IMG/VR virus record: IMGVR_UViG_3300045988_143356
Reading direction: 5' to 3' (one strand)
Length of the DNA: 64,000 bases
Source of the DNA: a virus
The translations under genes were made by a program, and so were the position numbers. The notes under the pieces are model-generated. The model saw nothing but the letters and a program-made list of their open reading frames with translations, did no database searches and was not told where the DNA came from. Below are positions 1 to 64,000 of the stretch, one piece after another (the first letter of the stretch is position 1; the number at the start of each line of letters is the position of its first letter).

Positions 1-66
1 TGACTTGAACGTAAAAGGTTAAAATTCGTGTTTTGGGCGCGTTTTTGCCTAAAACCAAGGAAATGT

Positions 67-74
67 ATATCTTT
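67..74 (+). promoter_or_regulatory. Putative Bacteroidota-type -7 promoter box (TATCTTTG = TAnnTTTG) for the left + strand early operon
   Basis: Exact TAnnTTTG match 32 nt upstream of ATG 106. TTTG at 44-47 lies 19 nt upstream as a possible -33 element. The same octamer recurs at 12412, 23564 and 30804. Confidence 0.5.
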
Positions 75-105
75 GGGGGCGAAACCCCGTTAAAACTAAA
101 AAAAA

Positions 106-615
106 ATGAAAATTTGGGACAGGTTCGTGAGGCTCTGGTGCCTCAATGTCATGAACCCGGTCGTGGTCAGCGGCGAGAAGGGCGGGTTCAGGTATGTTTT
201 CCGCCGCTACACGCTGGAGCTGCGGACGGTGAGCGGCAACTGGCGGATGAGGGTGACGGCGTGCGAGCATCCGTGGGCGTATCTGCGGGCGAGCGTCGAG
301 CAGGGGAGGGAGGACAACGTGTTCGGGTTCGCGCACGTGCTGTACTACCTGACGATGACGATGACGACCGACCAGCGGCTTGTGGACGAGGTGCAGAAGG
401 CGCTCGTGGACTACGAGACGCGGCTGGCGGAGGGGGAGAAGTCCGGGGAGGACCCGGAGGAAGAGAAGGCCGCCATGGAGGAGGTCAAGGGCGTGCAGGA
501 GTACGTCGAGATGGGCGCGAGGGAGCGGAGGAAGTACGAGCGGGATGTGAACCGGCGATTTCGGAAGGCGGCGGAGAAGGTGAGGTCGGCACGGAATTTG
601 AAGGGTAAGGATTAA
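106..615 (+). CDS. Hypothetical protein (169 aa), acidic/basic helical C-terminus
   Basis: ATG ORF directly after the promoter box. The overlapping ORF 33..608 translates to Gly/Arg-rich low-complexity sequence and was rejected. Confidence 0.55.
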   Translation: MKIWDRFVRLWCLNVMNPVVVSGEKGGFRYVFRRYTLELRTVSGNWRMRVTACEHPWAYLRASVEQGREDNVFGFAHVLYYLTMTMTTDQRLVDEVQKALVDYETRLAEGEKSGEDPEEEKAAMEEVKGVQEYVEMGARERRKYERDVNRRFRKAAEKVRSARNLKGKD

Positions 616-625
616 AACAAAAAAA

Positions 626-1261
626 ATGGAAGAAGGAATTTTTTACAAGCGCGGCTCGAAGAGCGATTACGCCGGGGTGGATATGTTGCCTAACGGGAAA
701 GACATTCCTCGTCTGGTAATAACTGACATCCGCTTTCACGAGGCTTTGATGATTAACGGTCGTCAAGATAAGGAGCGTTGGACGGCGCATTTTGCACCTA
801 ATCCGTTCTGTAACAAGCCTTTACTCTTAAATTCGACGAACAAATCAAGGATAGCGAAGGCTTTCTGGAATACGCCGGTGGAGGATGGAACAGCGTGTGC
901 CGGAAGGATAAATCTGTTGCATAACATCCCGGTCCGTCTTACGGCGGAGGTCGCTCGTGACGTGGCTAATGGAGGTGAGACTCTTGGTCTCCGCGTCAGC
1001 CGCTATCCGGCGGCCACCGAGGAGGAGATGCAGCAGTGGCTCGTCGAGAACGGCTACGCACAGGCGCCGGAGCCGGCGCCGGCGGCGAAAAAGGTTATCA
1101 CCGAGGATAAGGTGGGTGTCATAGTCGAATGGGCGTTGAAGAACGGCCTTGACATGGCGGCGATAAAGGAGCGCTACGACTTCGAGAGCCAGACGGTCGA
1201 GGATGCGGTGGCTGACGGCATAGCCGCGAAGCCGCAGGAGAGTGACGATTTACCTGAGTAG
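626..1261 (+). CDS. Putative ssDNA-binding/annealing protein (gp2.5/DUF669-like) with acidic C-terminal tail
   Basis: 211 aa. N-terminal ...LPNGKDIPRLVITDIRF... resembles DUF669/gp2.5-type OB proteins (from memory). Ala/Pro linker, then acidic tail ...QESDDLPE. Sits immediately upstream of a YqaJ-type exonuclease (3-nt gap). Confidence 0.4.
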   Translation: MEEGIFYKRGSKSDYAGVDMLPNGKDIPRLVITDIRFHEALMINGRQDKERWTAHFAPNPFCNKPLLLNSTNKSRIAKAFWNTPVEDGTACAGRINLLHNIPVRLTAEVARDVANGGETLGLRVSRYPAATEEEMQQWLVENGYAQAPEPAPAAKKVITEDKVGVIVEWALKNGLDMAAIKERYDFESQTVEDAVADGIAAKPQESDDLPE

Positions 1262-1263
1262 CC

Positions 1264-2025
1264 ATGGACAAGAACGAGGTTTGGATGGAGAAGCGCTGCG
1301 GCAGGATTACCGCGAGCGAGCTGGGGCAGATAGTGTCCGCGTCCGGTAAGGTCATAGACGGGAATGTGTCGTATGTCCGCGCGAAGAGATTCGAGCGCGG
1401 GCACGGGTTCTCGCTGCCGGTGTCGGCAAGGGCTATGGACATCGGGAACGAGACGGAGCCGGACATCTTCCGCTGGGCCGTGGAGAACCTTCCGGAGTGC
1501 GGGGCGGCGCGTTTCGTGTACTCGAAGGACCTTCCGGAGGTGCCTTTCTGGGTTCCTGGGGGGATGCCGATGTTCGGCGCGAGCCCGGACGCCTATTCAG
1601 AGGACGAGAGCGTGGTTCTTGAGTTCAAGACGATGGTGGGCAACGAGACGGTGGAGTTCTTCTGTGACGGCCGTACGTGTTACGAGGAGAAGGCCCTGCG
1701 TGTGTTCAAGGACCACGGCCCGCAGATTCTGGGTCTGTTCCTGTCGAACCCGAAGGTTCGGAGCGTCGTTCTTGTGAAGTATGTCCCGCAGAGGGACGAC
1801 ATCATGAGGGACACGGACTCGCCGCTTGCCCCGTGGCGCGGCGTGGTGTTCCGTTTCCGCAGGGAGGACTACGTCGAAAGCATCGAGGAGATGCGCCGCA
1901 GGGTGCTTCTTTTTGACGCTTTCATAGACTCGGTTATAAACCCTTCGCGGATGAAGGACGGCTGGGAGCTTGTGGACGGGAAGTTGGTCAAGGTTGAAAA
2001 AGAGAGGAAAAGTGTTGCTGGATAA
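1264..2025 (+). CDS. YqaJ / lambda-Exo-like PD-(D/E)XK recombination exonuclease
   Basis: GRITASELGQI N-terminal motif, GNETEPDIF, and ASPDA...VVLEFKT, which matches the D...E-x-K catalytic signature. Confidence 0.75.
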   Translation: MDKNEVWMEKRCGRITASELGQIVSASGKVIDGNVSYVRAKRFERGHGFSLPVSARAMDIGNETEPDIFRWAVENLPECGAARFVYSKDLPEVPFWVPGGMPMFGASPDAYSEDESVVLEFKTMVGNETVEFFCDGRTCYEEKALRVFKDHGPQILGLFLSNPKVRSVVLVKYVPQRDDIMRDTDSPLAPWRGVVFRFRREDYVESIEEMRRRVLLFDAFIDSVINPSRMKDGWELVDGKLVKVEKERKSVAG

Positions 2026-2242
2026 CTGTTACATCTGCATTGACGGTCGCCGGATGGGGCGTCTCCGGCAGGGCGAGGACGGCGAGATGAGGCTGTTCCG
2101 CATGCCGGGGTGCTCCATCGGCGTCTATTTCGAGATGCTGGGATGGTTGATGGATAACGAGGATAACATAGCATGGGATTCGGTCAAAGAAGAAGGCCCC
2201 CGGAGGCCGACAGGAAGCTGTACGCTTACAAGACGCCGCTGA
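2012..2242 (+). CDS. Possible small Cys-containing protein (GTG start), or N-terminal part of the next gene
   Basis: Frame of ORF 1970..2242. GTG at 2012 overlaps the exonuclease stop by 14 nt. Peptide starts LLDNCYICIDGRRMG... It overlaps ORF 2173..2925 by 70 nt unless that gene starts at GTG 2266. Confidence 0.3.
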   Translation: MLLDNCYICIDGRRMGRLRQGEDGEMRLFRMPGCSIGVYFEMLGWLMDNEDNIAWDSVKEEGPRRPTGSCTLTRRR

Positions 2243-2925
2243 ACAGACGGAGCGCGCCTTACATAGTGCGTTTCTTCGACTACTGCTACAAGCGCGGTGT
2301 CTGGGACGCTTGCGACCACGGTGACGACTACGAGGTGCGGAGCTTCGTGGAGGAGCATTCCGTGTCGTGGAGGTTCGCCGTGCTCGGCGAGCCTGGCGAC
2401 CTTGACTGGGAGACCTGGCGCTTCCTTATGTACCGCTGGGCGAAGGAGCGCGGGATGAACGAGCTCGCGGAGTACTACATCTACGAGATAGTCCGTCAGA
2501 ACCATCTGTGGTATTTCCTTCCGTACTGCATGCGCTTCTATCTGAAAGGCATGGCAGACTGGCTGAAAAGGCCGGAGCCGGGCGGGATAGACCTGTTCAT
2601 GTCCACGCCGAGGGAGCGGTGGGTCACTGACGGGAGGCTGTCCGTCCGCATGGTCAACACGGACTACGTTTCGGACATGCACATGTTCGCCTTCGAGTAC
2701 CGCAGGGTGCCGGAGGACGACCGCGCGTTCAGCATCATAGCGTTCGAGCAGTACGCCCGCGCCATACACGACCTGACAAGGAAGTGGCGGGGCAGGCAGC
2801 AGTTCACATATCAAGTCCGGAAGGACCTGGAGGGGATCAAAAAGGAATCGTATGGAAGCGAAGAGTCAAGTATTAAACATGGACTGCCTGGAGTTCCTGA
2901 GGGAGCAGCCGGACAAGAGCTTTGA
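2173..2925 (+). CDS. Hypothetical protein (250 aa from ATG 2173; 219 aa if GTG 2266 is used)
   Basis: Long ORF with Trp/Tyr-rich, non-repetitive composition. No motif recognised. Antisense ORF 2125..2814 is treated as a shadow. Confidence 0.6.
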   Translation: MGFGQRRRPPEADRKLYAYKTPLNRRSAPYIVRFFDYCYKRGVWDACDHGDDYEVRSFVEEHSVSWRFAVLGEPGDLDWETWRFLMYRWAKERGMNELAEYYIYEIVRQNHLWYFLPYCMRFYLKGMADWLKRPEPGGIDLFMSTPRERWVTDGRLSVRMVNTDYVSDMHMFAFEYRRVPEDDRAFSIIAFEQYARAIHDLTRKWRGRQQFTYQVRKDLEGIKKESYGSEESSIKHGLPGVPEGAAGQEL

Positions 2926-3554
2926 CCTGGCGGTGGTCGATCCGCCTTACGGGGGAGCCAATGACCTCAGTATCAATGGGGGGGGGGCGTTTCGGCGAAA
3001 GGTTCGACCGCTACAAGAACGGGCGGGACATGGGCGACGAAGTACGGAAAAAAATCATAGGCTGGGACGTGGCACCCGGCGAGGAATATTTCAAGGAGCT
3101 TTTCCGTGTCTCGAAGAATCAGATAATCTGGGGTGGGAACTATTTCTCTCTCCCGCCGACAAGGTGCTTCCTTGTCTGGCGCAAGCTGACCATATCCGAG
3201 AGTTTCACGATGGCGATGGCGGAGTACGCGTGGACAAGCTTCAACGGCAACGCCAAGGTGTTCGAGTGCGCTCCGCAGGGCGCGTCGAAGGATCAGCGGT
3301 TCCACCCGACGCAGAAGCCCGTCGCGCTTTACACGTGGGTCTTCAAGCAGTTCGCCAAGCCGGGGGACAGGGTTCTGGACACGCATCTTGGGAGCGGATC
3401 GTCAAGGATAGCGGCGTACGGCCTGGACCTGGACTTCACCGGGATAGAGATAGACAAGGATTATTTCGACAAGTCGGTGGAGCGTTTCGAGCGCGTCTGT
3501 CACGGCGTGCAGGACATCGGCGGTCACAAGGTGGAGCAGGGCAGCCTGTTTTAG
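2852..3554 (+). CDS. DNA methyltransferase (beta-class N6A/N4C, DPPY type); reading frame broken at a G10 tract
   Basis: Frame of 2852 carries MDCLEFL...FDLAVVDPPYGG (motif IV). Frame of 2922 carries RVSKNQIIWGGNYF, FHPTQKPVAL and VLDTHLGSGSS (motif I). The two frames meet exactly at the G run 2978-2987. One fewer G gives one continuous ORF of about 233 aa. Confidence 0.8.
2978..2987 (+). repeat. Homopolymeric G10 tract inside the methyltransferase gene
   Basis: Counted directly: ...atcaat GGGGGGGGGG cgtttcgg... Confidence 0.95.
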
Positions 3555-3555
3555 G

Positions 3556-4059
3556 ATGGGGCTGGGCATAGACATAGCCGACAAGGCGCCGAAGCTTTTC
3601 CGCACGGGGCACGAGAATCCAGGGGAGTTCCGCCTGGATTATATCCTGCTTCCCTACGGCCTCTTCTACGAGAAGACTTCCTGCGTGTTGAAGGCCAAGA
3701 GGGGGGACCGGATAAGGCTTTTCAACGGCCCCGACTGCCGCATAATCAAGGCCGTGGTGGTCGAGGGTGACCTGTGCGATTTGCTTTGCCGGATGCGCTA
3801 TGGCGTGGCCTGGCGCATAGCGTACCAGAAGTGGCTTCTGAACGCCCGCATGGAGGGTTTCGGCAAGGATGTATTCTTTGAGGACAAGTGTATTTTTGTG
3901 GTTTTTGACAGGGATGACAACAAGGAGGAACAGAACACCGCGGCCGTCGCGCTGCGTGGAAACAAAAGTGTACCGGGTGCAGGCAAGAGGCGCGGACGCC
4001 CTGCTTCTGCCAAGAAACGCCGTGGAAGACGCGTTCTGGACAAGAGGGGCAGAGGTTGA
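3556..4059 (+). CDS. Hypothetical protein with basic AT-hook-like C-terminus
   Basis: 167 aa. C-terminal GKRRGRPASAKKRRGRR resembles an AT-hook (RGRP). Starts 2 nt after the methyltransferase stop. Confidence 0.6.
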   Translation: MGLGIDIADKAPKLFRTGHENPGEFRLDYILLPYGLFYEKTSCVLKAKRGDRIRLFNGPDCRIIKAVVVEGDLCDLLCRMRYGVAWRIAYQKWLLNARMEGFGKDVFFEDKCIFVVFDRDDNKEEQNTAAVALRGNKSVPGAGKRRGRPASAKKRRGRRVLDKRGRG

Positions 4060-4267
4060 CGCGCTTTTCGAGACGCTTGACGGCAAGAGGTCGCGCCCGC
4101 GTTTCATCGCGGCCTGGAACGACAAGGGAGGCGAGTACGACGGCGAGCTGGATGATGTTTGCCGGCAGCGCTTCGGGTTCCCGTTCGTGAACATCCGGTC
4201 GATGTGGAACTGTCGGCTGGGTTTTGTCGATGACTACTGGTTTTTGGTGGAGTTGGAAGAGGCATGA
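4022..4267 (+). CDS. Possible small hypothetical protein (GTG start)
   Basis: Distal part of ORF 3869..4267. The only plausible start that avoids a large overlap is GTG 4022. Ends in an ATGA overlap with the helicase start. Confidence 0.35.
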   Translation: MEDAFWTRGAEVDALFETLDGKRSRPRFIAAWNDKGGEYDGELDDVCRQRFGFPFVNIRSMWNCRLGFVDDYWFLVELEEA

Positions 4268-5814
4268 TCAAGCTTAGGGACTATCAAAACACTGCTGTAG
4301 CCGAGATACGGGAGGCTTTGGTGCGGTATCGCAAGGTGCTTTTCTGCGCTCCGTGCGGTATGGGCAAAACTATCTGTTTCAGTTACATTGCGCAACAAAG
4401 CCAGAGATTCAACCGCAAGGTTTTGATTCTATCAAGCCGTTGCGAGATATTGATGCAAAACGGTGGTGCGTTGGAAAGCTTCAATCTGGACATCGACTAT
4501 ATTTCACCGAAGCACAAGAACGTGCCGACACGCAATGTTGTGGTGGCGATGGCGCAGACGTTGAAACGCCGTGTGGAGAAGCAGGAATGGCGTGACTATC
4601 TTGCTGGTGTGGAGTTTGTGATAATAGACGAGTGCCACGAGTGCATCACTGACTACATACATCCATATCTGCGCGAGGACGTATGGCTTCTTGGTGTCAC
4701 CGCCACGCCTTGCCGCAGGTCTCACCAGGCGCAACTTGGAAGTTTCTATAAGGCTATGGTACGCACGGTGACGGTGAAGGATTTGGTGTCTATGGGGTAT
4801 CTTTCCAAGTCAACGTTCTATTCGATAGTGGCGCCGTCTTTGGAAGGCGTGAACATAGATTCCGGCACTGGCGACTATAATAAGCGCCAGTTGGCTCAGC
4901 GGTTCGAGAGCAAGAAACTCTACACGGGTATAGTTGACGAGTATCAGCGTCTTACACCGGGACAGAAGACCATCTGTTTCTGCGTGAGCGCAAAGCAGGC
5001 GATAGACATCACCGCCGAGTTCTGTTCGCGTGGCGTGTCCGCGAAATACGTTCTTTCCGGAGACTTCGATTCCGACGAGACATATAGCGGCAGGCGCGAT
5101 GACGTATTTGACGAGTTCCGTGACAACAAGTTTCAGGTTCTTGTGAATGTAGGTGTCTGCACCGCCGGATTTGATCAGCGCGACATTGAGGTTGTTATTC
5201 TGAATTTCGCCACGGTGTCGTTGAGCCGTTATCTTCAAGCCGTGGGGAGGGGCGCGCGTGTTACCGACACGAAACACGAGTTTACGGTTCTGGATGCGGG
5301 TGGAAACTACGCCAAGTTCGGTATCTATGAGAAGGACAGGGATTTCTCCTTATGGCACGACGAGCATAGCAGCGCGGGTGTGATGGCTATGAAGATTTGC
5401 GACACTACAAAACTCGATTGTGAGGGTAAGCGTGGCTGCGGTTGTATGATTCCGATATCATTGAAGGTCTGTCCTAATTGCGGTTACATATTCAGGACAG
5501 CCGAGTACGAGTACAGACTCCACTTGGAAAAGGTGCAGGAGGAGTCGGAATATGGCAGCATTGAGTCTTTCGCCTCCGCCAAGCGTCTTGAAGGCTGGAA
5601 AATCAACCGAATATGCGTTGCGGTATGCTTGAAAGACCCAGACAATGCCAAGAAGTGCTGTATGAAGGCGTATCTTGCGGTCAATCCCGACAAGTCTCTG
5701 CGTGATGCGGAGCGCTTCTGGTGGGCGTTCCAGAAGAACGTGTGGAGCAAGGTAAAAACCAAGCGCAAGCCGGTTTGCTCTTCGGGCGGAAAAGAGTTAA
5801 CTTTGCCCTTATGA
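4264..5814 (+). CDS. SF2 DEAD/DEAH-box DNA helicase with C-terminal zinc ribbon
   Basis: Walker A CAPCGMGKT, motif II IIDECH, motif III VTATP, motif VI QAVGRGAR, and CPNCGYIF. Confidence 0.85.
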   Translation: MIKLRDYQNTAVAEIREALVRYRKVLFCAPCGMGKTICFSYIAQQSQRFNRKVLILSSRCEILMQNGGALESFNLDIDYISPKHKNVPTRNVVVAMAQTLKRRVEKQEWRDYLAGVEFVIIDECHECITDYIHPYLREDVWLLGVTATPCRRSHQAQLGSFYKAMVRTVTVKDLVSMGYLSKSTFYSIVAPSLEGVNIDSGTGDYNKRQLAQRFESKKLYTGIVDEYQRLTPGQKTICFCVSAKQAIDITAEFCSRGVSAKYVLSGDFDSDETYSGRRDDVFDEFRDNKFQVLVNVGVCTAGFDQRDIEVVILNFATVSLSRYLQAVGRGARVTDTKHEFTVLDAGGNYAKFGIYEKDRDFSLWHDEHSSAGVMAMKICDTTKLDCEGKRGCGCMIPISLKVCPNCGYIFRTAEYEYRLHLEKVQEESEYGSIESFASAKRLEGWKINRICVAVCLKDPDNAKKCCMKAYLAVNPDKSLRDAERFWWAFQKNVWSKVKTKRKPVCSSGGKELTLPL

Positions 5815-6212
5815 TAACAGAAGCAGAAGAAAGACCAAAGAAACGTGGTCACGGTCAACCGGAGGCACGCATACAGGCAAGCTGTGTGGCTTGGCTTTGG
5901 AACACCTATCCAAAGACGAGGGGATGCTATATTCATATCCCCAACGAAGGCAACCGCAGCAGTGTTATAGACGGTGCCGCAAGAAAGGCTCTCGGACTGA
6001 TTGCGGGCGCTCCGGACACATTCCTTTTCATCCCGAACAAGAGGTATTTCGGCCTTGCTGTCGAGTTCAAGACGGAGACTGGAGTACAGAGCCAGGCGCA
6101 GAAAGATTTCCAGAAAAGGCTTGAAATTAACGGCTACCGCTACGAGCTTTGCCGTTCTTTGGAACAATTCAAAACAATAATAGAAGAATATCTTAGCGAT
6201 GGCAGCAGGTAA
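5811..6212 (+). CDS. VRR-NUC domain nuclease
   Basis: ATG 5811 forms an ATGA overlap with the helicase stop. ...GLIAGAPDTFLF...GLAVEFKTETGVQSQAQ matches the VRR-NUC PD...ExK...S..Q pattern. Confidence 0.75.
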   Translation: MITEAEERPKKRGHGQPEARIQASCVAWLWNTYPKTRGCYIHIPNEGNRSSVIDGAARKALGLIAGAPDTFLFIPNKRYFGLAVEFKTETGVQSQAQKDFQKRLEINGYRYELCRSLEQFKTIIEEYLSDGSR

Positions 6213-6834
6213 ACCATTGATACCTTTGCGCCCGGACAATTTCATTTCTCCGTTGACGCAGGACGAGCAGTCCGCACTCACATGGCACGTCCTTTCGGGA
6301 TGTCCCAAGAAGACGGCATTCTTGCTTTTCGCAAGGCCGGATATGCTTACATCCAAGGCCCAGGCGGCGATAGACTCCTATGTCAGGCAGTTCTACGCCA
6401 GGCCCGAGAGCATTGATTACATGAGGGCGTACAGCGACACCCTTGACGCCTTCCTTCACCCGAAGGTGGTCACAGAGGAGAAGCGCCCGATTGCGGAGCG
6501 CAAGGCGGCGTCGAAGGCTAAGCTGATGGAGTTCGCGATGACGATGATAGACAACATCGAGCAGGCGCAGGACCCGGAGTTCGTGTTGAAGATGGCTGAC
6601 AAGTTGTCACTTCTCGACGGCGGCGAGGAGAAGCCGGAGAAGCCGAGGCGCTACCTTCCGGTGTCGTGCATGCAGGAGTGCCGCTACCGTCTTTTCTGCG
6701 AGGAGAACACGGTTGACGAGTGCCAGTACTGCAAGTACAAGCGTTTCTCCGAGGAGAACGGTCTTGTGCTGACACCGCAGACCCAGCTTGATGTGGCACG
6801 GGATTTGAAGGAGGAAGGGGAAAAGGATTCGTAA
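6199..6834 (+). CDS. Hypothetical protein with C-terminal Cys cluster
   Basis: 211 aa. ...VSCMQECRYRLFCEENTVDECQYCKY... Confidence 0.6.
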   Translation: MAAGKPLIPLRPDNFISPLTQDEQSALTWHVLSGCPKKTAFLLFARPDMLTSKAQAAIDSYVRQFYARPESIDYMRAYSDTLDAFLHPKVVTEEKRPIAERKAASKAKLMEFAMTMIDNIEQAQDPEFVLKMADKLSLLDGGEEKPEKPRRYLPVSCMQECRYRLFCEENTVDECQYCKYKRFSEENGLVLTPQTQLDVARDLKEEGEKDS

Positions 6835-7223
6835 TGGAAAAAGAACTGAAACAAAAATTCGAGGAGGTATGCAACGCATACCTTGACGCTTTCGTGAAGA
6901 GGCACGATCTGGTCTCGGCGGACTGGGTAGGTCCGGGCGTGGGCGAAATCGTTTGCGCAAACGACGATGTTTTTCTTGACTTCAATGACATTCGCTACGA
7001 TGTGGACAACACCGCCTCGCTGTGCGTCAACGAGATATGGGACTGGGTGGACTACTGCCGAAGGCTTGAATATCTTGAGTGCCCGAAGAAAATCAACTTT
7101 CCCTCATGGTGCAAGGGCGCGCCGAAGCCGTACACCTTAAAGATGCTGGACGAGCTGGAGCGGCTACACGATGCCGTCCTTGAGTCGAAGCGGCGTTTGT
7201 CGGCGTGTTTTGTGCAGCAATGA
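6834..7223 (+). CDS. Hypothetical protein
   Basis: 129 aa. Start overlaps the previous stop (TAATG). Confidence 0.6.
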   Translation: MEKELKQKFEEVCNAYLDAFVKRHDLVSADWVGPGVGEIVCANDDVFLDFNDIRYDVDNTASLCVNEIWDWVDYCRRLEYLECPKKINFPSWCKGAPKPYTLKMLDELERLHDAVLESKRRLSACFVQQ

Positions 7224-7296
7224 AACTCATGAAGTGGCACGAGATACCTGAGAACGCCGGCAAGGGGCATTACTTCAATTTTATAGAGAAAACGGT

Positions 7297-8073
7297 ATGA
7301 CAATAAATGGTAAGGTTCACTGTTTCTTCGAGCAAAGCGGGACTTTCAAGAACGAGTTCAAGAAATTAGGGATAGATGCGGTGGATGTGGACATCCAAAA
7401 CAATTTCGGCCAGACCGACCATGTTGTCGATTTGTTCGCCGAGATTGAAACCGCTTATGGGGGGGGGCAATCAAAGGTTTGGGATTCGATTACTTGCGAT
7501 GATTTGATTATGGCGTTTTTCCCTTGCATATATTTTTCAGCATTATCGCAAATGGCTTTTTCATTTGGATGTGTAAATTATAGAAAGTTGTCAGACAAGG
7601 AAAAGGCTGATGCGATACTTGAAAGAAGCCATAACAGAGAATATTTTTTCGGGTTGGCGGTAAAGATGTTGACAGTGGCGAAAATGCGTGGATTGAGATT
7701 GATAATGGAGAACCCTTGGGCAGAACAAACTTTTTTGAAGGCAAACTTCGTGATGCCTCCGACATTAGTGGATAACAATCGTATGCTGCGAGGTGATTAC
7801 TTTGTGAAGCCTACGGCTTATTGGTTTATTAACTGCAAACCAACATACGGATTGACAGAACAAAAAGACAAAAAAGCAAAAACGATAAACAAGGCTAAGC
7901 CCGGAATCAGAGCTGGGATATGCTCCGAGGAGCGCAGCATGATAAGCCCCGACTACGCGAGGAACTTCATCTGCGACTTCATCCTTGGGAAAGAGCAGAA
8001 AGGGACACAACTTAATTTGTTTGAAAATGAGCAGGACAAACATACTGATAAACGATTCAGGCACCGACTTTAG
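7297..8073 (+). CDS. Divergent C5-cytosine DNA methyltransferase-like protein containing an in-frame G9 tract
   Basis: FFEQSGTF (motif I-like), MAFFPCIYFS (PC motif IV-like), LIMENPW (ENV motif VI-like), and C-terminal SPDYARNFI. Assignment is by motif order only. Confidence 0.5.
   Translation: MTINGKVHCFFEQSGTFKNEFKKLGIDAVDVDIQNNFGQTDHVVDLFAEIETAYGGGQSKVWDSITCDDLIMAFFPCIYFSALSQMAFSFGCVNYRKLSDKEKADAILERSHNREYFFGLAVKMLTVAKMRGLRLIMENPWAEQTFLKANFVMPPTLVDNNRMLRGDYFVKPTAYWFINCKPTYGLTEQKDKKAKTINKAKPGIRAGICSEERSMISPDYARNFICDFILGKEQKGTQLNLFENEQDKHTDKRFRHRL
7459..7467 (+). repeat. Homopolymeric G9 tract (encodes GGG, in frame) in the second methyltransferase-like gene
   Basis: Counted directly: ...gcttat GGGGGGGGG caatca... 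Confidence 0.95.
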
Positions 8074-8500
8074 TGCGGAGGGATATGCCGCGCTGGGCGT
8101 GTTATTGGAGATGGTCTGGGGAATCCAGACGATGGGCGCGAGAATGGCCAAGGCCCTTGACCGCATAGGCGCAAAGGACTGTCTTGTGCAGCGCAAGAAA
8201 CACGCCTTCAACGAGGCGAAAAAGAACATCAACGCCTTTCTGAAAGGCTTGGAGGCCGCCTTTGACGAGACGTTTAATTACGCTATGTGCCGCGTGCCGG
8301 AGGGAACTTTGGAGCGCACGGAGGCTTTGCAGTCCTACGCCGACGACATCGTGCGGCTGCTTATACTGTACTATTCGAGGGTTGACGGAGACCCGCAGGG
8401 CAACGACAAGCGTCAAAGGGTGCACAAGGCGATAGCGAACTTCAAGCCTGTTCCGGGCTTTGACGCCGAGGCACTGATCAAGTTTTTCAAGATGCAATAA
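8027..8500 (+). CDS. Hypothetical protein
   Basis: ORF 7985..8500. ATG 8027 (MSRTNILIN...) is preferred; ATG 8111 is an alternative. Confidence 0.5.
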   Translation: MSRTNILINDSGTDFSAEGYAALGVLLEMVWGIQTMGARMAKALDRIGAKDCLVQRKKHAFNEAKKNINAFLKGLEAAFDETFNYAMCRVPEGTLERTEALQSYADDIVRLLILYYSRVDGDPQGNDKRQRVHKAIANFKPVPGFDAEALIKFFKMQ

Positions 8501-8518
8501 CTTATTATTCAATAATAT

Positions 8519-8872
8519 ATGGACAACGTAATCAAAGGAAGAGTCGTCGCCGTTCCACCGATGGCGACGGGCGAGGGTCAGAGAGGCCCTTGGAAAAGGC
8601 AGACGGTGGTAATCGAGTTCCAGGACGGGCGCTATACAAGCAAGCTGGCCCTCGACAACAGTTTCAAGGCCGACGAGTTCGCCAAGCTGCGCCCCGGTCA
8701 GGTTGTGACGTGCCACTATGACGTGACAAGCCGTGAGTATAACGGAAGGTACTACCATACTGTGACATGCTTCGACTGGGAGGTTGAGGGCGCTCAGGTG
8801 GCGGCTCCCGCTAATGCGAATAACGCCCCTGCGACGGCAGCGCAGGACAAAGGCGACGGACTGCCGTTTTAG
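8519..8872 (+). CDS. DUF3127-like OB-fold protein with SSB-type C-terminal tail
   Basis: 117 aa. IKGRVVAVPPMATGEG..GPWKRQTVVIEFQDG...DVTSREYNGRYYHTV resembles DUF3127 (from memory). The tail ...DKGDGLPF resembles the SSB D-D-D-I-P-F tip. Confidence 0.55.
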   Translation: MDNVIKGRVVAVPPMATGEGQRGPWKRQTVVIEFQDGRYTSKLALDNSFKADEFAKLRPGQVVTCHYDVTSREYNGRYYHTVTCFDWEVEGAQVAAPANANNAPATAAQDKGDGLPF

Positions 8873-8930
8873 TGTTTAACCCAGCCTGGGTTAGACGTGT
8901 GTATGAACATATTTGAGTAAAGAAAAAAGA

Positions 8931-8960
8931 AGGGCCGCCGTGAGGCGTCCCTTTCTTTTT
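8931..8960. terminator. Bidirectional rho-independent terminator between convergent operons
   Basis: Hairpin AGGGCCGCC-GTGA-GGCGTCCCT (9-bp stem with one mismatch, GTGA loop). Flanked by an A-run upstream and TTCTTTTT downstream. Confidence 0.6.
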
Positions 8961-10491
8961 AGCTCTGAATCGACTTTCCCGAAGCGTTGTTGTCAACCGG
9001 CGTCTTTTTCGGATTGGTCCCTTCCGTGACCGCCGTTGTGTTGTACTTTGCGGGGATTGAACTTTTAATTTCTAATTCATACTCCCATTCCTTCTGAATA
9101 GTCTCGTAGTCGTCGATGTGCGCCGTGCCGAGGTCCTCCATGGCGGCCTCCCTTGACTTTATCCTTGCGTACACTTGGTCGCACTCGTTTTTGACCAGCT
9201 CAGAGACGTTCTGCGGAAGCCAGATGTTCTGCCCGACTGACACCTTGAGGCTCTCGTACCCGGCGATGTCGCCCTGAACCTTGCCGACAAGCGCCTTGAA
9301 GACGTTGACCATCTTCTTCACACCCTTGAAGAAGTACGGCCATGTGTTCTTGCACCACTGAATCTCCGGCGCGAAAAGAATCTTTATCGTCGTGCTGGAG
9401 TCCGATCCGGCCTTGAGGATGTCCGGCTCGACGAAGACCGACATTGTAGTCCTTACGATGTTGTTCCACAGCGTGTTGTGGTGTATGTCGGCGATGTTGC
9501 TCGCATCAGGCGGTGCGAGGAACTTGCCGTCGGCGTTCCGTAGGGAGTCGGCCGTGCCCTTCACGCCGATGGTCTTTCCCGCCATCTTGGAAGGCGGCAG
9601 GTTGACGATCTTCTCCGACTTCAGGAAGAGAATCGGAAAAGCGCTGTTTTTCAGCTCCTCGCCGAGGTACGAGCTTGCGTTCTCCAGTGACTCGATGCTG
9701 AGCTGCGCCGGTCCGGTAGGGATGTCGTCTATACGGAAATAAGTGCACTGGCATCTTCCGGCACCGGCCTGGTTCGCCTTGCGCAGTATCAGCGTGTAGC
9801 CGTCCTCGCTGCGCTCCCTCCCCAAAGTTTCCTCTTCCGGCAACTGCATCCATGTCTCCACGGACTCGCAAGTGAAGATGTCCACGGCGTCGCGGTTCTC
9901 GTACTTGTACTTCCTCGCCACGCACTCGTGACCCTCCGCGTCAAGGAAAGGGAACAGCGTCGAGCCTTCCTCGTAGCCGTACACCTCGTACTCTATGCCG
10001 TCCTCGGTCTGGTACAGATAGATGGCTCCGTCTCCGGTGCGGAACACGCTTTTGACAAGAGCCGTCCACGCCGCCTCCTTCAAGCCGGTCATATCCATCT
10101 GCGAGCGGAGCACCTCGAAGCGTTCCTTGTCTTTCGTCTCGTTGGCCATCCAGAAGCCGTCTGACGCGAAGTGCGAGATCTTCTTGCCGATGATGCACTC
10201 CTGCAAGCCAAGGGCGACCGTCTCTACGTCGTCGTAGCCGGTTATCCTCCACTTCGTCTTGCCGTTGGCGTCCTTCTCGTCCGTCGGGCCGTAGATGGCT
10301 CGCTTCGACATATACGGCGAGTTGATGTTGTGCGCCGCCGGGGAAATCTCGTTGAGGAAATCGTCCTGGGTCATGAGCACCTGGTCACAGCCCCTCCCCG
10401 GCTTCATGTTCTGTCCTGCGGCGGTGTCCATCGCCACACGTCTTGTCCACTGCTTCTTCTTCGCAGGGTTGATGTAACTTGATACGTTCAT
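8959..10491 (-). CDS. Portal protein
   Basis: 510 aa, immediately downstream of the large terminase (4-nt overlap). Size and position are typical. No motif is diagnostic by eye. Confidence 0.7.
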   Translation of the reverse strand: MNVSSYINPAKKKQWTRRVAMDTAAGQNMKPGRGCDQVLMTQDDFLNEISPAAHNINSPYMSKRAIYGPTDEKDANGKTKWRITGYDDVETVALGLQECIIGKKISHFASDGFWMANETKDKERFEVLRSQMDMTGLKEAAWTALVKSVFRTGDGAIYLYQTEDGIEYEVYGYEEGSTLFPFLDAEGHECVARKYKYENRDAVDIFTCESVETWMQLPEEETLGRERSEDGYTLILRKANQAGAGRCQCTYFRIDDIPTGPAQLSIESLENASSYLGEELKNSAFPILFLKSEKIVNLPPSKMAGKTIGVKGTADSLRNADGKFLAPPDASNIADIHHNTLWNNIVRTTMSVFVEPDILKAGSDSSTTIKILFAPEIQWCKNTWPYFFKGVKKMVNVFKALVGKVQGDIAGYESLKVSVGQNIWLPQNVSELVKNECDQVYARIKSREAAMEDLGTAHIDDYETIQKEWEYELEIKSSIPAKYNTTAVTEGTNPKKTPVDNNASGKSIQS

Positions 10492-12224
10492 ATCTTAATC
10501 CAAATTGCGTTTCTTCCGTTGCTGTCGTTGTAAAGTCCATAATACGCGTCATCCTCCACCTCCGGTGACGGCTGCTTCTTCGGACGGGCGTCAAGGTCTG
10601 GAAGCATACGAAGATACATAGTATCTACGAGGTTCGGCGAGGCGTGGAATTTGGCCTTGTATTCATCTTTCGTGCGGTAGTATATTTTCTTGTTTCGTTG
10701 CAATGTTCGGAAAGTCTCGATTTCATCGTAGAGGACGTCAATAAGCCGTCTTGTCTGCCCTTTCTTGCCGTATGGTATGACCATATTCAAGTCGAGCGTT
10801 GTCGATATTTTATTTGTTTTCAAGGCGACTTCCAGTTTTCCCATCAACTGCGAACGCAAGTTGAAGTATTGCTCGAACTCCACCTTGTTACCGCTTTCGT
10901 CGTATTCGGGGAGAGCCGTTTTGTTCGCTGTCACTGGCCAACCGTTTGTGTAAGCCTTCAAATAAAAACCTATTCCGGTTGCGTCAAAGATAAAATTATG
11001 TGTAGGTATCTCGTATTTCCGCAACATTCTGTCAATCCAATCCACAAGTTCCTTTGCGTCACCACGGAAGAACTCTATACCGATAATCGTGTGGCCTTTC
11101 CAAGCGATGAACGGGTTGTCATCGGAATTGACATTGCCGCCGGAAACGTCCATAGTTCCCCATCTGGTTTCGTCATCATCATAAGGGTTGGTCTGAATGT
11201 CCCGTATCATTTGTCTTGACACGTTCGTTGACTCATTCTCGATTTCGCCGAAATACGCCTCGGCAAGTACCGCTCTTTGCTTGCCGCCGACATTGTGTAG
11301 ATTCGCCACTGACTGTCCCTTTGTGGAGGCCACAAGTTTTCTGTTGTCCGCGGCCGTTCCGGTGATGAGCTGAAAAGACTTGACCATATCGGTCTCTTTC
11401 AATCCGGCTCGTCTGTCAGCGTCACTGATATGAATATCGGCGGCTTGGGCGACCTCTTCTTTAGTATCTCCCCAAATGACTGATTCTGGAGTATCTCCTT
11501 TTATATAGAAATACCGGATTTTCCCTTGCATTTCCGGCTTGATATACCAAGTTGTCGTGTCAATGTACCCACCACAGACAAGAAAATCGGTAGTCCAGTG
11601 CGAATGACTTGGGTTAAAGGTGCAAAGGAATTGTGGTATCACGCCAGAGTTGTCTCTGTTTCTGGAAAATATATAACTGAACATTCTGAAACTTGATACC
11701 GCGGAAAGCTCGTCGATTGCCATACGGCTACTTTGTACCTTCTTAATCGCCTCGATGAAATCGTCCCATTGTGAATCCGGATTGTAGTTCATACCTATCA
11801 TCTGGAAGGAATTATTCCATTCAGGCCAAAAGAATGTAGGTGTTTCGCTTGCCGTCACTTCGCAGTCAGAGAACTGTCCCAAAGTTAGCAAAGCGTCACG
11901 GAACATACTCGATCCTTTGGCGGAATCCATTTTGCGGACATTGATAAGTTTCGCCGTATAATTGGGTATGCCGATCCCCTTTAAGAAACTCAAAAACAAT
12001 GCGAAACTCTTCCCGCTCGTAGCTTGACCACAAGCAAATACGAGGTTCGCTTCTGAACGGACCACCGCCTCCTGCATCCCTACTTGTGGGCAAAAGTCCA
12101 CGCCGTCTCGTAGAACAAAACTGCCTATCTTATCAAATCCCTTGGACTTGATGGTAGGCAGTTCCCGGCTTATGTGTTCATATCTGTCTGGAAACTTTGC
12201 GTCTTTGTTTTTAAGTCTAAACAT
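10488..12224 (-). CDS. terL: Terminase large subunit
   Basis: 578 aa. Walker A-like CGQATSGKS and Walker B-like RMAIDEL. The C-terminal nuclease-sized domain precedes the portal gene. Confidence 0.8.
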   Translation of the reverse strand: MFRLKNKDAKFPDRYEHISRELPTIKSKGFDKIGSFVLRDGVDFCPQVGMQEAVVRSEANLVFACGQATSGKSFALFLSFLKGIGIPNYTAKLINVRKMDSAKGSSMFRDALLTLGQFSDCEVTASETPTFFWPEWNNSFQMIGMNYNPDSQWDDFIEAIKKVQSSRMAIDELSAVSSFRMFSYIFSRNRDNSGVIPQFLCTFNPSHSHWTTDFLVCGGYIDTTTWYIKPEMQGKIRYFYIKGDTPESVIWGDTKEEVAQAADIHISDADRRAGLKETDMVKSFQLITGTAADNRKLVASTKGQSVANLHNVGGKQRAVLAEAYFGEIENESTNVSRQMIRDIQTNPYDDDETRWGTMDVSGGNVNSDDNPFIAWKGHTIIGIEFFRGDAKELVDWIDRMLRKYEIPTHNFIFDATGIGFYLKAYTNGWPVTANKTALPEYDESGNKVEFEQYFNLRSQLMGKLEVALKTNKISTTLDLNMVIPYGKKGQTRRLIDVLYDEIETFRTLQRNKKIYYRTKDEYKAKFHASPNLVDTMYLRMLPDLDARPKKQPSPEVEDDAYYGLYNDSNGRNAIWIKI

Positions 12225-12411
12225 ACCGCAAAAATAGCAAATATTTCGGCGGTATTCATCTAATTATAAAAAGTCCCCGCAGTTTTCGGCAGAAGGGACC
12301 AGCAACCGCCTACTCACCACGGGGACGTAAATTTCTGACTGTTTTGGCAACTGGCCATTGCCGCCGAACAAAATATACATAAATTGTGCCAAACTTCGAG
12401 AAAATCCTTTT

Positions 12412-12419
12412 ATCTTTGC
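12412..12419 (+). promoter_or_regulatory. Putative -7 box TATCTTTG for the head/tail late operon
   Basis: TAnnTTTG match 16 nt upstream of ATG 12436, in the divergent terL/scaffold intergenic region. Confidence 0.5.
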
Positions 12420-12435
12420 ATAAAATGTTGGAAAT

Positions 12436-13134
12436 ATGTTAAAAGAACAGATTTTAGAGGCGCTCAAGACGAAGTACAAGGCATACGGATTGAGCAACGA
12501 CGCTCTTGACAGGATTGCGTCGCTTCGTGAAAAGACTGTCGAGAAAGCGGAGGACATCGAGGGAGCGGTTGCTGACGCGACCACGTTGGACTTGATCGCC
12601 AAGGAGATTCAGAGGCAGCGTGACCAGGCTATCCAGAAGAACAGCGAGTCGCAGCGTGCTTTTGAGGCTTACAAGGCGGCGCACCCGGAGCCTGACGCGG
12701 GGGGTGCGGGCGATAAGGATAAGGACAACGGCCAAGACATCGCGTCGATAGTCAAGGCCGCGGTAGACGAGGCCGTCGCTCCGCTCAACGAGAAGATCAC
12801 CGCTCTGGAGACCTCGAAATCAGCCGAGGCTGCCCTCAGCACGGCGCACTCTTCCTTCTTCAACGGCGACTACGCCAAGAAGTACAAGGACCAGGCGACC
12901 GACGCGTGGGAGCGCGCCGTGGAGCTGAACGAGGCAACGGGGAACAAGATGACGGCGGAGGAGCTTGCGGCGAAGGCTTCCGGCTACTTCAACAAGGCCG
13001 TCTCACGTCTTGGCGTGGACACGTCGAAGCCGTTCCAGGCCGACCCTCCGAAGAACGACGAGGAGGGCACGATTGACTGGAGCGCTGAGGTCGCCCGCAA
13101 GAAGGCGCAGGGCTTGATTCCCGACGGCAAGTAA
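12436..13134 (+). CDS. Putative scaffolding protein
   Basis: 232 aa, Ala/Glu/Lys-rich helical composition. First gene of the head operon, upstream of the capsid gene. Confidence 0.5.
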   Translation: MLKEQILEALKTKYKAYGLSNDALDRIASLREKTVEKAEDIEGAVADATTLDLIAKEIQRQRDQAIQKNSESQRAFEAYKAAHPEPDAGGAGDKDKDNGQDIASIVKAAVDEAVAPLNEKITALETSKSAEAALSTAHSSFFNGDYAKKYKDQATDAWERAVELNEATGNKMTAEELAAKASGYFNKAVSRLGVDTSKPFQADPPKNDEEGTIDWSAEVARKKAQGLIPDGK

Positions 13135-13159
13135 AATCAACCCATTAAAAGTTTAACAG

Positions 13160-13792
13160 ATGAGTAATTACGGAAACTACTATGGCGTTCCTGCCGACAA
13201 GAGCTACGAGTCGGGCGTTGTCCCGGTGTGGCTTGAGGTGAAGGAGCGCAAGGTCGCGGGTGGCACCGTTGACCTTACCAGGGTCGCTGCTGGGACACTT
13301 ATCCCTCTGGGAATCCCGGTATCGCTGAAGACCATGGGCGGCGAGGCGAAGTTCCTTGAGACATACACTGTCGAGGCAGCCGTCACTACCGTGGGGACGT
13401 CGCTGAAGATCAAGCCTCTCAACGGCATCGTTCCTAAGGCCGGTATGATTGTCGGCAAATGCGACGCCGACGGCAAGGCCGCAAAGGCTGTCGCTTTGAG
13501 CGGCACACCGTCTGTATCCAACGGTGTTTACACGTTCACTATCGCAGCCGGCGATCTTGGCGAGCTGTCCAAGGGCGACAAGCTCTACATTGTGTCCGAG
13601 GCGGGCGATAACAAGGTCGCTGTGCTTCCTGACGGTCTGTCTTGGAGACAGATTCATGTGGAGGCCGAAGGCGGCAAGGGCACCGTCGCCGTCGTGACCA
13701 AGGGTCAGATTCTCGGCGACCGCATCAGCGCGGTTCCTGACTTCTACAAGGCGGCTATGCCTGGAATCACTTTCGAGTACGAGACCGCTTAA
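13160..13792 (+). CDS. Putative head decoration/accessory protein
   Basis: 210 aa, beta-rich with Gly/Val/Thr. Lies between scaffold and major capsid. Antisense ORF 13145..14239 is rejected as a shadow. Confidence 0.35.
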   Translation: MSNYGNYYGVPADKSYESGVVPVWLEVKERKVAGGTVDLTRVAAGTLIPLGIPVSLKTMGGEAKFLETYTVEAAVTTVGTSLKIKPLNGIVPKAGMIVGKCDADGKAAKAVALSGTPSVSNGVYTFTIAAGDLGELSKGDKLYIVSEAGDNKVAVLPDGLSWRQIHVEAEGGKGTVAVVTKGQILGDRISAVPDFYKAAMPGITFEYETA

Positions 13793-13807
13793 AAAGGAGG
13801 GAATAAA

Positions 13808-15025
13808 ATGGCAAACAAGTACGCAAAAGGTTTCTACACCCTTATGTCGGAGGCGGGCATCCTGTCCTCCAAGAGTTTTGGACTCTACATCAACGATGTG
13901 GTCGGCTTCAACAACATCCAGAAGCTTGACCTTGACGGCTTCACCTGGGACGAGTATTCCTCCCTGACGTTCGACTTCAAGGATCTTGTCATGTCGAACC
14001 GCGTGAAGGTGATGGCCACCTATACGGACAAGGACTCCGAGGCTATTCCGTTCGGTACGGAGGGCTTCACAGAGACAAGCGGCGTGGTTCCTACCATGAA
14101 GGCCCGCTTCATCTGGGACTCCGACGACTACCGCAAGTACCTCGACGCTGTGCGCAACCTTGACTTCCAGAACAAGACCGCGAAGCAGTACGCCCTTGAC
14201 CTTCTCTTCAACGGAATCAAGGACATCCAGAGCGCCCACGAGCTTTCAATGACCTACCAGCGCGATCAGATAGTTTCCGGCAGGGAGCTGTCACTTGACG
14301 CGAACAACAATCCAAGGGGCATCAAGGGGCTCGTGTTCAAGTCAGCCGTTCCTAAGGCCAACGTGACCACCGTCGCCAAGGCGAAGAGATGGTTTAACAA
14401 CGCGACCGACAAGAACGCGACCACCGCGAACGCGGACGCTGATCCGGTAGGAGACATGAAGGCTGTTGTACGCGCCATGAAGCGCAAGGGCTACATGGAC
14501 ATCGTGGTCGAGGCCGACTACATCTCCTTCCTTGAGGACATGGATCATCCGAAGTGGCGCACCGCCATGGGTTACCAGATGCGCCCGGACCTCGTACTCG
14601 CCGCAAGCAACGACGCCAACGCCCTTGCAGTGGGCAACGCCGCCGGTGACGACGAGCTCGTGGCCCTCTTCGCTAAGATTATCGGCGTTCCTGCGGCCAA
14701 CGTGCATCTGCGCAAGGGTCTCGCCGGAGTCGAGGTTCTCGAAGGCAAGGGACCTGACGCCAAGCTCGTGAGGAAGACCCAGAGGACTTTCAAGGCGAAC
14801 ACCTATGTGTTCTATCCTGCCGGTCCTATCGGAACAATCAAGAGCACCTTGGCCCTCACGCCGGACGACAGCTTCATCTACGCCAAGTTCTTTGGCGACA
14901 GGGGACTTATCCAGTACGAGTTCGACGCCAAGGCGAGGACTCAGGACTGGTGGTCAGAGCTGAACGCGCTTTGCGTTCCTTCCCGTCCGCAGGAGATGTA
15001 CTATCTCATCACTTACACAGACTAA
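13808..15025 (+). CDS. Major capsid protein
   Basis: 405 aa. Position after scaffold/decoration and before connector genes. Size is typical of HK97-fold capsid proteins. Confidence 0.65.
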   Translation: MANKYAKGFYTLMSEAGILSSKSFGLYINDVVGFNNIQKLDLDGFTWDEYSSLTFDFKDLVMSNRVKVMATYTDKDSEAIPFGTEGFTETSGVVPTMKARFIWDSDDYRKYLDAVRNLDFQNKTAKQYALDLLFNGIKDIQSAHELSMTYQRDQIVSGRELSLDANNNPRGIKGLVFKSAVPKANVTTVAKAKRWFNNATDKNATTANADADPVGDMKAVVRAMKRKGYMDIVVEADYISFLEDMDHPKWRTAMGYQMRPDLVLAASNDANALAVGNAAGDDELVALFAKIIGVPAANVHLRKGLAGVEVLEGKGPDAKLVRKTQRTFKANTYVFYPAGPIGTIKSTLALTPDDSFIYAKFFGDRGLIQYEFDAKARTQDWWSELNALCVPSRPQEMYYLITYTD

Positions 15026-15040
15026 AAATAGTACCGAAGT

Positions 15041-15451
15041 ATGACTGTCGAAGAGTATCTGCGTAGTTTGGTGCCTGGCTTGGATTTGCCGGACACCGTT
15101 GTCGCCCGCGCGGCGAGAAGCCCCATCGAGGTTGGTCTTGACCGCCTTGATGTGGCTGAGGACATAGATTATGACTATGGCGGCGAGGACGAGGACGGAG
15201 ACGGCTTCCAGAAGCGCCTTGACTACGCCTCTTCGACAATCTACTATTCGGTGTTGGGGGTTTTCGCTGGCGGAGGCTACTCCGAGCAGGTCGGCGATGT
15301 CCGCGCCTCCAGAGGCGGTTACACCATCACGATGGCTGACCGCGCGAGGTTCAAGGCGATGGGCGACGCGCTCCGTTTGAAATGGGGCTGGGGCGTCGAG
15401 GAGGACGAGTCCTCCAGCGAAATGTATGACGCAAGGTATCAAAGGTTTTAG
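15041..15451 (+). CDS. Putative head-tail connector (gp6-like)
   Basis: 136 aa. The MTVEEYLRSL... start resembles gp6-like connector N-termini. Supported by gene order. Confidence 0.4.
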   Translation: MTVEEYLRSLVPGLDLPDTVVARAARSPIEVGLDRLDVAEDIDYDYGGEDEDGDGFQKRLDYASSTIYYSVLGVFAGGGYSEQVGDVRASRGGYTITMADRARFKAMGDALRLKWGWGVEEDESSSEMYDARYQRF

Positions 15452-15453
15452 TT

Positions 15454-15789
15454 ATGCGCCTGATTGATTTCCGCGACAAGTGCACCATAAGCCGTCTGAC
15501 CGGAAAGAAGGACGAGTGGGACAACCCGGAGCGTTCCGTGGTCTATTCGGGGCCGTGCCTCTACGAGGAGGGTGGCACCGGATATTCACGGTCAATCGTG
15601 ACGAGGGTCCCATCAGTCTATCTGCCGGGCAACGACGTTATGGTGATGATTAATGACTCCGTGTCGGTGACAACCGAGCACGGGCGTGAAATCAGCGCTG
15701 TCGTGGAGATTGTCAGGGACATTAATATGCCTTGGAGAGCCAATTTGAAGTGCACAAGGGTCGAGCTTAAACAAGCGCAGGGGGATTAG
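15454..15789 (+). CDS. Putative head closure / head-tail adaptor protein
   Basis: 111 aa. Called from gene order in the HK97/SPP1-like neck module. Confidence 0.4.
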   Translation: MRLIDFRDKCTISRLTGKKDEWDNPERSVVYSGPCLYEEGGTGYSRSIVTRVPSVYLPGNDVMVMINDSVSVTTEHGREISAVVEIVRDINMPWRANLKCTRVELKQAQGD

Positions 15790-15791
15790 TC

Positions 15792-16325
15792 ATGCCAAGG
15801 ACAAAGTGGAATACAACCGCGAGGCAGTTCCAGGAGGTGCTCAGAAATTCCGCAAAGGATTTCAATCGCCATGCTGAAAAGCTTATGGTCGAAGTTACGG
15901 AGGACTTCCTAAAGTACGTTAACAGTAACAGGGAATTGCTGCCGTACTACACCGGCAACCTGCATGACAGTATTGCCGCATACGTGTCGAAGAGCGGACG
16001 TGTCATCCGAGCGTGTTATATGCCGCAGGAGGCCACCAAGCCGCAGCACGTCACGAAGCTGACAGCGACGAAGACGCGCAAGGATAATGGCGATACCCGC
16101 TACAAGGAGATATGGGGCTACCGTGAGGCCATAAAGGCCGTGCGGAACAACAAGCCCCTGTCAAAGGGCATTGGCTCCACGCTTATCGTTGCGGTTCCCT
16201 ACGCTGGCGCCGCAAACGAGGATAGTTCAAAACCGGGATACATCGAGCAAATGCGTACCACTTTTAATGGTATGTTGACGGTACAAATGCTATTGATTGG
16301 ACAGCATAACTATAAAGCGAAATGA
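15792..16325 (+). CDS. HK97 gp10-like neck/tail component
   Basis: 177 aa. ...LLPYYTGNLHDSIAAYV matches the P..TG.L..SI signature of the gp10 family. Confidence 0.5.
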   Translation: MPRTKWNTTARQFQEVLRNSAKDFNRHAEKLMVEVTEDFLKYVNSNRELLPYYTGNLHDSIAAYVSKSGRVIRACYMPQEATKPQHVTKLTATKTRKDNGDTRYKEIWGYREAIKAVRNNKPLSKGIGSTLIVAVPYAGAANEDSSKPGYIEQMRTTFNGMLTVQMLLIGQHNYKAK

Positions 16326-16780
16326 GCATGATGCACGCATCCCACATAAACCCGGACACGGAGCTGAAAGCGCTGCTTGACGGCCAGATAACTGTGGGGA
16401 TGTCCGGCGGCAAGACGGAGAAGGTCACTGTTTATAGCGACTGGGAACGCCCTACCAACGGACTTCCGGCAGACTTCATAGTCATCTACGTGAACGGCAA
16501 TATCGAGGGCGTAGGCGCGAAAGTGGACTACGCTTCGGGCTATCTTCTTGTCAGTCTCTACTCCAAGCTGAATGACGACGGATCGGTCAAGGCCAACCGC
16601 GTCAAGAAGATTCTGGAGCAGTTCGACACGGTGGTGGAGGGAGCGTCAACAGAACATTACTTCTACCGCTACGACATGGACCGTTTCATCACTCCCACAT
16701 CGCCGAACCAGACTTCGGGCTATTCTGTGACAAGCCTCAATTTGAGGTGGCATACAAAAAACAACTTTAACAAGCAATAA
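16322..16780 (+). CDS. Putative tail completion/terminator protein
   Basis: 152 aa. 4-nt overlap with the previous gene. Immediately precedes the major tail protein. Confidence 0.4.
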   Translation: MSMMHASHINPDTELKALLDGQITVGMSGGKTEKVTVYSDWERPTNGLPADFIVIYVNGNIEGVGAKVDYASGYLLVSLYSKLNDDGSVKANRVKKILEQFDTVVEGASTEHYFYRYDMDRFITPTSPNQTSGYSVTSLNLRWHTKNNFNKQ

Positions 16781-16785
16781 TAACT

Positions 16786-17418
16786 ATGGCAGTAAAAAAT
16801 CTTGGAGGCTCACAGCAGCTTCTTGCCGGACAGGGCGACATCATTGTGTTCAGCGCTCCTACCGCCGGTTACACTTCCAGCACCACACTTGCCGACGTGC
16901 TGACCAACGGCGCGAGCCTTGGTCAGGTCGTGCAGGATTCAACCTCCTGGGACGGTGAGCAGGTGTCCTTCTCCCAGATACTTGATGAGCAGGGCGATGT
17001 CATCACCTCAAAGGCATCCAACGGAACCCATCAGGTATCCTTCGACCTTGCTGACCTTGAACCGGATTTCCTGGCCGCCTTCCTCGGCGCGGAGTCTGTC
17101 ACCGTTGCGGCTTCCGGCGCGTCGGCTGTGTTCAAGGATGGCACGGTGACCTGCTACGGCTTCGGTCACAAGCTTCCGGTCAAGGTGCGTCCACTTATGA
17201 TCACCAACGACGAAGGCAACAGGGCAATATTCTTCCCGAAGGCGAAGATGGCCGGTTCGCTCGCATGGTCAGACGGACTCTGGAGACTTCATATTGTCGC
17301 AACCGCCGAGTTCGTTGACGCCGCAGCGCTCAAGACGTGTATGATTCTGTCGTCAACAAGGGGCGTTGACTACGCCGACGGCAGCATCACCGCCGCGACT
17401 CTGGATGGCGGAGAGTAA
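16786..17418 (+). CDS. Major tail (tube) protein
   Basis: 210 aa. Followed by a strong terminator and then the chaperone and tape-measure genes. No sheath gene is present. Confidence 0.6.
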   Translation: MAVKNLGGSQQLLAGQGDIIVFSAPTAGYTSSTTLADVLTNGASLGQVVQDSTSWDGEQVSFSQILDEQGDVITSKASNGTHQVSFDLADLEPDFLAAFLGAESVTVAASGASAVFKDGTVTCYGFGHKLPVKVRPLMITNDEGNRAIFFPKAKMAGSLAWSDGLWRLHIVATAEFVDAAALKTCMILSSTRGVDYADGSITAATLDGGE

Positions 17419-17442
17419 TCTCTTGCGGTGAGTATGATTGCG

Positions 17443-17476
17443 GGGAACGGAATATAATGTTTCGTTCCCTTTTTTT
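17443..17476 (+). terminator. Rho-independent terminator/attenuator after the major tail gene
   Basis: GGGAACG (17443-17449) pairs with CGTTCCC (17463-17469), followed by T7. Confidence 0.65.
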
Positions 17477-17506
17477 GACGTTTTTAGGTTGAAATAGAAC
17501 AATATT

Positions 17507-18034
17507 ATGGAAAAATCAGACAAATTAATATCCGGCGAGTACGAGACCGTGATGCAGGCACCTTGCGTGGTTGAGGCCGGCGGCAGGAAATACAAGGTGC
17601 GTCAGGTGGCGCAGGCGGTCAAGGAGCGCATCGCGTTGCTTGAACAGGAGGCGCAGGTGCTTGAGGCGAAGGGCAAGATGGGCGTTGACAGCCGGCAGGC
17701 GAAGAGGCTGACAAGGAAGCTGTACTCGCTGCACTCGAAGAAGGCGGCGTATTACCTTCTGGGCAACTGGGCGATTTTCTGTCCGTGGCTCTGGGCGATA
17801 AAGTGGCGTATTTTGCAGCTCCGTGGCGACGAGGTTACATTCAGGATAAACGGGGCGGGGGCCGTGAGTGAGGACGTGGGTTTTTCCAAGGCCAACTGGC
17901 AGCTCTCAAGGCAGGAACGCGAACTGTTTATGAGGCCGGTTGGCGAAGTCGCCAAAGAAGCGCGCGAGCGGCTGGAGACAGTGATAAATATGTTGGAGAA
18001 GGACGGTTTGGGGATAAAAAAGGAAGACAGGTAG
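17507..18034 (+). CDS. Tail assembly chaperone (G-like)
   Basis: 175 aa, directly upstream of the tape measure. Ends 12 nt after an A_AAA_AAG slippery heptamer. Confidence 0.7.
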   Translation: MEKSDKLISGEYETVMQAPCVVEAGGRKYKVRQVAQAVKERIALLEQEAQVLEAKGKMGVDSRQAKRLTRKLYSLHSKKAAYYLLGNWAIFCPWLWAIKWRILQLRGDEVTFRINGAGAVSEDVGFSKANWQLSRQERELFMRPVGEVAKEARERLETVINMLEKDGLGIKKEDR

Positions 18035-18333
18035 GCTCTGCCTTCGAGTCCTCGACGCACAACGAGCGAATCAAGAACGTTTACGGCAACTTCGGTTTCT
18101 GGTCGTGGCTGCGCTATTGGTACCTTGACTCGGCGAACCTCGTGACGATGTGGCTGATAGACAAGGGATATTACGATTACGACTACGAGAAGGAGGGTAA
18201 GCTGATAACGGTGTCGGGAACTCGCAAGTCAAAGACTGATGTTAACAATATTCTTCGTAACTTTGGACTGCCTGTTGAAGGCGAGGATTTACAATCATAC
18301 ATAATCAAGGAGGAACAAAAAAATGGCTGTTGA
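17507..18333 (+). CDS. Tail assembly chaperone -1 frameshift product (GT-like)
   Basis: The -1 frame is open from before 17881 through 18333 (...KKGRQVGSAFESSTHNERIKNVYGNFGFWSW...). It ends 11 nt inside the tape-measure start. Confidence 0.6.
18016..18022 (+). promoter_or_regulatory. Programmed -1 ribosomal frameshift slippery site A_AAA_AAG
   Basis: Zero-frame codons are ata-aaa-aag (18014-18022). The heptamer is identical in form to the dnaX-type X_XXY_YYZ site. Confidence 0.65.
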
Positions 18334-21300
18334 GATACCGGTAGTCATAGACATAGACAAGGCGTTTGACGACGCTATCAAGAAGCTGCCGTCGGCGATG
18401 CGCCCGTTGAAGAACACGATAGAGCAGCTTTCGCAGGAGCTGAACATAGCGCGTCAGATTATGGCGGAGGCTCCGATAGACAGCAAGGACTGGCAGGACG
18501 CGGCGAATATGGTAAAGGGGTTGTCGCAGTCTTTGGAAGTCGCATCCGACAAGATGCGGAGATTGGTAGCCAACGATGGCAGCATCAAGCAGATGACCGC
18601 CACCTTGGCCTCGCTGAATCGTAGGTGGGAAGAGATGGGATATATGCAGAAGTTCCAGAACGCTTCGCAGTTGTCAAGCGAGGCGGAGGCTTTGTATGCT
18701 GAATATAAAAGAATAACAAAGTCTTTGCAGCAGAACAAGACCCTTACACAGCTTTGGGCGGAAGAGCAGGCAAAAGCGGCGAAAGCCGCAGAGCGGCAGG
18801 CCGCTGCCACCAAAGCTGCGCAGGACAAGGCATTCATGATGTCCTCCCCGGCGAACACGCTTGCGGGTTTGCGCAAACAGGAAACTCTACTGTCAGCCGC
18901 GATGGGGCAGGTTACTATTGGATCCGCAGCGTTCAGGGATTATGAGAACCGCCTGACAGCAGTGCGCAACAAGATAAAGTCAGCCACAAAGGAGCAGAAA
19001 ACATATAACACTGCGTTGTCCGAAAGCCATTCGCGCCTTGGCACGCTGATAAAAAGTACCGTGGCGTACTTCTCTTTGCGCCAGGTTACAAATTTCCTGC
19101 GTAATATCCGTGCTGTCACCGCCGAGTTCGAGATGCAGCGTGTTGCCTTGGGAGGTATCATCCAGGATAGCGACAAGGCAAGCGAACTCTTCAAGCAGAT
19201 AAAGGCCGCTGCAATCAAGTCGCCTTTTGAAATCAAGGATTTGGTCTCATACACGAAGCAGTTGTCCGCGTACCGGATAGAGACAGACCAGCTTTTTGAG
19301 ACCACGCAGCGTCTGGCCGATGTGTCTTCCGGTCTTGGCGTGGATATGGGGCGTATCATACTCGCCTACGGCCAGGTCCGCGCTGCTTCGGTGCTTCGTG
19401 GAACCGAGTTGAGACAATTTACCGAGGCCGGGATTCCATTGGTGGAGCTTTTGGCAGAAAAATTCTCGCAGCTTTCCGGGCGAATGGTCAACACCGCCGA
19501 GGTGTTCGACCTTATATCGAAGCGTGCTGTGTCGTTCAAGATGATCAAGGAGATATTTGAGGATATGACCAACGCTGGCGGTATGTTCTATAAGATGCAG
19601 GAGAAACAGTCCGAGACGTTGCAGGGTAAGTGGATGAACTTGAAGGATTCCGTGTCCATTATGTATGATGAGATAGGAAACACGAAAGATATTCATACGG
19701 CTATGGAATGGATGCTATCTTTCGCGACCGCGTTGATGAATAACTGGCGCACCGTGGGGAAGGTGCTTGGCGGCGTGATAGCGTCTATGACGGCTTATAA
19801 AATAGCGGTGACAAATACCACGATAGCCATTAATGCGCAGACAGCCGCCAATGGCATAGCTCAAAAGATGGAATGGAGTCGCCAAATAGGTATGAGCAAG
19901 ACCATATCACTCATATTCGGCGAGACGGCTGCCAGGAAGATTCAGATAGCCTTGATGCGTACCTACGTCGCAGTCAAAGCCAAGGAGGTAGCGGCCACGA
20001 ACCTTTTCACAAAGGCATTCTATAAGATGACCGCCGCCTTGCTGAAAAATCCTTACGCGCTTGCGATAGCGGGAATCACGGCTTTGGGCTACGGGTTGTA
20101 TCAGTTGATGACAAATGCCAACAAGGCAAAAATAAGTGTTGATGATTTTGAGAAATCCTTGGAATCTTTCAAGCAGTCCAAGTCGCACGCCAAGGATATT
20201 GATGATTTATGCGCGGCTTATGACGAGCTTAATAAAAAGACGGACAAGACCGCCGAGGAGCAGAAAAAGCTCGAGCGCATAACTAAAGATTTAGCAAAGG
20301 CATATCCGTCCGCTGTCGCTGGTGTAGATGCGCAGACGGGGGCATTGAAGATTAACACCAAGGCTATCAAAAGCAATAACGAAGCTGTAAAAGAGGCTAT
20401 CAAATTGGCGTTGACGCAAGATAAGACAAGTGCGGAGGCAGAACTTGCCAAAAGGGAAGCGGAACGCGACAAGATAGCAAGAGAGTTGGAACGTGGTAAA
20501 GTAACACGTTTTGGGCCTTACAATACGCAATATGAAGGTGATTTAACCGAGGAAGAGCGAGCTGCCAGAGGCCGTCGTATCACCGAGTTGGAAGCCGAAA
20601 TTAAGCAATATTCAAACTTGGTTGAAGATGCGGAAAAACAATTGGAGGGGTATTCCGAAGAAGTGGGCGTTTGGCTTGACTTCTTTGATGACAAATGGCG
20701 CTTATCCCTCACCGGCTATTCATATACCTTGCAGAGCACCGGTCAGCGGGTCCGTGCCTTCACCAAAGAACAGATAGAGAATTTCACCTCGCTGAAAGAC
20801 GCACTGGACGCCGCAGCGAAGGGCTACAAGGAGCAGAAGGAGGCGGTCGAGTTCTATACGCACGCATACAACGCTGCCACGGGCGGCAAGAAAGACCAGA
20901 TGAAGGCGGCTCTCGCTGACGCGCAGGCGCAGCTTGCCATGTACACGAAGATACTGACCGACAATGATGCCATGTATCTGACAGCGCAGAAAGGCAAGGG
21001 CGGAGCATCAAGTGACCCGTTTATCATCCAGATAGAGAATCGCATCAAGTTCATGAAAGACTTCCAGAAGGGTTACGAGTCTCTTTTGAAGTATATGTCT
21101 TCCTCGGCTGCCTTGCAGAAAGAGGGCAGCATCATGCAGGGACGTGGTGTCGCCTTGGGCATAGACCCGTCTGAGCAGAAGCGTGCCGCCACTGACCTTT
21201 CTGGATGGCTCGAAGATTTGAAAAAGACGGTGTTCGCAGAGGCGCAAAAGAAGGGTGCTAAAGGTGATATTCTTAATTTTCTCGGTTTGAAAATCAACTC

Positions 21301-23557
21301 CGGTGTGCTCCGTGAGTATCAGTCCTTGATTCAGTCTATCTTTGACACAAAGACCGACATAGACACGTCGCAGATGTCGAAGAACTTTGACAAGGCGATA
21401 AAGCAGCTTTCCACCGAGTTAAAGAACACCGAGGCGGCCCGTAACTTCTACAAGGACATCCTCGGCCAGACTGGTGATGAGCAGCTGGCGACTACGCTGA
21501 CCGTATCGGTTTACGGCGACATCGGCAAGGATTTCAAGGACCGGATAAAGGCGCAGCTGGACAAGGCATTCGCGAGCCTTTCAAAGGCTGACCAGACACC
21601 GGAGATGAAGGCGGCGATAGACACGCAGGACTTCGGTTATTTGCTTTCCAATCTGGACAAGTTCTCGCAGGAGTGGCAGAAGGTGTTGCAGGAGGCGGCC
21701 AGCAGCTCTATCCAATACAACGCCAAGTGGCTGAAAGATTTGGTCTCTTCCTACGAAAAACACAAGACCTTCGAGGAGCGCATCACCGAGACAAAGCAGC
21801 GCGAGGCACAGAAACGTGTTGAGATACAGAAGTGGGAGGCGGAACAGATTGCGGCGATAGACAAGGACACGACCAAGACCGCCGAGGAGAAAACGGCTGC
21901 GAAAGCCAAGGTGAAGGCGACATCTACACAGATGCAGGCCGCGTCAAGCAGTAAGGAAACTAAAGAGGTGTCTAATATTGAGATGGAGGCGTTGAAAGCG
22001 ACGTATGAATGGACCAAGGCGTTCGAGGATATGGACAACGTTTCAACCACAACGTTGAAAAACCTTATCGCTCTGCTGACCTCGTATATTGACAAGTGGA
22101 AGGATTCAGGTGACGCACCGGAATCACTAAAGGCAGCAGTCCAGGCGTTAGAGCAGGCACAGGCGCAGATTACGGAAAGGAATCCTTACCAAGGCGCGAT
22201 AAAAGGCATAAAAGATTATATCAAGGCCAAGCAGACGGCAAACAGATTGGAGAAAGAGGGAAAGAAAGGAACGCAGGAGTATAAGGAAGCGCAAGATGCA
22301 ATGCGCAAGGCTATGAAATCTACCGAGAAATCGGTAAATGATGTCGGCAACACTTTCAATACATTTTCTTCAATAGTAAGTTCGGTTTCTGATATTCTGA
22401 ACCTTGACGAAATGTCCGACGGTGAGGCGGTACTGCAAGGTATCGCCGCCGGTCTTACTATGGTCGGTACTGCCCTCGTGTTCATCAATGCGATGTTTAC
22501 CCTTTTGGAAACCAATCCTATTGTCCTCGCCATTTCCGCCATAATCGCCAGTGTAGCCGCCTTGGGTATGATAATGAGCAACCTGTCCACGGCAGGAGCC
22601 AACCGCGAGATAGAGAAACAGCAACAGACCGTAGATGCGCTTGAAAAGTCTTACAAGCGATTGGAAAAGGCTATGGAGGATTCCTTCGGTTCTGATTACA
22701 TCTATAACTATCAAGAGCAGATGAAGAACCTCCAGGCGCAGGCTGACGCTTATCAGAAGATGGCCGATGCCGAGCGAAGCAAAGGAAGAAAGGCGGATGA
22801 CGACAAGATAAAGGAGTACGAGGAGAGTATGGATGACATACTTGAGAAAATGGACGACATGAAGCACCAGCTCAGCGAGTACTTCTCCGGCACGGATCTG
22901 ACCTCGGCGGCGGAGGATTTTGCTAAATCTTGGATTGACGCTTACCGTGAGTTTTCCAGCACCACCTCGGCGATGAAGGAGAAGTTCAGGGAGATGATTG
23001 ACAATATGGTGGTCAATTCGCTTGCCGGGCAGGTGATGCAGAATATATTAAAACCCGTCTTTGATGCCATTGACGAATATTCAAAGGACGGCGCTTTGAC
23101 CGAGAAAGAGATTGCGAACATAGCTGCGATGTCTGTTGCCAAAACCGAGGAGATAAACACTGCTATGACCGCCTTGATGGAACGACTCACCGCCGCTGGT
23201 GTGAACATCCGTGCCACCGGCTCCAGTCTTTCCGGAATATCGAAGGACATAGCGGGTGCGTCCGAGGAGTCCATCAACGCTCTTGCTTCCGGCATCAACA
23301 CGCAGAACTTCTACATGTCGTATATGCCGAACATAGACCGCAACGTCGCCGCTATCCTTGTGGCGATACAAGGTGGGACTACTCCGAACACGGTTGCGGC
23401 TCCGCAGACCACCTCTGTCCAGTTTGGCGACGAGACGTTCCGCGGGCAGATGAGCAGGATAGACGAGAATGTCGCCGGAATCTACCAGATGATGCGCAGC
23501 GTGATTACTCCGAAGTCTGCAAACGTTAACACGCATTGTGTTGGCACAAAGGGCTAA
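18323..23557 (+). CDS. Tape measure protein
   Basis: 1744 aa with coiled-coil composition. TMP core FEMQRVALGGIIQD...LVSYTKQLSAYRIE...GQVRAASVLRGTELRQFTEAGIPL, plus hydrophobic segments around 22430-22590. Confidence 0.9.
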   Translation: MAVEIPVVIDIDKAFDDAIKKLPSAMRPLKNTIEQLSQELNIARQIMAEAPIDSKDWQDAANMVKGLSQSLEVASDKMRRLVANDGSIKQMTATLASLNRRWEEMGYMQKFQNASQLSSEAEALYAEYKRITKSLQQNKTLTQLWAEEQAKAAKAAERQAAATKAAQDKAFMMSSPANTLAGLRKQETLLSAAMGQVTIGSAAFRDYENRLTAVRNKIKSATKEQKTYNTALSESHSRLGTLIKSTVAYFSLRQVTNFLRNIRAVTAEFEMQRVALGGIIQDSDKASELFKQIKAAAIKSPFEIKDLVSYTKQLSAYRIETDQLFETTQRLADVSSGLGVDMGRIILAYGQVRAASVLRGTELRQFTEAGIPLVELLAEKFSQLSGRMVNTAEVFDLISKRAVSFKMIKEIFEDMTNAGGMFYKMQEKQSETLQGKWMNLKDSVSIMYDEIGNTKDIHTAMEWMLSFATALMNNWRTVGKVLGGVIASMTAYKIAVTNTTIAINAQTAANGIAQKMEWSRQIGMSKTISLIFGETAARKIQIALMRTYVAVKAKEVAATNLFTKAFYKMTAALLKNPYALAIAGITALGYGLYQLMTNANKAKISVDDFEKSLESFKQSKSHAKDIDDLCAAYDELNKKTDKTAEEQKKLERITKDLAKAYPSAVAGVDAQTGALKINTKAIKSNNEAVKEAIKLALTQDKTSAEAELAKREAERDKIARELERGKVTRFGPYNTQYEGDLTEEERAARGRRITELEAEIKQYSNLVEDAEKQLEGYSEEVGVWLDFFDDKWRLSLTGYSYTLQSTGQRVRAFTKEQIENFTSLKDALDAAAKGYKEQKEAVEFYTHAYNAATGGKKDQMKAALADAQAQLAMYTKILTDNDAMYLTAQKGKGGASSDPFIIQIENRIKFMKDFQKGYESLLKYMSSSAALQKEGSIMQGRGVALGIDPSEQKRAATDLSGWLEDLKKTVFAEAQKKGAKGDILNFLGLKINSGVLREYQSLIQSIFDTKTDIDTSQMSKNFDKAIKQLSTELKNTEAARNFYKDILGQTGDEQLATTLTVSVYGDIGKDFKDRIKAQLDKAFASLSKADQTPEMKAAIDTQDFGYLLSNLDKFSQEWQKVLQEAASSSIQYNAKWLKDLVSSYEKHKTFEERITETKQREAQKRVEIQKWEAEQIAAIDKDTTKTAEEKTAAKAKVKATSTQMQAASSSKETKEVSNIEMEALKATYEWTKAFEDMDNVSTTTLKNLIALLTSYIDKWKDSGDAPESLKAAVQALEQAQAQITERNPYQGAIKGIKDYIKAKQTANRLEKEGKKGTQEYKEAQDAMRKAMKSTEKSVNDVGNTFNTFSSIVSSVSDILNLDEMSDGEAVLQGIAAGLTMVGTALVFINAMFTLLETNPIVLAISAIIASVAALGMIMSNLSTAGANREIEKQQQTVDALEKSYKRLEKAMEDSFGSDYIYNYQEQMKNLQAQADAYQKMADAERSKGRKADDDKIKEYEESMDDILEKMDDMKHQLSEYFSGTDLTSAAEDFAKSWIDAYREFSSTTSAMKEKFREMIDNMVVNSLAGQVMQNILKPVFDAIDEYSKDGALTEKEIANIAAMSVAKTEEINTAMTALMERLTAAGVNIRATGSSLSGISKDIAGASEESINALASGINTQNFYMSYMPNIDRNVAAILVAIQGGTTPNTVAAPQTTSVQFGDETFRGQMSRIDENVAGIYQMMRSVITPKSANVNTHCVGTKG

Positions 23558-23563
23558 ATTCAC

Positions 23564-23571
23564 TATCTTTG
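23564..23571 (+). promoter_or_regulatory. Putative internal -7 box TATCTTTG
   Basis: TAnnTTTG match 4 nt upstream of ATG 23576, in the 18-nt gap after the tape-measure stop. Confidence 0.4.
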
Positions 23572-23575
23572 CATT

Positions 23576-24058
23576 ATGGAGAAAGATTGGCAAAAACAGC
23601 TGCGGCGCGAGGCCTCCCTGCATCACATGTGCGGGGAGAACCGGGCCGCTCTTTCGGAGGTGGAGTCCAAGGTAGAGGCGATTGCGCTATACAAAAAAAC
23701 GATAGACTGGGCGATAAAGGAGGGTTATCCGGACATGGAGACAATCCGTCGCTATTTCAGCGACGCGGACGCCTCCGGCGTCTTTGTGGACCGTCACTTC
23801 GACGGCGAGGTCCTTGATGACCAGCAGGTCTATGTATTCCACAACTGCACCGGGACGATTCGCACGGGTCTGAACGTTGACAAGGCGATAATCCCTATGC
23901 TGCACTTCGCCAACGGGTGTGACATGAGGGTCGAGAGCTGCAACGCCGACAACATGCCGTGTCCCGTCAAAGTGCCTCTTTACATCTACGGCGACAGCAG
24001 GGTTGAAGCGGAGGAATCCGCAAGGCTGCATTGTCTGAAATATCTTAATACCAAATAG
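23576..24058 (+). CDS. Hypothetical protein (160 aa) inserted between tape measure and distal tail genes
   Basis: ATG ORF. No structural-protein motif recognised. Confidence 0.6.
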   Translation: MEKDWQKQLRREASLHHMCGENRAALSEVESKVEAIALYKKTIDWAIKEGYPDMETIRRYFSDADASGVFVDRHFDGEVLDDQQVYVFHNCTGTIRTGLNVDKAIIPMLHFANGCDMRVESCNADNMPCPVKVPLYIYGDSRVEAEESARLHCLKYLNTK

Positions 24059-24060
24059 TT

Positions 24061-24459
24061 ATGGGTGAGACGTCAATACTTTCCGACATATTGCAGAACC
24101 TTGGCCTGCCTTTGGTCACGGGAATCATGGGCTGGTTCGGGAACGTCTGGCGAAACCGGCAGAAGAAGGACAAGGACATTCTTGACAATGTGACCCAGAT
24201 TCTTGACATACAGAAAAAGTATATCGAGGAGCAGAAAGGCACCATCGAGGAGACCAAGAAGATGAACAAGCGTCTGGAAGGCAAGCTGAATAAGGAGTAC
24301 AAGTGTGTGCGGCAGGCATTCAAGTGCAAGTACTCGAATGTCGGCGACGGCTGTCCGGTGCTTCTTCTTGAGGAACGATACGACAACGATACCGTATGTG
24401 AGGACTGCAAACTGAAAAAGGAGGTACAGAATGCTGAGGGTGCGACTGAAAATAGGTGA
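24061..24459 (+). CDS. Hypothetical membrane-anchored coiled-coil protein with Cys-rich C-terminus
   Basis: 132 aa. N-terminal hydrophobic LGLPLVTGIMGWFG, Lys/Glu-rich helix, then CVRQAFKCKYSNVGDGCP...CEDC. Confidence 0.55.
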   Translation: MGETSILSDILQNLGLPLVTGIMGWFGNVWRNRQKKDKDILDNVTQILDIQKKYIEEQKGTIEETKKMNKRLEGKLNKEYKCVRQAFKCKYSNVGDGCPVLLLEERYDNDTVCEDCKLKKEVQNAEGATENR

Positions 24460-24913
24460 CGGTGACGAAAATCCGGTCTATACCGATGAGGCTTACGGCC
24501 TTGTGTATGTCTCTGCCGACAATCGTCTCGGACCCGATGTAAAGGCTTTCGAGTCCACGGCTTACCCGGAGGAGGAGGGCGAACATCTACTCACGAAGAC
24601 GGTTGACGCAGCCTTTGACTACACCGTCAAATTCTACGTTAATACGGAAGGCAGTCTTGAGAATGCCAACCAGAAGCTGGCTGCCTTCAACGCGGCGCTT
24701 TTTGACAAGGACGACAACGGAATCAAGACGTTCAAGCGGGTGTGGTTCTACAATGACTACAAGAAGACGCTGATTGTCGGCTATCCTTATCCTATTTCGG
24801 AAGCCACGGACTTTTGGCGTGACTCCAAGGGTGAGTGGCATGATGTCGTTGTTGTCGAGTGGAAGATACGCGTCACCAAACCAAGTCTTTGTGATTTCAA
24901 TCTAACTGCATAG
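24431..24913 (+). CDS. Putative distal tail protein (Dit-like, small)
   Basis: 160 aa, immediately upstream of the large tail-tip protein. Called from position only. Confidence 0.35.
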   Translation: MLRVRLKIGDGDENPVYTDEAYGLVYVSADNRLGPDVKAFESTAYPEEEGEHLLTKTVDAAFDYTVKFYVNTEGSLENANQKLAAFNAALFDKDDNGIKTFKRVWFYNDYKKTLIVGYPYPISEATDFWRDSKGEWHDVVVVEWKIRVTKPSLCDFNLTA

Positions 24914-24917
24914 ACAA

Positions 24918-27900
24918 GTGATCAAGGGCATTACAGAAGTCAACTTCCCGTCCTATGCGACGCTGAGCCAGGCCACCGTCTCTCTGGAGGAGATGGGCAG
25001 CCGAACCATTACCACGCAGGTGAAGATAGACGGCGGCATTACGCCCGATTTTGAGAGCAAAGAGTGGAAGCTGGTTTACAACGGCGAGGAGTTCATACTG
25101 AACACCAAGACCCCGCAAGCGACAAAAGACACCTCTACACAGAAATCTATTCTTGACTTGGTGTTCGTCTCTTCGATGGAGTCCGAGTTGAAGCGGTACT
25201 TCTTCATCGAGCTTTCCGAGGTTGAGCTTGGCACGGTAATCATCGACAAGTACATAGCGTCTCTCCGGCTCAACGTAACGTACTTCATCACGGCCTTCAA
25301 CCGTGTGCTGGAGTACTATTTCGGGGCGAACAAGTTTCGTATAGTTGCGGCCCCTGGCGTGACGCTTTCCCCGGAGGTCAAGGATGTATCAATAGAGTAC
25401 ACCTATCTCTGGGATGTGCTTCCGGTATTTTATGACGTTTACGGTCTTACATGGCATTTCACAAAGGATGTCAACGGCTACACTATAACCGTCGGCGGCG
25501 AGATGCAGCCCATCCGGGGCCATGTGTTCCAATACGGTTATCTTGGCGGTCTGACACGCATAGAAAGGCAGATAGAGGACGCTGACATATACAATCAGCT
25601 TCTTGGCCGTGGCGGAGACAAGAACCTGCCGTACAGATACTTCAAGAAGGCGGACCCGAACAACACTGCGTTCGCCGGGGACCCCGACGCCTGCGCTGAG
25701 TTGTCAACGGTCTATTTCGAGCGGCTTCTGGACATCAACTTCCGGTACTATGTCAAAGGTTGGCTCCGTAACCCGAACCGCCCGATAAACGCCAATTATC
25801 CCGTGCCTACGACCACCGAGCCGGAAGAGGTGACATCCACGTGGGCGTACCAGAAAGGTTTGACGGACGAGAAGTTCCGTCCGGTCGAGTACGTAAAGGA
25901 TGATGAGTCGATAGCCAAGTACGGTGTGCGGCAAGGCAAGCTGGATGACAACGACGAGATATATCCGACTATACAAGGTGTCACTGTGTCGCCTTACGGC
26001 AGGATTGACGAGATTGTTGCGGTGGGTTCGATTACCGATGGTAGCGACGGCGTTGATACTGACAACGGTGTGACAAAGAAGGTCACACTTCCGGATATGC
26101 TCGCTGACTTGACGAGCACCAAGTCGTTTTCGGATAATAGGAACGTCACTGATTTTGTGACAATAGTGGGTACATCCTTTAGTGTTCCGGCCGGATTCAT
26201 TGGGCAGATTGATTATGTGCCATACGTTGAGCGTCAAAACTCGCGAGATTTTGTATTCATATACGAGCCTAAGGAGACCGAGATTTTCGCCGTCCGCGAC
26301 AGCGACGGTGCATTGTTCGGAATCGCCAGCATACCGGGTGGCGAAAGCTATCATCTGAAAGTGAAATTCGTCGTTTCGATTGGTGCGGCGCATCGTGGAC
26401 AGAGCAGTACGACAAGAGAGGTAGGTTTCAAGAATATAACATTGACCTCTTCCGTTAAGGCGTCCTCCGGCAGCGACACCGCTCAAACCTTCAACGTATG
26501 GATAAAGAACGTGTTCCAGACCACACAGGGCACGGATGAGACTGACTTGCAGTACATGAAGCGTGTGTGGGAGCCGATACTTGGAGACCGTGTGGGCAAC
26601 GAGGCAAAGCTGGTTTTCTCTGATGGCTGGATGTCAGCCAGCAGCGATTATGAGTTCACCATCGTTGACTGGCCTACCGTTGACCGCTCCAAGACCACTG
26701 ACGGCGTTTCCTCAGAGTGGATGCTCACCCTCGCCAAGTCCGACGTGGACTACGAGGCGACAGGCAAGTACCTTCCGAACGCCACGAGTCCGAAGCCCGT
26801 GGGCGGAGACCATTTCTTCTTCATCGGCATAGATATGCCGCACATCTATGTGGAGTGGGCGGAGAAGAAACTTAACGCCGAGAAGCAGACCGCCTTGGAG
26901 AGCAAGGCCTACGCCAACCCGACGTGGGCGGTTCAGCTGGACAAGATACGAATCAACACGCTCGTCGGAGACGAGACAGCCACGCTGATGTCACGCCTCG
27001 GCACAGGAGTGGTGATGCAGATATTCGACAAGCGGTTCTCCGGCGGTCAGATACTTTTCCTTGCCATACGGTCGATGACTATAACGTGGGCGAACGACAC
27101 GGCGATGCTTCCGAATGTCAATGTGGTACTTTCCGAGAATGTGCTGGCGCGTTCAAGCGGCTCGTCAACGCTTTCCCCGGAAAACATCATCGCAAGTCTT
27201 GCGTCAACAGTCAATAAGATTCAGCAGCAGAACGCGATGATGCCGATGGTATATCTGTCCAAGGAAAAGGATGATGTGGCTGTCGGCCATATCACGATGC
27301 AGCAGGGGTCTTCTTTCGGAAACTACGCCGGCGGACTCGCAGGATTTGGCGGAAACATCGACGCCAAAGGTCGCGGCGAGCTTGACGAGTTGACCATCCG
27401 TCACTTCCTTGAGGTTCCGGAACTTCGTTACAACCGCATATCCGTGCAGATTGGCAACCGTTGGAACGCTCCGGGCGGCGGAATCATAGAACGCGTCGAG
27501 CCTGATTATGACACTGACGGCAACATCTTGAACACGGGAATCATCTACCTTCATCTGGAGGATGGCGAGATAGGCATGGTCGCTCTTGATGACATCTGCA
27601 TGGGAATATACCACGACGGCATCACGGCAGACACGAATGCTTTAGCCGACACGGATGACGGAATAGGCAACTTCCATTTCAGCGGGTTCTACACAACCTA
27701 TTTCCGCGTCACGGAGATTCTGGCCGGCGACAATCACGCATTCCGATACTCCATCCGTCCTGTGAGTGACACCTGGAAAGAGACGCATCATCCTTGCGAG
27801 GCCATGCACTTTGTCGGCTACGGCAACTTCTCAGACACGACAAGGCAGACGTCACGATATTCAACCAGGACCTACGAGCGGTATCTGAAAGGCGTCAACA

Positions 27901-28364
27901 GCTGGGAGTTCACCAAGGACAACATCGGTGCGCAGTTCGGTGATCTGTCGAACCTGAGCGTGTTCAGCCTGAACATGACCGGTTACTCGGCTTATCTGAA
28001 CAATATCTATATGTCCGGTGTGATACAGCAGTTCCAGGATATCCCGTACCGTATGGAAATAGACACCGGCGGCCAGGATACGCTCGCCTATGGTGAGTCC
28101 ATAACGGTCAAGTGTTCCGTGTTCCACGGTTGGGATGACAAGACCTCTGAGGTCACTTCCTGGAGTATAGTCCGGGACACTGGCGACACCGCGGCTGACG
28201 CCGCGTGGTCGGAACTCGACAAGGTTAAGAATTTTGCGGGAACCATAACCATAGCGCACGGCAAGGGTTACAGTGACCTCGCAACTGTGGGGCTGAGTAC
28301 CTTGTTCACCATCACGGCGACGCTTTCTGACGGCACTTCCGCGCAACTTGAATTGACTGTATGA
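24918..28364 (+). CDS. Large tail-tip / Tal-like host-specificity protein
   Basis: 1148 aa, GTG start. Position follows TMP and Dit. Antisense ORFs within it are rejected. Confidence 0.55.
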   Translation: MIKGITEVNFPSYATLSQATVSLEEMGSRTITTQVKIDGGITPDFESKEWKLVYNGEEFILNTKTPQATKDTSTQKSILDLVFVSSMESELKRYFFIELSEVELGTVIIDKYIASLRLNVTYFITAFNRVLEYYFGANKFRIVAAPGVTLSPEVKDVSIEYTYLWDVLPVFYDVYGLTWHFTKDVNGYTITVGGEMQPIRGHVFQYGYLGGLTRIERQIEDADIYNQLLGRGGDKNLPYRYFKKADPNNTAFAGDPDACAELSTVYFERLLDINFRYYVKGWLRNPNRPINANYPVPTTTEPEEVTSTWAYQKGLTDEKFRPVEYVKDDESIAKYGVRQGKLDDNDEIYPTIQGVTVSPYGRIDEIVAVGSITDGSDGVDTDNGVTKKVTLPDMLADLTSTKSFSDNRNVTDFVTIVGTSFSVPAGFIGQIDYVPYVERQNSRDFVFIYEPKETEIFAVRDSDGALFGIASIPGGESYHLKVKFVVSIGAAHRGQSSTTREVGFKNITLTSSVKASSGSDTAQTFNVWIKNVFQTTQGTDETDLQYMKRVWEPILGDRVGNEAKLVFSDGWMSASSDYEFTIVDWPTVDRSKTTDGVSSEWMLTLAKSDVDYEATGKYLPNATSPKPVGGDHFFFIGIDMPHIYVEWAEKKLNAEKQTALESKAYANPTWAVQLDKIRINTLVGDETATLMSRLGTGVVMQIFDKRFSGGQILFLAIRSMTITWANDTAMLPNVNVVLSENVLARSSGSSTLSPENIIASLASTVNKIQQQNAMMPMVYLSKEKDDVAVGHITMQQGSSFGNYAGGLAGFGGNIDAKGRGELDELTIRHFLEVPELRYNRISVQIGNRWNAPGGGIIERVEPDYDTDGNILNTGIIYLHLEDGEIGMVALDDICMGIYHDGITADTNALADTDDGIGNFHFSGFYTTYFRVTEILAGDNHAFRYSIRPVSDTWKETHHPCEAMHFVGYGNFSDTTRQTSRYSTRTYERYLKGVNSWEFTKDNIGAQFGDLSNLSVFSLNMTGYSAYLNNIYMSGVIQQFQDIPYRMEIDTGGQDTLAYGESITVKCSVFHGWDDKTSEVTSWSIVRDTGDTAADAAWSELDKVKNFAGTITIAHGKGYSDLATVGLSTLFTITATLSDGTSAQLELTV

Positions 28365-28365
28365 T

Positions 28366-29514
28366 ATGGAGAGGCGGCGCATCAGACTTGTTTACGAGCC
28401 GCTGAACATCGCCGTGTCGGTGTCCGGCTCAGTCACCACACAGACTTATGACGGCGCGTATCATCCCGACAGGACGGTGACACCGGGAGTGTTCCGGCCG
28501 GTCATATCGGCGCAGTCCTCGGACGGCACCGCCGAAGTGACCTTGTCAGATAAGGTCTGGAGTGTTGATGGAATCCAGATAGCGTCCCACGCCGACTTCA
28601 CAGGGGCTTACACGGTCGCCGAGGACGGTGCACTCACACTCCGCAAGAACGTTCCAGCAGGCAAGTCATACACACTTCGGTTCTCTGCCGTTGTGAAAGA
28701 CACACGCACCGGGAACACCGTGGAAGTTAGCACCGACGACATCGTTATCTCGACGCGTCCGAAAAGCGGCGAGGCTTATTCAATCAGCATCGGGGAGGAC
28801 CAGATTATACGATATAACCCGTTCCTCGACAGACTGCATCTGTATGAGTACAAGGTGGCGCATGGACTTGCCGAATATTCGGAAGAGGCGGCCGCTGGTC
28901 TTGCGGACGGGAACTCTTATTTGAGGGAAATACCCGTGGCTGTCTTTGTCGGCAAGGAACGCATAAGAGTAGGGTTCACCGTGCGTCTATACCGAATTGG
29001 CTCCGACGGCACACAGACAGAGCTGTCCGAAACAGATGACGGCATTGTATCCATAGAGGCGGATAAAATCACGCTTGACCTCAGGATGATGACCAAGGCC
29101 GACTTCGTTGTCAAGGCTGATTTCGGCACTCCATCGTCGCCTTCCGTGCAGTTTTCCGTGAACCGCATATATGAAGACTATACCATTAGGCCGACCAATG
29201 GCGCCTCGATAATGCCGGGGGATACAGAGCTTCTTGATACGGCCCTGGTCACCACGAAGGGTCGTGTGCTGGAGTGCCCCGAAAGCGTGATACGCATCCT
29301 TTGGAAGACAGACACCGCCGCCTTGGCCGGATGCACGCACAACGAGGGCGGCAGGGGGTATATCAATCTTGACAAGACGAAAATAGGCTACAAACGCGGC
29401 GAGGACTGGCTTGGCATATACACCGAATCGGAAATAAAGGGGCAGTACAATGTCACCAGCGATGATGGCGACACGCTTGTTGACAACGAAGGAAACATTC
29501 TAATATTCAACTGA
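28366..29514 (+). CDS. Tail/baseplate accessory protein, beta-rich
   Basis: 382 aa. 1-nt gap from the previous gene. Confidence 0.5.
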   Translation: MERRRIRLVYEPLNIAVSVSGSVTTQTYDGAYHPDRTVTPGVFRPVISAQSSDGTAEVTLSDKVWSVDGIQIASHADFTGAYTVAEDGALTLRKNVPAGKSYTLRFSAVVKDTRTGNTVEVSTDDIVISTRPKSGEAYSISIGEDQIIRYNPFLDRLHLYEYKVAHGLAEYSEEAAAGLADGNSYLREIPVAVFVGKERIRVGFTVRLYRIGSDGTQTELSETDDGIVSIEADKITLDLRMMTKADFVVKADFGTPSSPSVQFSVNRIYEDYTIRPTNGASIMPGDTELLDTALVTTKGRVLECPESVIRILWKTDTAALAGCTHNEGGRGYINLDKTKIGYKRGEDWLGIYTESEIKGQYNVTSDDGDTLVDNEGNILIFN

Positions 29515-29518
29515 CTTT

Positions 29519-30595
29519 ATGGCAAACATAACTGTACAGAATCATTTCACGATAAGGCGGCTCCGCACCGGAGACACCCTTTTTCTCACAATAGCCAACA
29601 ACGGCGTGCCGCTTATGCAGACAGTTAACACCGCAACCGGCGTGCCCACACCTGATTGGACCATAGAGTCCAACCAACCCGTGTTGACACCGAAGGTTAA
29701 TGCTGCAAGCGGTAATCCCGTTGTGCTTTCTGCGCATAAATGGCTGTATAACGGTTCCGAGCTGACTTTCTCTGGCGCTACGACAGATGGTTGGATTCTT
29801 GATACCACAGAACGGTTCAAGGTTAACGAGGCTACCGGCGCGCTGCGGATAGTGGCCAATCTTGGCGGCACGGATAACCTTGACGGCGATGTGCTTCAAT
29901 ACTCGTGTGTCGCCACCGCCGGCGAGGTGAATTATCCCATGGCGAGGAGCGTGGATATTCAGATTTTCGGGTCAGATGCCGCGTCCTATTATGGCATGAT
30001 CACTGCCACCACAGAACAGATTACCGCAAATACGCCTACCGCCACGGTGACGACACGGCTGTTTTTCGGAAGCGAAGAGAAGACAGGATACACCGTGAAA
30101 TGGTACAAGGACGAGGATATTTGGACAGAGAAGGGAAACGGCTCCTCTATCATTGTGAATCGTGGAGATGTTGACGGGGCACAGCTTATCATAGCCGAGT
30201 TCTACGAGTCTGCCGAGGACATCTCGCCAGTGTTCCGCGCTGGTATCAGGATAATCGACACGCTGGATGACTATTTTGTCGCGCACAGATACGTCGTGTC
30301 TGCCACGAACAGGGCCACGACCGGAGCGAACACAGAGGTGGCACCGAACAAACCGGTTTATCTGGAAGCCTATGTGGTCAATGTCCGGACTAACGTGGAG
30401 TTGACCGGAATAACAGATGCCAAGTGGGTATCTAATATTATGGACAAAGACACCTGGACTTCATTGCTGCGTGTCCCGGTGACGGGTGAGAATACGGGGG
30501 CGACCAACCTCGTCATGGTAACCACCGCCCAGACAGACAAGGACAATGTTGAAAAAGATGTGGTCGTGGTGTCCGAAGTGGAATGGTCTTTGTGA
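29519..30595 (+). CDS. Tail/baseplate accessory protein, beta-rich
   Basis: 358 aa, with repeated Ig-like-looking segments. Confidence 0.5.
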   Translation: MANITVQNHFTIRRLRTGDTLFLTIANNGVPLMQTVNTATGVPTPDWTIESNQPVLTPKVNAASGNPVVLSAHKWLYNGSELTFSGATTDGWILDTTERFKVNEATGALRIVANLGGTDNLDGDVLQYSCVATAGEVNYPMARSVDIQIFGSDAASYYGMITATTEQITANTPTATVTTRLFFGSEEKTGYTVKWYKDEDIWTEKGNGSSIIVNRGDVDGAQLIIAEFYESAEDISPVFRAGIRIIDTLDDYFVAHRYVVSATNRATTGANTEVAPNKPVYLEAYVVNVRTNVELTGITDAKWVSNIMDKDTWTSLLRVPVTGENTGATNLVMVTTAQTDKDNVEKDVVVVSEVEWSL

Positions 30596-30615
30596 TTTTT
30601 TAGTAATTTTGTGCT

Positions 30616-30783
30616 ATGGCAACTAAAGATTTAGGAACAGCAATATTGGGAACGGCCTTGACAAAGGACGACACTATACTGGCGGAGGTCGGCGGCTCCA
30701 TCCGAAGAATCCCCGTATCGGTATTGGCGGACGTTCTGCGCGCCTTGGCATCCGAAAACAATACAAGTTCAGACAACCAATAG
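30616..30783 (+). CDS. Small hypothetical protein (55 aa, below the ORF-track cutoff)
   Basis: Hand-translated: MATKDLGTAILGTALTKDDTILAEVGGSIRRIPVSVLADVLRALASENNTSSDNQ*. High-GC codon usage like the core genes. Confidence 0.4.
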   Translation: MATKDLGTAILGTALTKDDTILAEVGGSIRRIPVSVLADVLRALASENNTSSDNQ

Positions 30784-30803
30784 TTTTTGAATCAGAATTT
30801 GTG

Positions 30804-30811
30804 TATCTTTG
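30804..30811 (+). promoter_or_regulatory. Putative internal -7 box TATCTTTG ahead of the fibre cassette
   Basis: TAnnTTTG match 21 nt upstream of ATG 30833. Confidence 0.45.
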
Positions 30812-30832
30812 CAACACTTGATATATTGTAAG

Positions 30833-31945
30833 ATGGACAATTGTACTTGCATCTCAAGAGAGAGAGTTTCTATTGTATATGGCAATGATTTCACAATCGA
30901 GGCCCATGTCTCCGTTTACGATAAGGACGAAGGTATATATAAGCTGCTCGACCTTACTGGCGTGAAGGAATGTCAGATGCGTCTGGTCGGGACTTATCGC
31001 AAAGCCATCGGCAAAGACATTACAGTCACCGGGTCTAAGGTCACGGCTTTCTTTCCGGGCGGCTCCGTCGGAGTCGGCACTTACGGAGTTGAGATAACTT
31101 TTGTTGACTCGCTCGGCAAGGGAAGAATCTTTGAGCGCAACCTTATCGGTATAGTGTCAGCCAGCGGTGATGCAACCGTGGACAATATTATCGAGGGGGA
31201 GACCGGCGAGGGGCTGAACGTCACGGTCAATGTTTTAACCCGTACCGTGAGAATCGGCACGAGTGGGGGGTCTTGCGTTCCCGATTCGGCGCTTTCTGAG
31301 ACCAGTGAGAATTGCGTGCAGAACAGAGTCGTGACAGGAGCCATAAGGGAGTTGCAGGACTACTGCTTCCCGACTTCACTTGAGGCTTCCATCTCGCCGT
31401 CTTCGGCAGAATGGACAGGTAACTCAGTAGAGGTCAGTGTATCTTTCAGGGTTCTCAGAAACTCTAAGCCAGTAGTAGCTGACACTGTCCAGATCCAGTT
31501 CAACGGCGAGACTAAGACCCTGGAGAATGTAGCGGAGGGCTCAGAGAAATTCACTCTCTCTACTCAGGGCTACAAATCTGGCTCAGTCACTGCTAAGAAG
31601 GGCAGTACTACCATAAAGAACTCACCAAGGTCTATCAGTGCTAATCTTTATCTCCCAGTATATTATGGATTCTCTAAGGCCACCACAGGAAATGAGTTGA
31701 CTATCACTTCACTGACTAAGGGAGGCTCTTCTCTCAATGGTACCAAGACTCTTAACAATGATGATGCTACTAAGTACTTGTGGCTCTGCGTCCCTAACAC
31801 CATGTCGATCAACAAGGTTACATCTGGTGGTTTCGATGTTCCGTTCTTGGCTTCAGTAGAGGCTTCTACTCCACTGGGAACCTACAAGTGCTATCGAACT
31901 AAGGATCTTCCTGGTGCTGGCTCTATGACCATTGTTATCTCTTAA
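30833..31945 (+). CDS. Mosaic tail fibre / receptor-binding candidate
   Basis: ORF 30809..31945 trimmed to ATG 30833. Contains DSALSETSENCVQNRVVTGAIRELQ, a fibre-like motif. Codon usage and GC drop at about 31350-31400, inside the gene. Confidence 0.5.
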   Translation: MDNCTCISRERVSIVYGNDFTIEAHVSVYDKDEGIYKLLDLTGVKECQMRLVGTYRKAIGKDITVTGSKVTAFFPGGSVGVGTYGVEITFVDSLGKGRIFERNLIGIVSASGDATVDNIIEGETGEGLNVTVNVLTRTVRIGTSGGSCVPDSALSETSENCVQNRVVTGAIRELQDYCFPTSLEASISPSSAEWTGNSVEVSVSFRVLRNSKPVVADTVQIQFNGETKTLENVAEGSEKFTLSTQGYKSGSVTAKKGSTTIKNSPRSISANLYLPVYYGFSKATTGNELTITSLTKGGSSLNGTKTLNNDDATKYLWLCVPNTMSINKVTSGGFDVPFLASVEASTPLGTYKCYRTKDLPGAGSMTIVIS

Positions 31946-31958
31946 AACTTAGAATATC

Positions 31959-32315
31959 ATGGCAGATTATATCAAGATCTATGGCGAACTAAGACGACCC
32001 TTAGGGGGACAATATGTCACAGACTCAGATCAGATAAAGCACAAAAATGAGACCGTAAAAGAGGTTCTCGATAGACTAGACGGTGTCACCTACGTAGATG
32101 TCCCAGAGCTCGAGAACGATTACATTGTTCAGGCAAGCGCATCTCACAAAGAGACTGTCTATACTATCGAAGTGGGAGCAACCATTCATGCTATCGTGGG
32201 TGACTCCACCATTAAATGGATGAACGGAGAGGCTCCTGTAACTCAAGCTGATCGCATATACGTGGTCTCAGTGATCGGGTCTCTGGCCGTCTGGGGAGAA
32301 TTTCCAAAAGCTTAA
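31959..32315 (+). CDS. Hypothetical protein (118 aa), low-GC cassette
   Basis: ATG ORF between fibre-region genes. Confidence 0.55.
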   Translation: MADYIKIYGELRRPLGGQYVTDSDQIKHKNETVKEVLDRLDGVTYVDVPELENDYIVQASASHKETVYTIEVGATIHAIVGDSTIKWMNGEAPVTQADRIYVVSVIGSLAVWGEFPKA

Positions 32316-32318
32316 GCT

Positions 32319-32498
32319 ATGAGTGTATTTAGAGCTCTGATGATGCACAAGCATCAGCCTCTGAGTGAGTTTATTAAACTTATTCCAGAGAACTTAGAAT
32401 TTCCGAACCCAGAGAGCACTAAAGATCTAACTATAGAATCTAATGCTCCATGGACTCTTGGAGTTAAATACAACGACGAAACACCTAACAAAGGATAA
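32319..32498 (+). CDS. Mini-ORF (59 aa) encoding only the first half of a BACON-like domain
   Basis: Hand-translated: ...LIPENLEFPNPESTKDLTIESNAPWTLGVKYNDETPNKG*. Parallels the C-terminus of the 32529..34181 protein (LTPESLTFVAAGESKELTIESNDSWTLE*). Confidence 0.45.
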   Translation: MSVFRALMMHKHQPLSEFIKLIPENLEFPNPESTKDLTIESNAPWTLGVKYNDETPNKG

Positions 32499-32528
32499 TT
32501 TATTAATTTCTTAAAAACCATTAAAAGT

Positions 32529-34181
32529 ATGGCAAAACCGAGTTGGATTAAACTGGGCAAGAGCTCAGGTTCCATGAACGATTCCACAACTGTTACCGCC
32601 AGTGAGTACACGGGGCGTCAGCAGAGAGGTGGAACAATCACTGCTAAAACAACTGGAGGTGCAACCGACACTACTTCAGTTTCGCAGGCCGGTAAGGCTG
32701 AGTTCATTAATGTGCCGACCAAGACTTACAATGCCGCTGCAAAGGGTAGCAACTCTGACGGTTCTGACACCATTCAGATCACTGGTACCGCAAATACGGC
32801 AAACATCAAGGTGGCCGAGACTACTGGCAAGATTATCCCTGGGGCAGCCTACAAGATCCAAGTCAACGCAGTCAATGATGAGTCTTGGGATGGAAAGACT
32901 GACACTGGCATTGATGACGATCCGGGTAAGGATGCTCAGTTCACTTTCACTATCGACGTCAAGATCCCAGAGAACAAGACTGAAGCTGCCAGAACATTGG
33001 AGATCAAGCTTCAGAATGGTAACGGTGATGTGACCACAGAAGCTATCACTATCACTCAGGCCAAGGGTGTCAAGTCTTATGGTGCTGTTACCCTCACCGT
33101 GGGCACTTATCAGCAAATCCCAGCTGCCGGTGGTACTGTTGATGCTCCTTCTGTTTCCTTCTCACAGCCTTGGGGATGGAACGGTAAAACTTCGGGTGGG
33201 GGAACCATTACTACTGGTGGCACTGTTGCTTATGCAACTAAGACCGGATGGCCTTCAGCTCTTACCCTTGCCACAGCTACGGGTCAGGTATCTGCGGAAT
33301 CTCGTACAACCGTGGTTGGAGACGTGATTTCAGGCACTGTAACTATCACTCTCAATGCTAATGGCAAGTCTGCTTCCAAAGAGGTTTCAGTTAGTCAGCA
33401 AGCCAATTCCGTTACTTATGCAGTTACGGATGTGACACTGGCTGCTCCAGCTGACATCCCAGCTTCCGGAGGTTCAGTATCTTCTACTACGGTTACAGCC
33501 AAGGGTTCACAGACTTACACCTCGGGTTCAGTCACCAGTGATGTTGCCCTCACCAACGGCTCTGATGATTGTACCATCACCTTTAGTGAGGGAGTTTCAG
33601 CTGCTTCACTTGGTACAACTGTTACCAACAGAACTAAGAAGGGCACTCTCACTGCTACGGTTACTTGGAAGACTACAGCTACCAAGTCCGCTTCTGTAGA
33701 TGTATATCAGGCAGCCAACACCGCTACTTACGGTGACATCACCTTTGACTCTGCCGTTGCCACAGAGGTTTCACTCAAGGCTGACGGTACCCAAAGCCGC
33801 AACATGACCGACAACTCCAGTGTTGGAGCCAAGCAGACTGTCACCTATACTTCGGGCGCCACCAGAACAGAGGCTAGCGCCACTGCTGCGGTTGTCTTCG
33901 ATCTCAGTCCAAAGGTCAAGACCGCCGCAACTGGGTTTGCTCTCTCTTCTGACGGCATCGTCTCTGTTGGAGCCAATCCTACTACTGAGCCTCGTGGAGG
34001 CTTCGTTGTGACGGTTACTGTCACCGGCGAGGGCGACAAGACTGCCACCAGAGACTTCACGTTTAGTCAGCAGGGGTCTTCTTCCTACATCAACCTCACT
34101 CCAGAGAGCCTCACCTTTGTGGCTGCCGGAGAATCCAAGGAGCTCACTATAGAGTCAAACGACAGCTGGACTCTTGAATAA
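32529..34181 (+). CDS. BACON-like/Ig-like repeat surface protein (fibre-cassette paralogue 1)
   Basis: 550 aa. N-terminus MAKPSWIKLGKSSGS...TASEYTGRQQRGGTITAKT...SVSQAG fits the second half of a BACON domain. Shares PWGWNGKTSGGGT with the next gene. Confidence 0.6.
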   Translation: MAKPSWIKLGKSSGSMNDSTTVTASEYTGRQQRGGTITAKTTGGATDTTSVSQAGKAEFINVPTKTYNAAAKGSNSDGSDTIQITGTANTANIKVAETTGKIIPGAAYKIQVNAVNDESWDGKTDTGIDDDPGKDAQFTFTIDVKIPENKTEAARTLEIKLQNGNGDVTTEAITITQAKGVKSYGAVTLTVGTYQQIPAAGGTVDAPSVSFSQPWGWNGKTSGGGTITTGGTVAYATKTGWPSALTLATATGQVSAESRTTVVGDVISGTVTITLNANGKSASKEVSVSQQANSVTYAVTDVTLAAPADIPASGGSVSSTTVTAKGSQTYTSGSVTSDVALTNGSDDCTITFSEGVSAASLGTTVTNRTKKGTLTATVTWKTTATKSASVDVYQAANTATYGDITFDSAVATEVSLKADGTQSRNMTDNSSVGAKQTVTYTSGATRTEASATAAVVFDLSPKVKTAATGFALSSDGIVSVGANPTTEPRGGFVVTVTVTGEGDKTATRDFTFSQQGSSSYINLTPESLTFVAAGESKELTIESNDSWTLE

Positions 34182-34195
34182 GACTGTCATAAGGT

Positions 34196-34217
34196 GGGAG
34201 GGGGCAAAACCCCTCTC
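34196..34217 (+). terminator. Possible hairpin terminator/attenuator between the two BACON-like genes
   Basis: GAGGGG-gcaaaa-CCCCTC hairpin followed by a T-rich stretch without a clean T-run. Confidence 0.3.
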
Positions 34218-34251
34218 ATCTTCTAATTTATTCTAAAAAAACAGAATCATC

Positions 34252-37056
34252 ATGGCAAAACCAAGTTGGATCACTGTAGTATCCGGGTCTACAGGAAGTG
34301 GCTCAGGGACAAGATCACTAAAAGCAAGCTCCCATACTGGAAGGTCAAGCAGATCAGGCTCTATCAAAGGAGTTACCTCTGGTGGCGCCTCTGATTCTGT
34401 AGTTCTCTCACAGGTTGGAGCTGGTGAGTTTATCAGGGTAGACAAGGCTTTCTATTTTGTTGCAGCTCTGGGTGGCACCGTGAAAATCACTGGCACCAGC
34501 AACTCACCATCTCTGAAGCTGACTAATCACACCAGACCATATTTACTTTCCAACTTTGCCCTTAAGGTGAACGGGACTGCCTATTCATGGGATGGGAACG
34601 CCTCTCATCAGATATCGGGTGATCCTGGGGCATCTAGCTCTTACACTTTTGAGATCTCCTTTGACGTGGCAGAGAATCAGACAGAGAACTCCAGGGACAG
34701 CACTTTCAGGCTCCGCGATTCGAGTGATCCTAGGGTGTCTTCTAAAATCATTACTATTAGACAGACAGCAGGCGAGAAGACCTACGGCACTGCAAGTGTC
34801 AATATGAGATATTCTAATTGGAATATAGGCGCAGAAGGAGGAGTTGCTACCCCTTCTTACGAATTTTCAATCCCTTGGGGATGGAATGGCAAAACATCTG
34901 GTGGTGGAACTCTTACCCAATCTAATTCTTCCCATTCTGTAAAATACACCTATTATACTGATCCTCCTGGTTCTCCTTATAACTGGACCTTAAACGAGCA
35001 AACAGGAGAGCTAGTTATGGATTCTCTGGGAAAGGTCATCACTGATTCTTATAAGAAAGCCCGTATTAAGATAACCATTGTCGTTGATGGCCAGACATTG
35101 ACTTCCACCGACTTTGTAAGACAGGATCCTAATAAGGCTACATACACTTTAAGCTCTGCTTCTGTTTCATTAGATGATATCCCAGCATCGGGTGGCTCAG
35201 CTGACTCACCAAACTTTATCTCAGCTTCAGGCAAGATTGATTATTCTTCTGGAGAATCCGATACTCTTTCTATAACATCCTCAGATGTTATCATTACGTT
35301 GTCTAAAACTGTAAATGGCTCGAATCTTGGTTCAACTGTTAAGGCCAGAACAAAACTTGACACAATTATAGCCACTATAACCTGGAATGGTTCCCAAATA
35401 ACCCAAAGCATTGATGTGTACCAACAGGCCAATCAGGTAACCTATTCATCAGTTAGCGCCACATCTTCTACTGTAATTATTCCAAAGACTGGTGGGGATG
35501 TGGATATAGCTGCCAAGGTATCCCCGAACCAGACAGCCACCTATACTTCTGGTGCTACTAGAACCACAACTGATTTTACCTATGAGTTTACATCAGTACC
35601 AAGTTTGGTAACTATTGATGAGCTTAATCTCAAGGCCACTGTTGGTAAGAACGTCACAGGTTTAACTAGAGACGACACTATTGAAATGAAGATAACCGGC
35701 GAGGGGAGCAAGTCAACTACAGCATCTATATCTTATCATCAGGAGTCTTTAGTTATGCCTTCTTGGGATGTTCCTGCTACATTCCGTTTTGACAGTATTG
35801 GTCAAAGTGATCTATCTCCATCAGGCTTGGATTTGAATATATCTGCCCCAGATAATGTGGGTTGGACTATTGAAGGACCTTCTTATGTTGGCAACCGTTT
35901 AGTAAGTGGCGACCCGCTACCAATAAGTGGTACCGGAAATAAGAGCTTGTCTCTGGCACCTGATGTTAACACTTCTTCAGAGAGAACCTTTGATCTCGTT
36001 CTTAAAGCTTCTACTGGAGATGTGATTGCCACTTGCAATTGTACACAGGATGCTTCTGCTGAACAAGCTCACACTCTCACTATTACTCATGAAGTTTGTG
36101 GTAAGTTGAATGTCGCTTCGGGCGATATCACCATTTGTGTATCACCATTTGGAACTCTCAATGAGTTTAATGAAGACTATCTTGAATTAGGGACAACTGA
36201 TTATGTAAATGATAGTAATCTTGGTCTATCAGTTGCGCACTCGGTTATAGAACAGCTATCTACTAAGCTTAACGTAGGTGATTGGATGGATTGCAACTAT
36301 CTCTACTTCTGGGTTAAGAATGGAAGTACCCAAGCTAACGTAGTTCCAGTGTTTGGATCAACTTCTAAGACTCACTTTACCAATACTACTTTTGTGTTCT
36401 ATGAGTATGACCTTATTACTTCTAATCTGAAGAATCAGCTGTCAAACTTTGCAGCTTCAGGAAATACAGACTCGATAGATCTCTCAGAGACTTACGGTGT
36501 GAACCTGCTTTCTACCCGTAAGATGACCCTTAAGGGCACATTCCCTGTGGCTTTTGCACAAGATCCTACAGGTTATGATATGGAAGCGTTCTTACGTCTT
36601 TATTACCATGCAGGAAGCGAGATATGCTATGCTCCGGTGATCCCTATTCAACTCTTTGACAACATTGACACTTCAACCGATTCAAACGGGAATATAATTA
36701 AGAATATAAACTTCTATCGAGTTATACCATTGACTCAGTCAACTAATTATATAACCTTTAATGGATGGGAGATATTCTTGATTAACAATATTGATGTTTA
36801 TAACGTAGTTGCAAAAGCCCATGATGGACATATAAATTTAACCGCAGAGCCTATTTCAGCTAATATGAGTTTTGGATTCTCAGTAGGTACTGGTCCTGAT
36901 AATGATACTGAGGTTACTGGTGATAAGTGGTTAGCTCCGTTTGATGAGGATGGTGATCAATCTTATTGGGGCTGGGATTTTGGATCCTTGGATAATGATT
37001 GTACGATGGATGTTAGTGCTGCTACCGGTGAATCATGGATTGCTCTATTTAGCTAG
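34252..37056 (+). CDS. BACON-like/Ig-like repeat surface protein (fibre-cassette paralogue 2)
   Basis: 934 aa. MAKPSWITVVSGSTGSGSGTRSLKASSHTGRSSRSGSIKG...VLSQVG. Lowest GC of the window in its 3' half. Confidence 0.6.
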   Translation: MAKPSWITVVSGSTGSGSGTRSLKASSHTGRSSRSGSIKGVTSGGASDSVVLSQVGAGEFIRVDKAFYFVAALGGTVKITGTSNSPSLKLTNHTRPYLLSNFALKVNGTAYSWDGNASHQISGDPGASSSYTFEISFDVAENQTENSRDSTFRLRDSSDPRVSSKIITIRQTAGEKTYGTASVNMRYSNWNIGAEGGVATPSYEFSIPWGWNGKTSGGGTLTQSNSSHSVKYTYYTDPPGSPYNWTLNEQTGELVMDSLGKVITDSYKKARIKITIVVDGQTLTSTDFVRQDPNKATYTLSSASVSLDDIPASGGSADSPNFISASGKIDYSSGESDTLSITSSDVIITLSKTVNGSNLGSTVKARTKLDTIIATITWNGSQITQSIDVYQQANQVTYSSVSATSSTVIIPKTGGDVDIAAKVSPNQTATYTSGATRTTTDFTYEFTSVPSLVTIDELNLKATVGKNVTGLTRDDTIEMKITGEGSKSTTASISYHQESLVMPSWDVPATFRFDSIGQSDLSPSGLDLNISAPDNVGWTIEGPSYVGNRLVSGDPLPISGTGNKSLSLAPDVNTSSERTFDLVLKASTGDVIATCNCTQDASAEQAHTLTITHEVCGKLNVASGDITICVSPFGTLNEFNEDYLELGTTDYVNDSNLGLSVAHSVIEQLSTKLNVGDWMDCNYLYFWVKNGSTQANVVPVFGSTSKTHFTNTTFVFYEYDLITSNLKNQLSNFAASGNTDSIDLSETYGVNLLSTRKMTLKGTFPVAFAQDPTGYDMEAFLRLYYHAGSEICYAPVIPIQLFDNIDTSTDSNGNIIKNINFYRVIPLTQSTNYITFNGWEIFLINNIDVYNVVAKAHDGHINLTAEPISANMSFGFSVGTGPDNDTEVTGDKWLAPFDEDGDQSYWGWDFGSLDNDCTMDVSAATGESWIALFS

Positions 37057-37144
37057 TTGCCAAAATTTGAAGGAAGATTACCAAAATTTATAGGTACCCT
37101 ATAATCCGATAGGACTGTATGTTGAAATCATATCATAATAATCC

Positions 37145-40039
37145 ATGAAAGCACAAGGATATCAGACTGTAACACGTTCAAGAGCGGGTAAAGACGGTGT
37201 ATCGGCATTCAAGAGCGTGGTTTTCAAAAGAAGCAATGAAGATATAGATGCACCCGTAGGTGGTACGTATGATTCCCCGGTACCCTCCGGTTGGAGTGAT
37301 GGTGTTCCGGGAGGCGAGGAAAAATTGTGGATGTCAACAAGGATATTCACAAACACTGGAGGCGCACCGCAGCAGGCGGCATGGACAACGCCTTCCGTGG
37401 TAACAGACACGGCGGACATTGATTTCGAGTTCTCGGCTGCCGCGAGTAATCCTGGAAATCCTACAAGTTCACCGAAACTTTGGCACAATACCGCCACATC
37501 GAATGACGTGTGGATGGCCGTGCGGAAGAAGAGCAATGGTGTGTGGGGAGCATGGGAGGTGTCGAAGATAAAGGGCGATAAGGGCGAGGACGGGAAGTCT
37601 TTCTACACGTGGATAAAGTACGCCGACAACGCAGACGGCGGCGGAATCAGCGACAACCCTGTGGCCGCCGACGGCACGCTTAAGAAATACATCGGCTTCG
37701 CGTACAACAAGACCTCGCCGACGGAGAGCAACGTGGCCTCGGACTATACGTGGGCGCTTTTCAAGGGCACTGACGGCACCGACGGCCTCCCTGGAAAGCC
37801 GGGCGACGACGGCACGACCTACTACACGTGGATAAAGTACGCCGACGCTCTGGGAAGCAACGGCTATCCTACCGAGATGTACGACACGGCCAAGGCAACG
37901 ACGGAGTATATCGGCATAGCGGTGAACCAGACGGAGCGTGCGGAGGGGACAGACCCGGCGGCGTACTCGTGGAGCAAGTTCAAGGGCGAGGACGGGAAGG
38001 GCATCGTCTCGCAGGTCGATTACTACGCCGTGTCGGCTTCCAAAACGGAAGTGCCGACAAATTGGACACCGAACACGCCGCCGAGCATGACCGCGACGCT
38101 TCGCTACCTGTGGAAATACACGCTGACCACGTTTACTGATGGCAACACCGTGCAGACTGCCCCTTGTGTGGTAGGCGTGTTCGGTGTAGACGGCCTGTCC
38201 TATCGATACTCGAAATGGGTCGCTGGCGTGGAGTACAGGAATGATAACAATCCATATTACCGCGATTCTAACGGGCAGGGTATTATTGACGTCGTTTATG
38301 TGAACGGTATAACCATGTATGACCCGAACAGTGACACCACCCCGCCTGCCGGGTATATCTGTCGAAAGACGCATACTTCCCTTGACACGGTGATATTCTC
38401 GTCAGAGGGTAACTGGACACAAGAAGACAATGTTTTCACCTCAGACACCATAACGGACAATAATGCGACATGGGCGAAAATCAAGTTCAAGACAACGGCG
38501 GCGAACACAAAGATCACGGTAAAGATAACGGCTTCGTCGGAGGCGAATTATGATTGGGGATATGTGTGCGGCCTTGACGCTGATTTCAGCACGACGAGCT
38601 ATCTTGCCAAGGTATCAGGAACAAATACTCAAACAGTTGAGATAGCGGTGCCCAAACCGGGCGTGCATTTTTTCTATGTCGGTTATACGAAGGATGGATC
38701 CGGCTACAAGAACAATGACAATACTGTTGTTGAGATAATATCTGTATCACCGTCCCCTGTTCCGCTCGCCGTAGGTGAATATTGGACGCAGATGAACTCT
38801 ATGGCACCTATTCTGACAGCTTTGGTGCTTGCTGACAGAATAAAAGCGAACGCCATTGATGTGGAGAGCCTCGCCGCGAACACCGCGTTCATCGACAACC
38901 TGACGGTAAACAAGCTGATGGCCGGGATAAAGAACGGACAGAGGATTGAGATAACGCCTGATAAGAAATCCATCGACATTTATAATTCCGACGGCACTTT
39001 AGCCTCCGTGTTAGAAGGCAATGAATATACAGCAATATCGTCCTTATTCAGTTCGGTAACTTCGGGGGCCATCACGGTAACCGAAGAAAGCGGAACAAAA
39101 CGAATGGATGGGGAGGATTTATTCGGTTCATCAACCCCGATTACTTCAGCGACGCAATTCTTGACACCTTCAAAAATAACAGTGGGAAGTGGAACACTTT
39201 CCATCGAACCTATTGTAACAATGATGGGCGGAACCTATATCACTTCAATAGGGTTGTACCTATGCACTTATTCTGATGAAAATTGCACAAATAAGATATA
39301 CTCTTCAGAAGTGCGTAGACTCCTAGCTAATAGTGAGTATAGTCAAAACACACAGACCTTAACCTTTTCTAATGGAACGGGGGTTGTTCCGGCTGGATGG
39401 ACAAGGTTGGAGATAGTGGTGGTGTCCCATCAGATTGGTTTTCCTATATTGATATGCTCATGGACTGACATCAGTGACGTGACTTATACTTCTGATTTCT
39501 ACGTCTCACGATACTTCGCAAATGGCTTATGCCTCGGCAGGAATCTGAACAACTATATTGCTATTTATAATAGTGGTTTGGTAGGGGGGATGAATTGCAG
39601 TATGGTGAATGGTGTTTACAGGTTTGACTTTGATGCCGACGGCATCTTTTTCAAAAGAAGTGCAAAGGAGGATAGAAAGAGACTTGCACCTAGATATGGG
39701 CTTCCTTTCGCCGCCCTAGCGGTGGGCACTATGCTTCTAAATTCCACTTCTCCGTCCATGGGAAATTACAGAACCGTTGATGGCTCAAATACTGGCATGT
39801 CCGTGTCCCGGGTTTCCAACGGCACATTCAAGGTCACGATACCGTCCACTTGGGGTAACCGATATATAGTACAACTCACGACATTGGGTAGGACTGACAG
39901 TGATAACCCAATGGGGGCATCAGTCAGTACCATTTCGACAGGATCATTCATCGTTGATACTATGAGCTTAAAGGGCACTTGGGTCAACGAGGCAAAGGTT
40001 ATGTTTTTAATCACAGATTTGTATGATTTCAATGGATGA
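37145..40039 (+). CDS. Tail fibre protein with repeated YTWIKYAD...FKG-DG modules
   Basis: 964 aa. Has a three-fold repeat (KGDKGEDGKSFYTWIKYAD... / FKGTDGTDGLPGKPGDDGTTYYTWIKYAD... / FKGEDGKG). Returns to high GC. Confidence 0.65.
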   Translation: MKAQGYQTVTRSRAGKDGVSAFKSVVFKRSNEDIDAPVGGTYDSPVPSGWSDGVPGGEEKLWMSTRIFTNTGGAPQQAAWTTPSVVTDTADIDFEFSAAASNPGNPTSSPKLWHNTATSNDVWMAVRKKSNGVWGAWEVSKIKGDKGEDGKSFYTWIKYADNADGGGISDNPVAADGTLKKYIGFAYNKTSPTESNVASDYTWALFKGTDGTDGLPGKPGDDGTTYYTWIKYADALGSNGYPTEMYDTAKATTEYIGIAVNQTERAEGTDPAAYSWSKFKGEDGKGIVSQVDYYAVSASKTEVPTNWTPNTPPSMTATLRYLWKYTLTTFTDGNTVQTAPCVVGVFGVDGLSYRYSKWVAGVEYRNDNNPYYRDSNGQGIIDVVYVNGITMYDPNSDTTPPAGYICRKTHTSLDTVIFSSEGNWTQEDNVFTSDTITDNNATWAKIKFKTTAANTKITVKITASSEANYDWGYVCGLDADFSTTSYLAKVSGTNTQTVEIAVPKPGVHFFYVGYTKDGSGYKNNDNTVVEIISVSPSPVPLAVGEYWTQMNSMAPILTALVLADRIKANAIDVESLAANTAFIDNLTVNKLMAGIKNGQRIEITPDKKSIDIYNSDGTLASVLEGNEYTAISSLFSSVTSGAITVTEESGTKRMDGEDLFGSSTPITSATQFLTPSKITVGSGTLSIEPIVTMMGGTYITSIGLYLCTYSDENCTNKIYSSEVRRLLANSEYSQNTQTLTFSNGTGVVPAGWTRLEIVVVSHQIGFPILICSWTDISDVTYTSDFYVSRYFANGLCLGRNLNNYIAIYNSGLVGGMNCSMVNGVYRFDFDADGIFFKRSAKEDRKRLAPRYGLPFAALAVGTMLLNSTSPSMGNYRTVDGSNTGMSVSRVSNGTFKVTIPSTWGNRYIVQLTTLGRTDSDNPMGASVSTISTGSFIVDTMSLKGTWVNEAKVMFLITDLYDFNG

Positions 40040-40481
40040 TTTAACGAAAAATTTTTCTTACTCGGAGTTTACCGAGTCAAGCACGGCCAAGGCGAGGGGG
40101 ATCGACAACAGTCTTCCGAACCAGGCCGTGCGCACTGCTATCAAGGAGCTTGCTGAGAATATTCTGCAACCGCTCCGTGACGCATACGGAAGCGGCATAA
40201 GGATTACATCCGGCTATCGTTGCCCCGCCTTGAACAAGGCGGTGGGCGGCGTGGCCACCTCCGCGCACCTTACGGGTTACGCGGCGGATTTGCAGCCGAT
40301 AAACGGTGATATCGCCGGGTTTACCAGATTTGCCGTTGAATGGTTGAAACGCACCGGCACTGCTTTTGACCAGTGCATAACCGAGCGTAACACCCATACC
40401 GGAGCGATATGGCTGCACATCGGGCTGAAAGGTCCTGGAGGCAAGCAGCGCAAACAATTTTTAAATATGACAATATCATGA
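40023..40481 (+). CDS. Endolysin, peptidase M15 (Zn D-Ala-D-Ala / L-Ala-D-Glu peptidase family)
   Basis: FSYSEF..., ITSGYRCPALNKAVGGVATSAHLTGYAADL matches the SGYR...N...GG..S.H..G.A.D signature. Confidence 0.8.
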   Translation: MISMDDLTKNFSYSEFTESSTAKARGIDNSLPNQAVRTAIKELAENILQPLRDAYGSGIRITSGYRCPALNKAVGGVATSAHLTGYAADLQPINGDIAGFTRFAVEWLKRTGTAFDQCITERNTHTGAIWLHIGLKGPGGKQRKQFLNMTIS

Positions 40482-40906
40482 AAGAGTTTTTAAAGAAAAT
40501 CGCCGACATTCTGTTATGGGCGTGGCAGCTGCCGCAGAATGTCGCGGGAATCATCGTCCAGAAGTTTTACGAGCGGAAGGCGGACAAGACCGACGCGGAT
40601 TGGCTCTATTTCCGCAGACATGGCATCCTGTACCTCCGCACGGACTCGCTCGCCAGCGGCAAGGCGGTGGCGCTGGGAGAGTATGTCGTGGTAAACTGGT
40701 TCGCGAGCCACGACACAGAGGATCACGAGTTCGGCCACGTCAGGCAGTCGAGGATGCTCGGGCCGTTTTACCTTCCGCTCGTGGGCTTGCAGTCACTCTG
40801 CCACGCCGCCGTCCACTACGACCTTTGCGGAAGGAAAAAGTACAAGCCTTACAGGCATTTCTGGACTGAAAAATGGGCGGATTGGCTTGGCGGAGTCAAA
40901 AAATAG
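40478..40906 (+). CDS. Hypothetical HExxH-motif protein coupled to the endolysin
   Basis: ATGA overlap with the endolysin stop. Hydrophobic N-terminus ILLWAWQLPQNVAGIIV and a DHEFGHVRQS motif. Confidence 0.55.
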   Translation: MKEFLKKIADILLWAWQLPQNVAGIIVQKFYERKADKTDADWLYFRRHGILYLRTDSLASGKAVALGEYVVVNWFASHDTEDHEFGHVRQSRMLGPFYLPLVGLQSLCHAAVHYDLCGRKKYKPYRHFWTEKWADWLGGVKK

Positions 40907-40968
40907 CACTACCTTTGTGGCAGTTGTCATAACTTTACTCGTTTTAGGTTAGTTAGTTAAAGAACTTC

Positions 40969-41003
40969 GGTCTCCCCGCCGAGAGGTGCGGAGACCTTTT
41001 TTT
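40969..41003 (+). terminator. Rho-independent terminator
   Basis: GGTCTCC (40969-40975) pairs with GGAGACC (40990-40996), followed by T7. Confidence 0.7.
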
Positions 41004-41011
41004 AGAATATC

Positions 41012-41524
41012 ATGGGAAAGAAATTTTTATTCTTGATTTGCATGGCGCTTACGGCCACCCTCGGGTTCATCGGCGGGCGAAGAAGTTCCATTATGCCTCC
41101 CGTTGAAAAGTCAGACACTATAATAATACGCGATACATTCATTGACTACAAGCCTTCGCCCGTAACCGTCTCTCCATTGCGGATCGAAACCTGCCGTCTG
41201 CTTCTGGCATCTAAGTTCGCTGATGATACCACGATGACAGCTGATACGGTCATTATACAAATCCATGACACCGTTGCCGTAGAGGTTCCGATAACCCTCA
41301 GCCGCTATATGGCGCGGGATTATGATATAGCCGTGTCCGGTTTCCGTACTGAACTTGAATATGTCAAGGTGTTTCCGGAAACAAAAGTGGTGACCAAGAT
41401 GGTCATGCAGCAGAAAAGAAAATTCGGTTTCGGTGTCTCGGCGGGACCGACGGTATGCCTTGCTCCGGATGGGCGGTTTGCGTACGGTCTGGGCGTGACA
41501 GGAGGTTTAACATATAATTTTTGA
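41012..41524 (+). CDS. Signal-anchored lysis-cassette protein (spanin-like candidate)
   Basis: 170 aa. N-terminal KKFLFLICMALTATLGFIGG and a Gly-rich beta C-terminus. Confidence 0.45.
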   Translation: MGKKFLFLICMALTATLGFIGGRRSSIMPPVEKSDTIIIRDTFIDYKPSPVTVSPLRIETCRLLLASKFADDTTMTADTVIIQIHDTVAVEVPITLSRYMARDYDIAVSGFRTELEYVKVFPETKVVTKMVMQQKRKFGFGVSAGPTVCLAPDGRFAYGLGVTGGLTYNF

Positions 41525-41585
41525 CGGTCTATGACGACGGATTCAGAATGTCTGATCATCTTCCTCTAATAATCAATCTTTAGTC

Positions 41586-41771
41586 ATGAGCAAAGCGAAA
41601 TTCAAGATAAAAGTTCAGAAAGGCAAAAAGTCTGGCACAAAACTTGCGGCTATCCCAGTGAAGGTGGTGAAGAACGACAATCCTAACGGAGAGAAAATCC
41701 TTGCGAAGGGCATCCAAATCACCGTCAGCCCTAAAATTAATAGTCATGGACAACCAAGGCGAAAGCGATGA
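41586..41771 (+). CDS. Small Lys-rich hypothetical protein
   Basis: 61 aa ORF. Overlaps the next gene by 26 nt. Confidence 0.3.
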   Translation: MSKAKFKIKVQKGKKSGTKLAAIPVKVVKNDNPNGEKILAKGIQITVSPKINSHGQPRRKR

Positions 41772-42162
41772 ACGGATTAAAAGATTGATTCTGACGCTAC
41801 GGGATATAACCCTTGCGGTACAGATAGCACCGTTTGTCATTTCCTTGCTTTATATCCTGGGCATAACCGCGCAACTTTTATTTAGCGGCGATACAAGCTG
41901 GCTTTTCAGCATTATATTATATACTCCGCCGCCTATCATTCTCATCATGCTGATATTTTCGAGAATGCTGCACCTTTGCAAATGGCATCGGCTGGCCTGC
42001 GCGCTCCCGCTTGTGCCATTCTGCTTTACAATGATTGACGCTTATCTGATTGAATTATCAGATATAGCCGTATGGATTCTAAATGGATTGGCTATTGCCA
42101 TGATAATTATGCTCCTTATGGCGGCTTACAATGTTTTTCTTAAACCACATCATTATGTTTAA
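41746..42162 (+). CDS. Multi-pass membrane protein (holin candidate)
   Basis: ORF 41701..42162 trimmed to ATG 41746. Four hydrophobic segments by eye. Confidence 0.5.
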   Translation: MDNQGESDERIKRLILTLRDITLAVQIAPFVISLLYILGITAQLLFSGDTSWLFSIILYTPPPIILIMLIFSRMLHLCKWHRLACALPLVPFCFTMIDAYLIELSDIAVWILNGLAIAMIIMLLMAAYNVFLKPHHYV

Positions 42163-42271
42163 TCCTAAAGACTATCTTATCGAGATTCTTGAGTTCTACA
42201 TCAAGAAACTGCAAAGTGATTCCTGCACTATGGAGGAAATCAATTAGGCGACGCACACCTTGGAAAGCAAT

Positions 42272-42454
42272 ATGAAAGTGTACGGCAGCATTTCGGACTT
42301 CGCCGATTTTTATCACAAACCGGAAACTTCAATCCGTGTCAATATCTTCCGTAAGTTATTGGATAAGCCTATCCGAAAAGTGCTTTACCCGTTCCACAAG
42401 ATTCACCGCATTGTTCCAGATAATTGGCATAATAAAAGCGATTTAAGAATATAA
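42272..42454 (+). CDS. Small hypothetical protein
   Basis: ORF 42260..42454 trimmed to ATG 42272 (MKVYGSISDFADFYHK...). Confidence 0.35.
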   Translation: MKVYGSISDFADFYHKPETSIRVNIFRKLLDKPIRKVLYPFHKIHRIVPDNWHNKSDLRI

Positions 42455-42488
42455 CGATACATTCTTCATCCGCACCTCCATGATATCG

Positions 42489-42496
42489 TAACTTTG
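42489..42496 (+). promoter_or_regulatory. Putative -7 box TAACTTTG for the six-gene operon
   Basis: TAnnTTTG match 44 nt upstream of ATG 42541. Confidence 0.4.
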
Positions 42497-42540
42497 CGAC
42501 AAGACCGAATGGCGGTCGAAACACACTAAACTTTTTTATC

Positions 42541-43461
42541 ATGGAATCAAAAACGTATGTATTCGGCGGGGAAGACTCCGGCAACAGCGGGATGTGGGGA
42601 TGGCTCGCCAACCTCGCGCAGAACAGGGGTGTTGACCCTAATGTCCTGGCGATGATGAACAACAGCGGTGGCTGGGGCAACGGAATGGGGAACTGGATCT
42701 GGTTCTTCTTCATTATCCTTATCTTCTGTGGCAACGGCTGGAACGGGCTCGGACGCAACGGGCAAGGCACCGCTGACCTTGCGTCGCTCATCAACAGCGA
42801 CAACGGCAGGGATCTCGTGATGCAGGCCATCACCCGCAACGGCAACGCCATCGACCAGCTGGCAAGCACGTTCAACTGCTCGACAGGCCAGATCCAACAG
42901 GCCATCAACGGTGTGATGACACAGCTCCAGTCCCTCGGCAGCCAGGTAGGCATGTCCGGACAGGCTATCATCAACGCCATCCAGAGCGGCAACTGCTCGA
43001 TAGAGAGACAGCTTGCGCAGTGCTGCTGCGACAACCGCCTTCTCGCCACCCAGCAGGGCTATGAGAACAGGATTGCCATCTCAGAGCAGACCAACGTGCT
43101 TGGCTCGAAGATTGACCAGCAAAGCGTTCTCATCAACGACAAGTTCTGCCAGCTGGAGCAGCGTGAGCTTCAGAACAAGATAGACGCGCTCCGGGAGGAA
43201 AGGTCCAACCTTCTCGGCCAGATCTCACAGGCGAACCAGACCGCGCAGATCGGGCAGTACATCAGCCAGGCGTTCACGCCGCTCAACTCCGCCTTGGCCG
43301 CCTTGCAGTCCGAAGTTGACGGCATCAAGTGCAAGCTCCCGCAGACGCAGGTTGTCCCGGCGCAGAACGGCGTTTACCTTTCGCCTTGCCAGGCCACCCT
43401 TCTCGGTCTCAACGGACTTGGTGCGGGCTCCGGTGTCATCGGTAACGGCCCTTGGCTGTAA
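42541..43461 (+). CDS. Membrane protein with G/N/W-rich N-terminus and Q/N-rich Cys-containing coiled-coil ectodomain
   Basis: 306 aa. GGWGNGMGNWIWFFFIILIFCGNGWNG, then Gln/Asn-rich heptad-like sequence with CCC, CQLEQ and CKLP. Confidence 0.6.
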   Translation: MESKTYVFGGEDSGNSGMWGWLANLAQNRGVDPNVLAMMNNSGGWGNGMGNWIWFFFIILIFCGNGWNGLGRNGQGTADLASLINSDNGRDLVMQAITRNGNAIDQLASTFNCSTGQIQQAINGVMTQLQSLGSQVGMSGQAIINAIQSGNCSIERQLAQCCCDNRLLATQQGYENRIAISEQTNVLGSKIDQQSVLINDKFCQLEQRELQNKIDALREERSNLLGQISQANQTAQIGQYISQAFTPLNSALAALQSEVDGIKCKLPQTQVVPAQNGVYLSPCQATLLGLNGLGAGSGVIGNGPWL

Positions 43462-43505
43462 GTTCAACGGGGCCGTCGTAAGGCGGCCCATAAACCCAAG
43501 ACATC

Positions 43506-43847
43506 ATGATACCGTTCTACTTTATGGCTAACAGAGGCGGAATACCGAGGGTCAAGTCCGAAAGCGTGACAGTGACAGCCACGGAAGTGAGGTTCAACTT
43601 CACAAGTGACGCGCGGTTCGCGAGGAATTTCAGCGGATTCGTCGCGGTATGGCTGGCGCAGGCAATCCCGTCGGGAACCACAGGAACGCTTCCGGTAGTA
43701 TTCTCTTCGACAGCTTCCGGCAACCAGGCCGTGACCACTTTCGACGACGCAGCCGTGACCGTGAACAACATCAGCGGCACGGGTATCTATCTTGCCTACT
43801 ACGAGGCTTCAACAGGAACACTGCAATTCCTTACGGGACTTGCGTAA
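43506..43847 (+). CDS. Small beta-rich hypothetical protein
   Basis: 113 aa; the alternative start ATG 43524 gives MANRGG... Confidence 0.55.
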   Translation: MIPFYFMANRGGIPRVKSESVTVTATEVRFNFTSDARFARNFSGFVAVWLAQAIPSGTTGTLPVVFSSTASGNQAVTTFDDAAVTVNNISGTGIYLAYYEASTGTLQFLTGLA

Positions 43848-43866
43848 CAATTAAACAATCAGAGAC

Positions 43867-44373
43867 ATGTTCAGCGCATTGAGACAGTCAGGCACGGTCT
43901 ATATCCTGACAAAGGGTGACACCCCGACCCTAAAGACGGGCGTGGTTCAGTCCGTTTCCTCCCCGGTGACGAAGTTCGGCACACAGCTGATGCCGGGACA
44001 GTTCCAGCAGGACACGGTGGTGGATTTGACCGTGAAGGTCGGGGACGAGCTTCTGACATTCAAGCAGATTCCGTCTTCGTCTGTCATCGCGCCTTGCGGC
44101 AACACCGTGGTCTCCGAAAGCCGCGAGGCTATGGTGGCCGAGGTCGAGAACATGATAAGGACAAGCAAGGAAGTCCTTGGGAGCGTGGACTATCACAAGA
44201 ACGCTCTGGAGGCCTGCGAGTCCATCATGTGCACGCTCAATCCAAGGCTTGCCGAGGAAAAGGAACAAAGGGAGAAGATTGAGACCCTTGAGCGTAAGCT
44301 CGGTGGCATCGAAGACACCGTGGGTGACATGAAAGAACTGCTGCTCAAGGCGTTGAACAAGGTCCCTAAATAA
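43867..44373 (+). CDS. Hypothetical protein, beta N-domain plus coiled-coil C-terminus
   Basis: 168 aa. Confidence 0.55.
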   Translation: MFSALRQSGTVYILTKGDTPTLKTGVVQSVSSPVTKFGTQLMPGQFQQDTVVDLTVKVGDELLTFKQIPSSSVIAPCGNTVVSESREAMVAEVENMIRTSKEVLGSVDYHKNALEACESIMCTLNPRLAEEKEQREKIETLERKLGGIEDTVGDMKELLLKALNKVPK

Positions 44374-44388
44374 CACACTATTTTAATC

Positions 44389-44628
44389 ATGAGAGTAATA
44401 GAGATAACTGAAAGCAAGCTGGACAAGATGTCCGACTTGGCAGAGGAAATGCTGACCGCCGGGGGCAGACTGATGCACTGCATCAGCGAGTTGGGTGAGG
44501 AAAGCGGCCTGAATATGCGGATGGGTGACGGGGACTACCGGTCAATGTCAACCATGAGGCGCAGGCATGAACGTGATGACTATGACGGTGACGACTTCGG
44601 CGAGCGCCGCCGCAGATACCGCTATTAG
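44389..44628 (+). CDS. Small protein with Arg/Asp-rich C-terminus
   Basis: 79 aa. ...RRRHERDDYDGDDFGERRRRYRY. Confidence 0.5.
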   Translation: MRVIEITESKLDKMSDLAEEMLTAGGRLMHCISELGEESGLNMRMGDGDYRSMSTMRRRHERDDYDGDDFGERRRRYRY

Positions 44629-44630
44629 CC

Positions 44631-45053
44631 ATGTATAGGGAACCGCTTGACATTTATGACGAGAGGCCGGCGGCCATGGTCGCCTACCTCCGTCACAACG
44701 GAATGCACTTCAACGGCAAGGCCCAGGAGTTCGCCGCGTCCCAGATGCGGAAGATGAACCCGGCGACAAGAAAGACCGAGCGGATAGAAGCCTGGAACAA
44801 GGAGCAGGTCGATGACCTTATGAAACGGAACGGCATCACGCTGGAAAACGCTGTCGGGCATGACTACGTTTTCGTGGCCAACATGGCCAAAGCGGATTTC
44901 CTCGGCTCCAGCATAGAGGACGAGAAGCACCTTGCAAGGTATGTCAAGGATGTCATTGACGATCCGGACCAGGCGGACGGGTTTATCTTCAACCGCTGGT
45001 ACGCCGACACGGTGCGTTCGGGAATCCCCGTTGACTGGGAGACTATCCTATGA
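44631..45053 (+). CDS. Hypothetical protein
   Basis: 140 aa. 2-nt gap from the previous gene. Confidence 0.55.
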   Translation: MYREPLDIYDERPAAMVAYLRHNGMHFNGKAQEFAASQMRKMNPATRKTERIEAWNKEQVDDLMKRNGITLENAVGHDYVFVANMAKADFLGSSIEDEKHLARYVKDVIDDPDQADGFIFNRWYADTVRSGIPVDWETIL

Positions 45054-45463
45054 CGACACAGCGTGTCCTTTTGTCCGATTGGCGGTGGACAGTGGTGTTC
45101 TGCTACGACGCCACCGCCTACGACACGGACACGGTTCTTGACTTGATGGACGAGGCGAACATTTCTGCCGACAAGATAGAGGCCGCTGAAAGAATCCTTT
45201 CCGATATCCAGTCCAACACGGGCCTCACGGCCTCGTCCTTCAATTCAAGGACTACCGTAAGCGTGATAGGCAGGGCTTCATCAGTGTTCGAGTTCCAAAA
45301 CACCTATGACCACGAGAAGGGACACGTGACGATGCACATAGCGAAGGCGTTGGGGATAGACCCTTTCGGCGAGGAGCTTCAATACCTCGCCGGCGATATA
45401 GGGAGAAAAACATATCCGGTCGCAAGAATGTATCTTTGCGCCGGATGCGGGAATGACAGATGA
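45050..45463 (+). CDS. Hypothetical HExxH-motif protein
   Basis: 137 aa. YDHEKGHVTMH and a C-terminal CAGCG. 4-nt overlap with the previous gene. Confidence 0.55.
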   Translation: MTTQRVLLSDWRWTVVFCYDATAYDTDTVLDLMDEANISADKIEAAERILSDIQSNTGLTASSFNSRTTVSVIGRASSVFEFQNTYDHEKGHVTMHIAKALGIDPFGEELQYLAGDIGRKTYPVARMYLCAGCGNDR

Positions 45464-45493
45464 GGCGGCAAGTTGCCCATTTGTCAAATAAAG

Positions 45494-45527
45494 GCACCGT
45501 GCGAACCTCCACCACACGGTGCTTTTT
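45494..45527. terminator. Bidirectional rho-independent terminator between convergent + and - blocks
   Basis: GCACCGTG (45494-45501) pairs with CACGGTGC (45515-45522), followed by T5. A-rich on the other side. Confidence 0.7.
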
Positions 45528-45528
45528 G

Positions 45529-46101
45529 TCAGTCATTTAGAAGGAAATCCTCCGCATACGGCAATGACCTTATGAAGTCGCAGAAAGCACCGTAGTCCTC
45601 TTTTAGTTTGTGGTTCTTGCGTTGTGCATATATGTTCCTAAGACACAGATAGTTGGTCGTGCAACGCATAAACAACTCTATGCCCTGGGGACAGTTCGAC
45701 ACCAGACGCATAAAGTTCGCGTATGTCGGGGACTCGTTATACTCTTTCTGCAAGGCCGTGACTTCCTTGATTGTGTTTTCGGTAACATATTTGTTACAAC
45801 ACTCCTTTATGTTCATCTTACTCAGACGGTGCATCTTGCTGCTGGAGTTCACTATCTTGAAGAAGGTGTACCGTTGCAGCTCCGGACTGATGTAGTTCGG
45901 ATATACCAGATCAAAGGCGACACGGATTCCGGAAAGAAAGTTGGAGTGGCCGCCGCCAAGCGGCGCGAGTTTCCTTGCCCTTTCAAGCGATTTCTCGAAC
46001 TCCTCATCAGTGTATTCCGGCAATTCAAGCCGCATCGAGTTGCGGCACGCTATGACCGATTCCTTCAAGTCATAGACCTTCACATTCTCAACCCTCAGCA
46101 T
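45529..46101 (-). CDS. ThyX-like (flavin-dependent thymidylate synthase fold) protein with a degenerate RHR motif
   Basis: 190 aa. GGGHSNFLSGIRVAFDL...QRYTFF...SSSKMHRLS...CTTNYLCLRNIYAQR aligns by eye to ThyX blocks (HGHxSxxEH..., RHRxxS, N.R.L..F..LR). The RHR triad is not conserved. Confidence 0.4.
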   Translation of the reverse strand: MLRVENVKVYDLKESVIACRNSMRLELPEYTDEEFEKSLERARKLAPLGGGHSNFLSGIRVAFDLVYPNYISPELQRYTFFKIVNSSSKMHRLSKMNIKECCNKYVTENTIKEVTALQKEYNESPTYANFMRLVSNCPQGIELFMRCTTNYLCLRNIYAQRKNHKLKEDYGAFCDFIRSLPYAEDFLLND

Positions 46102-46357
46102 TGTTCTTCTCCACGATTAAAGGATTGTAAAGCATTGATCCAACATAGTCCTGGTCTTCAAAAGATTCGATGCAGAACTGAACCATAGAGTAACCCATCA
46201 GAGCAAGGAACCTGTATATGGTGTCCTTGCTCGGAGGTGTGGAACCACGCTCTATCTTCCACAGCGTGCTTTTGGACACGCCGAGACGAGCGGCGAATGT
46301 CCGGAGGCTCTCGTTGCACTCCAGACGCGCTTTCTTGAATACTTTGCCTGGATTCAT
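46088..46357 (-). CDS. XRE-family helix-turn-helix regulator
   Basis: 89 aa. LRTFAARLGVSKSTLWKIERGSTPPS is a classic Cro/CI-type HTH. Confidence 0.7.
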   Translation of the reverse strand: MNPGKVFKKARLECNESLRTFAARLGVSKSTLWKIERGSTPPSKDTIYRFLALMGYSMVQFCIESFEDQDYVGSMLYNPLIVEKNNAEG

Positions 46358-46629
46358 CAGAACTTATTAATTTGGTTGATTATCTGCACCACGGTATTGA
46401 CACGTTCCTTAGCAATCTTCTTTGTCAAGCCGTTGGCGTCAGCGCGCTCGGCCCGTTTGATAAGAGCGTTGGATAATTCAAGAAGACCTTGGAGTATCGC
46501 TCCCTTCGCAAGATAGATGTCTTTGCCCTTACTTTCTTTTTCGCAGAGCGTGGCGGTGATTGTGCCGTCCTCGGCGAATGTCACGGCAATCTTTGCCGGT
46601 TTCTTACAGTCCAGTGCTTCCATATCCAC
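46357..46629 (-). CDS. Hypothetical protein (90 aa) immediately upstream of the HTH regulator
   Basis: Its stop overlaps the start of the HTH gene. Confidence 0.5.
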   Translation of the reverse strand: MDMEALDCKKPAKIAVTFAEDGTITATLCEKESKGKDIYLAKGAILQGLLELSNALIKRAERADANGLTKKIAKERVNTVVQIINQINKF

Positions 46630-47035
46630 CTGTTCCCCTTTTTGTTTCCGACAACTCCTCGACTTCGATGAGTTCCACTTCCGGAAGCTTCATGAACACC
46701 ATCTGTGCGATTCTGTCACCTACTGAATAGACGTTATCCTTGGAAGTATCAGTGACGTTGAACACAGCCGTTACCTCTCCGCGATAGTCTGAATCGATGA
46801 CTCCCACACAGTTCGACAGCGACAAGTCCTTCTTGCACACTGACGAACGCGGGAATATCAATCCCGTATAACCCACCGGAATCTCGAAAGCGAGTCCGAA
46901 GAAGTACTTGACTTGATTCCTTTCCTTGTCCCAGAACGCGGATATGGCCGTCAAGTCGTAACCGGCAGAGTTATCCGTCCCCTTTCTTGGCATCACCGCT
47001 TCGGGTGACAGTCTTTTGATTTTTACATTTATCAT
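46604..47035 (-). CDS. dut: dUTP diphosphatase (trimeric dUTPase)
   Basis: All motifs are present: AGYDL, PRSS, GVIDSDYRGE, DRIAQM, RGTGGYGSTG. Confidence 0.9.
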   Translation of the reverse strand: MINVKIKRLSPEAVMPRKGTDNSAGYDLTAISAFWDKERNQVKYFFGLAFEIPVGYTGLIFPRSSVCKKDLSLSNCVGVIDSDYRGEVTAVFNVTDTSKDNVYSVGDRIAQMVFMKLPEVELIEVEELSETKRGTGGYGSTGL

Positions 47036-47191
47036 TTATAATACTGTTTTAATGCGCTCTTGCGCTATGGAAAAATAGTCTCTATCCAATTCGATTCCCA
47101 TGAAATCATATCCCAACTTCTTGCAGGCTATTCCAGTTGTCCCAGCACCGTCCAACTCGTGGACGCCAACGAAAGCGTCTTTGTCAAGTAT
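47036..47191 (-). pseudogene. Orphan C-terminal fragment of an N6/N4 DNA methyltransferase (SAM-binding motif I only)
   Basis: Hand translation: ILDKDAFVGVHELDGAGTTGIACKKLGYDFMGIELDRDYFSIAQERIKTVL*. No start codon. The frame is closed upstream by a stop at 47303-47305. I found no DPPY-coding sequence upstream. Confidence 0.55.
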
Positions 47192-47420
47192 CGTCTCTTT
47201 TCTTTTTATTGTATTCCCTGTAATATTCCAAAACTTTCTTTCTGTACTCCGGATCCCCCCGCATCTTTTGGGCGTGCCGGACCTGACCCGCTTCGGTGTA
47301 CTTCATACTGTTCTCCTTGCGGCAGTACTTGCAGTAAGAGTCAAGACCGTCCCTCCGTGTCTTGTTGCGGTAGAACTCCGACTCCGGAAGCTCCTCACCG
47401 CAATGGCTGCATCGCTTCAC
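47184..47420 (-). CDS. Zn-ribbon protein (GTG start)
   Basis: 78 aa. CSHCGEELPESEFYRNKTRRDGLDSYCKYC. Confidence 0.45.
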   Translation of the reverse strand: MKRCSHCGEELPESEFYRNKTRRDGLDSYCKYCRKENSMKYTEAGQVRHAQKMRGDPEYRKKVLEYYREYNKKKRDDT

Positions 47421-48069
47421 GTGACACCTCCTCCGCTGTCATATATCCGGCGAAGGCGCCGTTATTCACGAACGTCTCCAGATCATACCATATAGGCTCC
47501 CATCCGAAATCGGCCTTTCTCAGAAAGTTTTTCCGGTCCGGAACCGGGACAAGCCTGCGCTGCCATGTCCGGAACATTGTTTTGCCGTTCACGACTATAT
47601 GCTCCGTGTCGTCGAAGCAGCTTGCGAACGTCTCCCAAGGGAGGAGATCGTCAAGATCATTCACGGTGAAGTAGGTCTTTATCTGTGGAACCTTCCTTTC
47701 AAAAAGATATCTTCCCGTGTGGGCGTCATAATTGATGTTCGCGTATGTCAGCAGCTCATCAAAAGATCTGACACCCTGCGCCTGAATAAATTTGAACAGC
47801 GTATCAAAAGGGTTGAACTTGTCTTCCCGAGTCATCCGGTCTATCCGGTAGCCGAACGGGAGGAAGTGCAGATGCTCGTATATCTCCCTGCGAATGTCCT
47901 CCGCTGTGAACCTTCTTCTTTCCGGGGATAGCTTGTTGTAGTAGTGTTGCGGAATGTCGTATGCAAGACTTGCGACATAAGTCTTACTTCCTATCGCGTA
48001 TCGGTAGGAAGTCCACATCAGCATCTCCTCGAACAAGGAGCATTTCTCTTCTTTCTTTTTCTTTTTCAT
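47395..48069 (-). CDS. Hypothetical protein
   Basis: ORF 47395..48147 trimmed to ATG 48069 (MKKKKKEEK...). Confidence 0.55.
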   Translation of the reverse strand: MKKKKKEEKCSLFEEMLMWTSYRYAIGSKTYVASLAYDIPQHYYNKLSPERRRFTAEDIRREIYEHLHFLPFGYRIDRMTREDKFNPFDTLFKFIQAQGVRSFDELLTYANINYDAHTGRYLFERKVPQIKTYFTVNDLDDLLPWETFASCFDDTEHIVVNGKTMFRTWQRRLVPVPDRKNFLRKADFGWEPIWYDLETFVNNGAFAGYMTAEEVSREAMQPLR

Positions 48070-48179
48070 ACTCTGAAAATTTATGGGAAGGCCGCCCCTT
48101 CCCGGATATATATTGAATGGCTTGGCTTTAAAACACCCCGGCGGCAAGAGTGTAGCCGTTTTACCTACAAGAAACGTGC

Positions 48180-48353
48180 CTATTTGCGTATTTCTGTAAA
48201 TAATGCGTCCACGAACTTGGTGTTATCCGTGAAAAATGAAAGTCCTATTCTCGCGAAGGTACCGTTCTTTGTAGTGGACATCGATATCATCGTAACTTCT
48301 AACTGTTTGCTTCTGATGACTGTGCCGTCATCCATTTTTAATGTAAGTTCCAT
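48180..48353 (-). CDS. Small hypothetical protein (57 aa, below the track cutoff)
   Basis: Hand-translated: MELTLKMDDGTVIRSKQLEVTMISMSTTKNGTFARIGLSFFTDNTKFVDALFTEIRK*. Confidence 0.4.
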   Translation of the reverse strand: MELTLKMDDGTVIRSKQLEVTMISMSTTKNGTFARIGLSFFTDNTKFVDALFTEIRK

Positions 48354-48481
48354 ATCCTATGTTTTAAGCACGCCACAGAGTCCTCTTTCAGCGCAAATTG
48401 CCACCGACGGCAATAGATGTCCCCTGATATTTGTGTGAAGTACACGCAGGAGTTGCAGAAAAGTTTCTGTTTGGTCAGCAT
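48338..48481 (-). CDS. Small Cys-containing hypothetical protein (47 aa)
   Basis: Hand-translated: MLTKQKLFCNSCVYFTQISGDIYCRRWQFALKEDSVACLKHRIWNLH*. Starts 3 nt after the upstream stop. Confidence 0.3.
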   Translation of the reverse strand: MLTKQKLFCNSCVYFTQISGDIYCRRWQFALKEDSVACLKHRIWNLH

Positions 48482-48484
48482 AGC

Positions 48485-48784
48485 CTATTCCATCGTGTTG
48501 ATAGCCTCGTTGAGAAAGGAAGCGAAAGTATTGACGAAAGACTCGTCATCATATAGGTCATCCTTTCGCATCGTGTTCAGTATGGCGTGGACAAGCTCGT
48601 GAAGGAAAGTCTGCTGCTGAAATGACTGCGGCACGTCACGGTTCCCGCATGTCTGGGCTATTTGTATAACCTTCCGGACGGGATCGTATTGCCCAAAATC
48701 TTGTTCATACCTTACCGCCTGCTGAATCTCGACAACGTGCTCCACGCCGCCGAGTGTGAATGCTTTTGGTATATTGAAATCCAT
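48485..48784 (-). CDS. HExxH metallopeptidase-like protein (ImmA/IrrE-like candidate)
   Basis: ORF trimmed to ATG 48784. QQTFLHELVHAILN motif. Confidence 0.5.
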   Translation of the reverse strand: MDFNIPKAFTLGGVEHVVEIQQAVRYEQDFGQYDPVRKVIQIAQTCGNRDVPQSFQQQTFLHELVHAILNTMRKDDLYDDESFVNTFASFLNEAINTME

Positions 48785-48786
48785 AC

Positions 48787-48954
48787 TCAAATTGTTTTAT
48801 TCATCGCCTCGCTCACCGAATATCCCTTCTCGATGAGCCTTTTGATTTTCCTGCGTTCCTCCCTCGTGAAGAACATTCCGGCTTCACCGAATGTTACCGG
48901 ATTACCATTGCCGTCATATTTGAACGGAATTCGCTTGAACTCTTCGTTTGTCAT
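48787..48954 (-). CDS. Small hypothetical protein (55 aa)
   Basis: Hand-translated: MTNEEFKRIPFKYDGNGNPVTFGEAGMFFTREERRKIKRLIEKGYSVSEAMNKTI*. Fills the gap between the HTH and HExxH genes. Confidence 0.4.
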   Translation of the reverse strand: MTNEEFKRIPFKYDGNGNPVTFGEAGMFFTREERRKIKRLIEKGYSVSEAMNKTI

Positions 48955-48955
48955 G

Positions 48956-49111
48956 TTATTCCTTGTTTAATTCGTCAACGGAGTGCCAGGTTATCCAGAC
49001 AATGGCCGGGACACCGAACAGCGTTTCAAGTTTCTTGGCGATTTTCGTACTGACCTTGCCCTTCCCTTTGATTATGTCGTTCAGCCAAGGAGGGGCAACG
49101 CCGACTGTCAT
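48956..49111 (-). CDS. Small HigA/XRE-like HTH protein
   Basis: ORF trimmed to ATG 49111. MTVGVAPPWLNDIIKGKGKVSTKIAKKLETLFGVPAIVW resembles antidote-type HTH. Confidence 0.5.
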   Translation of the reverse strand: MTVGVAPPWLNDIIKGKGKVSTKIAKKLETLFGVPAIVWITWHSVDELNKE

Positions 49112-49239
49112 TGCCCGTCCTCCTCGTCCAGGTCGCACTCGACCTCGACATCATCGTTGCCGTAATAGACGACGCCCTTCAGATGCTTGCAGCCCACACA
49201 GTTGTACGGACACTCGCACGGAGCGTCAAGCGGTATCAT
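49108..49239 (-). CDS. Cys-rich mini-protein (43 aa)
   Basis: Hand-translated: MIPLDAPCECPYNCVGCKHLKGVVYYGNDDVEVECDLDEEDGQ*. ATGA overlap with the HTH gene. Confidence 0.35.
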   Translation of the reverse strand: MIPLDAPCECPYNCVGCKHLKGVVYYGNDDVEVECDLDEEDGQ

Positions 49240-49244
49240 TTCCG

Positions 49245-49466
49245 CTAACTTTGTCCTTCGCATAATTTATCTACCTTTTGTTTGAACTTCTTGACCTCCT
49301 CGACGTATTTCCCCTCGATTTCCAGAGCATATTCTGGGATTGCCTCATAATGCCACCACCGCTTGCGCTTCCCGAAGTACTTGACAATATAGACACGCTG
49401 TCCATCGTCCACGACGGTGGCCACATAATGATACAAAAGGCCGTAATAGTGATACTGAGGTGCCAT
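49245..49466 (-). CDS. Hypothetical protein
   Basis: 73 aa ORF, tightly packed. Confidence 0.5.
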   Translation of the reverse strand: MAPQYHYYGLLYHYVATVVDDGQRVYIVKYFGKRKRWWHYEAIPEYALEIEGKYVEEVKKFKQKVDKLCEGQS

Positions 49467-49467
49467 T

Positions 49468-49764
49468 CTACTCGAATACAGAGTTGATGAACCTGTCCGC
49501 CATCTGCTCTATCTCCTCATCCGTTGGCTTCGGGAATTCAATGTCTTCTTTCATGAATTTATTAAACATCCCGAACATACCGTCAGGCACACTCACGCTC
49601 TTGATTCCGGACACGAGAGCTTCTTTTAGCATTCCGTTATCTCTGAAATGTCTCAGCAGTTCTGTCAGGCTTGTTATGATGCACCTGTCGCAGAACGGAC
49701 TTTTCTTTGCCTCGCAGACTTTAAACGCAATCGAAAAGAGGGCTTTTTGTAATTTCTCTTCCAT
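49468..49764 (-). CDS. Hypothetical protein
   Basis: 98 aa ORF, 1-nt gap to its neighbour. Confidence 0.55.
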   Translation of the reverse strand: MEEKLQKALFSIAFKVCEAKKSPFCDRCIITSLTELLRHFRDNGMLKEALVSGIKSVSVPDGMFGMFNKFMKEDIEFPKPTDEEIEQMADRFINSVFE

Positions 49765-49770
49765 AATATT

Positions 49771-50190
49771 TTAGATTTTAAGGTTGTCCGCCAATTCAGA
49801 TAAACCACATAACCGCAACGCGTGCTGCAACTCGTGGACGTACTTGATAGGACATGAAATGTTATACATATTGTTGCTTATCTCCACGTTGCGACATTCC
49901 CCGTTGTATCTATAATTGACAAGCACATATAGATTCTCAGAATTATCTATGTGCAGAATCAATCCAGAGCCTATCGTATCCTGCGTGAATCCGTTATTAG
50001 TTAGAATATCAGTAGTGAGCGGTATTGGTTTGATATATTCACTCTTAAATGAATATTCTATAGACTTCAGCGGCGACATTATAATAATAAAATCTTCTCC
50101 GTTATTATATGCAGCTTTTATTGTTGTAACCTTAACCGAACCACCAAAACAATCAACCCAGTCTCCCAATTGTAAATCAGAAACTTTCAT
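49771..50190 (-). CDS. Hypothetical protein
   Basis: 139 aa ORF, low GC. Confidence 0.55.
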   Translation of the reverse strand: MKVSDLQLGDWVDCFGGSVKVTTIKAAYNNGEDFIIIMSPLKSIEYSFKSEYIKPIPLTTDILTNNGFTQDTIGSGLILHIDNSENLYVLVNYRYNGECRNVEISNNMYNISCPIKYVHELQHALRLCGLSELADNLKI

Positions 50191-50191
50191 A

Positions 50192-50572
50192 TTATTCCTT
50201 CCAAGTTATTTTACAAGTGGCCACAACATTTAATTTATCAGCTACTGCCAATTTAGCAGTTTTCTCGTCCTTGTGAGGATGGTTTGTTGCTATAAAGATT
50301 TCTCCGCTTGAGCTTATTGCCAGATTAATCCAACCCTCATGTTTTTCGGTAGCAAAGAATAAATCCATACATGAATCTGTATCCACATACCGTCTCCCAT
50401 TAGGAAGACATGAAAAACAATTTTCAATTCCATCACTCGCGAAGCAAAGAGCAAGAATTGGACGATCTCCTCCCTGTCTGTCAGTACAAATAATTCTTGC
50501 GTCCCTACCGTCTCTTGTAATGACTTTTCTCTTTGGGTTTTTGAGGTATTCCTCCAAGTTGAATTGCATCAT
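50192..50572 (-). CDS. Hypothetical protein, tandem paralogue B
   Basis: MMQFNLEEYLKNPKRKVITRDGRDARIICTD...DLFFA..K.EGW.NL...ATCKI.W.E is shared with the upstream neighbour. Confidence 0.6.
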   Translation of the reverse strand: MMQFNLEEYLKNPKRKVITRDGRDARIICTDRQGGDRPILALCFASDGIENCFSCLPNGRRYVDTDSCMDLFFATEKHEGWINLAISSSGEIFIATNHPHKDEKTAKLAVADKLNVVATCKITWKE

Positions 50573-50574
50573 GA

Positions 50575-50955
50575 TTATTCCTCCCATTCGATTTTGCAGG
50601 TCGCAACATAGTCTTTTATATACTTAGATTCCATCTTTGCATCCTTTTCAGATCCGATAGGATAAACAGTACCGATAGCTACTCTACCATCTTCGTTTTT
50701 GTACAGATTCAGCCAACCCTCTTTCTTTTGTGGAGCGAAGAAAAGATCGCTATCTGTGTCTCCTTCTGTGTAAAGTTTCCCATCAGCCGTATAAGAATTC
50801 CAACTTTCATGAGTAGGATCCTTCTTATAAACCGCAAGAACCGGGTAAATGGCTCCCATAACATCGGCACAGACAATTCTCACACTCCTGCCGTCACGAG
50901 TAATAACTTTACGGTTTGGATTCTTTTGATATTCTTCTACAGTAAACTGTTTCAT
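50575..50955 (-). CDS. Hypothetical protein, tandem paralogue A
   Basis: MKQFTVEEYQKNPNRKVITRDGRSVRIVCAD...; clear similarity to 50192..50572. Confidence 0.6.
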   Translation of the reverse strand: MKQFTVEEYQKNPNRKVITRDGRSVRIVCADVMGAIYPVLAVYKKDPTHESWNSYTADGKLYTEGDTDSDLFFAPQKKEGWLNLYKNEDGRVAIGTVYPIGSEKDAKMESKYIKDYVATCKIEWEE

Positions 50956-51017
50956 ATTATCTATTTTTTTTAATTTTTCAAATCTACGATCGCTCTGTTA
51001 ACATGTCAAATCCTATT

Positions 51018-51641
51018 TTAGTCTGCTGATGAGGCCCAGGACCCGAGGGATGGATAAACCAATTCCCATCCCGCCTCCTTAATGGCGTTGACAGATTTGA
51101 TGTCCAGCTTGTATCCTTCCCAGTTGTAGCAGTCACCGATTCCTCCATAGCAGGTGGACACCTTCTTGATGAGTCCGGCGTCAACCAGAGTCTGAATCTT
51201 CTCCGGCGTGTTCCTGTAGAGACTCTTCCTGTCCTTGGGGTCGTCTGCCTCAATATAGAGGAACTCCAGTACATCGTAGTAATATTTGCCGAACACCTGG
51301 ATTTTCCTTTCCCACGCCTTCTTCTGTATCTCCAGCCACTCCTCAGTATCGGGATTCTCCTCCGGGGTGAGATAGACTTTCCTAAGAGCTAATCCCAGAC
51401 TCTTCACAACACCCTTGGCGGATTTGCTGGTGGCCTTGGTGACGTCAAAGAGCTTAGGATTATCTTCGATATACTGCATCAGCGCCGTCTTCTTGATTCC
51501 CAGTTCACTGGCTGTCTCGGTAACGAGGGCGAAGGTCGAGCAGTTGACCTTCTGGATCAACGACACAATCCGGTGGACTTCAGAGATCTGGAGTTCCGAT
51601 GGTTTCCCTTTTCTAATACTTTCTTTTAGTTTATCGTTCAT
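51018..51641 (-). CDS. Hypothetical protein, possible DNA-binding N-terminus
   Basis: 207 aa. ASELGIKKTALMQYIEDN looks HTH-like. Confidence 0.5.
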   Translation of the reverse strand: MNDKLKESIRKGKPSELQISEVHRIVSLIQKVNCSTFALVTETASELGIKKTALMQYIEDNPKLFDVTKATSKSAKGVVKSLGLALRKVYLTPEENPDTEEWLEIQKKAWERKIQVFGKYYYDVLEFLYIEADDPKDRKSLYRNTPEKIQTLVDAGLIKKVSTCYGGIGDCYNWEGYKLDIKSVNAIKEAGWELVYPSLGSWASSAD

Positions 51642-51661
51642 AATGATTTTTATTTCTTATT

Positions 51662-51988
51662 TTATTGCTGCACTTTGAATTGTTCGTATCCTTCGAGAAA
51701 TAGTGCACGGGCTACATCTTTTTTCCATTCCTCAAAATTTCCATATTTTTCTCCGTTACTCGAATAGTGATACCTGTATTTTGATCCACAACCAGGACAT
51801 TCAAAACACAGAAAATACCCATTTTCAGTAACACAATATCCCACAATACCTTCTCGATATGCTGATCGATGTGTAAAATGGTAGTTACAGTTATCACATG
51901 CACATGACTTATTGTACCTATATTCCTCGTAGTTGAGGATTTCCGGTAAATTCCATTCTCCTTTACCAAATTCGTGTCTGAAAATCAT
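51662..51988 (-). CDS. Zn-ribbon protein
   Basis: 108 aa. CACDNCNYHF...CFECPGCGSKY. Confidence 0.55.
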   Translation of the reverse strand: MIFRHEFGKGEWNLPEILNYEEYRYNKSCACDNCNYHFTHRSAYREGIVGYCVTENGYFLCFECPGCGSKYRYHYSSNGEKYGNFEEWKKDVARALFLEGYEQFKVQQ

Positions 51989-52221
51989 CTTCTTGAGCTA
52001 AATTGGTTCTTCATTGCTTTTCTGAATCTAATCTCAAAGTCATCAAACCAAGATATTCCTATCTCTTCCTTTTGATGCTTGAACCACTCGACGGCTTTTT
52101 CTATCAATTCGGATTGCATCCACTCTGAACCTGCAATGAACGCTTCTTCTATTTCAGTTGGAACATAATCTTGCGAACCTATATTAGATTCATATTCTTT
52201 TGCTTTTTCTTCGATACTCAT
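51985..52221 (-). CDS. Hypothetical protein
   Basis: 78 aa, 4-nt overlap. Confidence 0.5.
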   Translation of the reverse strand: MSIEEKAKEYESNIGSQDYVPTEIEEAFIAGSEWMQSELIEKAVEWFKHQKEEIGISWFDDFEIRFRKAMKNQFSSRR

Positions 52222-52223
52222 AA

Positions 52224-52415
52224 CTATTTCTTTCTTTTCGGTTTATAATTATCGCATATAGTCTGTCTTGGATTATTGCAAGGCCCGATACCAAACAATT
52301 TGCAAGACTTACAGATTTTCTTCTCTGATTTTCTTAATTGATATGATGGTATCTTCTTGAAATTGAAATCAGTAGGTTCGACCCCAAAAAGTTGAATTGG
52401 TGAATATCTTGACAT
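52224..52415 (-). CDS. Small Cys-rich basic protein
   Basis: 63 aa. KKICKSCKLFGIGPCNNPRQTICDNYKPKRKK. Confidence 0.45.
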   Translation of the reverse strand: MSRYSPIQLFGVEPTDFNFKKIPSYQLRKSEKKICKSCKLFGIGPCNNPRQTICDNYKPKRKK

Positions 52416-52417
52416 AA

Positions 52418-52654
52418 CTATTGTATTGGTTCATCCGTATCACCATCCCATACATTACCATCATTGGTATATATGTTATCATCATCACCGTAATGCCAAC
52501 ATTTTGGACAGTAATGTTTTCCCCCAAGTGTACGCCACGAATTATCGTCTGCTACCTCTTTTGCTCCCTCTGGGTCAGCACACCACGACGAATCATCTGC
52601 CAATGTTTTACAGCAATCGCATTCAATATTGTAAAAATATTCTTTTATTAACAT
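52418..52654 (-). CDS. Zn-ribbon protein
   Basis: 78 aa. ECDCCKTL...HYCPKCWHY. Confidence 0.5.
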   Translation of the reverse strand: MLIKEYFYNIECDCCKTLADDSSWCADPEGAKEVADDNSWRTLGGKHYCPKCWHYGDDDNIYTNDGNVWDGDTDEPIQ

Positions 52655-52656
52655 AA

Positions 52657-52884
52657 CTATTTCTTTTTAAGTTCTTTAATAAGTGCATCTGCAACCTCTA
52701 CTGCTTCCTTTGTGCAATTTTCTGGAGAAAGAGTCTTATATATTCTGTTGGGATTTGAATACCATGCTATAAGCACATCTTTTGCAATTTCATACCTGCG
52801 CTGATCCCAGTCGATTTCCTTTGATTGGGCTTCACGGAAATATCTTGTCGCCGATTCCAAGAACGTTTGTTCAAGATCTGTCAT
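52657..52884 (-). CDS. Hypothetical protein
   Basis: ORF 52657..52953 trimmed to ATG 52884, which abuts the upstream stop. Confidence 0.45.
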   Translation of the reverse strand: MTDLEQTFLESATRYFREAQSKEIDWDQRRYEIAKDVLIAWYSNPNRIYKTLSPENCTKEAVEVADALIKELKKK

Positions 52885-53138
52885 AATCCAAATATTTTTC
52901 TGATTATCAAGTAAATCAACCATAATATAGACGCAACGAGAAAGAGTGGCCAAAGTATAATCATCATCCTAACACCTTGCGTATTTGTGTGCCAAGCTGG
53001 ATCAGGAGGATACTTTTCGAGCAAAAGCGGTTTTATTGAATAACCCCATTTGAGAAGCGTTAACTCCGTCTTTTCCCAAGCCGAAGCGACAATGGCACCT
53101 ATGAATATGTAGCCAAGAATAATTAGTATAATCTTCAT
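52881..53138 (-). CDS. Small membrane protein
   Basis: 85 aa with two hydrophobic segments (IILIILGYIFIGAIVASAW and MMIILWPLFLVASILWLIYLII). Confidence 0.5.
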   Translation of the reverse strand: MKIILIILGYIFIGAIVASAWEKTELTLLKWGYSIKPLLLEKYPPDPAWHTNTQGVRMMIILWPLFLVASILWLIYLIIRKIFGL

Positions 53139-53533
53139 TTTAATTCTTCTTCAAGAACTAATCCACCTTTCAATACATGTTGTTGCATCAATGGAGATAG
53201 TTTTATCATCTGCTCATAAGTAGGTCTTACCCAGTTGTGCAACTTAGCGCCAGAAATAAACTCCAATTTAAGCCATTCCGTATAAGAGATGGTCGTTTTA
53301 TGTAACATTATCGCTGCTTTACAGAAACGGCACCCAATCGTAAATGGGGTTACACCTTTTGCTGTATATTGTGTATAAAAACTCTTGCCGCATTTCTCGC
53401 AGATATAAACATCCACGCCAGTGCCTCTGCCGTCAAATATACGGGCAGTTTCAATGTCTTTAAGCATCTGGTCGTACTTTTTCTTTAATTCTTCCATAGA
53501 ATTATATTTTTTAATAGCTATTCCTCCCACCAT
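53135..53533 (-). CDS. Zn-ribbon protein
   Basis: 132 aa; the alternative start ATG 53497 is possible. CEKCGKSF...CRFCKAA. Confidence 0.5.
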   Translation of the reverse strand: MVGGIAIKKYNSMEELKKKYDQMLKDIETARIFDGRGTGVDVYICEKCGKSFYTQYTAKGVTPFTIGCRFCKAAIMLHKTTISYTEWLKLEFISGAKLHNWVRPTYEQMIKLSPLMQQHVLKGGLVLEEELK

Positions 53534-53970
53534 TTATAGTACTTCGGAGCATCATCGTTTGTGCCTACAAGATGAGCGGTTTTGTCGTTGTAAGGGATTT
53601 GTTGTTTCCACATTCCAGTATGGGAAAATACCGCAGCTACCCACCAAGAAGCATCATAATCTCTTACCAATACCTTATCAAATGGCTTCAACGTCTCAGG
53701 GTCAAAACGCTCCTTCTTTGGCTTGAATGTACTCCAGTCACGGTTGTCCTTTGAGGGAAATAACAAGCATTCATCGCCTAATTCGCTGATTGCCCCATTA
53801 GGGAAGAATGTCTTATTGCAAATTATATTGGCAGTCCCTACATAATTGACAGTCACAAATTTATCGACAACCGAATATAAACTACAAACACCATAAAGTG
53901 GTGTGTACAGCTTCGTCCCTTTCGGGCTGTCTTTCAGAATCTCGCAGAGATTCAGTTCTTTATTTTCCAT
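53518..53970 (-). CDS. Hypothetical protein
   Basis: 150 aa ORF. Confidence 0.55.
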   Translation of the reverse strand: MENKELNLCEILKDSPKGTKLYTPLYGVCSLYSVVDKFVTVNYVGTANIICNKTFFPNGAISELGDECLLFPSKDNRDWSTFKPKKERFDPETLKPFDKVLVRDYDASWWVAAVFSHTGMWKQQIPYNDKTAHLVGTNDDAPKYYKWWEE

Positions 53971-54346
53971 AACCTATTTTGCTTTGATTAAGTCTCAACA
54001 TTCTCTCCAGATACTTTTGGTTCCCGTAGATCACATCCGACACCTTAAGCTGGAAGCGGTTGTAGGAGTCGATATACATAAGCTGCCTCCTGAAATACTT
54101 TGTGGCGCATCTGTAAGCCTCCTTGTAAGCCTTTGTTACGGCTCTCGCCTTGGCTATTTTCCTGCCTATAGACTCGTCATAGGTGTCTTCCGGATTACAC
54201 TTAGCCCTGCCTATGGCATAATACTCGTGATACCAACTTGGGGTTATCTGCGTGCGTATGCGCATACGGCATTCAGTCGTATGGCCCGTGACAGAATAGT
54301 CCTCCTCTACAATCCTTACCTTAATTGATTGGTTTGTGTGTCTCAT
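53960..54346 (-). CDS. Hypothetical protein
   Basis: 128 aa ORF. Last gene of the low-GC island. Confidence 0.55.
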   Translation of the reverse strand: MRHTNQSIKVRIVEEDYSVTGHTTECRMRIRTQITPSWYHEYYAIGRAKCNPEDTYDESIGRKIAKARAVTKAYKEAYRCATKYFRRQLMYIDSYNRFQLKVSDVIYGNQKYLERMLRLNQSKIGYGK

Positions 54347-54380
54347 TTTAAAAATTAGCTAAATTGTAATCCTTAATCTT

Positions 54381-54980
54381 TCAAAACGGAAGCTCGGCGC
54401 GAACACCTTGCGGAGCCACTGAACCAGCCGTCCTCTTCTTGAAAGCGTCGGCGGTGACATCCAAAAGCACGATGGGAGCCGCCATGTACTTGAGGTACAG
54501 GCCGCAGCCGTACACGTAACCGTAGAAGCCGTTCGAGACCCACCCGCGATCCCGGTTGCCCCGGGAGCAACTCCAGACGCCGGCGCTAAAATACTCCATA
54601 AGATCCGCCCCGTCTATCTTTCTTGCTAACTTGTCAATCTCGCCATCCTGCTCCGTTATCTCCATCGCCGCCAGCAGGGTCGGCAGTCCGAATCTGCCGA
54701 ACTTTTCGGAGGTGAATTTTGTGGCAAACCTCGCCGCCGGGCTTCCAGCTTTAAGAAGCGCGGCGGTGGCCGCCTGGTTATCCCTCAACCTCAGCGCGCG
54801 CATCACGGAAATTCCCGCGTCGAACCACCTATCCCTATCCTTTGGATCCAGCAACTCCTCGTTGCTGTACCTCGGGTAAATGAGAGCCCTCTGCCAGTTC
54901 AGGAGGTCGATCTCGATACCCTCGATACATTCAAGCCTGTTCTGGCCGTCGCATCCGTCCTTGTAGATAATCCTTGCCAT
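54381..54980 (-). CDS. Hypothetical protein
   Basis: ORF 54381..55061 trimmed to ATG 54980 (MARIIYKDG...). High GC. Confidence 0.55.
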   Translation of the reverse strand: MARIIYKDGCDGQNRLECIEGIEIDLLNWQRALIYPRYSNEELLDPKDRDRWFDAGISVMRALRLRDNQAATAALLKAGSPAARFATKFTSEKFGRFGLPTLLAAMEITEQDGEIDKLARKIDGADLMEYFSAGVWSCSRGNRDRGWVSNGFYGYVYGCGLYLKYMAAPIVLLDVTADAFKKRTAGSVAPQGVRAELPF

Positions 54981-55017
54981 AATCAAAAAATCTTTCTGTA
55001 ATTCATGACTCCGCGCC

Positions 55018-55746
55018 TCATAGCTCCAGCCCGTATTCCATGGCCACCTGCCTGATGACATCGCCGCCGTAGTCGCCCGCGGTCTCCGTAAGGAACGTCC
55101 TCAGGGTGATGCTGTCAGTAGGATTGTACCCGTGTTCCTCGCACCACTGCCTCCTTCCGAACTCGCAGGAGCCTGTCAATATGTGATGCCAGTCGAACAG
55201 GTCGCCATACTCCTCATCCAATGCCGGGTGGGTCTTCGCGAACTCCGCTATCCTCTCGTCCAGCGGCCTGTTCTTCCTCCACTTGGCCTCGACCGCCTCG
55301 ACCGCCTCGTGGAGCGTGTTACTGTGGGCGAAGAAGTTCCCTCGCTTGGCTATCCAGCAGTCCCTCAACGTCAAATCCCTGCACAGAACCGCGCCCTTGG
55401 CGACATTGCCACGCAAGTCATAGATAAGTGTCAACACTCCGTCGATGTCATAGACCTTGCGGCCGTTGAACTCCTTGATGCCGTCACCGTCACCGGAACC
55501 GGAACCGTAACCGTAACCGTCACCGTCACCGTCACCGTCACCGGAACCGGAACCGGAACCGGAACCGGAACCGGAACCGTAACCGTCACCGTCACCGGAA
55601 CCGGAACCGGAACCGTCACCGTCACCGTCACCGTCACCGTCACCGGAACCGGAACCGGAACCGTAACCGTCACCGTCACCGGAACCGGAACCGGAACCGG
55701 AACTTATGGCAAGGAACCGCTCGATATCCTTTTCTATCGCTTCCAT
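55018..55746 (-). CDS. Protein with N-terminal (S/D/Y-G)x37 low-complexity array and a conserved-looking C-terminal domain
   Basis: 242 aa. MEAIEKDIERFLAIS + 37 X-Gly dipeptides + IKEFNGRKVYDIDGVLTLIYDLRGN... Confidence 0.65.
   Translation of the reverse strand: MEAIEKDIERFLAISSGSGSGSGDGDGYGSGSGSGDGDGDGDGDGSGSGSGDGDGYGSGSGSGSGSGSGDGDGDGDGYGYGSGSGDGDGIKEFNGRKVYDIDGVLTLIYDLRGNVAKGAVLCRDLTLRDCWIAKRGNFFAHSNTLHEAVEAVEAKWRKNRPLDERIAEFAKTHPALDEEYGDLFDWHHILTGSCEFGRRQWCEEHGYNPTDSITLRTFLTETAGDYGGDVIRQVAMEYGLEL
55481..55702 (-). repeat. Hexanucleotide tandem array, 37 units of CCG(GA/TC/TA)A on the + strand
   Basis: Counted: 37 hexamers over 222 nt. On the coding strand the units are TCC-GGT (SG), GAC-GGT (DG) or TAC-GGT (YG). 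Confidence 0.95.
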
Positions 55747-56039
55747 TCCTTCTTCGCCTCGATGTTAGCTATTGCCTTGTAAGAGCAAGGTATGATCTGG
55801 ACAACGTTGGCGACTACCAGCGACGGCACGGCCACCGTGATCTTGCTGTTGTCGTTGCAACCTTCCTGCGAAAGCTGCTCCACGGCCGCGGCCCCGTCCC
55901 AGTACCACACCTTGCGGGCGTTGGCAAGACGGACGTTCAGCCCGTTGGCGTCGCCTGAAACCTCTTCGACCTCGCCGAAGAAGACCCCGGCGCCATAGCA
56001 TCTCACGATGCACTTTTTTCCGCTGTAATTTTCCATCAT
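55734..56039 (-). CDS. Hypothetical protein
   Basis: 101 aa ORF. Overlaps the previous gene's start by 13 nt. Confidence 0.55.
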   Translation of the reverse strand: MMENYSGKKCIVRCYGAGVFFGEVEEVSGDANGLNVRLANARKVWYWDGAAAVEQLSQEGCNDNSKITVAVPSLVVANVVQIIPCSYKAIANIEAKKEWKR

Positions 56040-56075
56040 CTTTAATCATTAAAAGTTAAACAATCTGTATAAACT

Positions 56076-56179
56076 TGGCCCGGAGCGCGGAGTCGAACCG
56101 CCTTTTGTCAAAATCATCAATTTGTGTTTTTAGCATCGCTACGTATTCCCGCGTCCCCGTGGACGCTTTCTCTCCTGGC
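56076..56179 (-). ncRNA. tRNA-like module 2 (about 104 nt, non-canonical)
   Basis: GCCAGGAG pairs with CTCCGGGC (8 bp, one A.G mismatch), followed by CA. A 6-bp/4-nt-loop hairpin GCGTCC-ACGG-GGACGC, then a 48-nt A/U-rich centre. T-arm at 56086-56102. Confidence 0.4.
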
Positions 56180-56253
56180 TTTTCGCGCGTCACCGCGCTA
56201 CTTGGGTTGGAAGGTAACTCCTGGGCTACCTTGTCCTCGCTTGCGAGGCTTCG

Positions 56254-56366
56254 CTCCACGGTGAGGAATCGAACCTCACTGTCGTCCTACGCTTTGAATG
56301 AAGTGTGTCTTTTCGGGGCGTCTTCATTCATTGTGCCGGAAACGCCATATTCCGGCCTTCGTGGAG
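56254..56366 (-). ncRNA. tRNA-like module 1 (about 113 nt, non-canonical)
   Basis: Perfect 7-bp closing stem CTCCACG/CGTGGAG. A 6-7 bp hairpin GCCGGA(A)...(T)TCCGGC with GG in its loop. A 9-bp stem TGAATGAAG/CTTCATTCA with an 18-nt loop where the anticodon arm would be. T-arm at 56261-56279. Confidence 0.45.
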
Positions 56367-56379
56367 TTTTGCCGTCTCC

Positions 56380-56634
56380 CTAAACGGTATATTCCCAGTT
56401 CGTCATTGCTGGCGGATCATCGTCCTCTATCGAATCCGACATAAAGACAACCATGTCCACTGTGACACCTACAAAATCCATGCCTTTGTAGTCATCGAAG
56501 CGGTAGTCCAGGACAAGTTTCCTTGCCTCCGCCGCGTCATTTGCCCAACAGTCGCACTCTATCGGCCTGTTGTAAACCTCGCCATTCCAGTCCTCGTGCT
56601 GGACAGTGGCGCAAACTTTGAATAACTTAATCAT
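56380..56634 (-). CDS. Hypothetical protein
   Basis: 84 aa ORF between the recombinase and the RNA locus. Confidence 0.55.
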   Translation of the reverse strand: MIKLFKVCATVQHEDWNGEVYNRPIECDCWANDAAEARKLVLDYRFDDYKGMDFVGVTVDMVVFMSDSIEDDDPPAMTNWEYTV

Positions 56635-57412
56635 TGCTTAACTGAATTATCTTTATCCACTTGCTTAATATCCCCTTGCTCAAGGGGCATCCGTTGCGCG
56701 TCCCGTACTTCTCCGGATGCTTCCGGTAAAGCTCCTGCGCGTCCGCAAGGATGTCAACCCTTGCCCTGTGCTTGAACACCTGCAACTCCACCCAGGCGAA
56801 GAGCGGCGACTCCTTGCGCCATTCAACGGCCTTGGCGGCGGCCGCCTCATTGGCGGCCACTATCGCCTGCCTTGGCATACATCCCCTCGGATTGCCAAGT
56901 TTCTTCACCCAGTGCCCAGACTTGGAGAAGAACCCTCCGTTCTCCGCTATCTGGCGCTGACGTTCCGCCAAGGCAAGACGTGTGTTTATCTGTATCATCT
57001 GCGCCTGACGCTCCCACACCGCGAACATTATCGTCAGCACGAACCTGTCACAGGTAGGAAGGTCGCAGATGACCACGTTACGCTCGCCCATGGCATCTAT
57101 GATATCCAACGCCTCGGACACGGATCTCAGACGGTCGCTCTTTGCTATGCACAGGACATAATCAGAAGCCTTGCAGTACCGTATGGCCTCCCATAACTGA
57201 CCGCACTCCTTCAACTTCGTCCCTGAATGGACGTCAGTGAAAACCGCCACCGGATCCTTTGCCATGAACATCTTCGCTATCGTCAACTGCGCCTCCAGGC
57301 CAAGGCCGGAGGCCTCCTGCTCCTGCGTGGATACCCTGCGCCACAAGACATAAGGCCTTGAATCGCCTATCGGCTTTATCTCTATCTTTTTTCTCTTTTT
57401 CCCTGTCCACAT
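56627..57412 (-). CDS. Small serine recombinase (resolvase/invertase family) with C-terminal HTH
   Basis: ORF trimmed to ATG 57412. YVLWRRVSTQEQEASGLGLEAQ (catalytic Ser motif), LCIAKSDRLRSVSEA, and C-terminal GCPLSKGILSKWIK. Confidence 0.75.
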   Translation of the reverse strand: MWTGKKRKKIEIKPIGDSRPYVLWRRVSTQEQEASGLGLEAQLTIAKMFMAKDPVAVFTDVHSGTKLKECGQLWEAIRYCKASDYVLCIAKSDRLRSVSEALDIIDAMGERNVVICDLPTCDRFVLTIMFAVWERQAQMIQINTRLALAERQRQIAENGGFFSKSGHWVKKLGNPRGCMPRQAIVAANEAAAAKAVEWRKESPLFAWVELQVFKHRARVDILADAQELYRKHPEKYGTRNGCPLSKGILSKWIKIIQLSND

Positions 57413-57657
57413 AACCGCAAAGACTCCAAAGTTGCCGGAAACCAATACGCATCGTGATCGAAGAACACGCAACGCCCGTACTTGTCGGGCAGCTGAAACG
57501 CAAGCACCTCATACGGCCCGAACGTGATTCCTGACGAGTTGGTGAACATCACCTTGTCGCCGATACTAAGGTCAACACCCGGAAGACTCTCGCAGAACTC
57601 TTCTTCCCTATACTGTCTCTTCCATTCCTGGAACTCTTTCTTGTAACTTTTCCCCAT
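57382..57657 (-). CDS. Hypothetical protein
   Basis: ORF 57382..57684 trimmed to ATG 57657 (MGKSYKKEF...). Confidence 0.5.
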   Translation of the reverse strand: MGKSYKKEFQEWKRQYREEEFCESLPGVDLSIGDKVMFTNSSGITFGPYEVLAFQLPDKYGRCVFFDHDAYWFPATLESLRLCGQGKREKR

Positions 57658-57788
57658 ATTACCTTCTTGCCAGCAAATCATCAAGATATGCCAAAAACAT
57701 TATTATCAACATTATTTGTCCCTTCTTCTGTCATCGAACAACTCCGGAAAGTATGCGATACCCATCAATATGAAGAGAATCACCTTGA

Positions 57789-58085
57789 TCATATCACCGT
57801 CTCCTCTATCTTCACCCGAAGCGTGTAGAAGTCATCCACACACTCGAAGCACGTGTCCGTGTCCTTGGTCACATAGGCGGACTCCGAAAGGAACCTGTCC
57901 GGATAACCGTCAAACTCATTCTCAATATTGAAAGAGAAATGTCCGCTGTCCAGTTCCGAACGCTTGTACTGCTTCAAGACCTTGACGGCCTCCGCTTTAC
58001 TTGCACAAACTTGAACTTCATTATACAGTTCGTGCTCGTCATCACACCACGTTGTGTAGGTCACAACCCAAACCTTAATCTCCAT
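57789..58085 (-). CDS. Hypothetical protein
   Basis: 98 aa ORF. Confidence 0.55.
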   Translation of the reverse strand: MEIKVWVVTYTTWCDDEHELYNEVQVCASKAEAVKVLKQYKRSELDSGHFSFNIENEFDGYPDRFLSESAYVTKDTDTCFECVDDFYTLRVKIEETVI

Positions 58086-58464
58086 AGCGATATAATTGTT
58101 TCTGTTCCCACATATAATAACTATCCTTGTTCACACTAATTCCGTTGACATATTCCACGCCCAACTGTTCAAGACTTTTCTTGAAATCATCAAACCTTGT
58201 CCGGATTACCTTGACACCGATGAACACGCCGGTGGCCTTAGCGTCTTTCGCTGCCAAAGCAACGGAAGACGGATTTGCACTTGATTGAAATACGGCATAC
58301 CCGAATATGCCTCTCCTGCTTCCGCAGAACAATACGACCAATTCGGCGTCAGGATTCTCGTCAAAAATCTTGCGCATCACGTGGGCCGGTGACACATTGT
58401 CAGTCCCCATGTCAATCTGCCTGTCAGACTTGGCGTACTTCCTTTTGTATTCAGTCAGTTTCAT
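58075..58464 (-). CDS. Hypothetical protein
   Basis: 129 aa ORF. Confidence 0.55.
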   Translation of the reverse strand: MKLTEYKRKYAKSDRQIDMGTDNVSPAHVMRKIFDENPDAELVVLFCGSRRGIFGYAVFQSSANPSSVALAAKDAKATGVFIGVKVIRTRFDDFKKSLEQLGVEYVNGISVNKDSYYMWEQKQLYRYGD

Positions 58465-58817
58465 ATCTTGATGCCCTCCCTTGCCTTTAGTTCGTCACGG
58501 ACAGCCGCAAGCAAAGGATATATGCCTTGGCTTGTGCTTATGCTGTCCTCTGACCTTATCCCGCCATCGACATCCTGGAACATCACCGTTCCGGATTCCC
58601 ACAGCAGAACCTTTTTTATCTCCACGTTGCTTGTCGTGTCATTCCAAGTATCGCACACAGTCACGACCGGAAGATTGTCCTGCGCATCCAACGCCACAAG
58701 CGTGATTTCCTTGTCGTCCCCCAGCGCATTCGCAAGAAGAGAATGCATATCTTTGTCCCAAGCCTTGAAGCGTTCCTCCAAGGCATACAACTGATCCTCA
58801 AAAACTTTTCTTTCCAT
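58461..58817 (-). CDS. Hypothetical protein
   Basis: 118 aa ORF, 4-nt overlap. Confidence 0.55.
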   Translation of the reverse strand: MERKVFEDQLYALEERFKAWDKDMHSLLANALGDDKEITLVALDAQDNLPVVTVCDTWNDTTSNVEIKKVLLWESGTVMFQDVDGGIRSEDSISTSQGIYPLLAAVRDELKAREGIKI

Positions 58818-58820
58818 AAC

Positions 58821-59075
58821 TTATCCGATTTTTGCGCAACCCATATATGTCTCGCTTTTCTTGTAATACTCTAAACAATCCCTGTCATCATCCGTGTCGT
58901 TCCAATCGTCCACAAACACGGTAATATCCACGATATCGAACTTTCCGTCACCTTTCTTGATGCTTGCAAGATGCCTGTCAAGACTTGCAAAGTCGGAGAA
59001 CCTTTTCTCCGAAAGGTTCTCCATGTCGCTGCGGTCACATATTCCCGCATCGCCGAATACCAGCACTACATCCAT
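58821..59075 (-). CDS. Hypothetical protein
   Basis: ORF 58821..59126 trimmed to ATG 59075 (MDVVLVFGDAG...). Confidence 0.45.
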   Translation of the reverse strand: MDVVLVFGDAGICDRSDMENLSEKRFSDFASLDRHLASIKKGDGKFDIVDITVFVDDWNDTDDDRDCLEYYKKSETYMGCAKIG

Positions 59076-59362
59076 ACCAGACTCCCCACGCTGAATGACC
59101 TCCAAGACTGTTTTTCGCAGTCCCAAAATTTCATAATCCCTACCGTGTCAGGCCTTGCCTCGCCTTTCGGCTGCCATATCGTTCCGTCCGCCAGCCTCAT
59201 GAGCGAACGTTTCAGAGTCCCCACGGCCTCCCTTATCGTGCCGTCTTTCTTCACGAAGCGGAACTTAACCGCCTCCTCCATCATCCGTGACTCCAGCAAC
59301 ATCACGTCTTCGGCCTGCTTCTCGGTGAGTCCGAACGTAACCAGTTCTTCTTTCTTTTTCAT
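59066..59362 (-). CDS. Hypothetical protein, DUF2693-like
   Basis: 98 aa. FRFVKKDGTIREAVGTL...WDCEKQSWRSF resembles DUF2693 (from memory). Confidence 0.45.
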   Translation of the reverse strand: MKKKEELVTFGLTEKQAEDVMLLESRMMEEAVKFRFVKKDGTIREAVGTLKRSLMRLADGTIWQPKGEARPDTVGIMKFWDCEKQSWRSFSVGSLVWM

Positions 59363-59380
59363 AACGATTTTTTTTATTGA

Positions 59381-59887
59381 TTATTTACCATATCTTCCGA
59401 CCACAACCTCACGCATCCGCTCGTAATCCAGGAACAAATTGTATGCCTGAACAACCCTGTCACGGTACGCGCCGCTCTTGTTGTGCCAGTACACCGTCAT
59501 CGCCCAGTCACCAGTGCCGTTGTGCTCCCCCTGAACCACGTCAAACATATCCAAGGACCTCTCTATGTCCCTGGCGTCCTCCAAGGTGAACTCCTCCCTG
59601 CCGAGGATGCGGTTCGCCTCACTGACGTACACGGGTGTTATCTGCAATATCCCCGTGTCGCTGTCCCTGCCCTCCGCAAGCGGATCGAACCTGCTTTCGA
59701 CATACATCATCGACAGTATCAACAAGCCCCTCTCGTCAAGGCCTGGCTGCCGCTGCGGTTCACACACAGCGGCAGTCGGCTCCTGAGGAGTATTATTGTC
59801 GTGGCACGCTATCACCGTGCCAGCCCACGCGAACTGCGACACTATCGCAGCCGCAATCCATAGATTAGTCCTGTTCATCCAACTCAA
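59381..59887 (-). CDS. Lytic transglycosylase (SLT domain) with lipoprotein-type signal
   Basis: LSMMYVESRFDPLAEGRDSDTGILQITP (catalytic ES motif and GLMQI-like motif). N-terminal hydrophobic segment ends ...GTVIAC. Confidence 0.7.
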   Translation of the reverse strand: MSWMNRTNLWIAAAIVSQFAWAGTVIACHDNNTPQEPTAAVCEPQRQPGLDERGLLILSMMYVESRFDPLAEGRDSDTGILQITPVYVSEANRILGREEFTLEDARDIERSLDMFDVVQGEHNGTGDWAMTVYWHNKSGAYRDRVVQAYNLFLDYERMREVVVGRYGK

Positions 59888-60158
59888 CCGTTAGTATATA
59901 ATCTTTTACACCACAAACCAGGCAACCATATTCGACCGCTTCTTTCAAGGTCTTAAACTCGTTATTGCATCCGTCCACGTGACAGTTCCAACTGTCAAGA
60001 AACCAAGCGCCAGGCGCATCGATAGTAAACCGCCGTATCTCCTCAATATCACGACTGCCTTTGCGGGACACGAGTTGCACAACCTGCCAACAACCCTCCC
60101 TGACCCCACTTTGAGGCGGGTAAAAAGTCTTTCTGACAACTATAAAATTCTTTTCCAT
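59865..60158 (-). CDS. Hypothetical protein
   Basis: 97 aa ORF. Confidence 0.5.
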   Translation of the reverse strand: MEKNFIVVRKTFYPPQSGVREGCWQVVQLVSRKGSRDIEEIRRFTIDAPGAWFLDSWNCHVDGCNNEFKTLKEAVEYGCLVCGVKDYILTVELDEQD

Positions 60159-60159
60159 C

Positions 60160-60687
60160 TTAGTAAAGCATTACCTTGTAACCTATCGGCCTGCCGCTTG
60201 CAGGATGATGATAGACGGCACACCTGAACCCGTTGTCCGTCAGAAACAGCTTTATCGCCTCGCATTCGGCATTGCTTGACACCTCCACCTCCGTAGAGCG
60301 GTAAATGATTCCCTGCGTGTAGGCGTATCCGTAAATTTCCTGCGTGTAGGTGTATCCGTAAAATAGAACATAGGCCACACCGTCACGCCTGATGCCGTTC
60401 TTCACAGCCTCGATGACCTTATCCCTGTCGAAGACGACGCTCTGCGCCATCTCCTCCCTTAATTGATCTGCCACTGTTATTTCATTCATATCAAACCCTA
60501 TCTCTTCGTCCTCTTCTAAACCCAAGTCCGTGTTTGCCATTCCCGGAATGTAAGAGTCGCCGTCTATGATGAAGCTGTTCTTGCGGATGACATCCGCCAA
60601 AACCTTTCCGTCACCATTCAATATTTTTTCCGTTTCCTTGTCGCTTGCCTCTATCGTAACGCCAAGCCTAAGCCATATCTTTTTCAT
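60160..60687 (-). CDS. Hypothetical protein containing a 27-bp in-frame tandem duplication
   Basis: ORF trimmed to ATG 60687. YGYTYTQEI/YGYAYTQGI is encoded by 60312-60365. Confidence 0.55.
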   Translation of the reverse strand: MKKIWLRLGVTIEASDKETEKILNGDGKVLADVIRKNSFIIDGDSYIPGMANTDLGLEEDEEIGFDMNEITVADQLREEMAQSVVFDRDKVIEAVKNGIRRDGVAYVLFYGYTYTQEIYGYAYTQGIIYRSTEVEVSSNAECEAIKLFLTDNGFRCAVYHHPASGRPIGYKVMLY

Positions 60688-60688
60688 A

Positions 60689-60922
60689 CTACAACCAATT
60701 AACACTGTTAACATATTCGGCTATGTCATCGGGGTAGCCGTTCCCCACAACGTAGTCGCAAAGAGCCGCCTTGACATCGCGCTCCTCGCCACCGTCCATC
60801 GCCCGTGTTATCGGATAGGCCAGATCCGGCCATACATCGCCGTATTCCGACACCTCCGAGTAGAACCGCCTCGGATCATACTCGTCACCCGCCCTGCGGT
60901 CAAGAATCAAGTCAATTATCAT
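60689..60922 (-). CDS. Hypothetical protein
   Basis: 77 aa ORF. Confidence 0.5.
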   Translation of the reverse strand: MIIDLILDRRAGDEYDPRRFYSEVSEYGDVWPDLAYPITRAMDGGEERDVKAALCDYVVGNGYPDDIAEYVNSVNWL

Positions 60923-61149
60923 AACGACTCCACCTCCTTGATAAGCTTTTCCAATTCATATATCCGCTTTTTCAGCGTGTCCGTGCTGTCGTACAGCTTC
61001 CACGATCCGCAAAGCCCGTTGCGGTTCAGTTGCTGTATCACGTTTTGCCGACTTGTCCCCAAGTCGGCAGCCGCCTGTATCGTGTCGGGGTACATCCTTT
61101 TCTCCCTGGACACGACATTAATCGCGATTATCTCCCTTTTGTTCCTCAT
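60919..61149 (-). CDS. Small HTH DNA-binding protein
   Basis: 76 aa. IQAAADLGTSRQNVIQQLN is HTH-like. Confidence 0.55.
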   Translation of the reverse strand: MRNKREIIAINVVSREKRMYPDTIQAAADLGTSRQNVIQQLNRNGLCGSWKLYDSTDTLKKRIYELEKLIKEVESL

Positions 61150-61303
61150 TTAACCTGTCCTCCAGATAATTAATGTTAAACACCCATATAAAAGCAAGCA
61201 GCAGCAGCCCCGAATCGTTGCCCCGCCACTCGACCGCCACAAGAGCGATGGGCAGCGTTATCACCGCCCACCACGCCAGACGCTTTTTCCATATATCACT
61301 CAT
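61118..61303 (-). CDS. Small membrane protein
   Basis: ORF trimmed to ATG 61303. WWAVITLPIALVAV and LLLLAFIWVF segments. Confidence 0.45.
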   Translation of the reverse strand: MSDIWKKRLAWWAVITLPIALVAVEWRGNDSGLLLLAFIWVFNINYLEDRLNEEQKGDNRD

Positions 61304-61574
61304 CCCTGATTGTTTTGAAACGTTCATAATCCACAGTCCCGCGACCAGCGGCCGCCAAGACCTTGAGGCACAACGCCTCGTCACCCACATGATAGGCTTT
61401 CAGCATCGACATGTCAACCTGATAATCCGCAGACACGTACGCCAAGGGCAGATAACCCTCGTGCCTGAAGTTCTCCCTTCCGATGTTCCAGACAACGCAT
61501 CCGGCAGGCCACGTATCGACAACCTCGTAGCGGTCGATCCTGCCCCAGCGATTTTCATTTTTTATTGTCTTCAT
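61296..61574 (-). CDS. Hypothetical protein
   Basis: 92 aa ORF. Confidence 0.5.
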   Translation of the reverse strand: MKTIKNENRWGRIDRYEVVDTWPAGCVVWNIGRENFRHEGYLPLAYVSADYQVDMSMLKAYHVGDEALCLKVLAAAGRGTVDYERFKTIRDE

Positions 61575-61822
61575 ATTTTAATGATTTCAACGTAAGCCGT
61601 ACCAGTATATGCCTCCGTGTACATCCGGAAAGACACGAAAGCCCCAGCCTCTCGCGTGGCCGACTCCGCGTTGTCCGTGCCGTACATCTTGCGGAAGTCC
61701 GCCACTATGTCACGGAACCCCGCCTGAGCGTCTGCCAAATTGGCACACACTACCCTCTTTATCCGGTCAAGGCTCGGATAATATGCCAAGACCATGTACT
61801 TAATCACATTCTCCATATACAA
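61571..61822 (-). CDS. Hypothetical protein
   Basis: 83 aa ORF. Confidence 0.5.
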   Translation of the reverse strand: MYMENVIKYMVLAYYPSLDRIKRVVCANLADAQAGFRDIVADFRKMYGTDNAESATREAGAFVSFRMYTEAYTGTAYVEIIKI

Positions 61823-62261
61823 ACCATTTTTTGACCGGCATATAAAATTTTATATCCTGTTTCGCGCCCGATCCGTTGCGACCCCAAACCCGCAGCAAAG
61901 CCGAGGTTACTCCCCATTCGGTCATATCCGCAATCCTGACACGGTGGAAAGCCCCACCCGATACAGACAGCCCCTGACCGTTGGTCATAGCCCACCAGTT
62001 GTCACACACCGTGACCGTGTTATCGTTGTGCACCTTTTCGACTATCGCGTCATAGGTCTTGCCGTAATGCACCAGATTGACAATATCGCCACACATCACG
62101 CCGTTGCGGCCTTGCGTCAACACGCGCGTTAAGTCGAACCCGTTTGCCGCCTCGTTGGCTATTTGTAAGTTTTCCAGCCACACCTCATCGCTGTGCTCGC
62201 GGCCTTCATCCCATTCCTGATTAAGCCGCTTGAATTTTTCTAAAACTTCTTTATAATTCAT
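61800..62261 (-). CDS. Hypothetical protein
   Basis: 153 aa ORF. Confidence 0.55.
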   Translation of the reverse strand: MNYKEVLEKFKRLNQEWDEGREHSDEVWLENLQIANEAANGFDLTRVLTQGRNGVMCGDIVNLVHYGKTYDAIVEKVHNDNTVTVCDNWWAMTNGQGLSVSGGAFHRVRIADMTEWGVTSALLRVWGRNGSGAKQDIKFYMPVKKWFVYGECD

Positions 62262-62460
62262 TGTTTATCCGTTTTACAGCCTCGTCCCTCAGGACTCCGG
62301 CCTTTTCCTTGCATTCCAATTCTATCTTCCCGTCAGGCCGGATCCACGCCTCCCACAAAGCGCCATACTTGTAGAAGGCGCGGAACTCGCCAAGACCATC
62401 GCACGCTATACGCGCGATGTTATTGTCCGGAATATTAAACATAATCCCAAACAGCGTCAA
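62251..62460 (-). CDS. Hypothetical protein
   Basis: 69 aa ORF. Confidence 0.45.
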   Translation of the reverse strand: MTLFGIMFNIPDNNIARIACDGLGEFRAFYKYGALWEAWIRPDGKIELECKEKAGVLRDEAVKRINNEL

Positions 62461-62773
62461 ATTTCTGTGTCCTGAACGCCTTGGCTATGCGTTCGGCGTT
62501 CCGGTTCATCCTTTCGACAAACTCCCTGAACCTCTTCGGGCTCTTGCGCTCGCAACCCTCAAGAAAGTACACCCTGCTCGCGTCGCCTTCGCCAAGCGAC
62601 ACCCTGTCATATTCGACATTACCGAGCGTCAGGCGTTGTATCCGCACGTCACGGACGGCAAGATAATAGCCGCGCCGCCCGAAAAGACGGGAGCACGGCT
62701 CGCCCTTCATATACATACATTCGAGTTGCGTGAACCTGTCGCCCAACTCCGGAATATTCACCTTGCACTCCAT
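62435..62773 (-). CDS. Hypothetical protein
   Basis: 112 aa ORF. Confidence 0.5.
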   Translation of the reverse strand: MECKVNIPELGDRFTQLECMYMKGEPCSRLFGRRGYYLAVRDVRIQRLTLGNVEYDRVSLGEGDASRVYFLEGCERKSPKRFREFVERMNRNAERIAKAFRTQKFDAVWDYV

Positions 62774-62988
62774 TATACAAATATATAATATTCAATCATG
62801 TAATACCTACTCGACAGCCGCACCGTCCGCATGTTGGCGGTGCGCACAATATATCCCTTGCCGAACTTGCCCGAATACGGCACTACCTCGCCATCGCGCT
62901 TTACCGACAGATAACCGCGCTCGGTGGCACTGTGATGGTAGCGGAGACTCCCCTCCGCCACCATTTTTTCAATATCCTTGCGTGTCAT
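62773..62988 (-). CDS. Hypothetical protein
   Basis: 71 aa ORF. Confidence 0.45.
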   Translation of the reverse strand: MTRKDIEKMVAEGSLRYHHSATERGYLSVKRDGEVVPYSGKFGKGYIVRTANMRTVRLSSRYYMIEYYIFV

Positions 62989-62989
62989 G

Positions 62990-63310
62990 CTACTTGACCA
63001 CCATTACGTGACACCAAAATTTCACCTGCTCCTCTATGTTGTAGGTGAAGGCACAGACCGAGCTTCCGTTGAAGTATCCGGCCCCATTTGATTCAAACCC
63101 GTAATAAGGCTTGAACGTGCACCAGAACCCCAAGCCGCTGGACAGCAGGTCCGGCGAGGTCGATTCCGAAACGATCAACATCGCCTCCACCTGATCCGGA
63201 AGCCTGCCGCCCTTCTCCGCCGCGAACTTCTGAGCGTCCGCGAAACTCATAACCTTTTCGGACACGGCTATAACCTCAATAGCCAAGTCCCTGGAAAAAT
63301 TCTTCTTCAT
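62990..63310 (-). CDS. Hypothetical protein
   Basis: 106 aa ORF. ...FADAQKFAAEKGGRLPDQVE... is weakly lectin/DUF1566-like. Confidence 0.5.
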   Translation of the reverse strand: MKKNFSRDLAIEVIAVSEKVMSFADAQKFAAEKGGRLPDQVEAMLIVSESTSPDLLSSGLGFWCTFKPYYGFESNGAGYFNGSSVCAFTYNIEEQVKFWCHVMVVK

Positions 63311-63322
63311 ATTCGTTACTTT

Positions 63323-63853
63323 TTAATAGATATTGATTTTCATTTGTTTGTACGGATACCCCTCGGTCGTCTCGTCCAAGACCTCCAAGGCCGTGCCGCA
63401 TATCTTTGCGATCCTTGCGGCCAGATCCTCCTCCATCTTGAACTTAGACTTCCTCGGCCACGACCTGCCCATCGCTTTCCAAGCGTTCTTCAGGCCGCAC
63501 ATGCACAGGAACGACTTCTCGGCATCCGCCTTGGTCAACCATATATGGCCGTAACCGGATACCTCGAACACGTTCGCCCTGAAGTTCACGGTGAACGTGA
63601 CGTACATACCGTTCTCCGGAATCCCATTCTCGCAATCCTCCAAGCGGGTGAACCGGATAGTCACCCGCTGCCACTCCGGCCCGAACTCGCCAAAGCCCGC
63701 CACGTTGTGCAGGCCGAGGCTGTTCAGGCAGTCATTCAACCGCCCGAAGCGCTCACGGCACTCCTTTATCATCCGTTCGTTGGCGTCATACGCCTCCTTG
63801 GTCTCGAAGCACTCCGCCCCGATTATCCCGCTGCTGTAAACTCGTTCGTACAT
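63323..63853 (-). CDS. Hypothetical protein
   Basis: 176 aa ORF. Confidence 0.55.
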   Translation of the reverse strand: MYERVYSSGIIGAECFETKEAYDANERMIKECRERFGRLNDCLNSLGLHNVAGFGEFGPEWQRVTIRFTRLEDCENGIPENGMYVTFTVNFRANVFEVSGYGHIWLTKADAEKSFLCMCGLKNAWKAMGRSWPRKSKFKMEEDLAARIAKICGTALEVLDETTEGYPYKQMKINIY

Positions 63854-63868
63854 ATTATACCGTTGTTT

Positions 63869-64000
63869 TTAGAGTCGTGACCTGTATATATCGAGATACC
63901 GGCCCGATACTTGGCTATTCCACAAGCGCGAGTTATTTAAGTCGCGATAATCGTTCAGGATGTACTCCTCTGCCTCATCGACCGTATTGAAGTGACCCAC
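63869..64000 (-). CDS. Partial CDS (3' end only; the 5' end lies beyond the window)
   Basis: The frame is open from 64000: VGHFNTVDEAEEYILNDYRDLNNSRLWNSQVSGRYLDIYRSRL*. Confidence 0.45.
   Translation of the reverse strand: MGHFNTVDEAEEYILNDYRDLNNSRLWNSQVSGRYLDIYRSRL

Follow-up and report, generated by a model that had tools for sequence, protein, structure and literature searches.

DNA methyltransferase genes switched by repeats are classic in Haemophilus, Neisseria, Helicobacter and Campylobacter, examples being the mod genes and the polyG Type IIG gene cj0031 of Campylobacter. In the order to which the host of the phage described here is presumed to belong, phase variation proceeds mostly by invertases and not by repeats. 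Repeat tracts have also been described in phages. The receptor-binding protein genes of Campylobacter Fletchervirus phages contain hypermutable polyG tracts (Sorensen 2021). In phage T2, A-run contingency loci in the DNA-glucosyltransferase gene agt toggle sensitivity between TgvAB and McrA/BC (bioRxiv 10.1101/2025.10.21.683753). For the Bordetella phage BPP-1, a methylase ORF with a polyG of variable length has been described, for which control of expression by frameshift was proposed (2004, as cited in PMC4791379).

The DNA analysed here (the window) is a stretch of 64,000 nucleotides from IMG/VR virus record IMGVR_UViG_3300045988_143356. It is the genome of a tailed phage, with a terminase large subunit, a portal and a major head protein. 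It carries a DNA methyltransferase gene divided between two reading frames, which probably represents a two-tract hypermutable contingency locus of a probable Bacteroidales phage, caught in its off state; from the comparison of sequences this reading is given a probability of about 0.62. The gene is situated in the early/replication module, surrounded by genes of replication and recombination, with a YqaJ-like exonuclease upstream and a helicase downstream, and in relatives a primase and a VRR-NUC nuclease are also found near it. The features of the window referred to below are as follows.

2852..2977, + strand, N-terminal part of the methyltransferase, in the frame of 2852, with the catalytic motif IV DPPY at 2939-2950
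2978..2987, + strand, G10 homopolymer, the upstream slippery tract, coding for Gly-Gly-Gly; nine G are in frame, ten are off
2988..3017, + strand, motif 1 (RFGERFDRYK), sharing the frame of 2922 with the C-terminal domain
3016..3054, + strand, motif 2 (RTGGTWATKYGKK), coded in the third frame (+1 to that of 2922)
3048..3054, + strand, A7 homopolymer, the downstream slippery tract; A8 connects motif 2 with the C-terminal domain
3055..3554, + strand, main C-terminal part of the methyltransferase, frame of 2922, with IIGWD, RVSKNQIIWGGNYF, FHPTQKP and the AdoMet motif I LDTHLGSGSS
7297..8073, + strand, second putative DNA methyltransferase (phrog_757), with G9 at 7459-7467, in frame, AYGGGQ

A preliminary description of this DNA had proposed that a run of ten G at 2978-2987 splits the methyltransferase. 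The homopolymer does occupy exactly these positions, and DPPY and LDTHLGSGSS lie in different frames. The translations also agree with its placing of the N-terminal 45 codons in the frame of 2852 and of all remaining blocks in the frame of 2922. The first of these frames, opening at ATG 2852, gives the product MEAKSQVLNMDCLEFLREQPDKSFDLAVVDPPYGGANDLSINGGG before the out-of-frame codons, its 45 codons reading MEAKSQVLNMDCLEFL...DLAVVDPPYGGANDLSINGGG; a further 194 out-of-frame codons (the description had counted 190+) carry it to 3571 as an ORF of 239 aa. The second frame reads RFGERFDRYK...RVSKNQIIWGGNYF...FHPTQKPVAL...LDTHLGSGSS...GIEID and ends at 3554, with the stop codon at 3552-3554. There is an alternative start for the methyltransferase at ATG 2879 (MDCLEFL), and both ATGs are used as starts among relatives, the proteins P0001 and P0003 having 233 aa and P0002 and P0004-6 having 224-227 aa. 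When the tract was altered in silico, G9 or G12 fused the N- and C-terminal parts into a single ORF of 233/234 aa, the G9 product being 233 aa long as had been foreseen, and G8 or G11 ended translation after 68-69 codons. The second run, previously given as A8 at 3048-3055, is in reality A7 at 3048-3054. As G10/A7 separates the DPPY part from the rest of the enzyme, the window would be an off-phase allele, a single G deletion away from on.

The out-of-frame ORF had been thought to stay open only because of high GC, an explanation that does not hold, as it contains 0 stops against 5.7 expected and was fully open in just 2/2000 synonymous-codon shuffles. Stops in the -1 frame are also depleted in other genes of the window. 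An overlapping gene was considered for this ORF and discarded as a general property, since the absence of stops is limited to the close clade of the window, with 2-22 stops present in more distant homologues.

The protein repaired to G9 matches the Pfam family N6_N4_Mtase (PF01555) with 52.9 bits against a cut-off of 26.7, as well as the DNA methyltransferases of phrog_67 (E-value 9e-40). Its motifs follow the order of the beta permutation, with DPPY (2939-2950) N-terminal to FxGxG (LDTHLGSGSS near the C-terminus). An AlphaFold model of P0002, a relative of 92% identity, has a mean pLDDT of 78 with a confident beta-class core, and pLDDT falls below 50 at residues 25-37 and 46-66, in a loop that reaches from directly behind DPPYG to WD. 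The best Foldseek matches of this model were CcrM (6pbd), M.BceJIV, MboIIA and RsrI, with E-values of 3e-8 to 1e-6. In a sequence search against solved structures, only the surroundings of DPPY and the ~70 residues at the C-terminus could be aligned, leaving the loop uncovered. The gene product is predicted to be an orphan beta-class DNA (N6-adenine or N4-cytosine) methyltransferase. With the beta-class enzymes CcrM, M.BceJIV, M.MboIIA, M.RsrI and M.PvuII, the family of the window has in common the order of DPPY then FxGxG, PF01555 and the fold. However, in sequence it resembles these enzymes only around DPPY and over the C-terminal 70 residues, and solved structures contain no counterpart of the loop after DPPY with its RFGGRFDRY and RTGGTWAxKY motifs. 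The low confidence of this loop in the model, against a confident core, predicts flexibility and fits with tolerance to frame replacement.

With regard to the host, matches to the portal were solely to phages of Parabacteroides, Bacteroides and Phocaeicola together with two unclassified human-faecal phage records (24-30% aa identity), and the best matches of the methyltransferase among cultured phages are Bacteroides phages. A scan of genome collections returned metagenome bins of mixed taxonomy (Muribaculaceae, Duncaniella and Paludibacteraceae, but also Clostridia) at no more than 73% identity. The portal and methyltransferase matches are a better host hint than these bins, and from them a Bacteroidales host appears likely. 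A nucleotide search of cultured-phage records with the 7 kb around the gene gave no match.

The preliminary description had called for tract lengths to be compared among related contigs. A protein search identified relatives at 88-92% identity, some of them full length, and many of these proteins start just before Gly-Gly-Gly, as does the downstream ORF of the window. At the DNA level, 17 close relatives of 86-98% nucleotide identity, from independent metagenomes, were compared (sequences from Logan, ENA and IMG/VR, mostly of pig and other gut metagenomes). Their G-run is 8, 9 or 10 bases long, with G9 as the modal length (12/17), and their A-run 7, 8 or 9, on and off alleles both being present. 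The states, with the handles of the relatives, are as follows.

G10/A7, the window, split
G9/A7, L001, L002, L210, L211 and L212, intact (L001 solely with respect to the tracts)
G9 with a single-frame linker lacking the A-run, L003, L209 and L213, intact
G8/A8, L083, L084 and L090, intact
G9/A8, L085, L086, L088 and L089, split
G10/A9, L082, split
G10 without an A-run, L087, split

As in a contingency locus, tract length thus varies among close genomes with conserved flanks, and an ORF without other damage is switched by the changes in length.

A dual-coded segment of 60 nt separates the G-run from the A-run; RFGxRFDRY is conserved in one of its frames, and RTGGxWAxKYGKK in the frame that is +1 to it. 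Homologues that use a single frame read ...RFGGRFxKY-x(2-5)-RTGGTWAxKYGK-IxxWD. The 36 nt that precede the A-run, in the window as in many other sequences, give NGRDMGDEVRKK, which is variable between lineages, when translated in the C-terminal frame (that of 2922), and RTGGTWATKYGKK when translated in the +1 frame. Across 19 non-redundant sequences, entropy in this motif-2 segment is 1.09/0.30/0.38 by codon position of the frame of 2922, compared with 0.43/0.26/1.22 by C-frame codon position in the next 90 nt, which indicates a one-base shift of the wobble position. Pairwise aa identity of the segment in these 19 sequences is 0.78 in the +1 frame versus 0.46 in the C frame, and the Arg that opens motif 2 is retained by means of the synonymous +1-frame codons AGA, CGG, AGG and CGT. 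Motif 1 (RFGxxFDxY) has a normal periodicity in its own frame, which is the C frame, with an entropy of 0.51/0.42/1.17 (16 non-redundant sequences). Purifying selection acts in both loop frames, the two periodicities placing neighbouring motifs under protein-level selection in different frames with the tracts as their bounds. In G9/A7 alleles the translated loop contains motif 1 but not motif 2, and in G8/A8 alleles motif 2 but not motif 1, the segment between the tracts being read in different frames by different intact alleles. Both types of allele are found intact in three separate clades.

The mechanism proposed for this locus is that two slippage-prone homopolymers (2978-2987 and 3048-3054) flank a flexible loop after the catalytic DPPY, and that the lengths of the tracts set the reading frame. 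From G9/A7 a full-length enzyme with motif 1 (RFGxRFDRY) in its loop would result, and from G8/A8 a full-length enzyme with motif 2 (RTGGxWAxKYGKK) in place of motif 1. With G10/A7 or G9/A8 the DPPY part would be cut off from the rest and no enzyme would be made. Slippage at the G and A runs, presumably at high and reversible rates, would shift a phage lineage among the off state and two on configurations, in both of which the enzyme may be active. The benefit could lie in bet-hedging, whereby methylated progeny would evade restriction-modification and unmethylated progeny would evade modification-dependent (Type IV) defences. By analogy with T2 agt, such hedging between methylation-sparing and methylation-attacking systems is the most plausible reason for a switch. 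A stronger form of the proposal is that a three-state, two-tract 'frame-toggling' switch operates across a large family of phage methyltransferases, with both isoforms selected and perhaps differing in activity or DNA engagement; this is put forward tentatively, as an idea somewhat more likely to fail than to stand. If it were true, homopolymer slippage would diversify the structure of an enzyme, beyond its expression alone.

The pattern extends over the wider family. Among 117 homologues with a recognisable DPPY (from IMG/VR, genome bins and the close set), 34 (~30%) are split between frames. For 28 of these 34, a change of 1-2 bases in a G run of at least 6 adjoining DPPY gives a full ORF, meaning that the remainder of those genes is intact. 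In a second clade, at ~64% aa identity to the window, contigs with the same local sequence are intact with G10/A7 (6 contigs), with the interrupted tract GGGTGGGGGA and with G9/A8, the last via the other loop frame, and are split with G11/A7 and G9/A7. In a third sub-clade G7/A8 is intact, and G7/A7 and G9/A7 are split.

Such a proportion of split genes would also fit tracts that are a mutational hotspot without adaptive switching, in a methyltransferase that is dispensable in many hosts, whose homopolymers are just the first sites to break and whose off alleles are young, decaying pseudogenes. This alternative is regarded as unlikely, but several observations agree with it. The relative L001 has G9, yet bears a separate +A insertion at FHPTQKP outside any homopolymer, an additional frameshift that hints at some plain decay. 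In the Bacteroides phage LoVEphage, a C9 run within 'WDKSPP' breaks the homologue, for which C8 would be the in-frame length, and phage BI-TP1 has an intact 95%-identical gene without the run. Tract states are also stable over small divergences. Near-identical genome pairs differing only at the tract, which would be a sign of fast switching, were not found among the pairs compared; differences in state were seen only between lineages diverged by at least ~1.8-2.5%, and G10 is stable throughout a clade of ~5% divergence. From this, switching may be modest, or one state may be held by selection.

Decay alone does not account well for the 28 of 34 split genes that have no other lesion, nor for tracts that have persisted and remained pure. 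As to chance, the window has 3 pattern matches for G runs of at least 9 where dinucleotide shuffles predict 0.32, 3 being reached by 1/100 of these, and the only two G runs longer than 6 in the 64 kb are both inside predicted methyltransferase genes. The G10 is thus an intragenic slippable repeat beyond what composition provides, as in contingency loci. GGG is the least used Gly codon (14.8% in the long ORFs of the window), giving a probability of just 0.003 for GGG GGG GGG at Gly-Gly-Gly, and among ten further Gly-Gly-Gly tripeptides all-GGG coding is confined to that of the second methyltransferase. AAA likewise is the minor Lys codon (29%). The G and A tracts are no by-product of codon usage, and they have stayed pure in the face of the bias against GGG and AAA and of divergence around them. 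Interrupted, 'locked' tracts are rare (L009 and L045). Finally, coding periodicity is present in both loop frames, which requires both configurations to be translated often enough for selection to act and does not fit pseudogenes at a hotspot.

Contingency switching must also be weighed against error in sequencing or assembly, in which case the true sequence would be G9 and the G10 of the window contig a homopolymer miscall. Long G runs are error-prone on several sequencing platforms, and G9 is the modal length in the relatives. Nevertheless, G10 recurs in two further independent lineages (L082 and L087), so that it is found on three different linker backgrounds with that of the window. Contig pairs diverged by no more than 0.06% and obtained from different runs or pipelines have identical states, off states included (L088/L089 and L085/L086). 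In the second methyltransferase family, G8-G11 occurs at the Gly-Gly site in 23/80 IMG/VR homologues and none of the 23 is split there, whereas random miscalls would spare no family of the same collection. Among genes with comparable G runs, 10/33 are split in the family of the window as opposed to 0/23 in the second family (Fisher p = 0.003, or 0.007 with duplicates removed). The compensating pairs of G8 with A8 are also unlike random errors. As to other runs of the window, the long homopolymers A9 at 98 and A8 at 619 are not homopolymers in relatives. The tracts at 2978 and 3048 are the only conserved ones of at least 7 bases and both vary in length, and conserved 6-base runs are constant with the one exception of A6 at 8923, which is A7 in L087. 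Error is therefore considered quite improbable. Between the length-variable switch and the assembly error contemplated in the preliminary description, the relatives favour the switch, given tracts of 8, 9 and 10 G, the presence of on and off alleles, the reproduction of off states and the absence of frameshifts at the tracts of the other family. What did not survive is the notion of a simple one-tract on/off device, the A-run being a second variable tract.

The explanation given the least credence, a very small one, is that recoding, by transcriptional slippage on the G and A runs or -1 frameshifting on the A-run, makes 'off' alleles merely down-tuned: RNA polymerase does slip on long homopolymers, the A7 in the motif-2 frame is a perfect X XXY YYZ heptamer (GG A AAA AAA TC) at which a -1 slip would give ...KYGKK-IIGWD, and many A7 genomes retain a conserved motif 2 although it is not in frame there, but no stable, frameshift-stimulating RNA structure was found after the A-run (MFE -16.1 kcal/mol, z = +0.39 versus shuffles), the lack of a slippery site between motifs 1 and 2 means that no single event reads both, and A8 DNA alleles with a compensating G-run suffice to explain selection on motif 2.

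Should the two-tract contingency locus be real, repeat-driven phase variation of DNA methylation would reach beyond a few pathogens and include phages of gut Bacteroidales and their relatives, as a family-wide design and no oddity. It would explain the ~30% of 'broken' genes in virome assemblies, which are annotated as pseudogenes or fragments. One phage burst could hold both methylated and unmethylated genomes, with a bearing on host range, on escape from restriction and modification-dependent defence and on the reading of phage methylomes. The dual-frame loop would represent a compact natural case in which overlapping frames encode two versions of a protein and tract length selects between them.

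In comparison with known systems, the bacterial mod genes and cj0031 resemble the window in that the length of an intragenic homopolymer determines the frame of a DNA methyltransferase and that close relatives include on and off alleles. They differ in being components of Type III, Type I or Type IIG restriction-modification systems, whereas the gene of the window is predicted to encode a small orphan phage enzyme of the beta class, and the locus has, unlike them, two tracts and two alternative in-frame products. A phasevarion, moreover, is a host regulon controlled by methylation, which is more than is claimed for the locus of the window. Akin to what is proposed here, the polyG tracts of Fletchervirus and the A-runs of T2 agt are hypermutable homopolymers in phage ORFs that lead to mixed progeny, and agt is a DNA-modification gene too, the switching of which trades defence systems against each other. 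Rates have been measured for both of these systems, while the evidence for the window locus is comparative, and the latter differs from them in gene family, in host group and in its dual-frame loop. BPP-1 resembles the window, in description, in having a variable polyG in a phage methylase ORF, mentioned in passing for three related phages; neither a second tract nor an alternative isoform was reported for it. A literature search found no description of this methyltransferase family or of repeat-switched methyltransferases in gut or Bacteroidales phages. The kind of system is thus already known, and what is new is that it is spread throughout a family, has a second tract and includes a dual-coded loop that allows two in-frame products.

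The G10 run (2978-2987) of the beta-class DNA methyltransferase gene (2852-3554) leads translation into a long out-of-frame stretch:

2988-3571, + strand, frame of 2852: out-of-frame stretch entered via the G10 run, open for 188 codons

No stop codons are observed in this stretch against an expected 5.7, and the frame of 2852 terminates 17 nt past the normal stop of the methyltransferase, running into the first bases of the following ORF (3556). The open frame is confined to the close clade, with 0-1 stops there (setting aside L001, a relative with a frameshift of its own) and 2-22 in more distant homologues. It may spare downstream genes polarity when the methyltransferase is off; alternatively, it may be inherited chance. 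L001, 97% identical, has G9 at the tract, yet carries one added A (AAGCCC-A-GTCGCG, L001 10441-10445; window counterpart about 3320), which moves the methyltransferase into the same open frame as the G10 of the window, with a product of 230 aa (P0026). This lesion lies outside any homopolymer, which leaves genuine decay or an error as its origin.

The loop after the catalytic DPPY motif seems to be a series of two to four short modules with the pattern GG-x-[FW]-x-x-[KR]-Y, examples being GGCKGWFxKY, RFGGRFDRY and RTGGTWAxKY (homologues such as L040, L061 and L069, and proteins P0034, P0036 and P0050). In several homologues further G or C runs separate the modules:

L007: G10, G6 and G9
L031: G8 and G10
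L074: G12 and C7

Besides G10, the window has only one long G run:

7459-7467, + strand: G9 run inside ORF 7297-8073, in frame, encoding AYGGGQ

This ORF is a second putative DNA methyltransferase by its phrog_757 match, with no hit in a Pfam search. The run stays G9 in L001 and L087, the two relatives aligning there. Among 80 IMG/VR homologues, the same Gly-Gly site carries G8-G11 in 23 and G7 in two, and none of the 23 with G8 or longer has a split gene. Two A runs of the window are a homopolymer in no relative, A1-A4 being found there instead:

98-106: A9 run in ORF 63-605
619-626: A8 run

Just upstream of the methyltransferase, some relatives have insertions of mobile genes, namely IS605-family OrfB/TnpB and RRXRR/HNH endonuclease genes:

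L082: 6222-7466 and 8648-9916
L088: 4020-4748
L089: 255-983

The window itself has an ORF with a weak phrog_125 match (E-value 2e-12), possibly serving another variation system, or integration or resolution:

56627-57472, - strand: ORF resembling a DNA invertase/serine recombinase

In the Bacteroides phage LoVEphage (OY731444, L207) the annotation gives the methyltransferase homologue as two ORFs, broken at a C9 run in 'WDKSPP' (L207 1666-1674) that would be in frame as C8. OY725593 has the same split at C9, and phage BI-TP1, at 95% nucleotide identity, has GACAAGAAACCACCTGGC at this site and an intact methyltransferase.

Follow-up and report, generated by a model that had tools for sequence, protein, structure and literature searches.

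A BACON domain divided between the ends of neighbouring phage genes, with a probable role as a non-covalent joint between proteins

Why would the first half of a BACON domain end one phage gene and its second half begin the next, at two consecutive junctions? The arrangement was noticed in the IMG/VR virus record IMGVR_UViG_3300045988_143356, of which a stretch of 64,000 nucleotides (the window) was analysed. The genes described here lie on the plus strand. Downstream of a 118-aa protein (31959..32315), we found a mini-ORF of 59 aa (32319..32498). Its N-terminus is the conserved peptide MSVFRxLM (32319-32345); the first half of a BACON domain follows (about 32355-32465), and a short tail closes the protein, which ends in TIESNAPWTLGVKYNDETPNKG. 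Protein A (550 aa, 32529..34181) starts with MAKPSWIKLG 30 nt further on. Its residues 1-57 are a BACON second half (32529..32699, MAKPSWIKLG...SVSQAGKAEF), followed by Ig-like repeats, and its last 36 residues are a BACON first half (34071..34178, ending in YINLTPESLTFVAAGESKELTIESNDSWTLE). The C-terminus of A reads TIESNDSWTLE, and its stop codon falls in the loop behind the W-T-L strand. After a 70-nt gap that includes a hairpin, protein B (934 aa, 34252..37056) starts with MAKPSWITVV, again with a second half in residues 1-57 (34252..34422, MAKPSWITVV...VLSQVGAGEF). These junction sequences and distances, hairpin included, are exactly those quoted in the initial annotation. B is followed by a 964-aa tail/adsorption-type protein (37145..40039) with matches to a PHROG tail protein and to host-range/adsorption families. 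Hereafter, a first half at a protein's C-terminus is called a socket and a second half at an N-terminus a plug, so that the mini-ORF is a free-standing socket-only protein, A a putative double-ended connector (plug, Ig-like repeats, socket) and B a plug-bearing paralog of A with a variable distal part.

A tape-measure gene is present in this phage. An uncultured Bacteroidales MAG carries a 97%-identical copy on a contig of 336 kb, and this one MAG-level copy hints at a Bacteroidales host. Queries with the region, A and a crAss-type homolog of A, run against INPHARED at the nucleotide level and by tblastn, returned 0 matches, thus A is without a cultured reference phage in that collection.

Whether the domain looks split depends on which BACON profile is used. 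PF13004 (61 positions) matches the N-terminus of A at positions 8-61 and that of B at positions 8-60, and on this profile alone the domain appears near-complete within single downstream proteins. With the gathering score of 25 bits as the threshold for family membership, the N-terminus of A (27.6 bits) and whole B (27.7 bits) belong to the family, and the N-terminus of B alone falls just below (23.8 bits). PF19190 (BACON_2, 94 positions) covers the N-termini of A and B solely at positions 42-93 (A) and 42-94 (B) and does not match the C-termini alone. Full coverage (2-94) was obtained solely in conceptual fusions of a C-terminus with an N-terminus, with a gain of about 15-18 bits and scores above the gathering threshold in all five pairs from three lineages (30.3 bits for the end of A with B, 45.9 for the end of A with the start of A, and 40, 29.4 and 38.5 for the others). 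Shuffled, reversed or unrelated C-termini gave 12-16 bits and no such extension. The C-terminus of A supplies PF19190 positions 2-41 in the fusions; the first ~40 positions of the domain come from the upstream protein, and the whole domain does not lie within one polypeptide. That half of the domain ends one gene and the other half starts the next, twice, as the initial annotation had proposed, is thereby borne out. The consensus it quoted is right for the whole structural domain and misattributed to PF13004, which covers just the second half; the profile check it suggested accordingly speaks against a split with PF13004, near-complete inside single N-termini, and for one with PF19190.

Comparison with solved structures gave the same picture. 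The fusion profile runs unbroken over the gene boundary onto 8va4_A residues 36-120 (E 2e-5), with the socket of A aligned to residues 36-65, and is likewise contiguous on 3zmr_A; both are solved complete single-chain BACON domains. The cut site corresponds to a loop in these alignments, and the core Trp, Phe, Leu and Ile positions are conserved in both halves. Of the 150 top-ranked library representatives, 149 have a best-matching stretch that crosses the junction. The 150 are mostly multi-repeat BACON proteins, so that the figure describes contiguity as the norm of the family and is not a census of split cases.

We detected 2140 homologs of A. They begin with MA(K/I/L)PxWI and terminate directly after SNxxW(T/S)(L/I)x, and these termini are kept in all full-length homologs down to 45% identity, including those of crAss-like phages. 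Both termini are better conserved than the middle of the protein (0.64 and 0.70 vs 0.54), and the plug is the most constrained part of A, with 27 synonymous and 7 non-synonymous changes. A census of 82 loci counted 97 first halves at a stop, 92 second halves at a start and 48 complete domains; internal first halves numbered 0, and the single internal second half is a contig-edge artefact. Since the socket HMM misses divergent sockets (such as those ending in TWTVE), the socket and plug counts are lower bounds. More than 10 mutually unrelated proteins carry a plug (82, 172, 212, 222, 211, 314, 361, 463 and 934 aa) or a socket (49-59, 417, 532 and 2025 aa), and several crassviruses have the halves on non-adjacent genes. 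The cut point is identical in every lineage examined, with conserved junction sequences, as the suggested survey of relatives was expected to reveal if the split were genuine. The arrangement is far beyond chance, and the cut point is ancient, conserved and selected.

The same observations bear on the simplest alternative, that recent decay, pseudogenisation or an assembly artefact broke a longer gene. We regard this as refuted, because the identical cut recurs in assemblies made independently of each other, hundreds in number, and in proteins that share 45% identity, and because purifying selection acts on both sides of it. Recent fission of one giant ORF, which had also been suggested, is refuted by the conservation of the split to 45% identity and in Crassvirales, by the halves on non-adjacent genes and by the maintenance of tiny genes that encode one half only.

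These tiny genes include homologs of the mini-ORF in 73 database clusters, all of 46-81 aa. The mini-ORF is conserved in the window clade, in L085 and L097 and in the crAss-like loci L001, L003, L087 and L090, and matches positions 4-40 of the full-domain HMM. In MAFFT alignments, A homologs were always anchored to the mini-ORF block through the first half at their C-terminus, which shows that the mini-ORF is homologous to the C-terminus of A. Among clade copies, variation over the codon positions (11/8/21) is in excess at the third; of the distinct codon changes, 17 are synonymous and 25 non-synonymous. This pattern points to a real, maintained, half-only gene under coding constraint, and ORFs of ~50 aa in such modules probably deserve annotation as genes. 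A homolog of the 118-aa protein's domain ends directly 5' of the mini-ORF in 45 of 45 mini-ORF loci from all lineages. The 118-aa protein, which has no Pfam or PHROG match, is a candidate virion anchor.

The two junctions of the window are related to each other. BLASTP aligns residues 1-550 of A with residues 1-541 of B at 34% identity, and the stop of A aligns with residue E541 of B, where the B chain continues. Residues of about 505-601 of B (35764..36056) hold the region homologous to the A socket and the chain that runs on; B variants of relatives measure 701-935 aa and diverge after about residue 601. The idea that B holds an unsplit copy of the domain was upheld in part: paralogy through the first half is solid, and the continuation past E541 resembles a BACON second half by pattern only, with no Pfam match and an hhalign E of 0.06. 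As A and B are paralogs, and as the leader motif TAATTTATT stands at both junctions, these are not independent events. The argument that seeing the arrangement twice speaks against decay consequently carries less weight than it seems to; the stronger argument is conservation across lineages.

The mini-ORF, A and B are separate expression units. The A-B gap contains a terminator-like hairpin (34191..34222, plus strand; 13-bp stem, dG -25.3 kcal/mol, z -4.4), and hairpins of different sequence occupy the equivalent place in L085 (z -4.3) and L001 (z -4.9). TAATTTATT has exactly two copies in the 64 kb against a chance expectation of 0.34 (a count of 2 was reached in 3 of 100 shuffles), both at the junctions on the plus strand: the first (32496..32504) overlaps the mini-ORF stop codon and lies 24 nt before the ATG of A, and the second (34224..34232) lies 19 nt before that of B. 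In crAss loci, motifs of the TAnnTTTG type that resemble promoters were read by eye 5' of genes. Joining of the halves during expression, by read-through, frameshift, ribosomal bypass, or RNA or protein splicing, might be suspected from the window itself, where the 118-aa gene, the mini-ORF and A share one frame and are parted by single TAA codons, and where the GGA-TAA end of the mini-ORF bears a superficial likeness to the take-off site of T4 gene 60. Yet in L005 the mini-ORF and A occupy different frames, as do the 118-aa-type gene and the mini-ORF in L001 and L003, and no open frame connects A to B, whose frames differ and of which the latter is closed 5 codons before its ATG. The gaps contain terminator-like hairpins and, in crAss loci, the promoter-like motifs; their length, 4-102 nt, is too small and varies too much for introns. 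Rfam matched no element at the junctions, some genomes carry the halves on non-adjacent genes, and the conserved frame relation, open path and recoding signal of programmed recoding were not found. Such joining is therefore refuted as far as can be told from sequence. A bypass of the T4 gene 60 type was also considered and rejected, the candidate landing codons (read by eye) being out of frame with the downstream genes.

The split site also marks a recombination breakpoint. Over 31292-34257 the window shares 93.3% identity with L071; beyond this, from the plug gene's third codon to 40475, the two are unrelated, so that homology stops 6 nt into gene B (34257..34258) and a different cassette lies beyond. 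In place of 34258-40474, L071 encodes an 82-aa plug protein followed by genes for 262, 168 and 203 aa; the gene that arrived in the swap still carries a plug, and B and the 964-aa protein form a single distal cassette that is exchanged as a whole. A second breakpoint lies at 36056, where homology with L054, L060 and L062 stops. The breakpoint in the plug gene supports a second role of the split site as a boundary of cassette exchange, in agreement with the suggestion that such sites are recombination handles, given that homology ends 6 nt into B among 93%-identical relatives. Just 6 nt are shared beyond the ATG, which means that the plug coding sequence itself is not the homology handle.

An exchange boundary might be all that the split represents, reflecting recombination homology or an old fission, with the halves unpaired and the plugs, for example, in a homo-oligomeric neck. 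The positions of the breakpoints at the plug start and just past the BACON-like region of B fit this view, as do plugs that alone score above the PF13004 threshold and socket and plug counts that are not always balanced. Half a beta-sandwich would expose its hydrophobic core, yet the core Trp, Phe, Leu and Ile residues are kept in both halves. A mere boundary would also leave the ~50-aa socket-only genes without a role despite their maintenance in 73 clusters, and the 6 nt shared beyond the ATG offer it little homology. We consider this explanation quite unlikely.

We regard non-covalent split-domain complementation, at a site that doubles as a cassette-exchange boundary, as the probable explanation. 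Socket proteins would end in the first three or four strands (...L.F...G..K.L.I.SN..W.L, then stop), in plug proteins the other strands would begin right at the initiator Met (MA(K/I/L)PxWI...G.G...v.v..YTGR..R.G.I.......D...V.Q.G), and the two, translated separately, would fold into one complete beta-sandwich that serves as a non-covalent joint and chains the proteins. In the window, the chain may run from the mini-ORF (socket only), perhaps preceded by the 118-aa protein, through A (plug to socket) to B (plug and distal binding part). Recombination at the split site would then swap whole plug-starting genes with the attachment unchanged and yield modular fibres or adhesins, downstream genes being exchangeable without a redesigned attachment because the joint is generic. 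The most likely purpose of the split is that separately made fibre or adhesin proteins join and their outer modules can be swapped. Among the explanations offered in the initial annotation, complementation is the best supported, by the colinear halves, the conserved cut, the one-half proteins and a confident AlphaFold2 (AF2) model; from these we infer that the halves pair physically, which would pair with which, and where they would sit on the virion. As a separate observation, the plug alone passes the PF13004 threshold, and this four- or five-strand unit could conceivably have some autonomy, for example as a homo-oligomer.

The AF2 model was computed for A with its middle deleted, an artificial single-chain circular permutant, from 87 homolog rows. 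It is all-beta, with pLDDT of 91-96 in the second half, 80-96 in the first half and below 50 in the linker (pTM 0.66), and exceeds pLDDT 90 over 76 residues drawn from both halves. Foldseek found no significant match to this model in PDB, as is expected of a circularly permuted chain whose linker is disordered; support for an Ig-like fold comes from the sequence alignments to 8va4_A and 3zmr_A. For the fusion in native order, modelled from its single sequence, pLDDT was 39 and the model uninformative.

The model used exactly the end and the start of A, and this pair also gave the top PF19190 score of 45.9 bits. A bears both halves, so that it might complement itself, as a cis loop or a head-to-tail homopolymer, with the mini-ORF and B or other plug-only proteins as caps or chaperone. 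The A socket lacks an adjacent plug in L003, L087 and L089 (no plug for it was detectable within 10 kb in L003), and the one surplus socket of some genomes would suit a mini-ORF acting as cap or chaperone. Against this, single-half proteins are numerous, conserved and incapable of closure in cis, socket and plug counts in the window and most loci permit a closed hetero-chain, and the cassette swap in L071 keeps a plug on the arriving gene. Self-complementation of A thus seems unlikely, if less so than the other alternatives to the main explanation, and it would appear to be a variant of the split-domain mechanism that does not contradict it. Balanced counts as proof of 1:1 pairing were weakened by exceptions (sockets to plugs 3:2 in L001, L091 and L092, 2:1 in L003) and by the divergent sockets missed; simple fission predicts balance as well, and balance is therefore weak as proof of pairing.

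The most abundant phages of the human gut have BACON and Ig-like proteins as their surface adhesins. If complementation by split BACON domains operates as proposed, it would reveal how crassvirus-type fibres are assembled as chains of proteins from separate genes, account for the "partial" BACON matches at protein termini in gene-by-gene annotation, and let host-range or adhesion modules move between phages with the attachment kept. It predicts pairwise complexes of the 35-60-residue termini, and the two halves would then provide phage display and engineering with a small tag pair of natural origin that is non-covalent and can be genetically encoded. More tentatively, and as rather less likely than not, the split BACON domain may be a portable, generic plug-and-socket connector for unrelated gut-phage lineages, namely this phage and Crassvirales, in which one socket belongs to a head-fibre-like protein, and the first natural split Ig-like assembly joint from a virus. 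In that case, any protein starting with MA(K/I/L)PxWI could dock onto any protein ending in SNxxWTLx, one virion might show adhesins that alternate or combine, and these could be swapped one gene at a time by evolution or by an engineer. The ~50-aa mini-ORF would be a dedicated adaptor or a chaperone-like cap, as in donor-strand complementation of pili. BACON/Ig-like phage proteins have been experimentally linked to epithelial and mucus binding (PMC13370021), and the crAss001 atlas (PMC10172136) contains no model of the distal parts of the head and tail fibres. PF25641 (Head_fiber_dimeric, crassvirus gp29) matched no window protein, and no HFD-like N-terminus was found among the window ORFs. 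The socket-bearing 532-aa protein of L001 contains three PF25641 repeats (122 bits), and its match to crAss001 gp29 is confined to that repeat region.

In two studies, the BACON domains described for crAssphage and other gut phages are complete and often in tandem within one protein (PMC6949934, de Jonge et al. 2019; PMC13370021, Apjok et al. 2026), and term searches of both papers revealed no account of a domain split between genes. The proteins described here share with them the family, the occurrence in crAss-like and other Bacteroidota phages and a presumed role as modular surface adhesins or fibres, and differ in that the domain is divided over two genes. Literature searches found no title or abstract on a split phage BACON domain and nothing relevant on split or strand-complemented domains in phage fibres, thus no precedent in the literature covered. 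A donor-strand-exchange motif has been described in the sheath of an eCIS (PMC13266070). As in this "handshake" of contractile sheaths from phage-derived machines, where N- and C-terminal beta-strands of neighbours form a shared sheet, a phage-type assembly would be held together by strands; in the sheath, identical subunits augment a sheet, with no autonomous domain family rebuilt and no module swapping.

The proposed joint also resembles the pili of bacteria. Chaperone-usher pili are built by donor-strand complementation and exchange, and type V pili of Bacteroidota by strand exchange. In both pili and the proposed joint, an incomplete Ig-like fold would be finished by strands of another polypeptide to give ordered non-covalent chains, and a small dedicated protein can complete the fold (the chaperone in pili, possibly the mini-ORF here). 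Pili donate a single strand under catalysis by chaperone and usher; here the system is usher-free and from a phage, the domain is cut roughly 40/60 at a loop into three or four plus four or five strands, and its parts lie at the very ends of proteins that otherwise have no relation to each other. Three or four strands in trans, not one, depart from a donor-strand pilus, and pilin, chaperone and usher families had no match among the neighbour proteins scanned; the resemblance is in principle only.

The long tail fibre of T4 (gp34-gp37) and the branched fibre adaptors of G7C and CBA120 are multi-protein fibres with adaptor joints. Here as there, gene order mirrors the protein chain, and a conserved end for attachment contrasts with a distal, receptor-binding end that varies and can be exchanged. 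To our knowledge, those joints are complete-domain contacts or trimeric interdigitation, not one small domain shared by the partners. Split inteins, SpyTag/SpyCatcher and split FN3 or GFP each form one fold from two reassembling polypeptides. Unlike inteins and SpyTag, the split BACON domain has no intein motifs, splicing or isopeptide chemistry, and its role would be structural and not catalytic; with one fold made of two polypeptides that would reassemble specifically, these split systems are the closest analogy for how it may work.

The window phage is tailed: we found an SPP1-like portal on the minus strand (8959-10491), a weak match to a major head protein (13808-15025), a tape-measure-like protein of 1744 aa (18323-23557) and a Prophage_tail-like protein of 1148 aa (24918-28364). 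The split BACON site lies within the distal fibre/adsorption module, which includes a 118-aa gene (31959-32315), a mini-ORF of 59 aa (32319-32498), gene A (550 aa, 32529-34181), gene B (934 aa, 34252-37056) and a protein of 964 aa that matches PHROG tail and host-range entries (37145-40039). Here, the initial annotation had described BACON-like domains that appear cut across the stop and start of neighbouring genes at two consecutive junctions, with the first half at a C-terminus (hereafter socket) and the second half at an N-terminus (plug). The sequences and distances that it quoted are all correct on re-reading of the window.

Comparison of single proteins with conceptual fusions gave a divided answer. 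By PF13004 (61 positions) alone, the BACON domain looks nearly complete inside single proteins, as the N-termini of A and B match positions 8-61, but PF19190 (BACON_2, 94 positions) aligns to the same residues over positions 42-93 only and is covered in full (positions 2-94) only in the fusions. The C-termini on their own had no Pfam match. PF19190 scores were 30.3 bits for the end of A joined to B, 45.9 bits for the end of A joined to its own start and 22.0 bits for the mini joined to B; using proteins of related phage contigs, they were 40.0 bits (end of an L001 532-aa protein and its A homolog), 29.4 bits (end of A and an L071 82-aa protein) and 38.5 bits (end of an L096 2025-aa protein and the 212-aa protein). 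Control fusions in which the C-terminus was shuffled, reversed or unrelated matched positions 40-94 with 12-16 bits, and the A plug joined to an unrelated C-terminus scored 31.3 bits (31.1 for the plug by itself), with an alignment that reaches position 20 only.

When aligned to solved structures in which one chain holds a complete BACON domain (8va4_A residues 36-120, E 2e-5, and 3zmr_A, the classic BoGH5A domain), the window-fusion profile crosses the gene boundary without a break. This boundary maps to a loop, where ...ndsWtle|makpsWikl... lies opposite ...PSEWS-AFADAEWVAV... Against 1.8 billion representatives, the same profile detected 4554 proteins, and the best stretch covers both halves in 149 of the top 150, where the family of A is the only split entry. 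BACON domains are thus normally contiguous, and the two pieces in the window line up in order with a single domain.

A native-order block alignment was not available because MAFFT places the C-terminus of A onto the minis, and single-sequence AF2 of the native-order fusion gave a pLDDT of 39. The AF2 target was A(1-75) plus A(500-550), a circular permutant of the putative domain that is colinear with 87 full-length homologs. This model had a pTM of 0.66 and 76 residues at pLDDT 90 or higher, with 91-96 in the second half (residues 1-57), 80-96 in the first half (residues 92-126) and below 50 in the linker (residues 63-91). A confident 35-residue piece of three or four strands on a disordered linker is what co-folding predicts, and we consider the model supportive of co-folding, not proof. 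Foldseek, which is order-dependent, gave no significant match for the permutant. Both this model and the 45.9-bit fusion join A to itself, and a reading in which A pairs with itself, in cis or head-to-tail, while the mini and the plug-only proteins serve as caps, is possible but rather unlikely.

Among the best 120 of 2140 detectable homologs of A, every full-length protein (identity down to 45%) is 523-562 aa long, starts with MA(K)PxW(I/V), except in a crAss-like subgroup with an extension of about 12 residues ahead of the Trp, and stops directly after ...SN(D)SWTL(E/S). The relatives at 45-49% identity are from crAss-like phages; Crass_capsid, ring and tail-hub genes lie close by. A full-domain HMM derived from fusion sequences was run on every stop-to-stop ORF in 82 sources: the window with its clade, one lineage at 73%, several lineages of crAss-like phages, and phages further removed. 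This census detected 97 first halves at most 15 residues from a stop, 92 second halves at an ORF start and 48 ordinary complete domains in other proteins; a single second half was internal, a contig-edge artefact, and no first half was. On these sequence comparisons, the split is old, precise and widespread, and recent decay is effectively excluded.

Plugs are carried by proteins of very different kinds (82, 172, 211, 212, 222, 314, 361, 463, about 550 and 701-935 aa), all of which start at a Met with MA(K/I/L)PxWI and have the same Pfam signature at residues 3-55. Sockets were found on minis of 49-59 aa, on A, on 417- and 532-aa proteins with Head_fiber_dimeric repeats, and on a 2025-aa protein made of several A-like units. 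Denoting a C-terminal socket N] and an N-terminal plug [C, the architectures are mini(N]) - A([C..N]) - B([C) in the window, 89(N]) - 319([C) - 548([C..N]) in L087, 59(N]) - 418(N]) - 231([C) - 224([C) - 559([C..N]) in L090 and 2026(N]) - 212([C) in L096. Across lineages the halves are thus often carried by genes that are not neighbours, and simple fission in place cannot account for this; together with a cut kept down to 45% identity, it refutes the earlier suggestion of a recent fission of one giant ORF. Socket and plug counts per locus are mostly balanced (2:2, 3:3, 1:1; exceptions 3:2 and 2:1), although this carries little weight because fission alone also gives balance and the HMM does not detect divergent sockets, for example ...KTQPGVTWTVE, the C-terminal end in plug proteins of 211-231 aa. 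Such ends in L090, L093 and L094 include ...IPIKTQPGVTWTVE, ...GTQDSVTWTVE and ...RTQPFVTWNVE, each followed by the stop, making these small plug proteins double-ended connectors like A.

In L096 (IMGVR_UViG_3300000304_000007), the 2025-aa protein (ORF end near 14870) fuses at least three A-like units in one ORF, with the repeated motif ...YSQTWGWN(E/G)STT.GGTIT..., and keeps its socket end (...IHTNESWTIS and stop) ahead of the 212-aa plug protein (MAKPSWITLSA...). Fusion of A-like units and splitting at the BACON joint therefore vary independently. A 358-aa protein of the window (29519-30595) ends in ...VVVVSEVEWSL, superficially like a socket, but no HMM support was found for this end and the ORF after it has no plug; the likeness is probably due to chance.

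The mini-ORF is a genuine gene. With a profile made from divergent minis we retrieved 73 clusters; all are 46-81 aa long, none is part of a larger fusion, and they share the N-terminal peptide MS(V/M)FRxL(L/M), the BACON first half and a short tail. Minis of the window clade have 11/8/21 variable sites at the three codon positions; of their distinct codon changes, 17 are synonymous and 25 non-synonymous, compared with 27 and 7 in the A plug region. In 45 of 45 mini-bearing loci, the gene directly upstream encodes either a 118-aa-protein homolog or a larger protein with that domain at its C-terminal end, as in L085, where the domain forms the C-terminus of a 494-aa protein. The 118-aa-type protein and the socket-only mini are an invariant adjacent gene pair (31959-32315 and 32319-32498 in the window, 7735-8333 in L001, 9401-9996 in L003). 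Conservation of MS(V/M)FRxLL from the window phage to crassviruses suggests a putative docking contact, by which the mini may attach to the 118-aa-type protein through its N-terminal peptide. A 262-aa protein in an alternative distal cassette (L071, 12169-12957) ends in ...VRWQNGEVPTFEGNTCCQLVIVNNCATIGVFKASS, resembling the C-terminal motif ...IKWMNGEAPVTQADRIYVVSVIGSLAVWGEFPKA of the 118-aa protein; jackhmmer gave no connection between the two at E below 1e-3.

The halves appear to be expressed separately. The gap between A and the downstream plug gene has a very stable hairpin in three lineages, differing in sequence (z -4.4, -4.3 and -4.9), TAnnTTTG-type motifs were read by eye upstream of the next genes in crAss-like loci, and the B frame is already closed five codons ahead of the B start codon. 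In the window, the 118-aa gene, the mini and A (31959-34181) share one reading frame with single TAA codons between them. This is probably a coincidence, as the relation is not conserved in relatives (mini and A out of frame in L005, 118-aa-type gene and mini in L001 and L003). No Rfam family matched, and intergenic gaps are 4 to 102 nt. Together, and within what sequence can tell, these observations rule out read-through, frameshifting, bypass and splicing, and recoding is effectively excluded as an explanation.

A and B are paralogs (A 1-550 aligned to B 1-541, 34% identity). The stop of A lies opposite E541, after which B continues with a stretch that is second-half-like by pattern, without a Pfam match and with an hhalign E of only 0.06. 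The leader motif TAATTTATT has only two copies in the 64-kb window (32496-32504 and 34224-34232), 19-24 nt upstream of the A and B start codons, and an A-rich leader comes after each copy. The motif may be a promoter or translation signal common to both genes, or may be left over from the duplication behind the two junctions. Since the junctions are paralogous down to this motif, their recurrence, earlier taken to argue against random decay, reflects one event duplicated.

Relatives with A 94-98% identical differ in the downstream gene, which is either a B variant (701, 706, 794, 910, 921 or 932-935 aa) or a protein of 82 aa that is unrelated (MALPDWLRISP...TLTVTQAG and a 25-aa tail). L071 is 93.3% identical in nucleotides to the window over 31292-34257, that is, until 6 nt (ATGGCA) into the plug gene, and unrelated from there until 40475; in L071 the 82-aa plug and, after it, genes of 262, 168 and 203 aa take the place of B and the 964-aa protein, which are exchanged as one cassette. 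In other variants the break is at 36056, close to B residue 601. By sequence, the fibre module is a patchwork with recurrent breakpoints: the homology to close relatives begins or ends at the same few positions, namely 31292, which is inside a 378-aa gene, and 34257, 36056 and 40475. GC content is 39-42% in the distal B region (35000-37000) and 47-55% around it.

The break at 34257 makes the split site also a recombination boundary. Recombination handles for cassette exchange, as suggested in the initial annotation, agree with this breakpoint and the swapped cassette, but the homology shared with L071 extends only 6 nt into the plug gene. That the split is an exchange boundary and nothing else is improbable. 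With colinear halves and a conserved cut, the best explanation is probably the split-domain complementation proposed earlier, although we infer the pairing: the two halves would trans-complement between separately expressed fibre or adhesin proteins, and the reassembled domain would be a generic joint linking them and simultaneously a clean boundary for cassette exchange.

In the window, the BACON module is among tail genes. In crAss-like relatives, one socket is on a protein with gp29-type head-fibre repeats, which matches crAss001 gp29 in the repeat region alone; the capsid-binding part of gp29 is its N-terminus (PMC10172136). In the crAss-like L003, gene calling breaks the Crass_capsid (major capsid) gene into three (79, 136 and over 110 aa; 18810-21596) with GIY-YIG and HNH homing-endonuclease genes between the parts, suggesting intron-type or homing-element interruptions. 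A 97%-identical mini-A-B module is present in an uncultured Bacteroidales MAG (CAKVCK010000001.1, 192592-214544), well inside the 335,670-bp contig, which suggests a Bacteroidales host, possibly with a prophage state, or else a chimeric assembly.

The BACON domains described from crAssphage and other gut phages are complete and often tandem (PMC6949934, PMC13370021). Term searches of these two papers did not find a split domain described, and our literature search found apparently nothing on split or strand-complemented domains in phage fibres. The same principle operates in donor-strand complementation of pili, where an incomplete Ig-like fold is completed by another chain (here, a pairing that we infer), and in the strand exchange of contractile sheaths (PMC13266070). 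Split inteins and engineered split tags likewise make one fold from two genes. The split BACON would be, should such a complex form, a new form of this known principle and domain family, and the joint is of clear interest for phage structural biology and engineering.

What the first reader, a model, noticed from the sequence alone, without database searches (positions are those of the whole stretch)
56040..56379. Ornate 340-nt non-coding gap with two tRNA-type T-arm/acceptor modules that do not fold as canonical tRNA or tmRNA
Genes on this strand are otherwise packed with gaps of 0-40 nt, yet 340 nt here lack a convincing ORF.

On the - strand I can read two perfect T-arms: GTGAGG-UUCGAUU-CCUCAC and GCGG-UUCGACU-CCGC. 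Each is followed by a strand that pairs with a segment about 100 nt upstream. The pairs are CTCCACG/CGTGGAG (7 of 7) and GCCAGGAG/CTCCGGGC (7 of 8). Each upstream strand is preceded by an A-rich leader and followed by a 6-bp hairpin.

Where an anticodon arm should be, module 1 has a 9-bp stem with an 18-nt loop. Module 2 has a 48-nt A/U-rich stretch.

Three hairpins lie between the modules. Two have 4-nt loops of GNRA form (GCAA if the closing G-C pair of the first hairpin is left open, and GUGA). The third has a 10-nt loop, GCCCAGGAGU, that nearly repeats the 5' acceptor strand of module 2, which suggests alternative pairing.

The locus lies two genes downstream of a serine recombinase. Possible roles, all speculative:
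- tRNA mimic or decoy against tRNA-targeting host defences
- RNase P/Z punctuation of the polycistronic early transcript
- an attP carrying tRNA 3' fragments
- an unclassified structured RNA
Basis: partly seen in the sequence, partly recalled or inferred. Interest (0 to 1): 0.75.

Follow-up and report, generated by a model that had tools for sequence, protein, structure and literature searches.

The report
Anticodon-less tRNA mimics in gut phage
A 340-base gene-free stretch in an uncultured human-gut Bacteroidales phage encodes two RNAs shaped like the top half of a tRNA but lacking an anticodon; their stems are kept by compensatory mutations in dozens of related phages, they match no catalogued RNA family, and their function is unknown.

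Summary

ARAGORN finds no tRNA or tmRNA. Rfam 15 gives no match even at E<=10. The 67-aa ORF is frameshifted or stopped in relatives.

About 30 distinct homologous arrays were recovered from human-gut phage contigs. Both modules are 98% paired. Compensatory double changes occur in 14 of 29 pairs (module 1) and 13 of 23 pairs (module 2). Slid controls give 32-59% pairing.

The array is modular. Module 1's anticodon-position arm is long, short or absent. A third mini module (8/5) and extra hairpins come and go. A GNRA hairpin plus module 2 is the constant core. Only the acceptor, D-type and T arms are under selection, so these are tRNA top-half mimics, not decoders.

The attP, coding, intron-tRNA and alternative-pairing readings are not supported.

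Most likely mechanism (inferred, not shown): host RNase P and RNase Z excise the modules from the early polycistronic transcript, leaving stable tRNA-shaped RNAs. A decoy role for these RNAs is possible.

The usual downstream gene, DUF6948, models as an Sm-like fold, but it is not always present. I class the locus as a new variant of a known kind.

The parts
56253..56366 (-). tRNA-like module 1. It is a four-arm cloverleaf with a 7-bp acceptor, a 7-bp D-type arm, a 9-bp/18-nt anticodon-position arm, a 15-nt variable stretch and a 6-bp T stem with loop UUCGAUU. The next base (discriminator position) is C.
   Evidence: Minimum-free-energy fold. Coordinates. Model-based alignment of 28 distinct relatives is 98.0% paired, with 14 of 29 pairs changed on both sides.
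56360..56366 (-). Module 1 acceptor, 5' strand, CUCCACG. It is preceded by the A-rich leader GGCAAAA.
   Evidence: Pairs with 56254-56260. Relatives have CUUCCCG/CGGGGAG or CUCCCCG/CGGGGAG. C-G to A-U double changes are counted; sequences are.
56335..56356 (-). Module 1 D-type arm, GCCGGAA-UAUGGCGU-UUCCGGC.
   Evidence: Six of 7 pairs show double-sided changes among relatives. Variants include UGUCAGA/UCUGACA and CGCCGG/CCGGCG.
56295..56330 (-). Module 1 arm at the anticodon position: 9-bp stem, 18-nt loop, no 7-nt anticodon loop.
   Evidence: The stem covaries in 4 of 9 pairs. Other relatives replace the arm with a 5-bp/5-nt hairpin or lack it altogether.
56261..56279 (-). Module 1 T arm, GUGAGG-UUCGAUU-CCUCAC.
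   Evidence: Variant stems GCGGGG/CCCCGC, GGACGG/CCGUCC and GUGUGG/CCACAC. Three of 6 pairs show double changes.
56254..56260 (-). Module 1 acceptor, 3' strand, CGUGGAG.
   Evidence: In about half of the relatives the downstream bases read ...GAG-CCA-C.
56235..56248 (-). Hairpin H1, CCUCG-CAAG-CGAGG.
   Evidence: Present in the fold. It is poorly conserved, takes a different register in relatives, or is truncated.
56211..56232 (-). Hairpin H2, AAGGUA-GCCCAGGAGU-UACCUU.
   Evidence: The loop sequence is conserved. The stem is kept with wobble or shifted variants. H2 is absent in several relatives.
56185..56198 (-). Hairpin H3, GCGCG-GUGA-CGCGC. This GNRA-capped hairpin sits just 5' of module 2 and belongs to the constant core.
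   Evidence: The two loop-proximal pairs covary (CG, GU, GC; GC, UA, CG, AU). The loop stays GNRA (GUGA, GCGA, GGGA) with one UUGA exception.
56077..56179 (-). tRNA-like module 2. It has an 8-bp acceptor, a 6-bp hairpin with ACGG loop, 49 nt of single strand, and a 4-bp T stem flanked by a conserved G/G juxtaposition. The next base is C.
   Evidence: Alignment A2, 24 sequences: 97.6% paired, 10 of 23 pairs with double changes. Alignment A8, 27 sequences including divergent relatives: 98.4% paired, 13 of 23.
56172..56179 (-). Module 2 acceptor, 5' strand, GCCAGGAG. The A at its fourth position is a window-specific mismatch.
   Evidence: Relatives have GCCCGGAG, GCCCGGGG, AUGCCGGG, AUGCUGAG, GCGGCGGG or GUGUCCGG, each with a matching 3' strand. 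Seven of 8 pairs show double changes.
56151..56166 (-). Module 2 D-position hairpin, GCGUCC-ACGG-GGACGC.
   Evidence: Three pairs covary (GCGUCC/GGACGC against GCCGUC/GACGGC). The ACGG loop is invariant in the window's lineage.
56102..56150 (-). Module 2 single-stranded A/U-rich stretch. It starts with the conserved GGGAAUACGU and contains GAUUUUGA.
   Evidence: No consensus pairing is predicted. Its length ranges from about 27 to 55 nt, with indels that are not multiples of three.
56087..56101 (-). Module 2 T arm, GCGG-UUCGACU-CCGC.
   Evidence: Invariant in the close lineage. It becomes GGGG/CCCC in L132, L133 and L135.
56078..56085 (-). Module 2 acceptor, 3' strand, CUCCGGGC.
55734..56039 (-). 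Downstream gene, DUF6948, 101 aa, predicted Sm-like fold. This is context and a possible partner, not an obligatory part.
   Evidence: PF22253, E 5.4e-23. AlphaFold2 model pLDDT 92.7. The top 50 PDB matches are all Sm/LSm proteins or Sm/LSm-containing complexes. It directly follows the array in most relatives but is absent near the array in L029, L045, L051, L056 and L066.
56380..56634 (-). Upstream 84-aa gene, whose stop codon lies 13 nt before module 1. Context only.
   Evidence: No Pfam or PHROG match.

Best explanation
The gap encodes a non-coding array of anticodon-less tRNA mimics. It is transcribed on the - strand as part of the phage's polycistronic block of small genes.

Each module folds into the top half of a tRNA: an acceptor helix stacked on a T arm with a canonical T loop, plus a D-type hairpin. 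The anticodon arm is replaced by a dispensable arm or by an unstructured linker.

This top half is what host tRNA-maturation enzymes recognise. The most likely mechanism is therefore as follows. RNase P cuts at the 5' end of each acceptor, after the A-rich leaders. RNase Z or 3' trimming cuts after the base that follows the helix. The transcript is thereby punctuated. The products are stable tRNA-shaped RNAs of about 105-115 nt and an inter-module hairpin RNA of about 70 nt.

The released mimics cannot decode. If they have a function of their own, it would be to occupy a factor that binds the tRNA elbow or acceptor.

Shown: the region is non-coding, it has tRNA-like architecture, and selection acts on the acceptor, D and T stems but not on the anticodon position.

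Inferred: processing by RNase P/Z, stability of the products, and any activity in trans.
For: Not coding: the ORF frame is broken in relatives.

Structure:
- The unconstrained fold gives two acceptor/D/T modules.
- Module 1 is 98.0% paired, with 14 of 29 pairs changed on both sides. Slid controls give 37-59%.
- Module 2 is 98.4% paired, with 13 of 23 pairs changed on both sides. Slid controls give 32-53%.

Strand: many G-U pairs (for example UG in 14 sequences at module 1 pair 3, GU in 9 sequences in H3) would be C-A mismatches on the other strand. The structure therefore belongs to the gene-sense strand.

Only the top half is constrained:
- The anticodon-position arm is 9 bp/18 nt, 5 bp/5 nt, or absent.
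- Module 2 has a variable linker of about 27 to 55 nt.
- A third mini module has only an acceptor, a T arm and a small hairpin.

Layout resembles a tRNA operon:
- A-rich single-stranded leaders precede each acceptor.
- The same base (C) follows every acceptor helix.
- CCA sits at the expected place in many module 1 copies.

The array is autonomous: upstream and downstream genes differ among relatives.

No promoter-like or terminator-like site on the - strand lies at or near the array in the window (the one - strand promoter-like match is about 1.5 kb upstream, at chance level), which fits co-transcription with the neighbouring genes.

That RNase P, RNase Z and the CCA-adding enzyme accept acceptor/T minihelices and tRNA-like RNAs is established knowledge, not tested here.
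Against: - There are no expression or end-mapping data, so processing is pure inference.
- One module would be enough for punctuation, yet sequence-specific conservation goes beyond tRNA shape. Examples are GGGAAUACGU, the ACGG loop, GCGUAGGACGGCAG and the H2 loop. This suggests additional partners or tertiary contacts.
- All modules have 13 rather than 12 nucleotides on the 3' strand between the T loop and the helix end (6+7, 5+8, 4+1+8). This is atypical for standard tRNA substrates.
- The D-loop GG is not invariant (UGAGCAGC in L003 and L005).
- No Rfam tRNA hit appears even at E<=10.
Confidence: 0.5

Rival explanations
1. Decoy or anti-defence RNA. The mimics exist mainly to bind and titrate a host factor that attacks or modifies the tRNA acceptor end or elbow. 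Candidates are nucleotidyltransferase or pyrophosphokinase toxins, or nucleases of abortive-infection systems. Processing would only be the way the decoys are released.
For: Selection preserves exactly the anticodon-independent part of tRNA. There are two or three copies per array. The array sits in the block of small early-type genes of unknown function. Similar anticodon-less mini tRNA-like hairpins occur in unrelated viral contigs, one directly after a tRNA cluster in a jumbo phage.
Against: No defence or anti-defence gene is linked to the array. No target is known. Anticodon nucleases, the best-known tRNA-directed defences, would not see these RNAs. There is no experimental evidence.
Confidence: 0.2
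2. RNA partner of the phage Sm-like protein. The DUF6948 product forms an Sm/Hfq-type ring that binds the single-stranded A/U-rich tract of module 2, and the two act together as a ribonucleoprotein.
For: The DUF6948 model (pLDDT 92.7) matches only Sm/LSm proteins and complexes in the top 50 PDB hits. DUF6948 is the first gene after the array in most relatives. In the window the tract contains GAUUUUGA, flanked by helices; from my own knowledge, this matches the eukaryotic Sm-site consensus. Another Bacteroidota-type phage has a different catalogued ncRNA (DUF2693-FD, 58.8 bits) directly upstream of its DUF6948 gene.
Against: Arrays in L029, L045, L051, L056 and L066 have no DUF6948 within the 9-13 kb fetched. 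The U tract is missing in L001-type, L132 and L133 arrays, which do have the gene. DUF6948 genes in proteobacterial phages have no adjacent long non-coding region. The Foldseek E-values are modest (about 4e-3). No sequence-level match to solved Sm proteins was found.
Confidence: 0.12
3. Cis-acting leader or riboswitch-like regulator of the downstream gene.
For: The array ends 37 nt before the start codon of the next gene and is usually upstream of DUF6948.
Against: The downstream gene differs among relatives. Three other gene families follow the array, including an inserted PAPS-reductase-like gene. No expression platform (terminator or start-site sequestering helix) is conserved. The modular gain and loss of whole tRNA-like units is unlike riboswitch evolution.
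Confidence: 0.07
4. Decaying tRNA genes, or attP carrying tRNA fragments, with no RNA function of their own.
For: Canonical T loops are present, and there is CCA after some acceptors. A recombinase gene is nearby.
Against: Compensatory changes maintain four helices per module across roughly 30 distinct sequences, which pseudogenes would not show. Both acceptor strands are present and co-vary, whereas an attP core must stay identical to the host gene. The recombinase is a small resolvase-type protein. The motif was found in only one 3.8-kb MAG contig among species-representative genomes, so there is no sign of integrated copies.
Confidence: 0.04
5. A real decoding tRNA (type II or intron-containing), a tmRNA, or a 67-aa protein gene that the detectors missed.
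For: With the intron option and thresholds lowered to 90%, ARAGORN forces a 'tRNA-Ile(GAU) with 60-nt intron at position 27' over H3 plus module 2.
Against: Default ARAGORN finds nothing in the window or in 18 related loci. The relaxed calls give different anticodons and impossible intron positions in different relatives. Rfam tRNA and tmRNA models give no hit at E<=10. No 7-nt anticodon loop is conserved. There is no G3-U70 pair and no conserved tag frame. The ORF frame is broken in relatives.
Confidence: 0.02

Closest known systems
Canonical tRNA genes and phage tRNA clusters
   Same: Acceptor helix stacked on a T arm with a GGUUCGAnUCC T loop. D-type arm. A-rich spacers between units. One conserved base after the helix, and CCA in some copies. 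Tandem arrangement, as in a tRNA operon.
   Different: No 7-nt anticodon loop; the anticodon arm is variable, tiny or absent. D stems are 6-7 bp. There are 13 rather than 12 stacked positions on the 3' strand. Not detected by ARAGORN or by Rfam RF00005.
tmRNA tRNA-like domain
   Same: Acceptor plus T arm, with a large insertion where the anticodon arm would be. Module 3 in relatives looks like a bare tRNA-like domain with a GGAUU/GGGUU D-loop analogue.
   Different: No G3-U70 pair, no pseudoknots, no conserved tag reading frame, and only about 55-115 nt long. No ARAGORN or Rfam tmRNA hit.
tRNA-like elements that serve as processing signals: MHV68 tRNA-miRNA-encoded RNAs, MALAT1 mascRNA, Arabidopsis GUT15 tRNA-like RNA (PMC6152437), and RNase P-processed phage RNAs such as P1 C4 and P4 CI
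   Same: A non-decoding tRNA-shaped unit embedded in a longer transcript, next to hairpins. The proposed release by RNase P/Z follows the same logic. MHV68 likewise has a tRNA-like unit followed by stem-loops.
   Different: Those are eukaryotic or viral pol III/pol II systems, or proteobacterial antisense RNAs with known targets. Here the host is Bacteroidales, there are two or three mimics per array, no antisense target was found in the phage, and there is no similarity to the C4 family in Rfam.
Bacterial Y RNA-like YrlA (PMC4201824)
   Same: A non-coding RNA that mimics the tRNA D/T elbow and is also found in phages.
   Different: In YrlA the 5'/3' ends form the Ro-binding stem and the acceptor is closed by a loop. 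Here the ends are at the acceptor. No YrlA model hit was found, and no Ro/TROVE domain was found among the 40 window proteins scanned against Pfam.
tRNAs with unusual acceptor/T geometry: tRNA-Sec (8/5), tRNA-His (G-1:C73), allo-tRNAs 8/4 and 9/3 (PMC5389517)
   Same: 8-bp acceptors, 4- or 5-bp T stems, long D stems with small loops, and C after the helix.
   Different: Those RNAs keep a functional anticodon arm and are called by tRNA software. These have none.
Rfam phage-associated Bacteroidota RNAs (DUF2693 and DUF2693-FD motifs)
   Same: Structured non-coding RNA in the same kind of place, upstream of a DUF6948 gene in a human-gut phage contig (L129).
   Different: No sequence or structure similarity. 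Those motifs have no T loop, and the window gives no hit to them.

Membership tests
Canonical tRNA | Detected by tRNA gene finders or covariance models | tested here: not met
   ARAGORN finds 0 genes in the window and in L001-L018. Rfam RF00005 gives no hit at E<=10 on 56030-56400.
Canonical tRNA | Anticodon arm with a 5-bp stem and 7-nt loop, conserved | tested here: not met
   At that position there is a 9 bp/18 nt arm, a 5 bp/5 nt arm, no arm, or a single-stranded linker of about 27-55 nt.
Canonical tRNA | Acceptor/T stack of 7+5 base pairs | tested here: not met
   The geometry is 7+6 in module 1, 8 + G/G + 4 in module 2, and 8+5 in module 3 of relatives.
Canonical tRNA | T arm with a GTTCRANYC-type loop and an acceptor helix formed by the 5' and 3' ends | tested here: met
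Intron-containing or type II tRNA | A consistent tRNA call with the intron in the anticodon loop, or a long variable arm, across relatives | tested here: not met
   ARAGORN -i finds nothing in the window at the default threshold. At 70-90% thresholds the anticodons and intron positions are inconsistent among relatives.
tmRNA | tRNA-like domain with G3-U70, pseudoknots, a tag reading frame, and detection by ARAGORN or Rfam | tested here: not met
   No tmRNA call and no Rfam hit. Position 3:70 is a C-G or G-C pair. No frame is conserved.
tRNA-like structure / tRNA mimic (functional class, not a homology family) | Non-decoding RNA that keeps the acceptor-T coaxial stack and an elbow-forming D/T pair under selection | tested here: met
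   Covariation in the acceptor, D-type and T stems of both modules. The T loops are invariant.
tRNA-like structure / tRNA mimic (functional class, not a homology family) | Recognised by tRNA enzymes (RNase P, RNase Z, CCA-adding enzyme, synthetase) | not testable with these tools
   This needs in vitro cleavage or charging assays, or end mapping.
attP with tRNA 3' fragment | Only the 3' part of a tRNA gene is present | tested here: not met
   Both acceptor strands and a D-type arm are present, and they co-vary.
attP with tRNA 3' fragment | Sequence identical to a host tRNA gene, with integrated copies in host genomes | tested here: inconclusive
   The array pattern was found in only one 3.8-kb Bacteroidales MAG contig among 185,579 species genomes.
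YrlA / Y RNA | Match to RF02553, a Ro-binding terminal stem and a closed acceptor | tested here: not met
   No Rfam hit. The topology differs.
C4/CI-type RNase P-processed antisense RNA | Rfam C4 family match and complementary target sites in the same phage | tested here: not met
   No Rfam hit. No complementarity above chance was found in the 64 kb window.
Sm/LSm/Hfq-like proteins (for the neighbouring DUF6948 gene) | Sm fold: strongly bent beta-barrel | tested here: met
   AlphaFold2 pLDDT 92.7. The Foldseek top 50 are all Sm/LSm proteins or complexes; target-normalised TM-score is about 0.6-0.7 for the archaeal Sm-protein matches, E about 4e-3.
Sm/LSm/Hfq-like proteins (for the neighbouring DUF6948 gene) | Ring assembly and RNA binding | not tested
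   No multimer model or binding assay was run. There is no sequence-level hit to solved Sm proteins.

The most novel reading that the evidence does not exclude
A lineage of human-gut Bacteroidales phages carries a dedicated, modular cassette of tRNA top-half mimics. After excision by host tRNA-processing enzymes, these act in trans. They could be decoys for a host factor or immune effector that recognises the tRNA acceptor or elbow. Alternatively they could be the RNA subunit of a particle built with the phage's own Sm-like protein, in a host phylum I understand to lack Hfq (my own knowledge, not checked here). Either case would be a new class of phage non-coding RNA effector.
Probability: 0.25. 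Interest if true: 0.85.

Novelty: new variant of a known kind. Interest (0 to 1): 0.66.

Why it matters
tRNAs sit at the centre of the phage-host conflict. Phages carry tRNAs to replace those cut by host nucleases, and hosts aim toxins at tRNA ends. This is a conserved phage RNA that keeps only the anticodon-independent half of a tRNA and is present in two or three copies per genome. That points to a use of tRNA shape that has nothing to do with decoding.

If the mimics are excised by RNase P/Z, this is a natural bacterial-virus counterpart of the tRNA-punctuated transcripts known from mitochondria, herpesviruses and engineered guide-RNA arrays.

If they act as decoys, or with the adjacent Sm-like protein, they open a directly testable question in gut Bacteroidales. 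RNA chaperones and phage counter-defences are, to my knowledge, poorly known in that group.

The family is also a ready-made candidate for Rfam. It has about 30 distinct sequences, and roughly half of the base pairs are supported by compensatory changes.

Tried and rejected
1. Canonical tRNA or tmRNA. Rejected by default ARAGORN. Relaxed and intron modes gave only inconsistent forced calls.

2. Any Rfam family. Gathering threshold on the whole window and on 13 loci gave nothing. E<=10 on 1.5 kb gave only spurious microRNA hits in the neighbouring GS/GD-repeat gene. E<=10 on the 371-nt region gave nothing.

3. Known phages. No nucleotide match in 50,697 phage records. The nearest isolates by terminase are Parabacteroides phages at 37% identity.

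4. Coding. The 67-aa ORF frame is shifted or stopped in relatives.

5. Antisense targets. blastn-short of the RNA against the window gave nothing above chance. The complement of the H2 loop also gave nothing.

6. H2 loop competing with the acceptor. Rejected: no co-variation.

7. Own promoter or terminator. The sigma-70 and terminator scan found nothing at or near the array on the - strand (one chance-level promoter-like match about 1.5 kb upstream). Bacteroides-type TAnnTTTG occurs at chance frequency. The GGTTATTAGT motif conserved upstream in relatives is absent from the window.

8. Wider family. One viral scan was lost to a miscounted pattern. The corrected patterns found only the same lineage. 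A loosened T-arm pattern gave mostly chance hits, plus about ten unrelated mini tRNA-like hairpins.

9. RNA-processing enzymes in the phage. Pfam on 40 window proteins found a helicase, portal, dUTPase, resolvase, SLT, WYL_2 and DUF6948, but no RNA ligase, nucleotidyltransferase, synthetase or Ro.

10. DUF6948 as an obligatory partner. Rejected, because some arrays lack it nearby and proteobacterial homologues have no adjacent ncRNA.
Full report
**What is there**

On the - strand, the 84-aa ORF 56380-56634 ends 13 nt before a 340-nt stretch. The 101-aa ORF 55734-56039 starts right after that stretch.

An unconstrained minimum-free-energy fold of 56040-56385 gives -104.7 kcal/mol, z = -2.4, and no shuffle out of 100 folds as well.
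- Module 1 (56253-56366) is a four-arm cloverleaf. It has a 7-bp acceptor (CUCCACG/CGUGGAG), a 7-bp D-type arm, a 9-bp stem with an 18-nt loop where the anticodon arm belongs, 15 unpaired bases, and a 6-bp T stem closing the loop UUCGAUU.
- Three hairpins follow: H1, H2 (10-nt loop GCCCAGGAGU) and H3 (GUGA loop).
- Module 2 (56077-56179) has an 8-position acceptor (GCCAGGAG/CUCCGGGC, one A-G mismatch), a 6-bp hairpin with loop ACGG, 49 A/U-rich unpaired bases, and a T arm GCGG-UUCGACU-CCGC.

The T-loop motif GGTTCRANTCC occurs nowhere else in the 64 kb window.

**It is not a known RNA gene**
- ARAGORN finds no tRNA or tmRNA in the window or in 18 related loci.
- Rfam 15 has no match at gathering thresholds in the window or relatives. 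It has no match at all at E<=10 when only the 371-nt region is searched.
- With the intron option and thresholds lowered to 70-90%, ARAGORN produces forced calls. Their anticodons and "intron" positions (27-36) differ between relatives. I treat these as artefacts.
- No phage record in INPHARED resembles the region at the nucleotide level.

**Relatives**

The downstream protein brought in 18 IMG/VR loci. Further loci came from several other searches:
- DNA patterns from module 2 recovered more contigs from IMG/VR, 25 human-gut metagenome contigs and one Bacteroidales MAG contig.
- More distant homologues of the downstream protein (62-71% identity) led to L132, L133, L135 and L136.

In total there are about 30 distinct module 2 sequences and 27 distinct module 1 sequences.

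The host is very probably a member of the Bacteroidales:
- Genes lack Shine-Dalgarno sequences and have A-rich leaders.
- The only genome hit is a Bacteroidales MAG.
- The nearest isolates by terminase are Parabacteroides phages at 37% identity.

**Not coding**

The reading frame of the 67-aa ORF is shifted by 1-, 2-, 4- and 5-nt indels or interrupted by stops in most relatives.

**Covariation**
- Module 2, MAFFT alignment of 24 sequences: 97.6% of cells paired, against 33-50% when partners are slid. Ten of 23 pairs changed on both sides.
- Module 2 with the divergent relatives added (27 sequences, model-based alignment): 98.4% paired and 13 of 23 pairs with double changes. Seven of the eight acceptor pairs covary (GCCCGGAG, GCCCGGGG, AUGCCGGG, AUGCUGAG, GCGGCGGG, GUGUCCGG, each with its complement). 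The T stem also changes, from GCGG/CCGC to GGGG/CCCC.
- Module 1 (28 sequences, model-based alignment): 98.0% paired, against 37-59% slid. Fourteen of 29 pairs have double changes, including six of seven D-stem pairs.

The model-based alignments lean towards the structure. However, the MAFFT-only result for module 2 and the per-sequence folds of module 1 tell the same story.

Frequent G-U pairs would be C-A mismatches on the opposite strand. This places the structure on the gene-sense strand.

**What is and is not conserved**

The array is strikingly modular.
- The arm at module 1's anticodon position is 9 bp/18 nt in the window. It is a 5-bp/5-nt hairpin in many relatives and absent in others.
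- Some relatives lack module 1 altogether.
- Some insert two further hairpins and a third module of about 57 nt. That module consists only of an 8-bp acceptor, a small hairpin and a 5-bp T arm, and its acceptor and T stems also covary.
- H1 is poorly conserved and H2 is optional.
- The constant core is H3, always a short GNRA-capped hairpin with a covarying stem, followed by module 2.
- Inside module 2 the linker varies from about 27 to 55 nt. Only the motif GGGAAUACGU (GGAAUAUUC in distant relatives) recurs.

Selection therefore acts on the acceptor, D-type and T helices and on the T loop. That is the top half of a tRNA, not anything that could read a codon.

One geometric trait is shared by all three kinds of module. 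The 3' strand has 13 positions between the T loop and the end of the acceptor helix (6+7, 5+8, and 4 + a conserved G opposite G + 8) instead of the canonical 12. The next base is always C.

In about half of the module 1 copies the downstream bases read CCA, if the arm is counted as 5+7.

**Context**

Upstream and downstream genes differ among relatives.
- Most arrays precede the DUF6948 gene.
- Others precede homologues of window genes 54381-55061 or 53518-53970, or an inserted PAPS-reductase-like gene.
- Several arrays have no DUF6948 within 9-13 kb.

Many relatives carry an extra conserved non-coding stretch of about 250 nt 5' of module 1, which the window lacks.

In the window no promoter-like or terminator-like site on the - strand lies at or near the array; the only - strand promoter-like match is about 1.5 kb upstream and at chance level. 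The array is therefore presumably co-transcribed with the small-gene block.

Pfam scans of 40 window proteins found no RNA ligase, nucleotidyltransferase, synthetase or Ro protein.

**Interpretation**

The evidence establishes a new, conserved family of non-coding RNAs that mimic the anticodon-independent half of tRNA. What they do is not shown.

The most economical mechanism rests on the well-established fact that RNase P, RNase Z and the CCA-adding enzyme recognise the acceptor/T stack and elbow. Under this mechanism the modules are excised from the polycistronic transcript. That cuts the transcript at defined points and leaves stable tRNA-shaped RNAs plus a hairpin RNA between them. The A-rich leaders, the uniform base after each helix and the occasional CCA fit this reading.

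Several features suggest the released RNAs also engage a specific partner:
- The copy number of two or three modules per array.
- The sequence-specific conserved patches.
- The unusual 13-position geometry.

A decoy for a factor that targets tRNA acceptor ends or elbows is the most interesting possibility, but nothing here tests it.

The attP idea is disfavoured. Both acceptor strands are present and co-vary, and no integrated copies were seen.

The proposed alternative pairing of the H2 loop is not supported. The loop stays GCCCAGGAG where the acceptor has become AUGCUGAG/CUCAGCAU (L014), and where the loop differs (L017) it is not complementary to that acceptor.

**A lead found on the way**

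The DUF6948 protein (55734-56039) gives a confident AlphaFold2 model (pLDDT 92.7). Its 50 best PDB matches are all Sm/LSm proteins or Sm/LSm-containing complexes, although there is no sequence-level match.

In the window and most close relatives, module 2's single strand contains GAUUUUGA; from my own knowledge, this matches the classical Sm-site consensus.

In a different gut phage contig (L129) a DUF6948 homologue is preceded by a different, catalogued RNA, Rfam DUF2693-FD.

Against a fixed partnership:
- Some arrays lack the gene nearby.
- The U tract is not conserved in divergent arrays.
- Proteobacterial phage homologues have no neighbouring non-coding stretch.

I keep this as a rival reading with low probability.

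**Comparison with known systems and novelty**

Functionally the closest analogues are tRNA-like units used as processing handles. These include MHV68 tRNA-like units followed by stem-loops, mascRNA, GUT15, and RNase P-processed phage RNAs such as C4 and CI. The tmRNA tRNA-like domain is also comparable.

The array fails the defining tests for tRNA, tmRNA, YrlA and C4 membership.

Two full-text literature searches for tRNA-like or tRNA-mimic elements in phages returned no description of such arrays. An earlier search likewise found none.

I classify it as a new variant of a known kind (tRNA mimicry). It is real and well supported as a structure, with its mechanism still open.

Noticed in passing
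window 55734-56039 (-): The DUF6948 protein just downstream of the array models with high confidence (pLDDT 92.7) as an Sm/LSm-like barrel. All 50 top PDB Foldseek matches are Sm/LSm proteins or Sm/LSm-containing complexes. I understand Bacteroidota lack Hfq (my own knowledge, not checked here), so a phage Sm-like protein next to non-coding RNAs is worth testing for RNA binding.
   Followed up: partly
L129 (MT835900.1) locus 1586-1748: In another human-faecal phage contig, the roughly 410-nt gene-free stretch upstream of a DUF6948 homologue (43% identity) holds Rfam DUF2693-FD RNA (58.8 bits, above threshold). It also has a weak DUF2693 RNA match. This is a different ncRNA in the equivalent position.
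   Followed up: partly
L023 ~29-116 (-), L037 ~815-910 (-); also L032, L039, L080, L082, L100, L108, L116, L122, L124: Unrelated viral contigs carry anticodon-less tRNA-like hairpins of 45-123 nt, each with a perfect 7-bp acceptor and a T arm. ARAGORN and Rfam do not call them. One sits directly after tRNA-Asp at the end of a tRNA cluster of a 436-kb jumbo phage, next to a HisRS-like gene. Anticodon-less tRNA mimics may be widespread in phages.
   Followed up: partly
L001-L017, about 250 nt 5' of module 1 (e.g. L003 2482-2700); absent from the window: Most relatives have an additional conserved non-coding stretch upstream of the array. It has mutually exclusive GC-rich hairpins (ACCCGC...GCGGGU against GCCGCG...CGCGGC) and a conserved GGTTATTAGT motif. 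It could be a terminator/promoter junction or a further RNA element.
   Followed up: no
window 55018-55746 (-): The 242-aa protein begins with about 90 residues of (GS)n/(GD)n/GY repeats. The repetitive DNA that encodes them produced the only (spurious) Rfam microRNA hits in the neighbourhood.
   Followed up: no
window 59066-59362 (-): A second small protein of the same gene block matches WYL_2 (PF10902, E 3.3e-17), which Pfam describes as an Sm-like SH3 beta-barrel fold.
   Followed up: no
window 20139-20151 and 20198-20208 (+): The 13-mer TTGATGATTTTGA from module 2's single strand recurs exactly on the + strand inside the 1744-aa ORF 18323-23557. An 11-mer variant lies 59 nt further on. These are same-sense copies, not complementary, and the E-value (0.27) suggests chance.
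   Followed up: no
L009 ~2125-3000: In one relative a PAPS-reductase-like gene is inserted between the array and the DUF6948 gene. The insert contains a run of 14 G that may be an assembly artefact.
   Followed up: no
L032 2987-3044 (-): A type II hammerhead ribozyme match (38.3 bits, gathering score 37) in an unrelated viral contig fetched by the T-arm pattern.
   Followed up: no
L132 1781-1805, L133 2452-2475, L135 990-1010: In the divergent relatives a GC-rich hairpin follows module 2 directly (for example GCAAGC-GGAAG-GCUUGC) and precedes an A/U-rich stretch. It may be a terminator or 3'-protective hairpin. The window's array lacks it.
   Followed up: no
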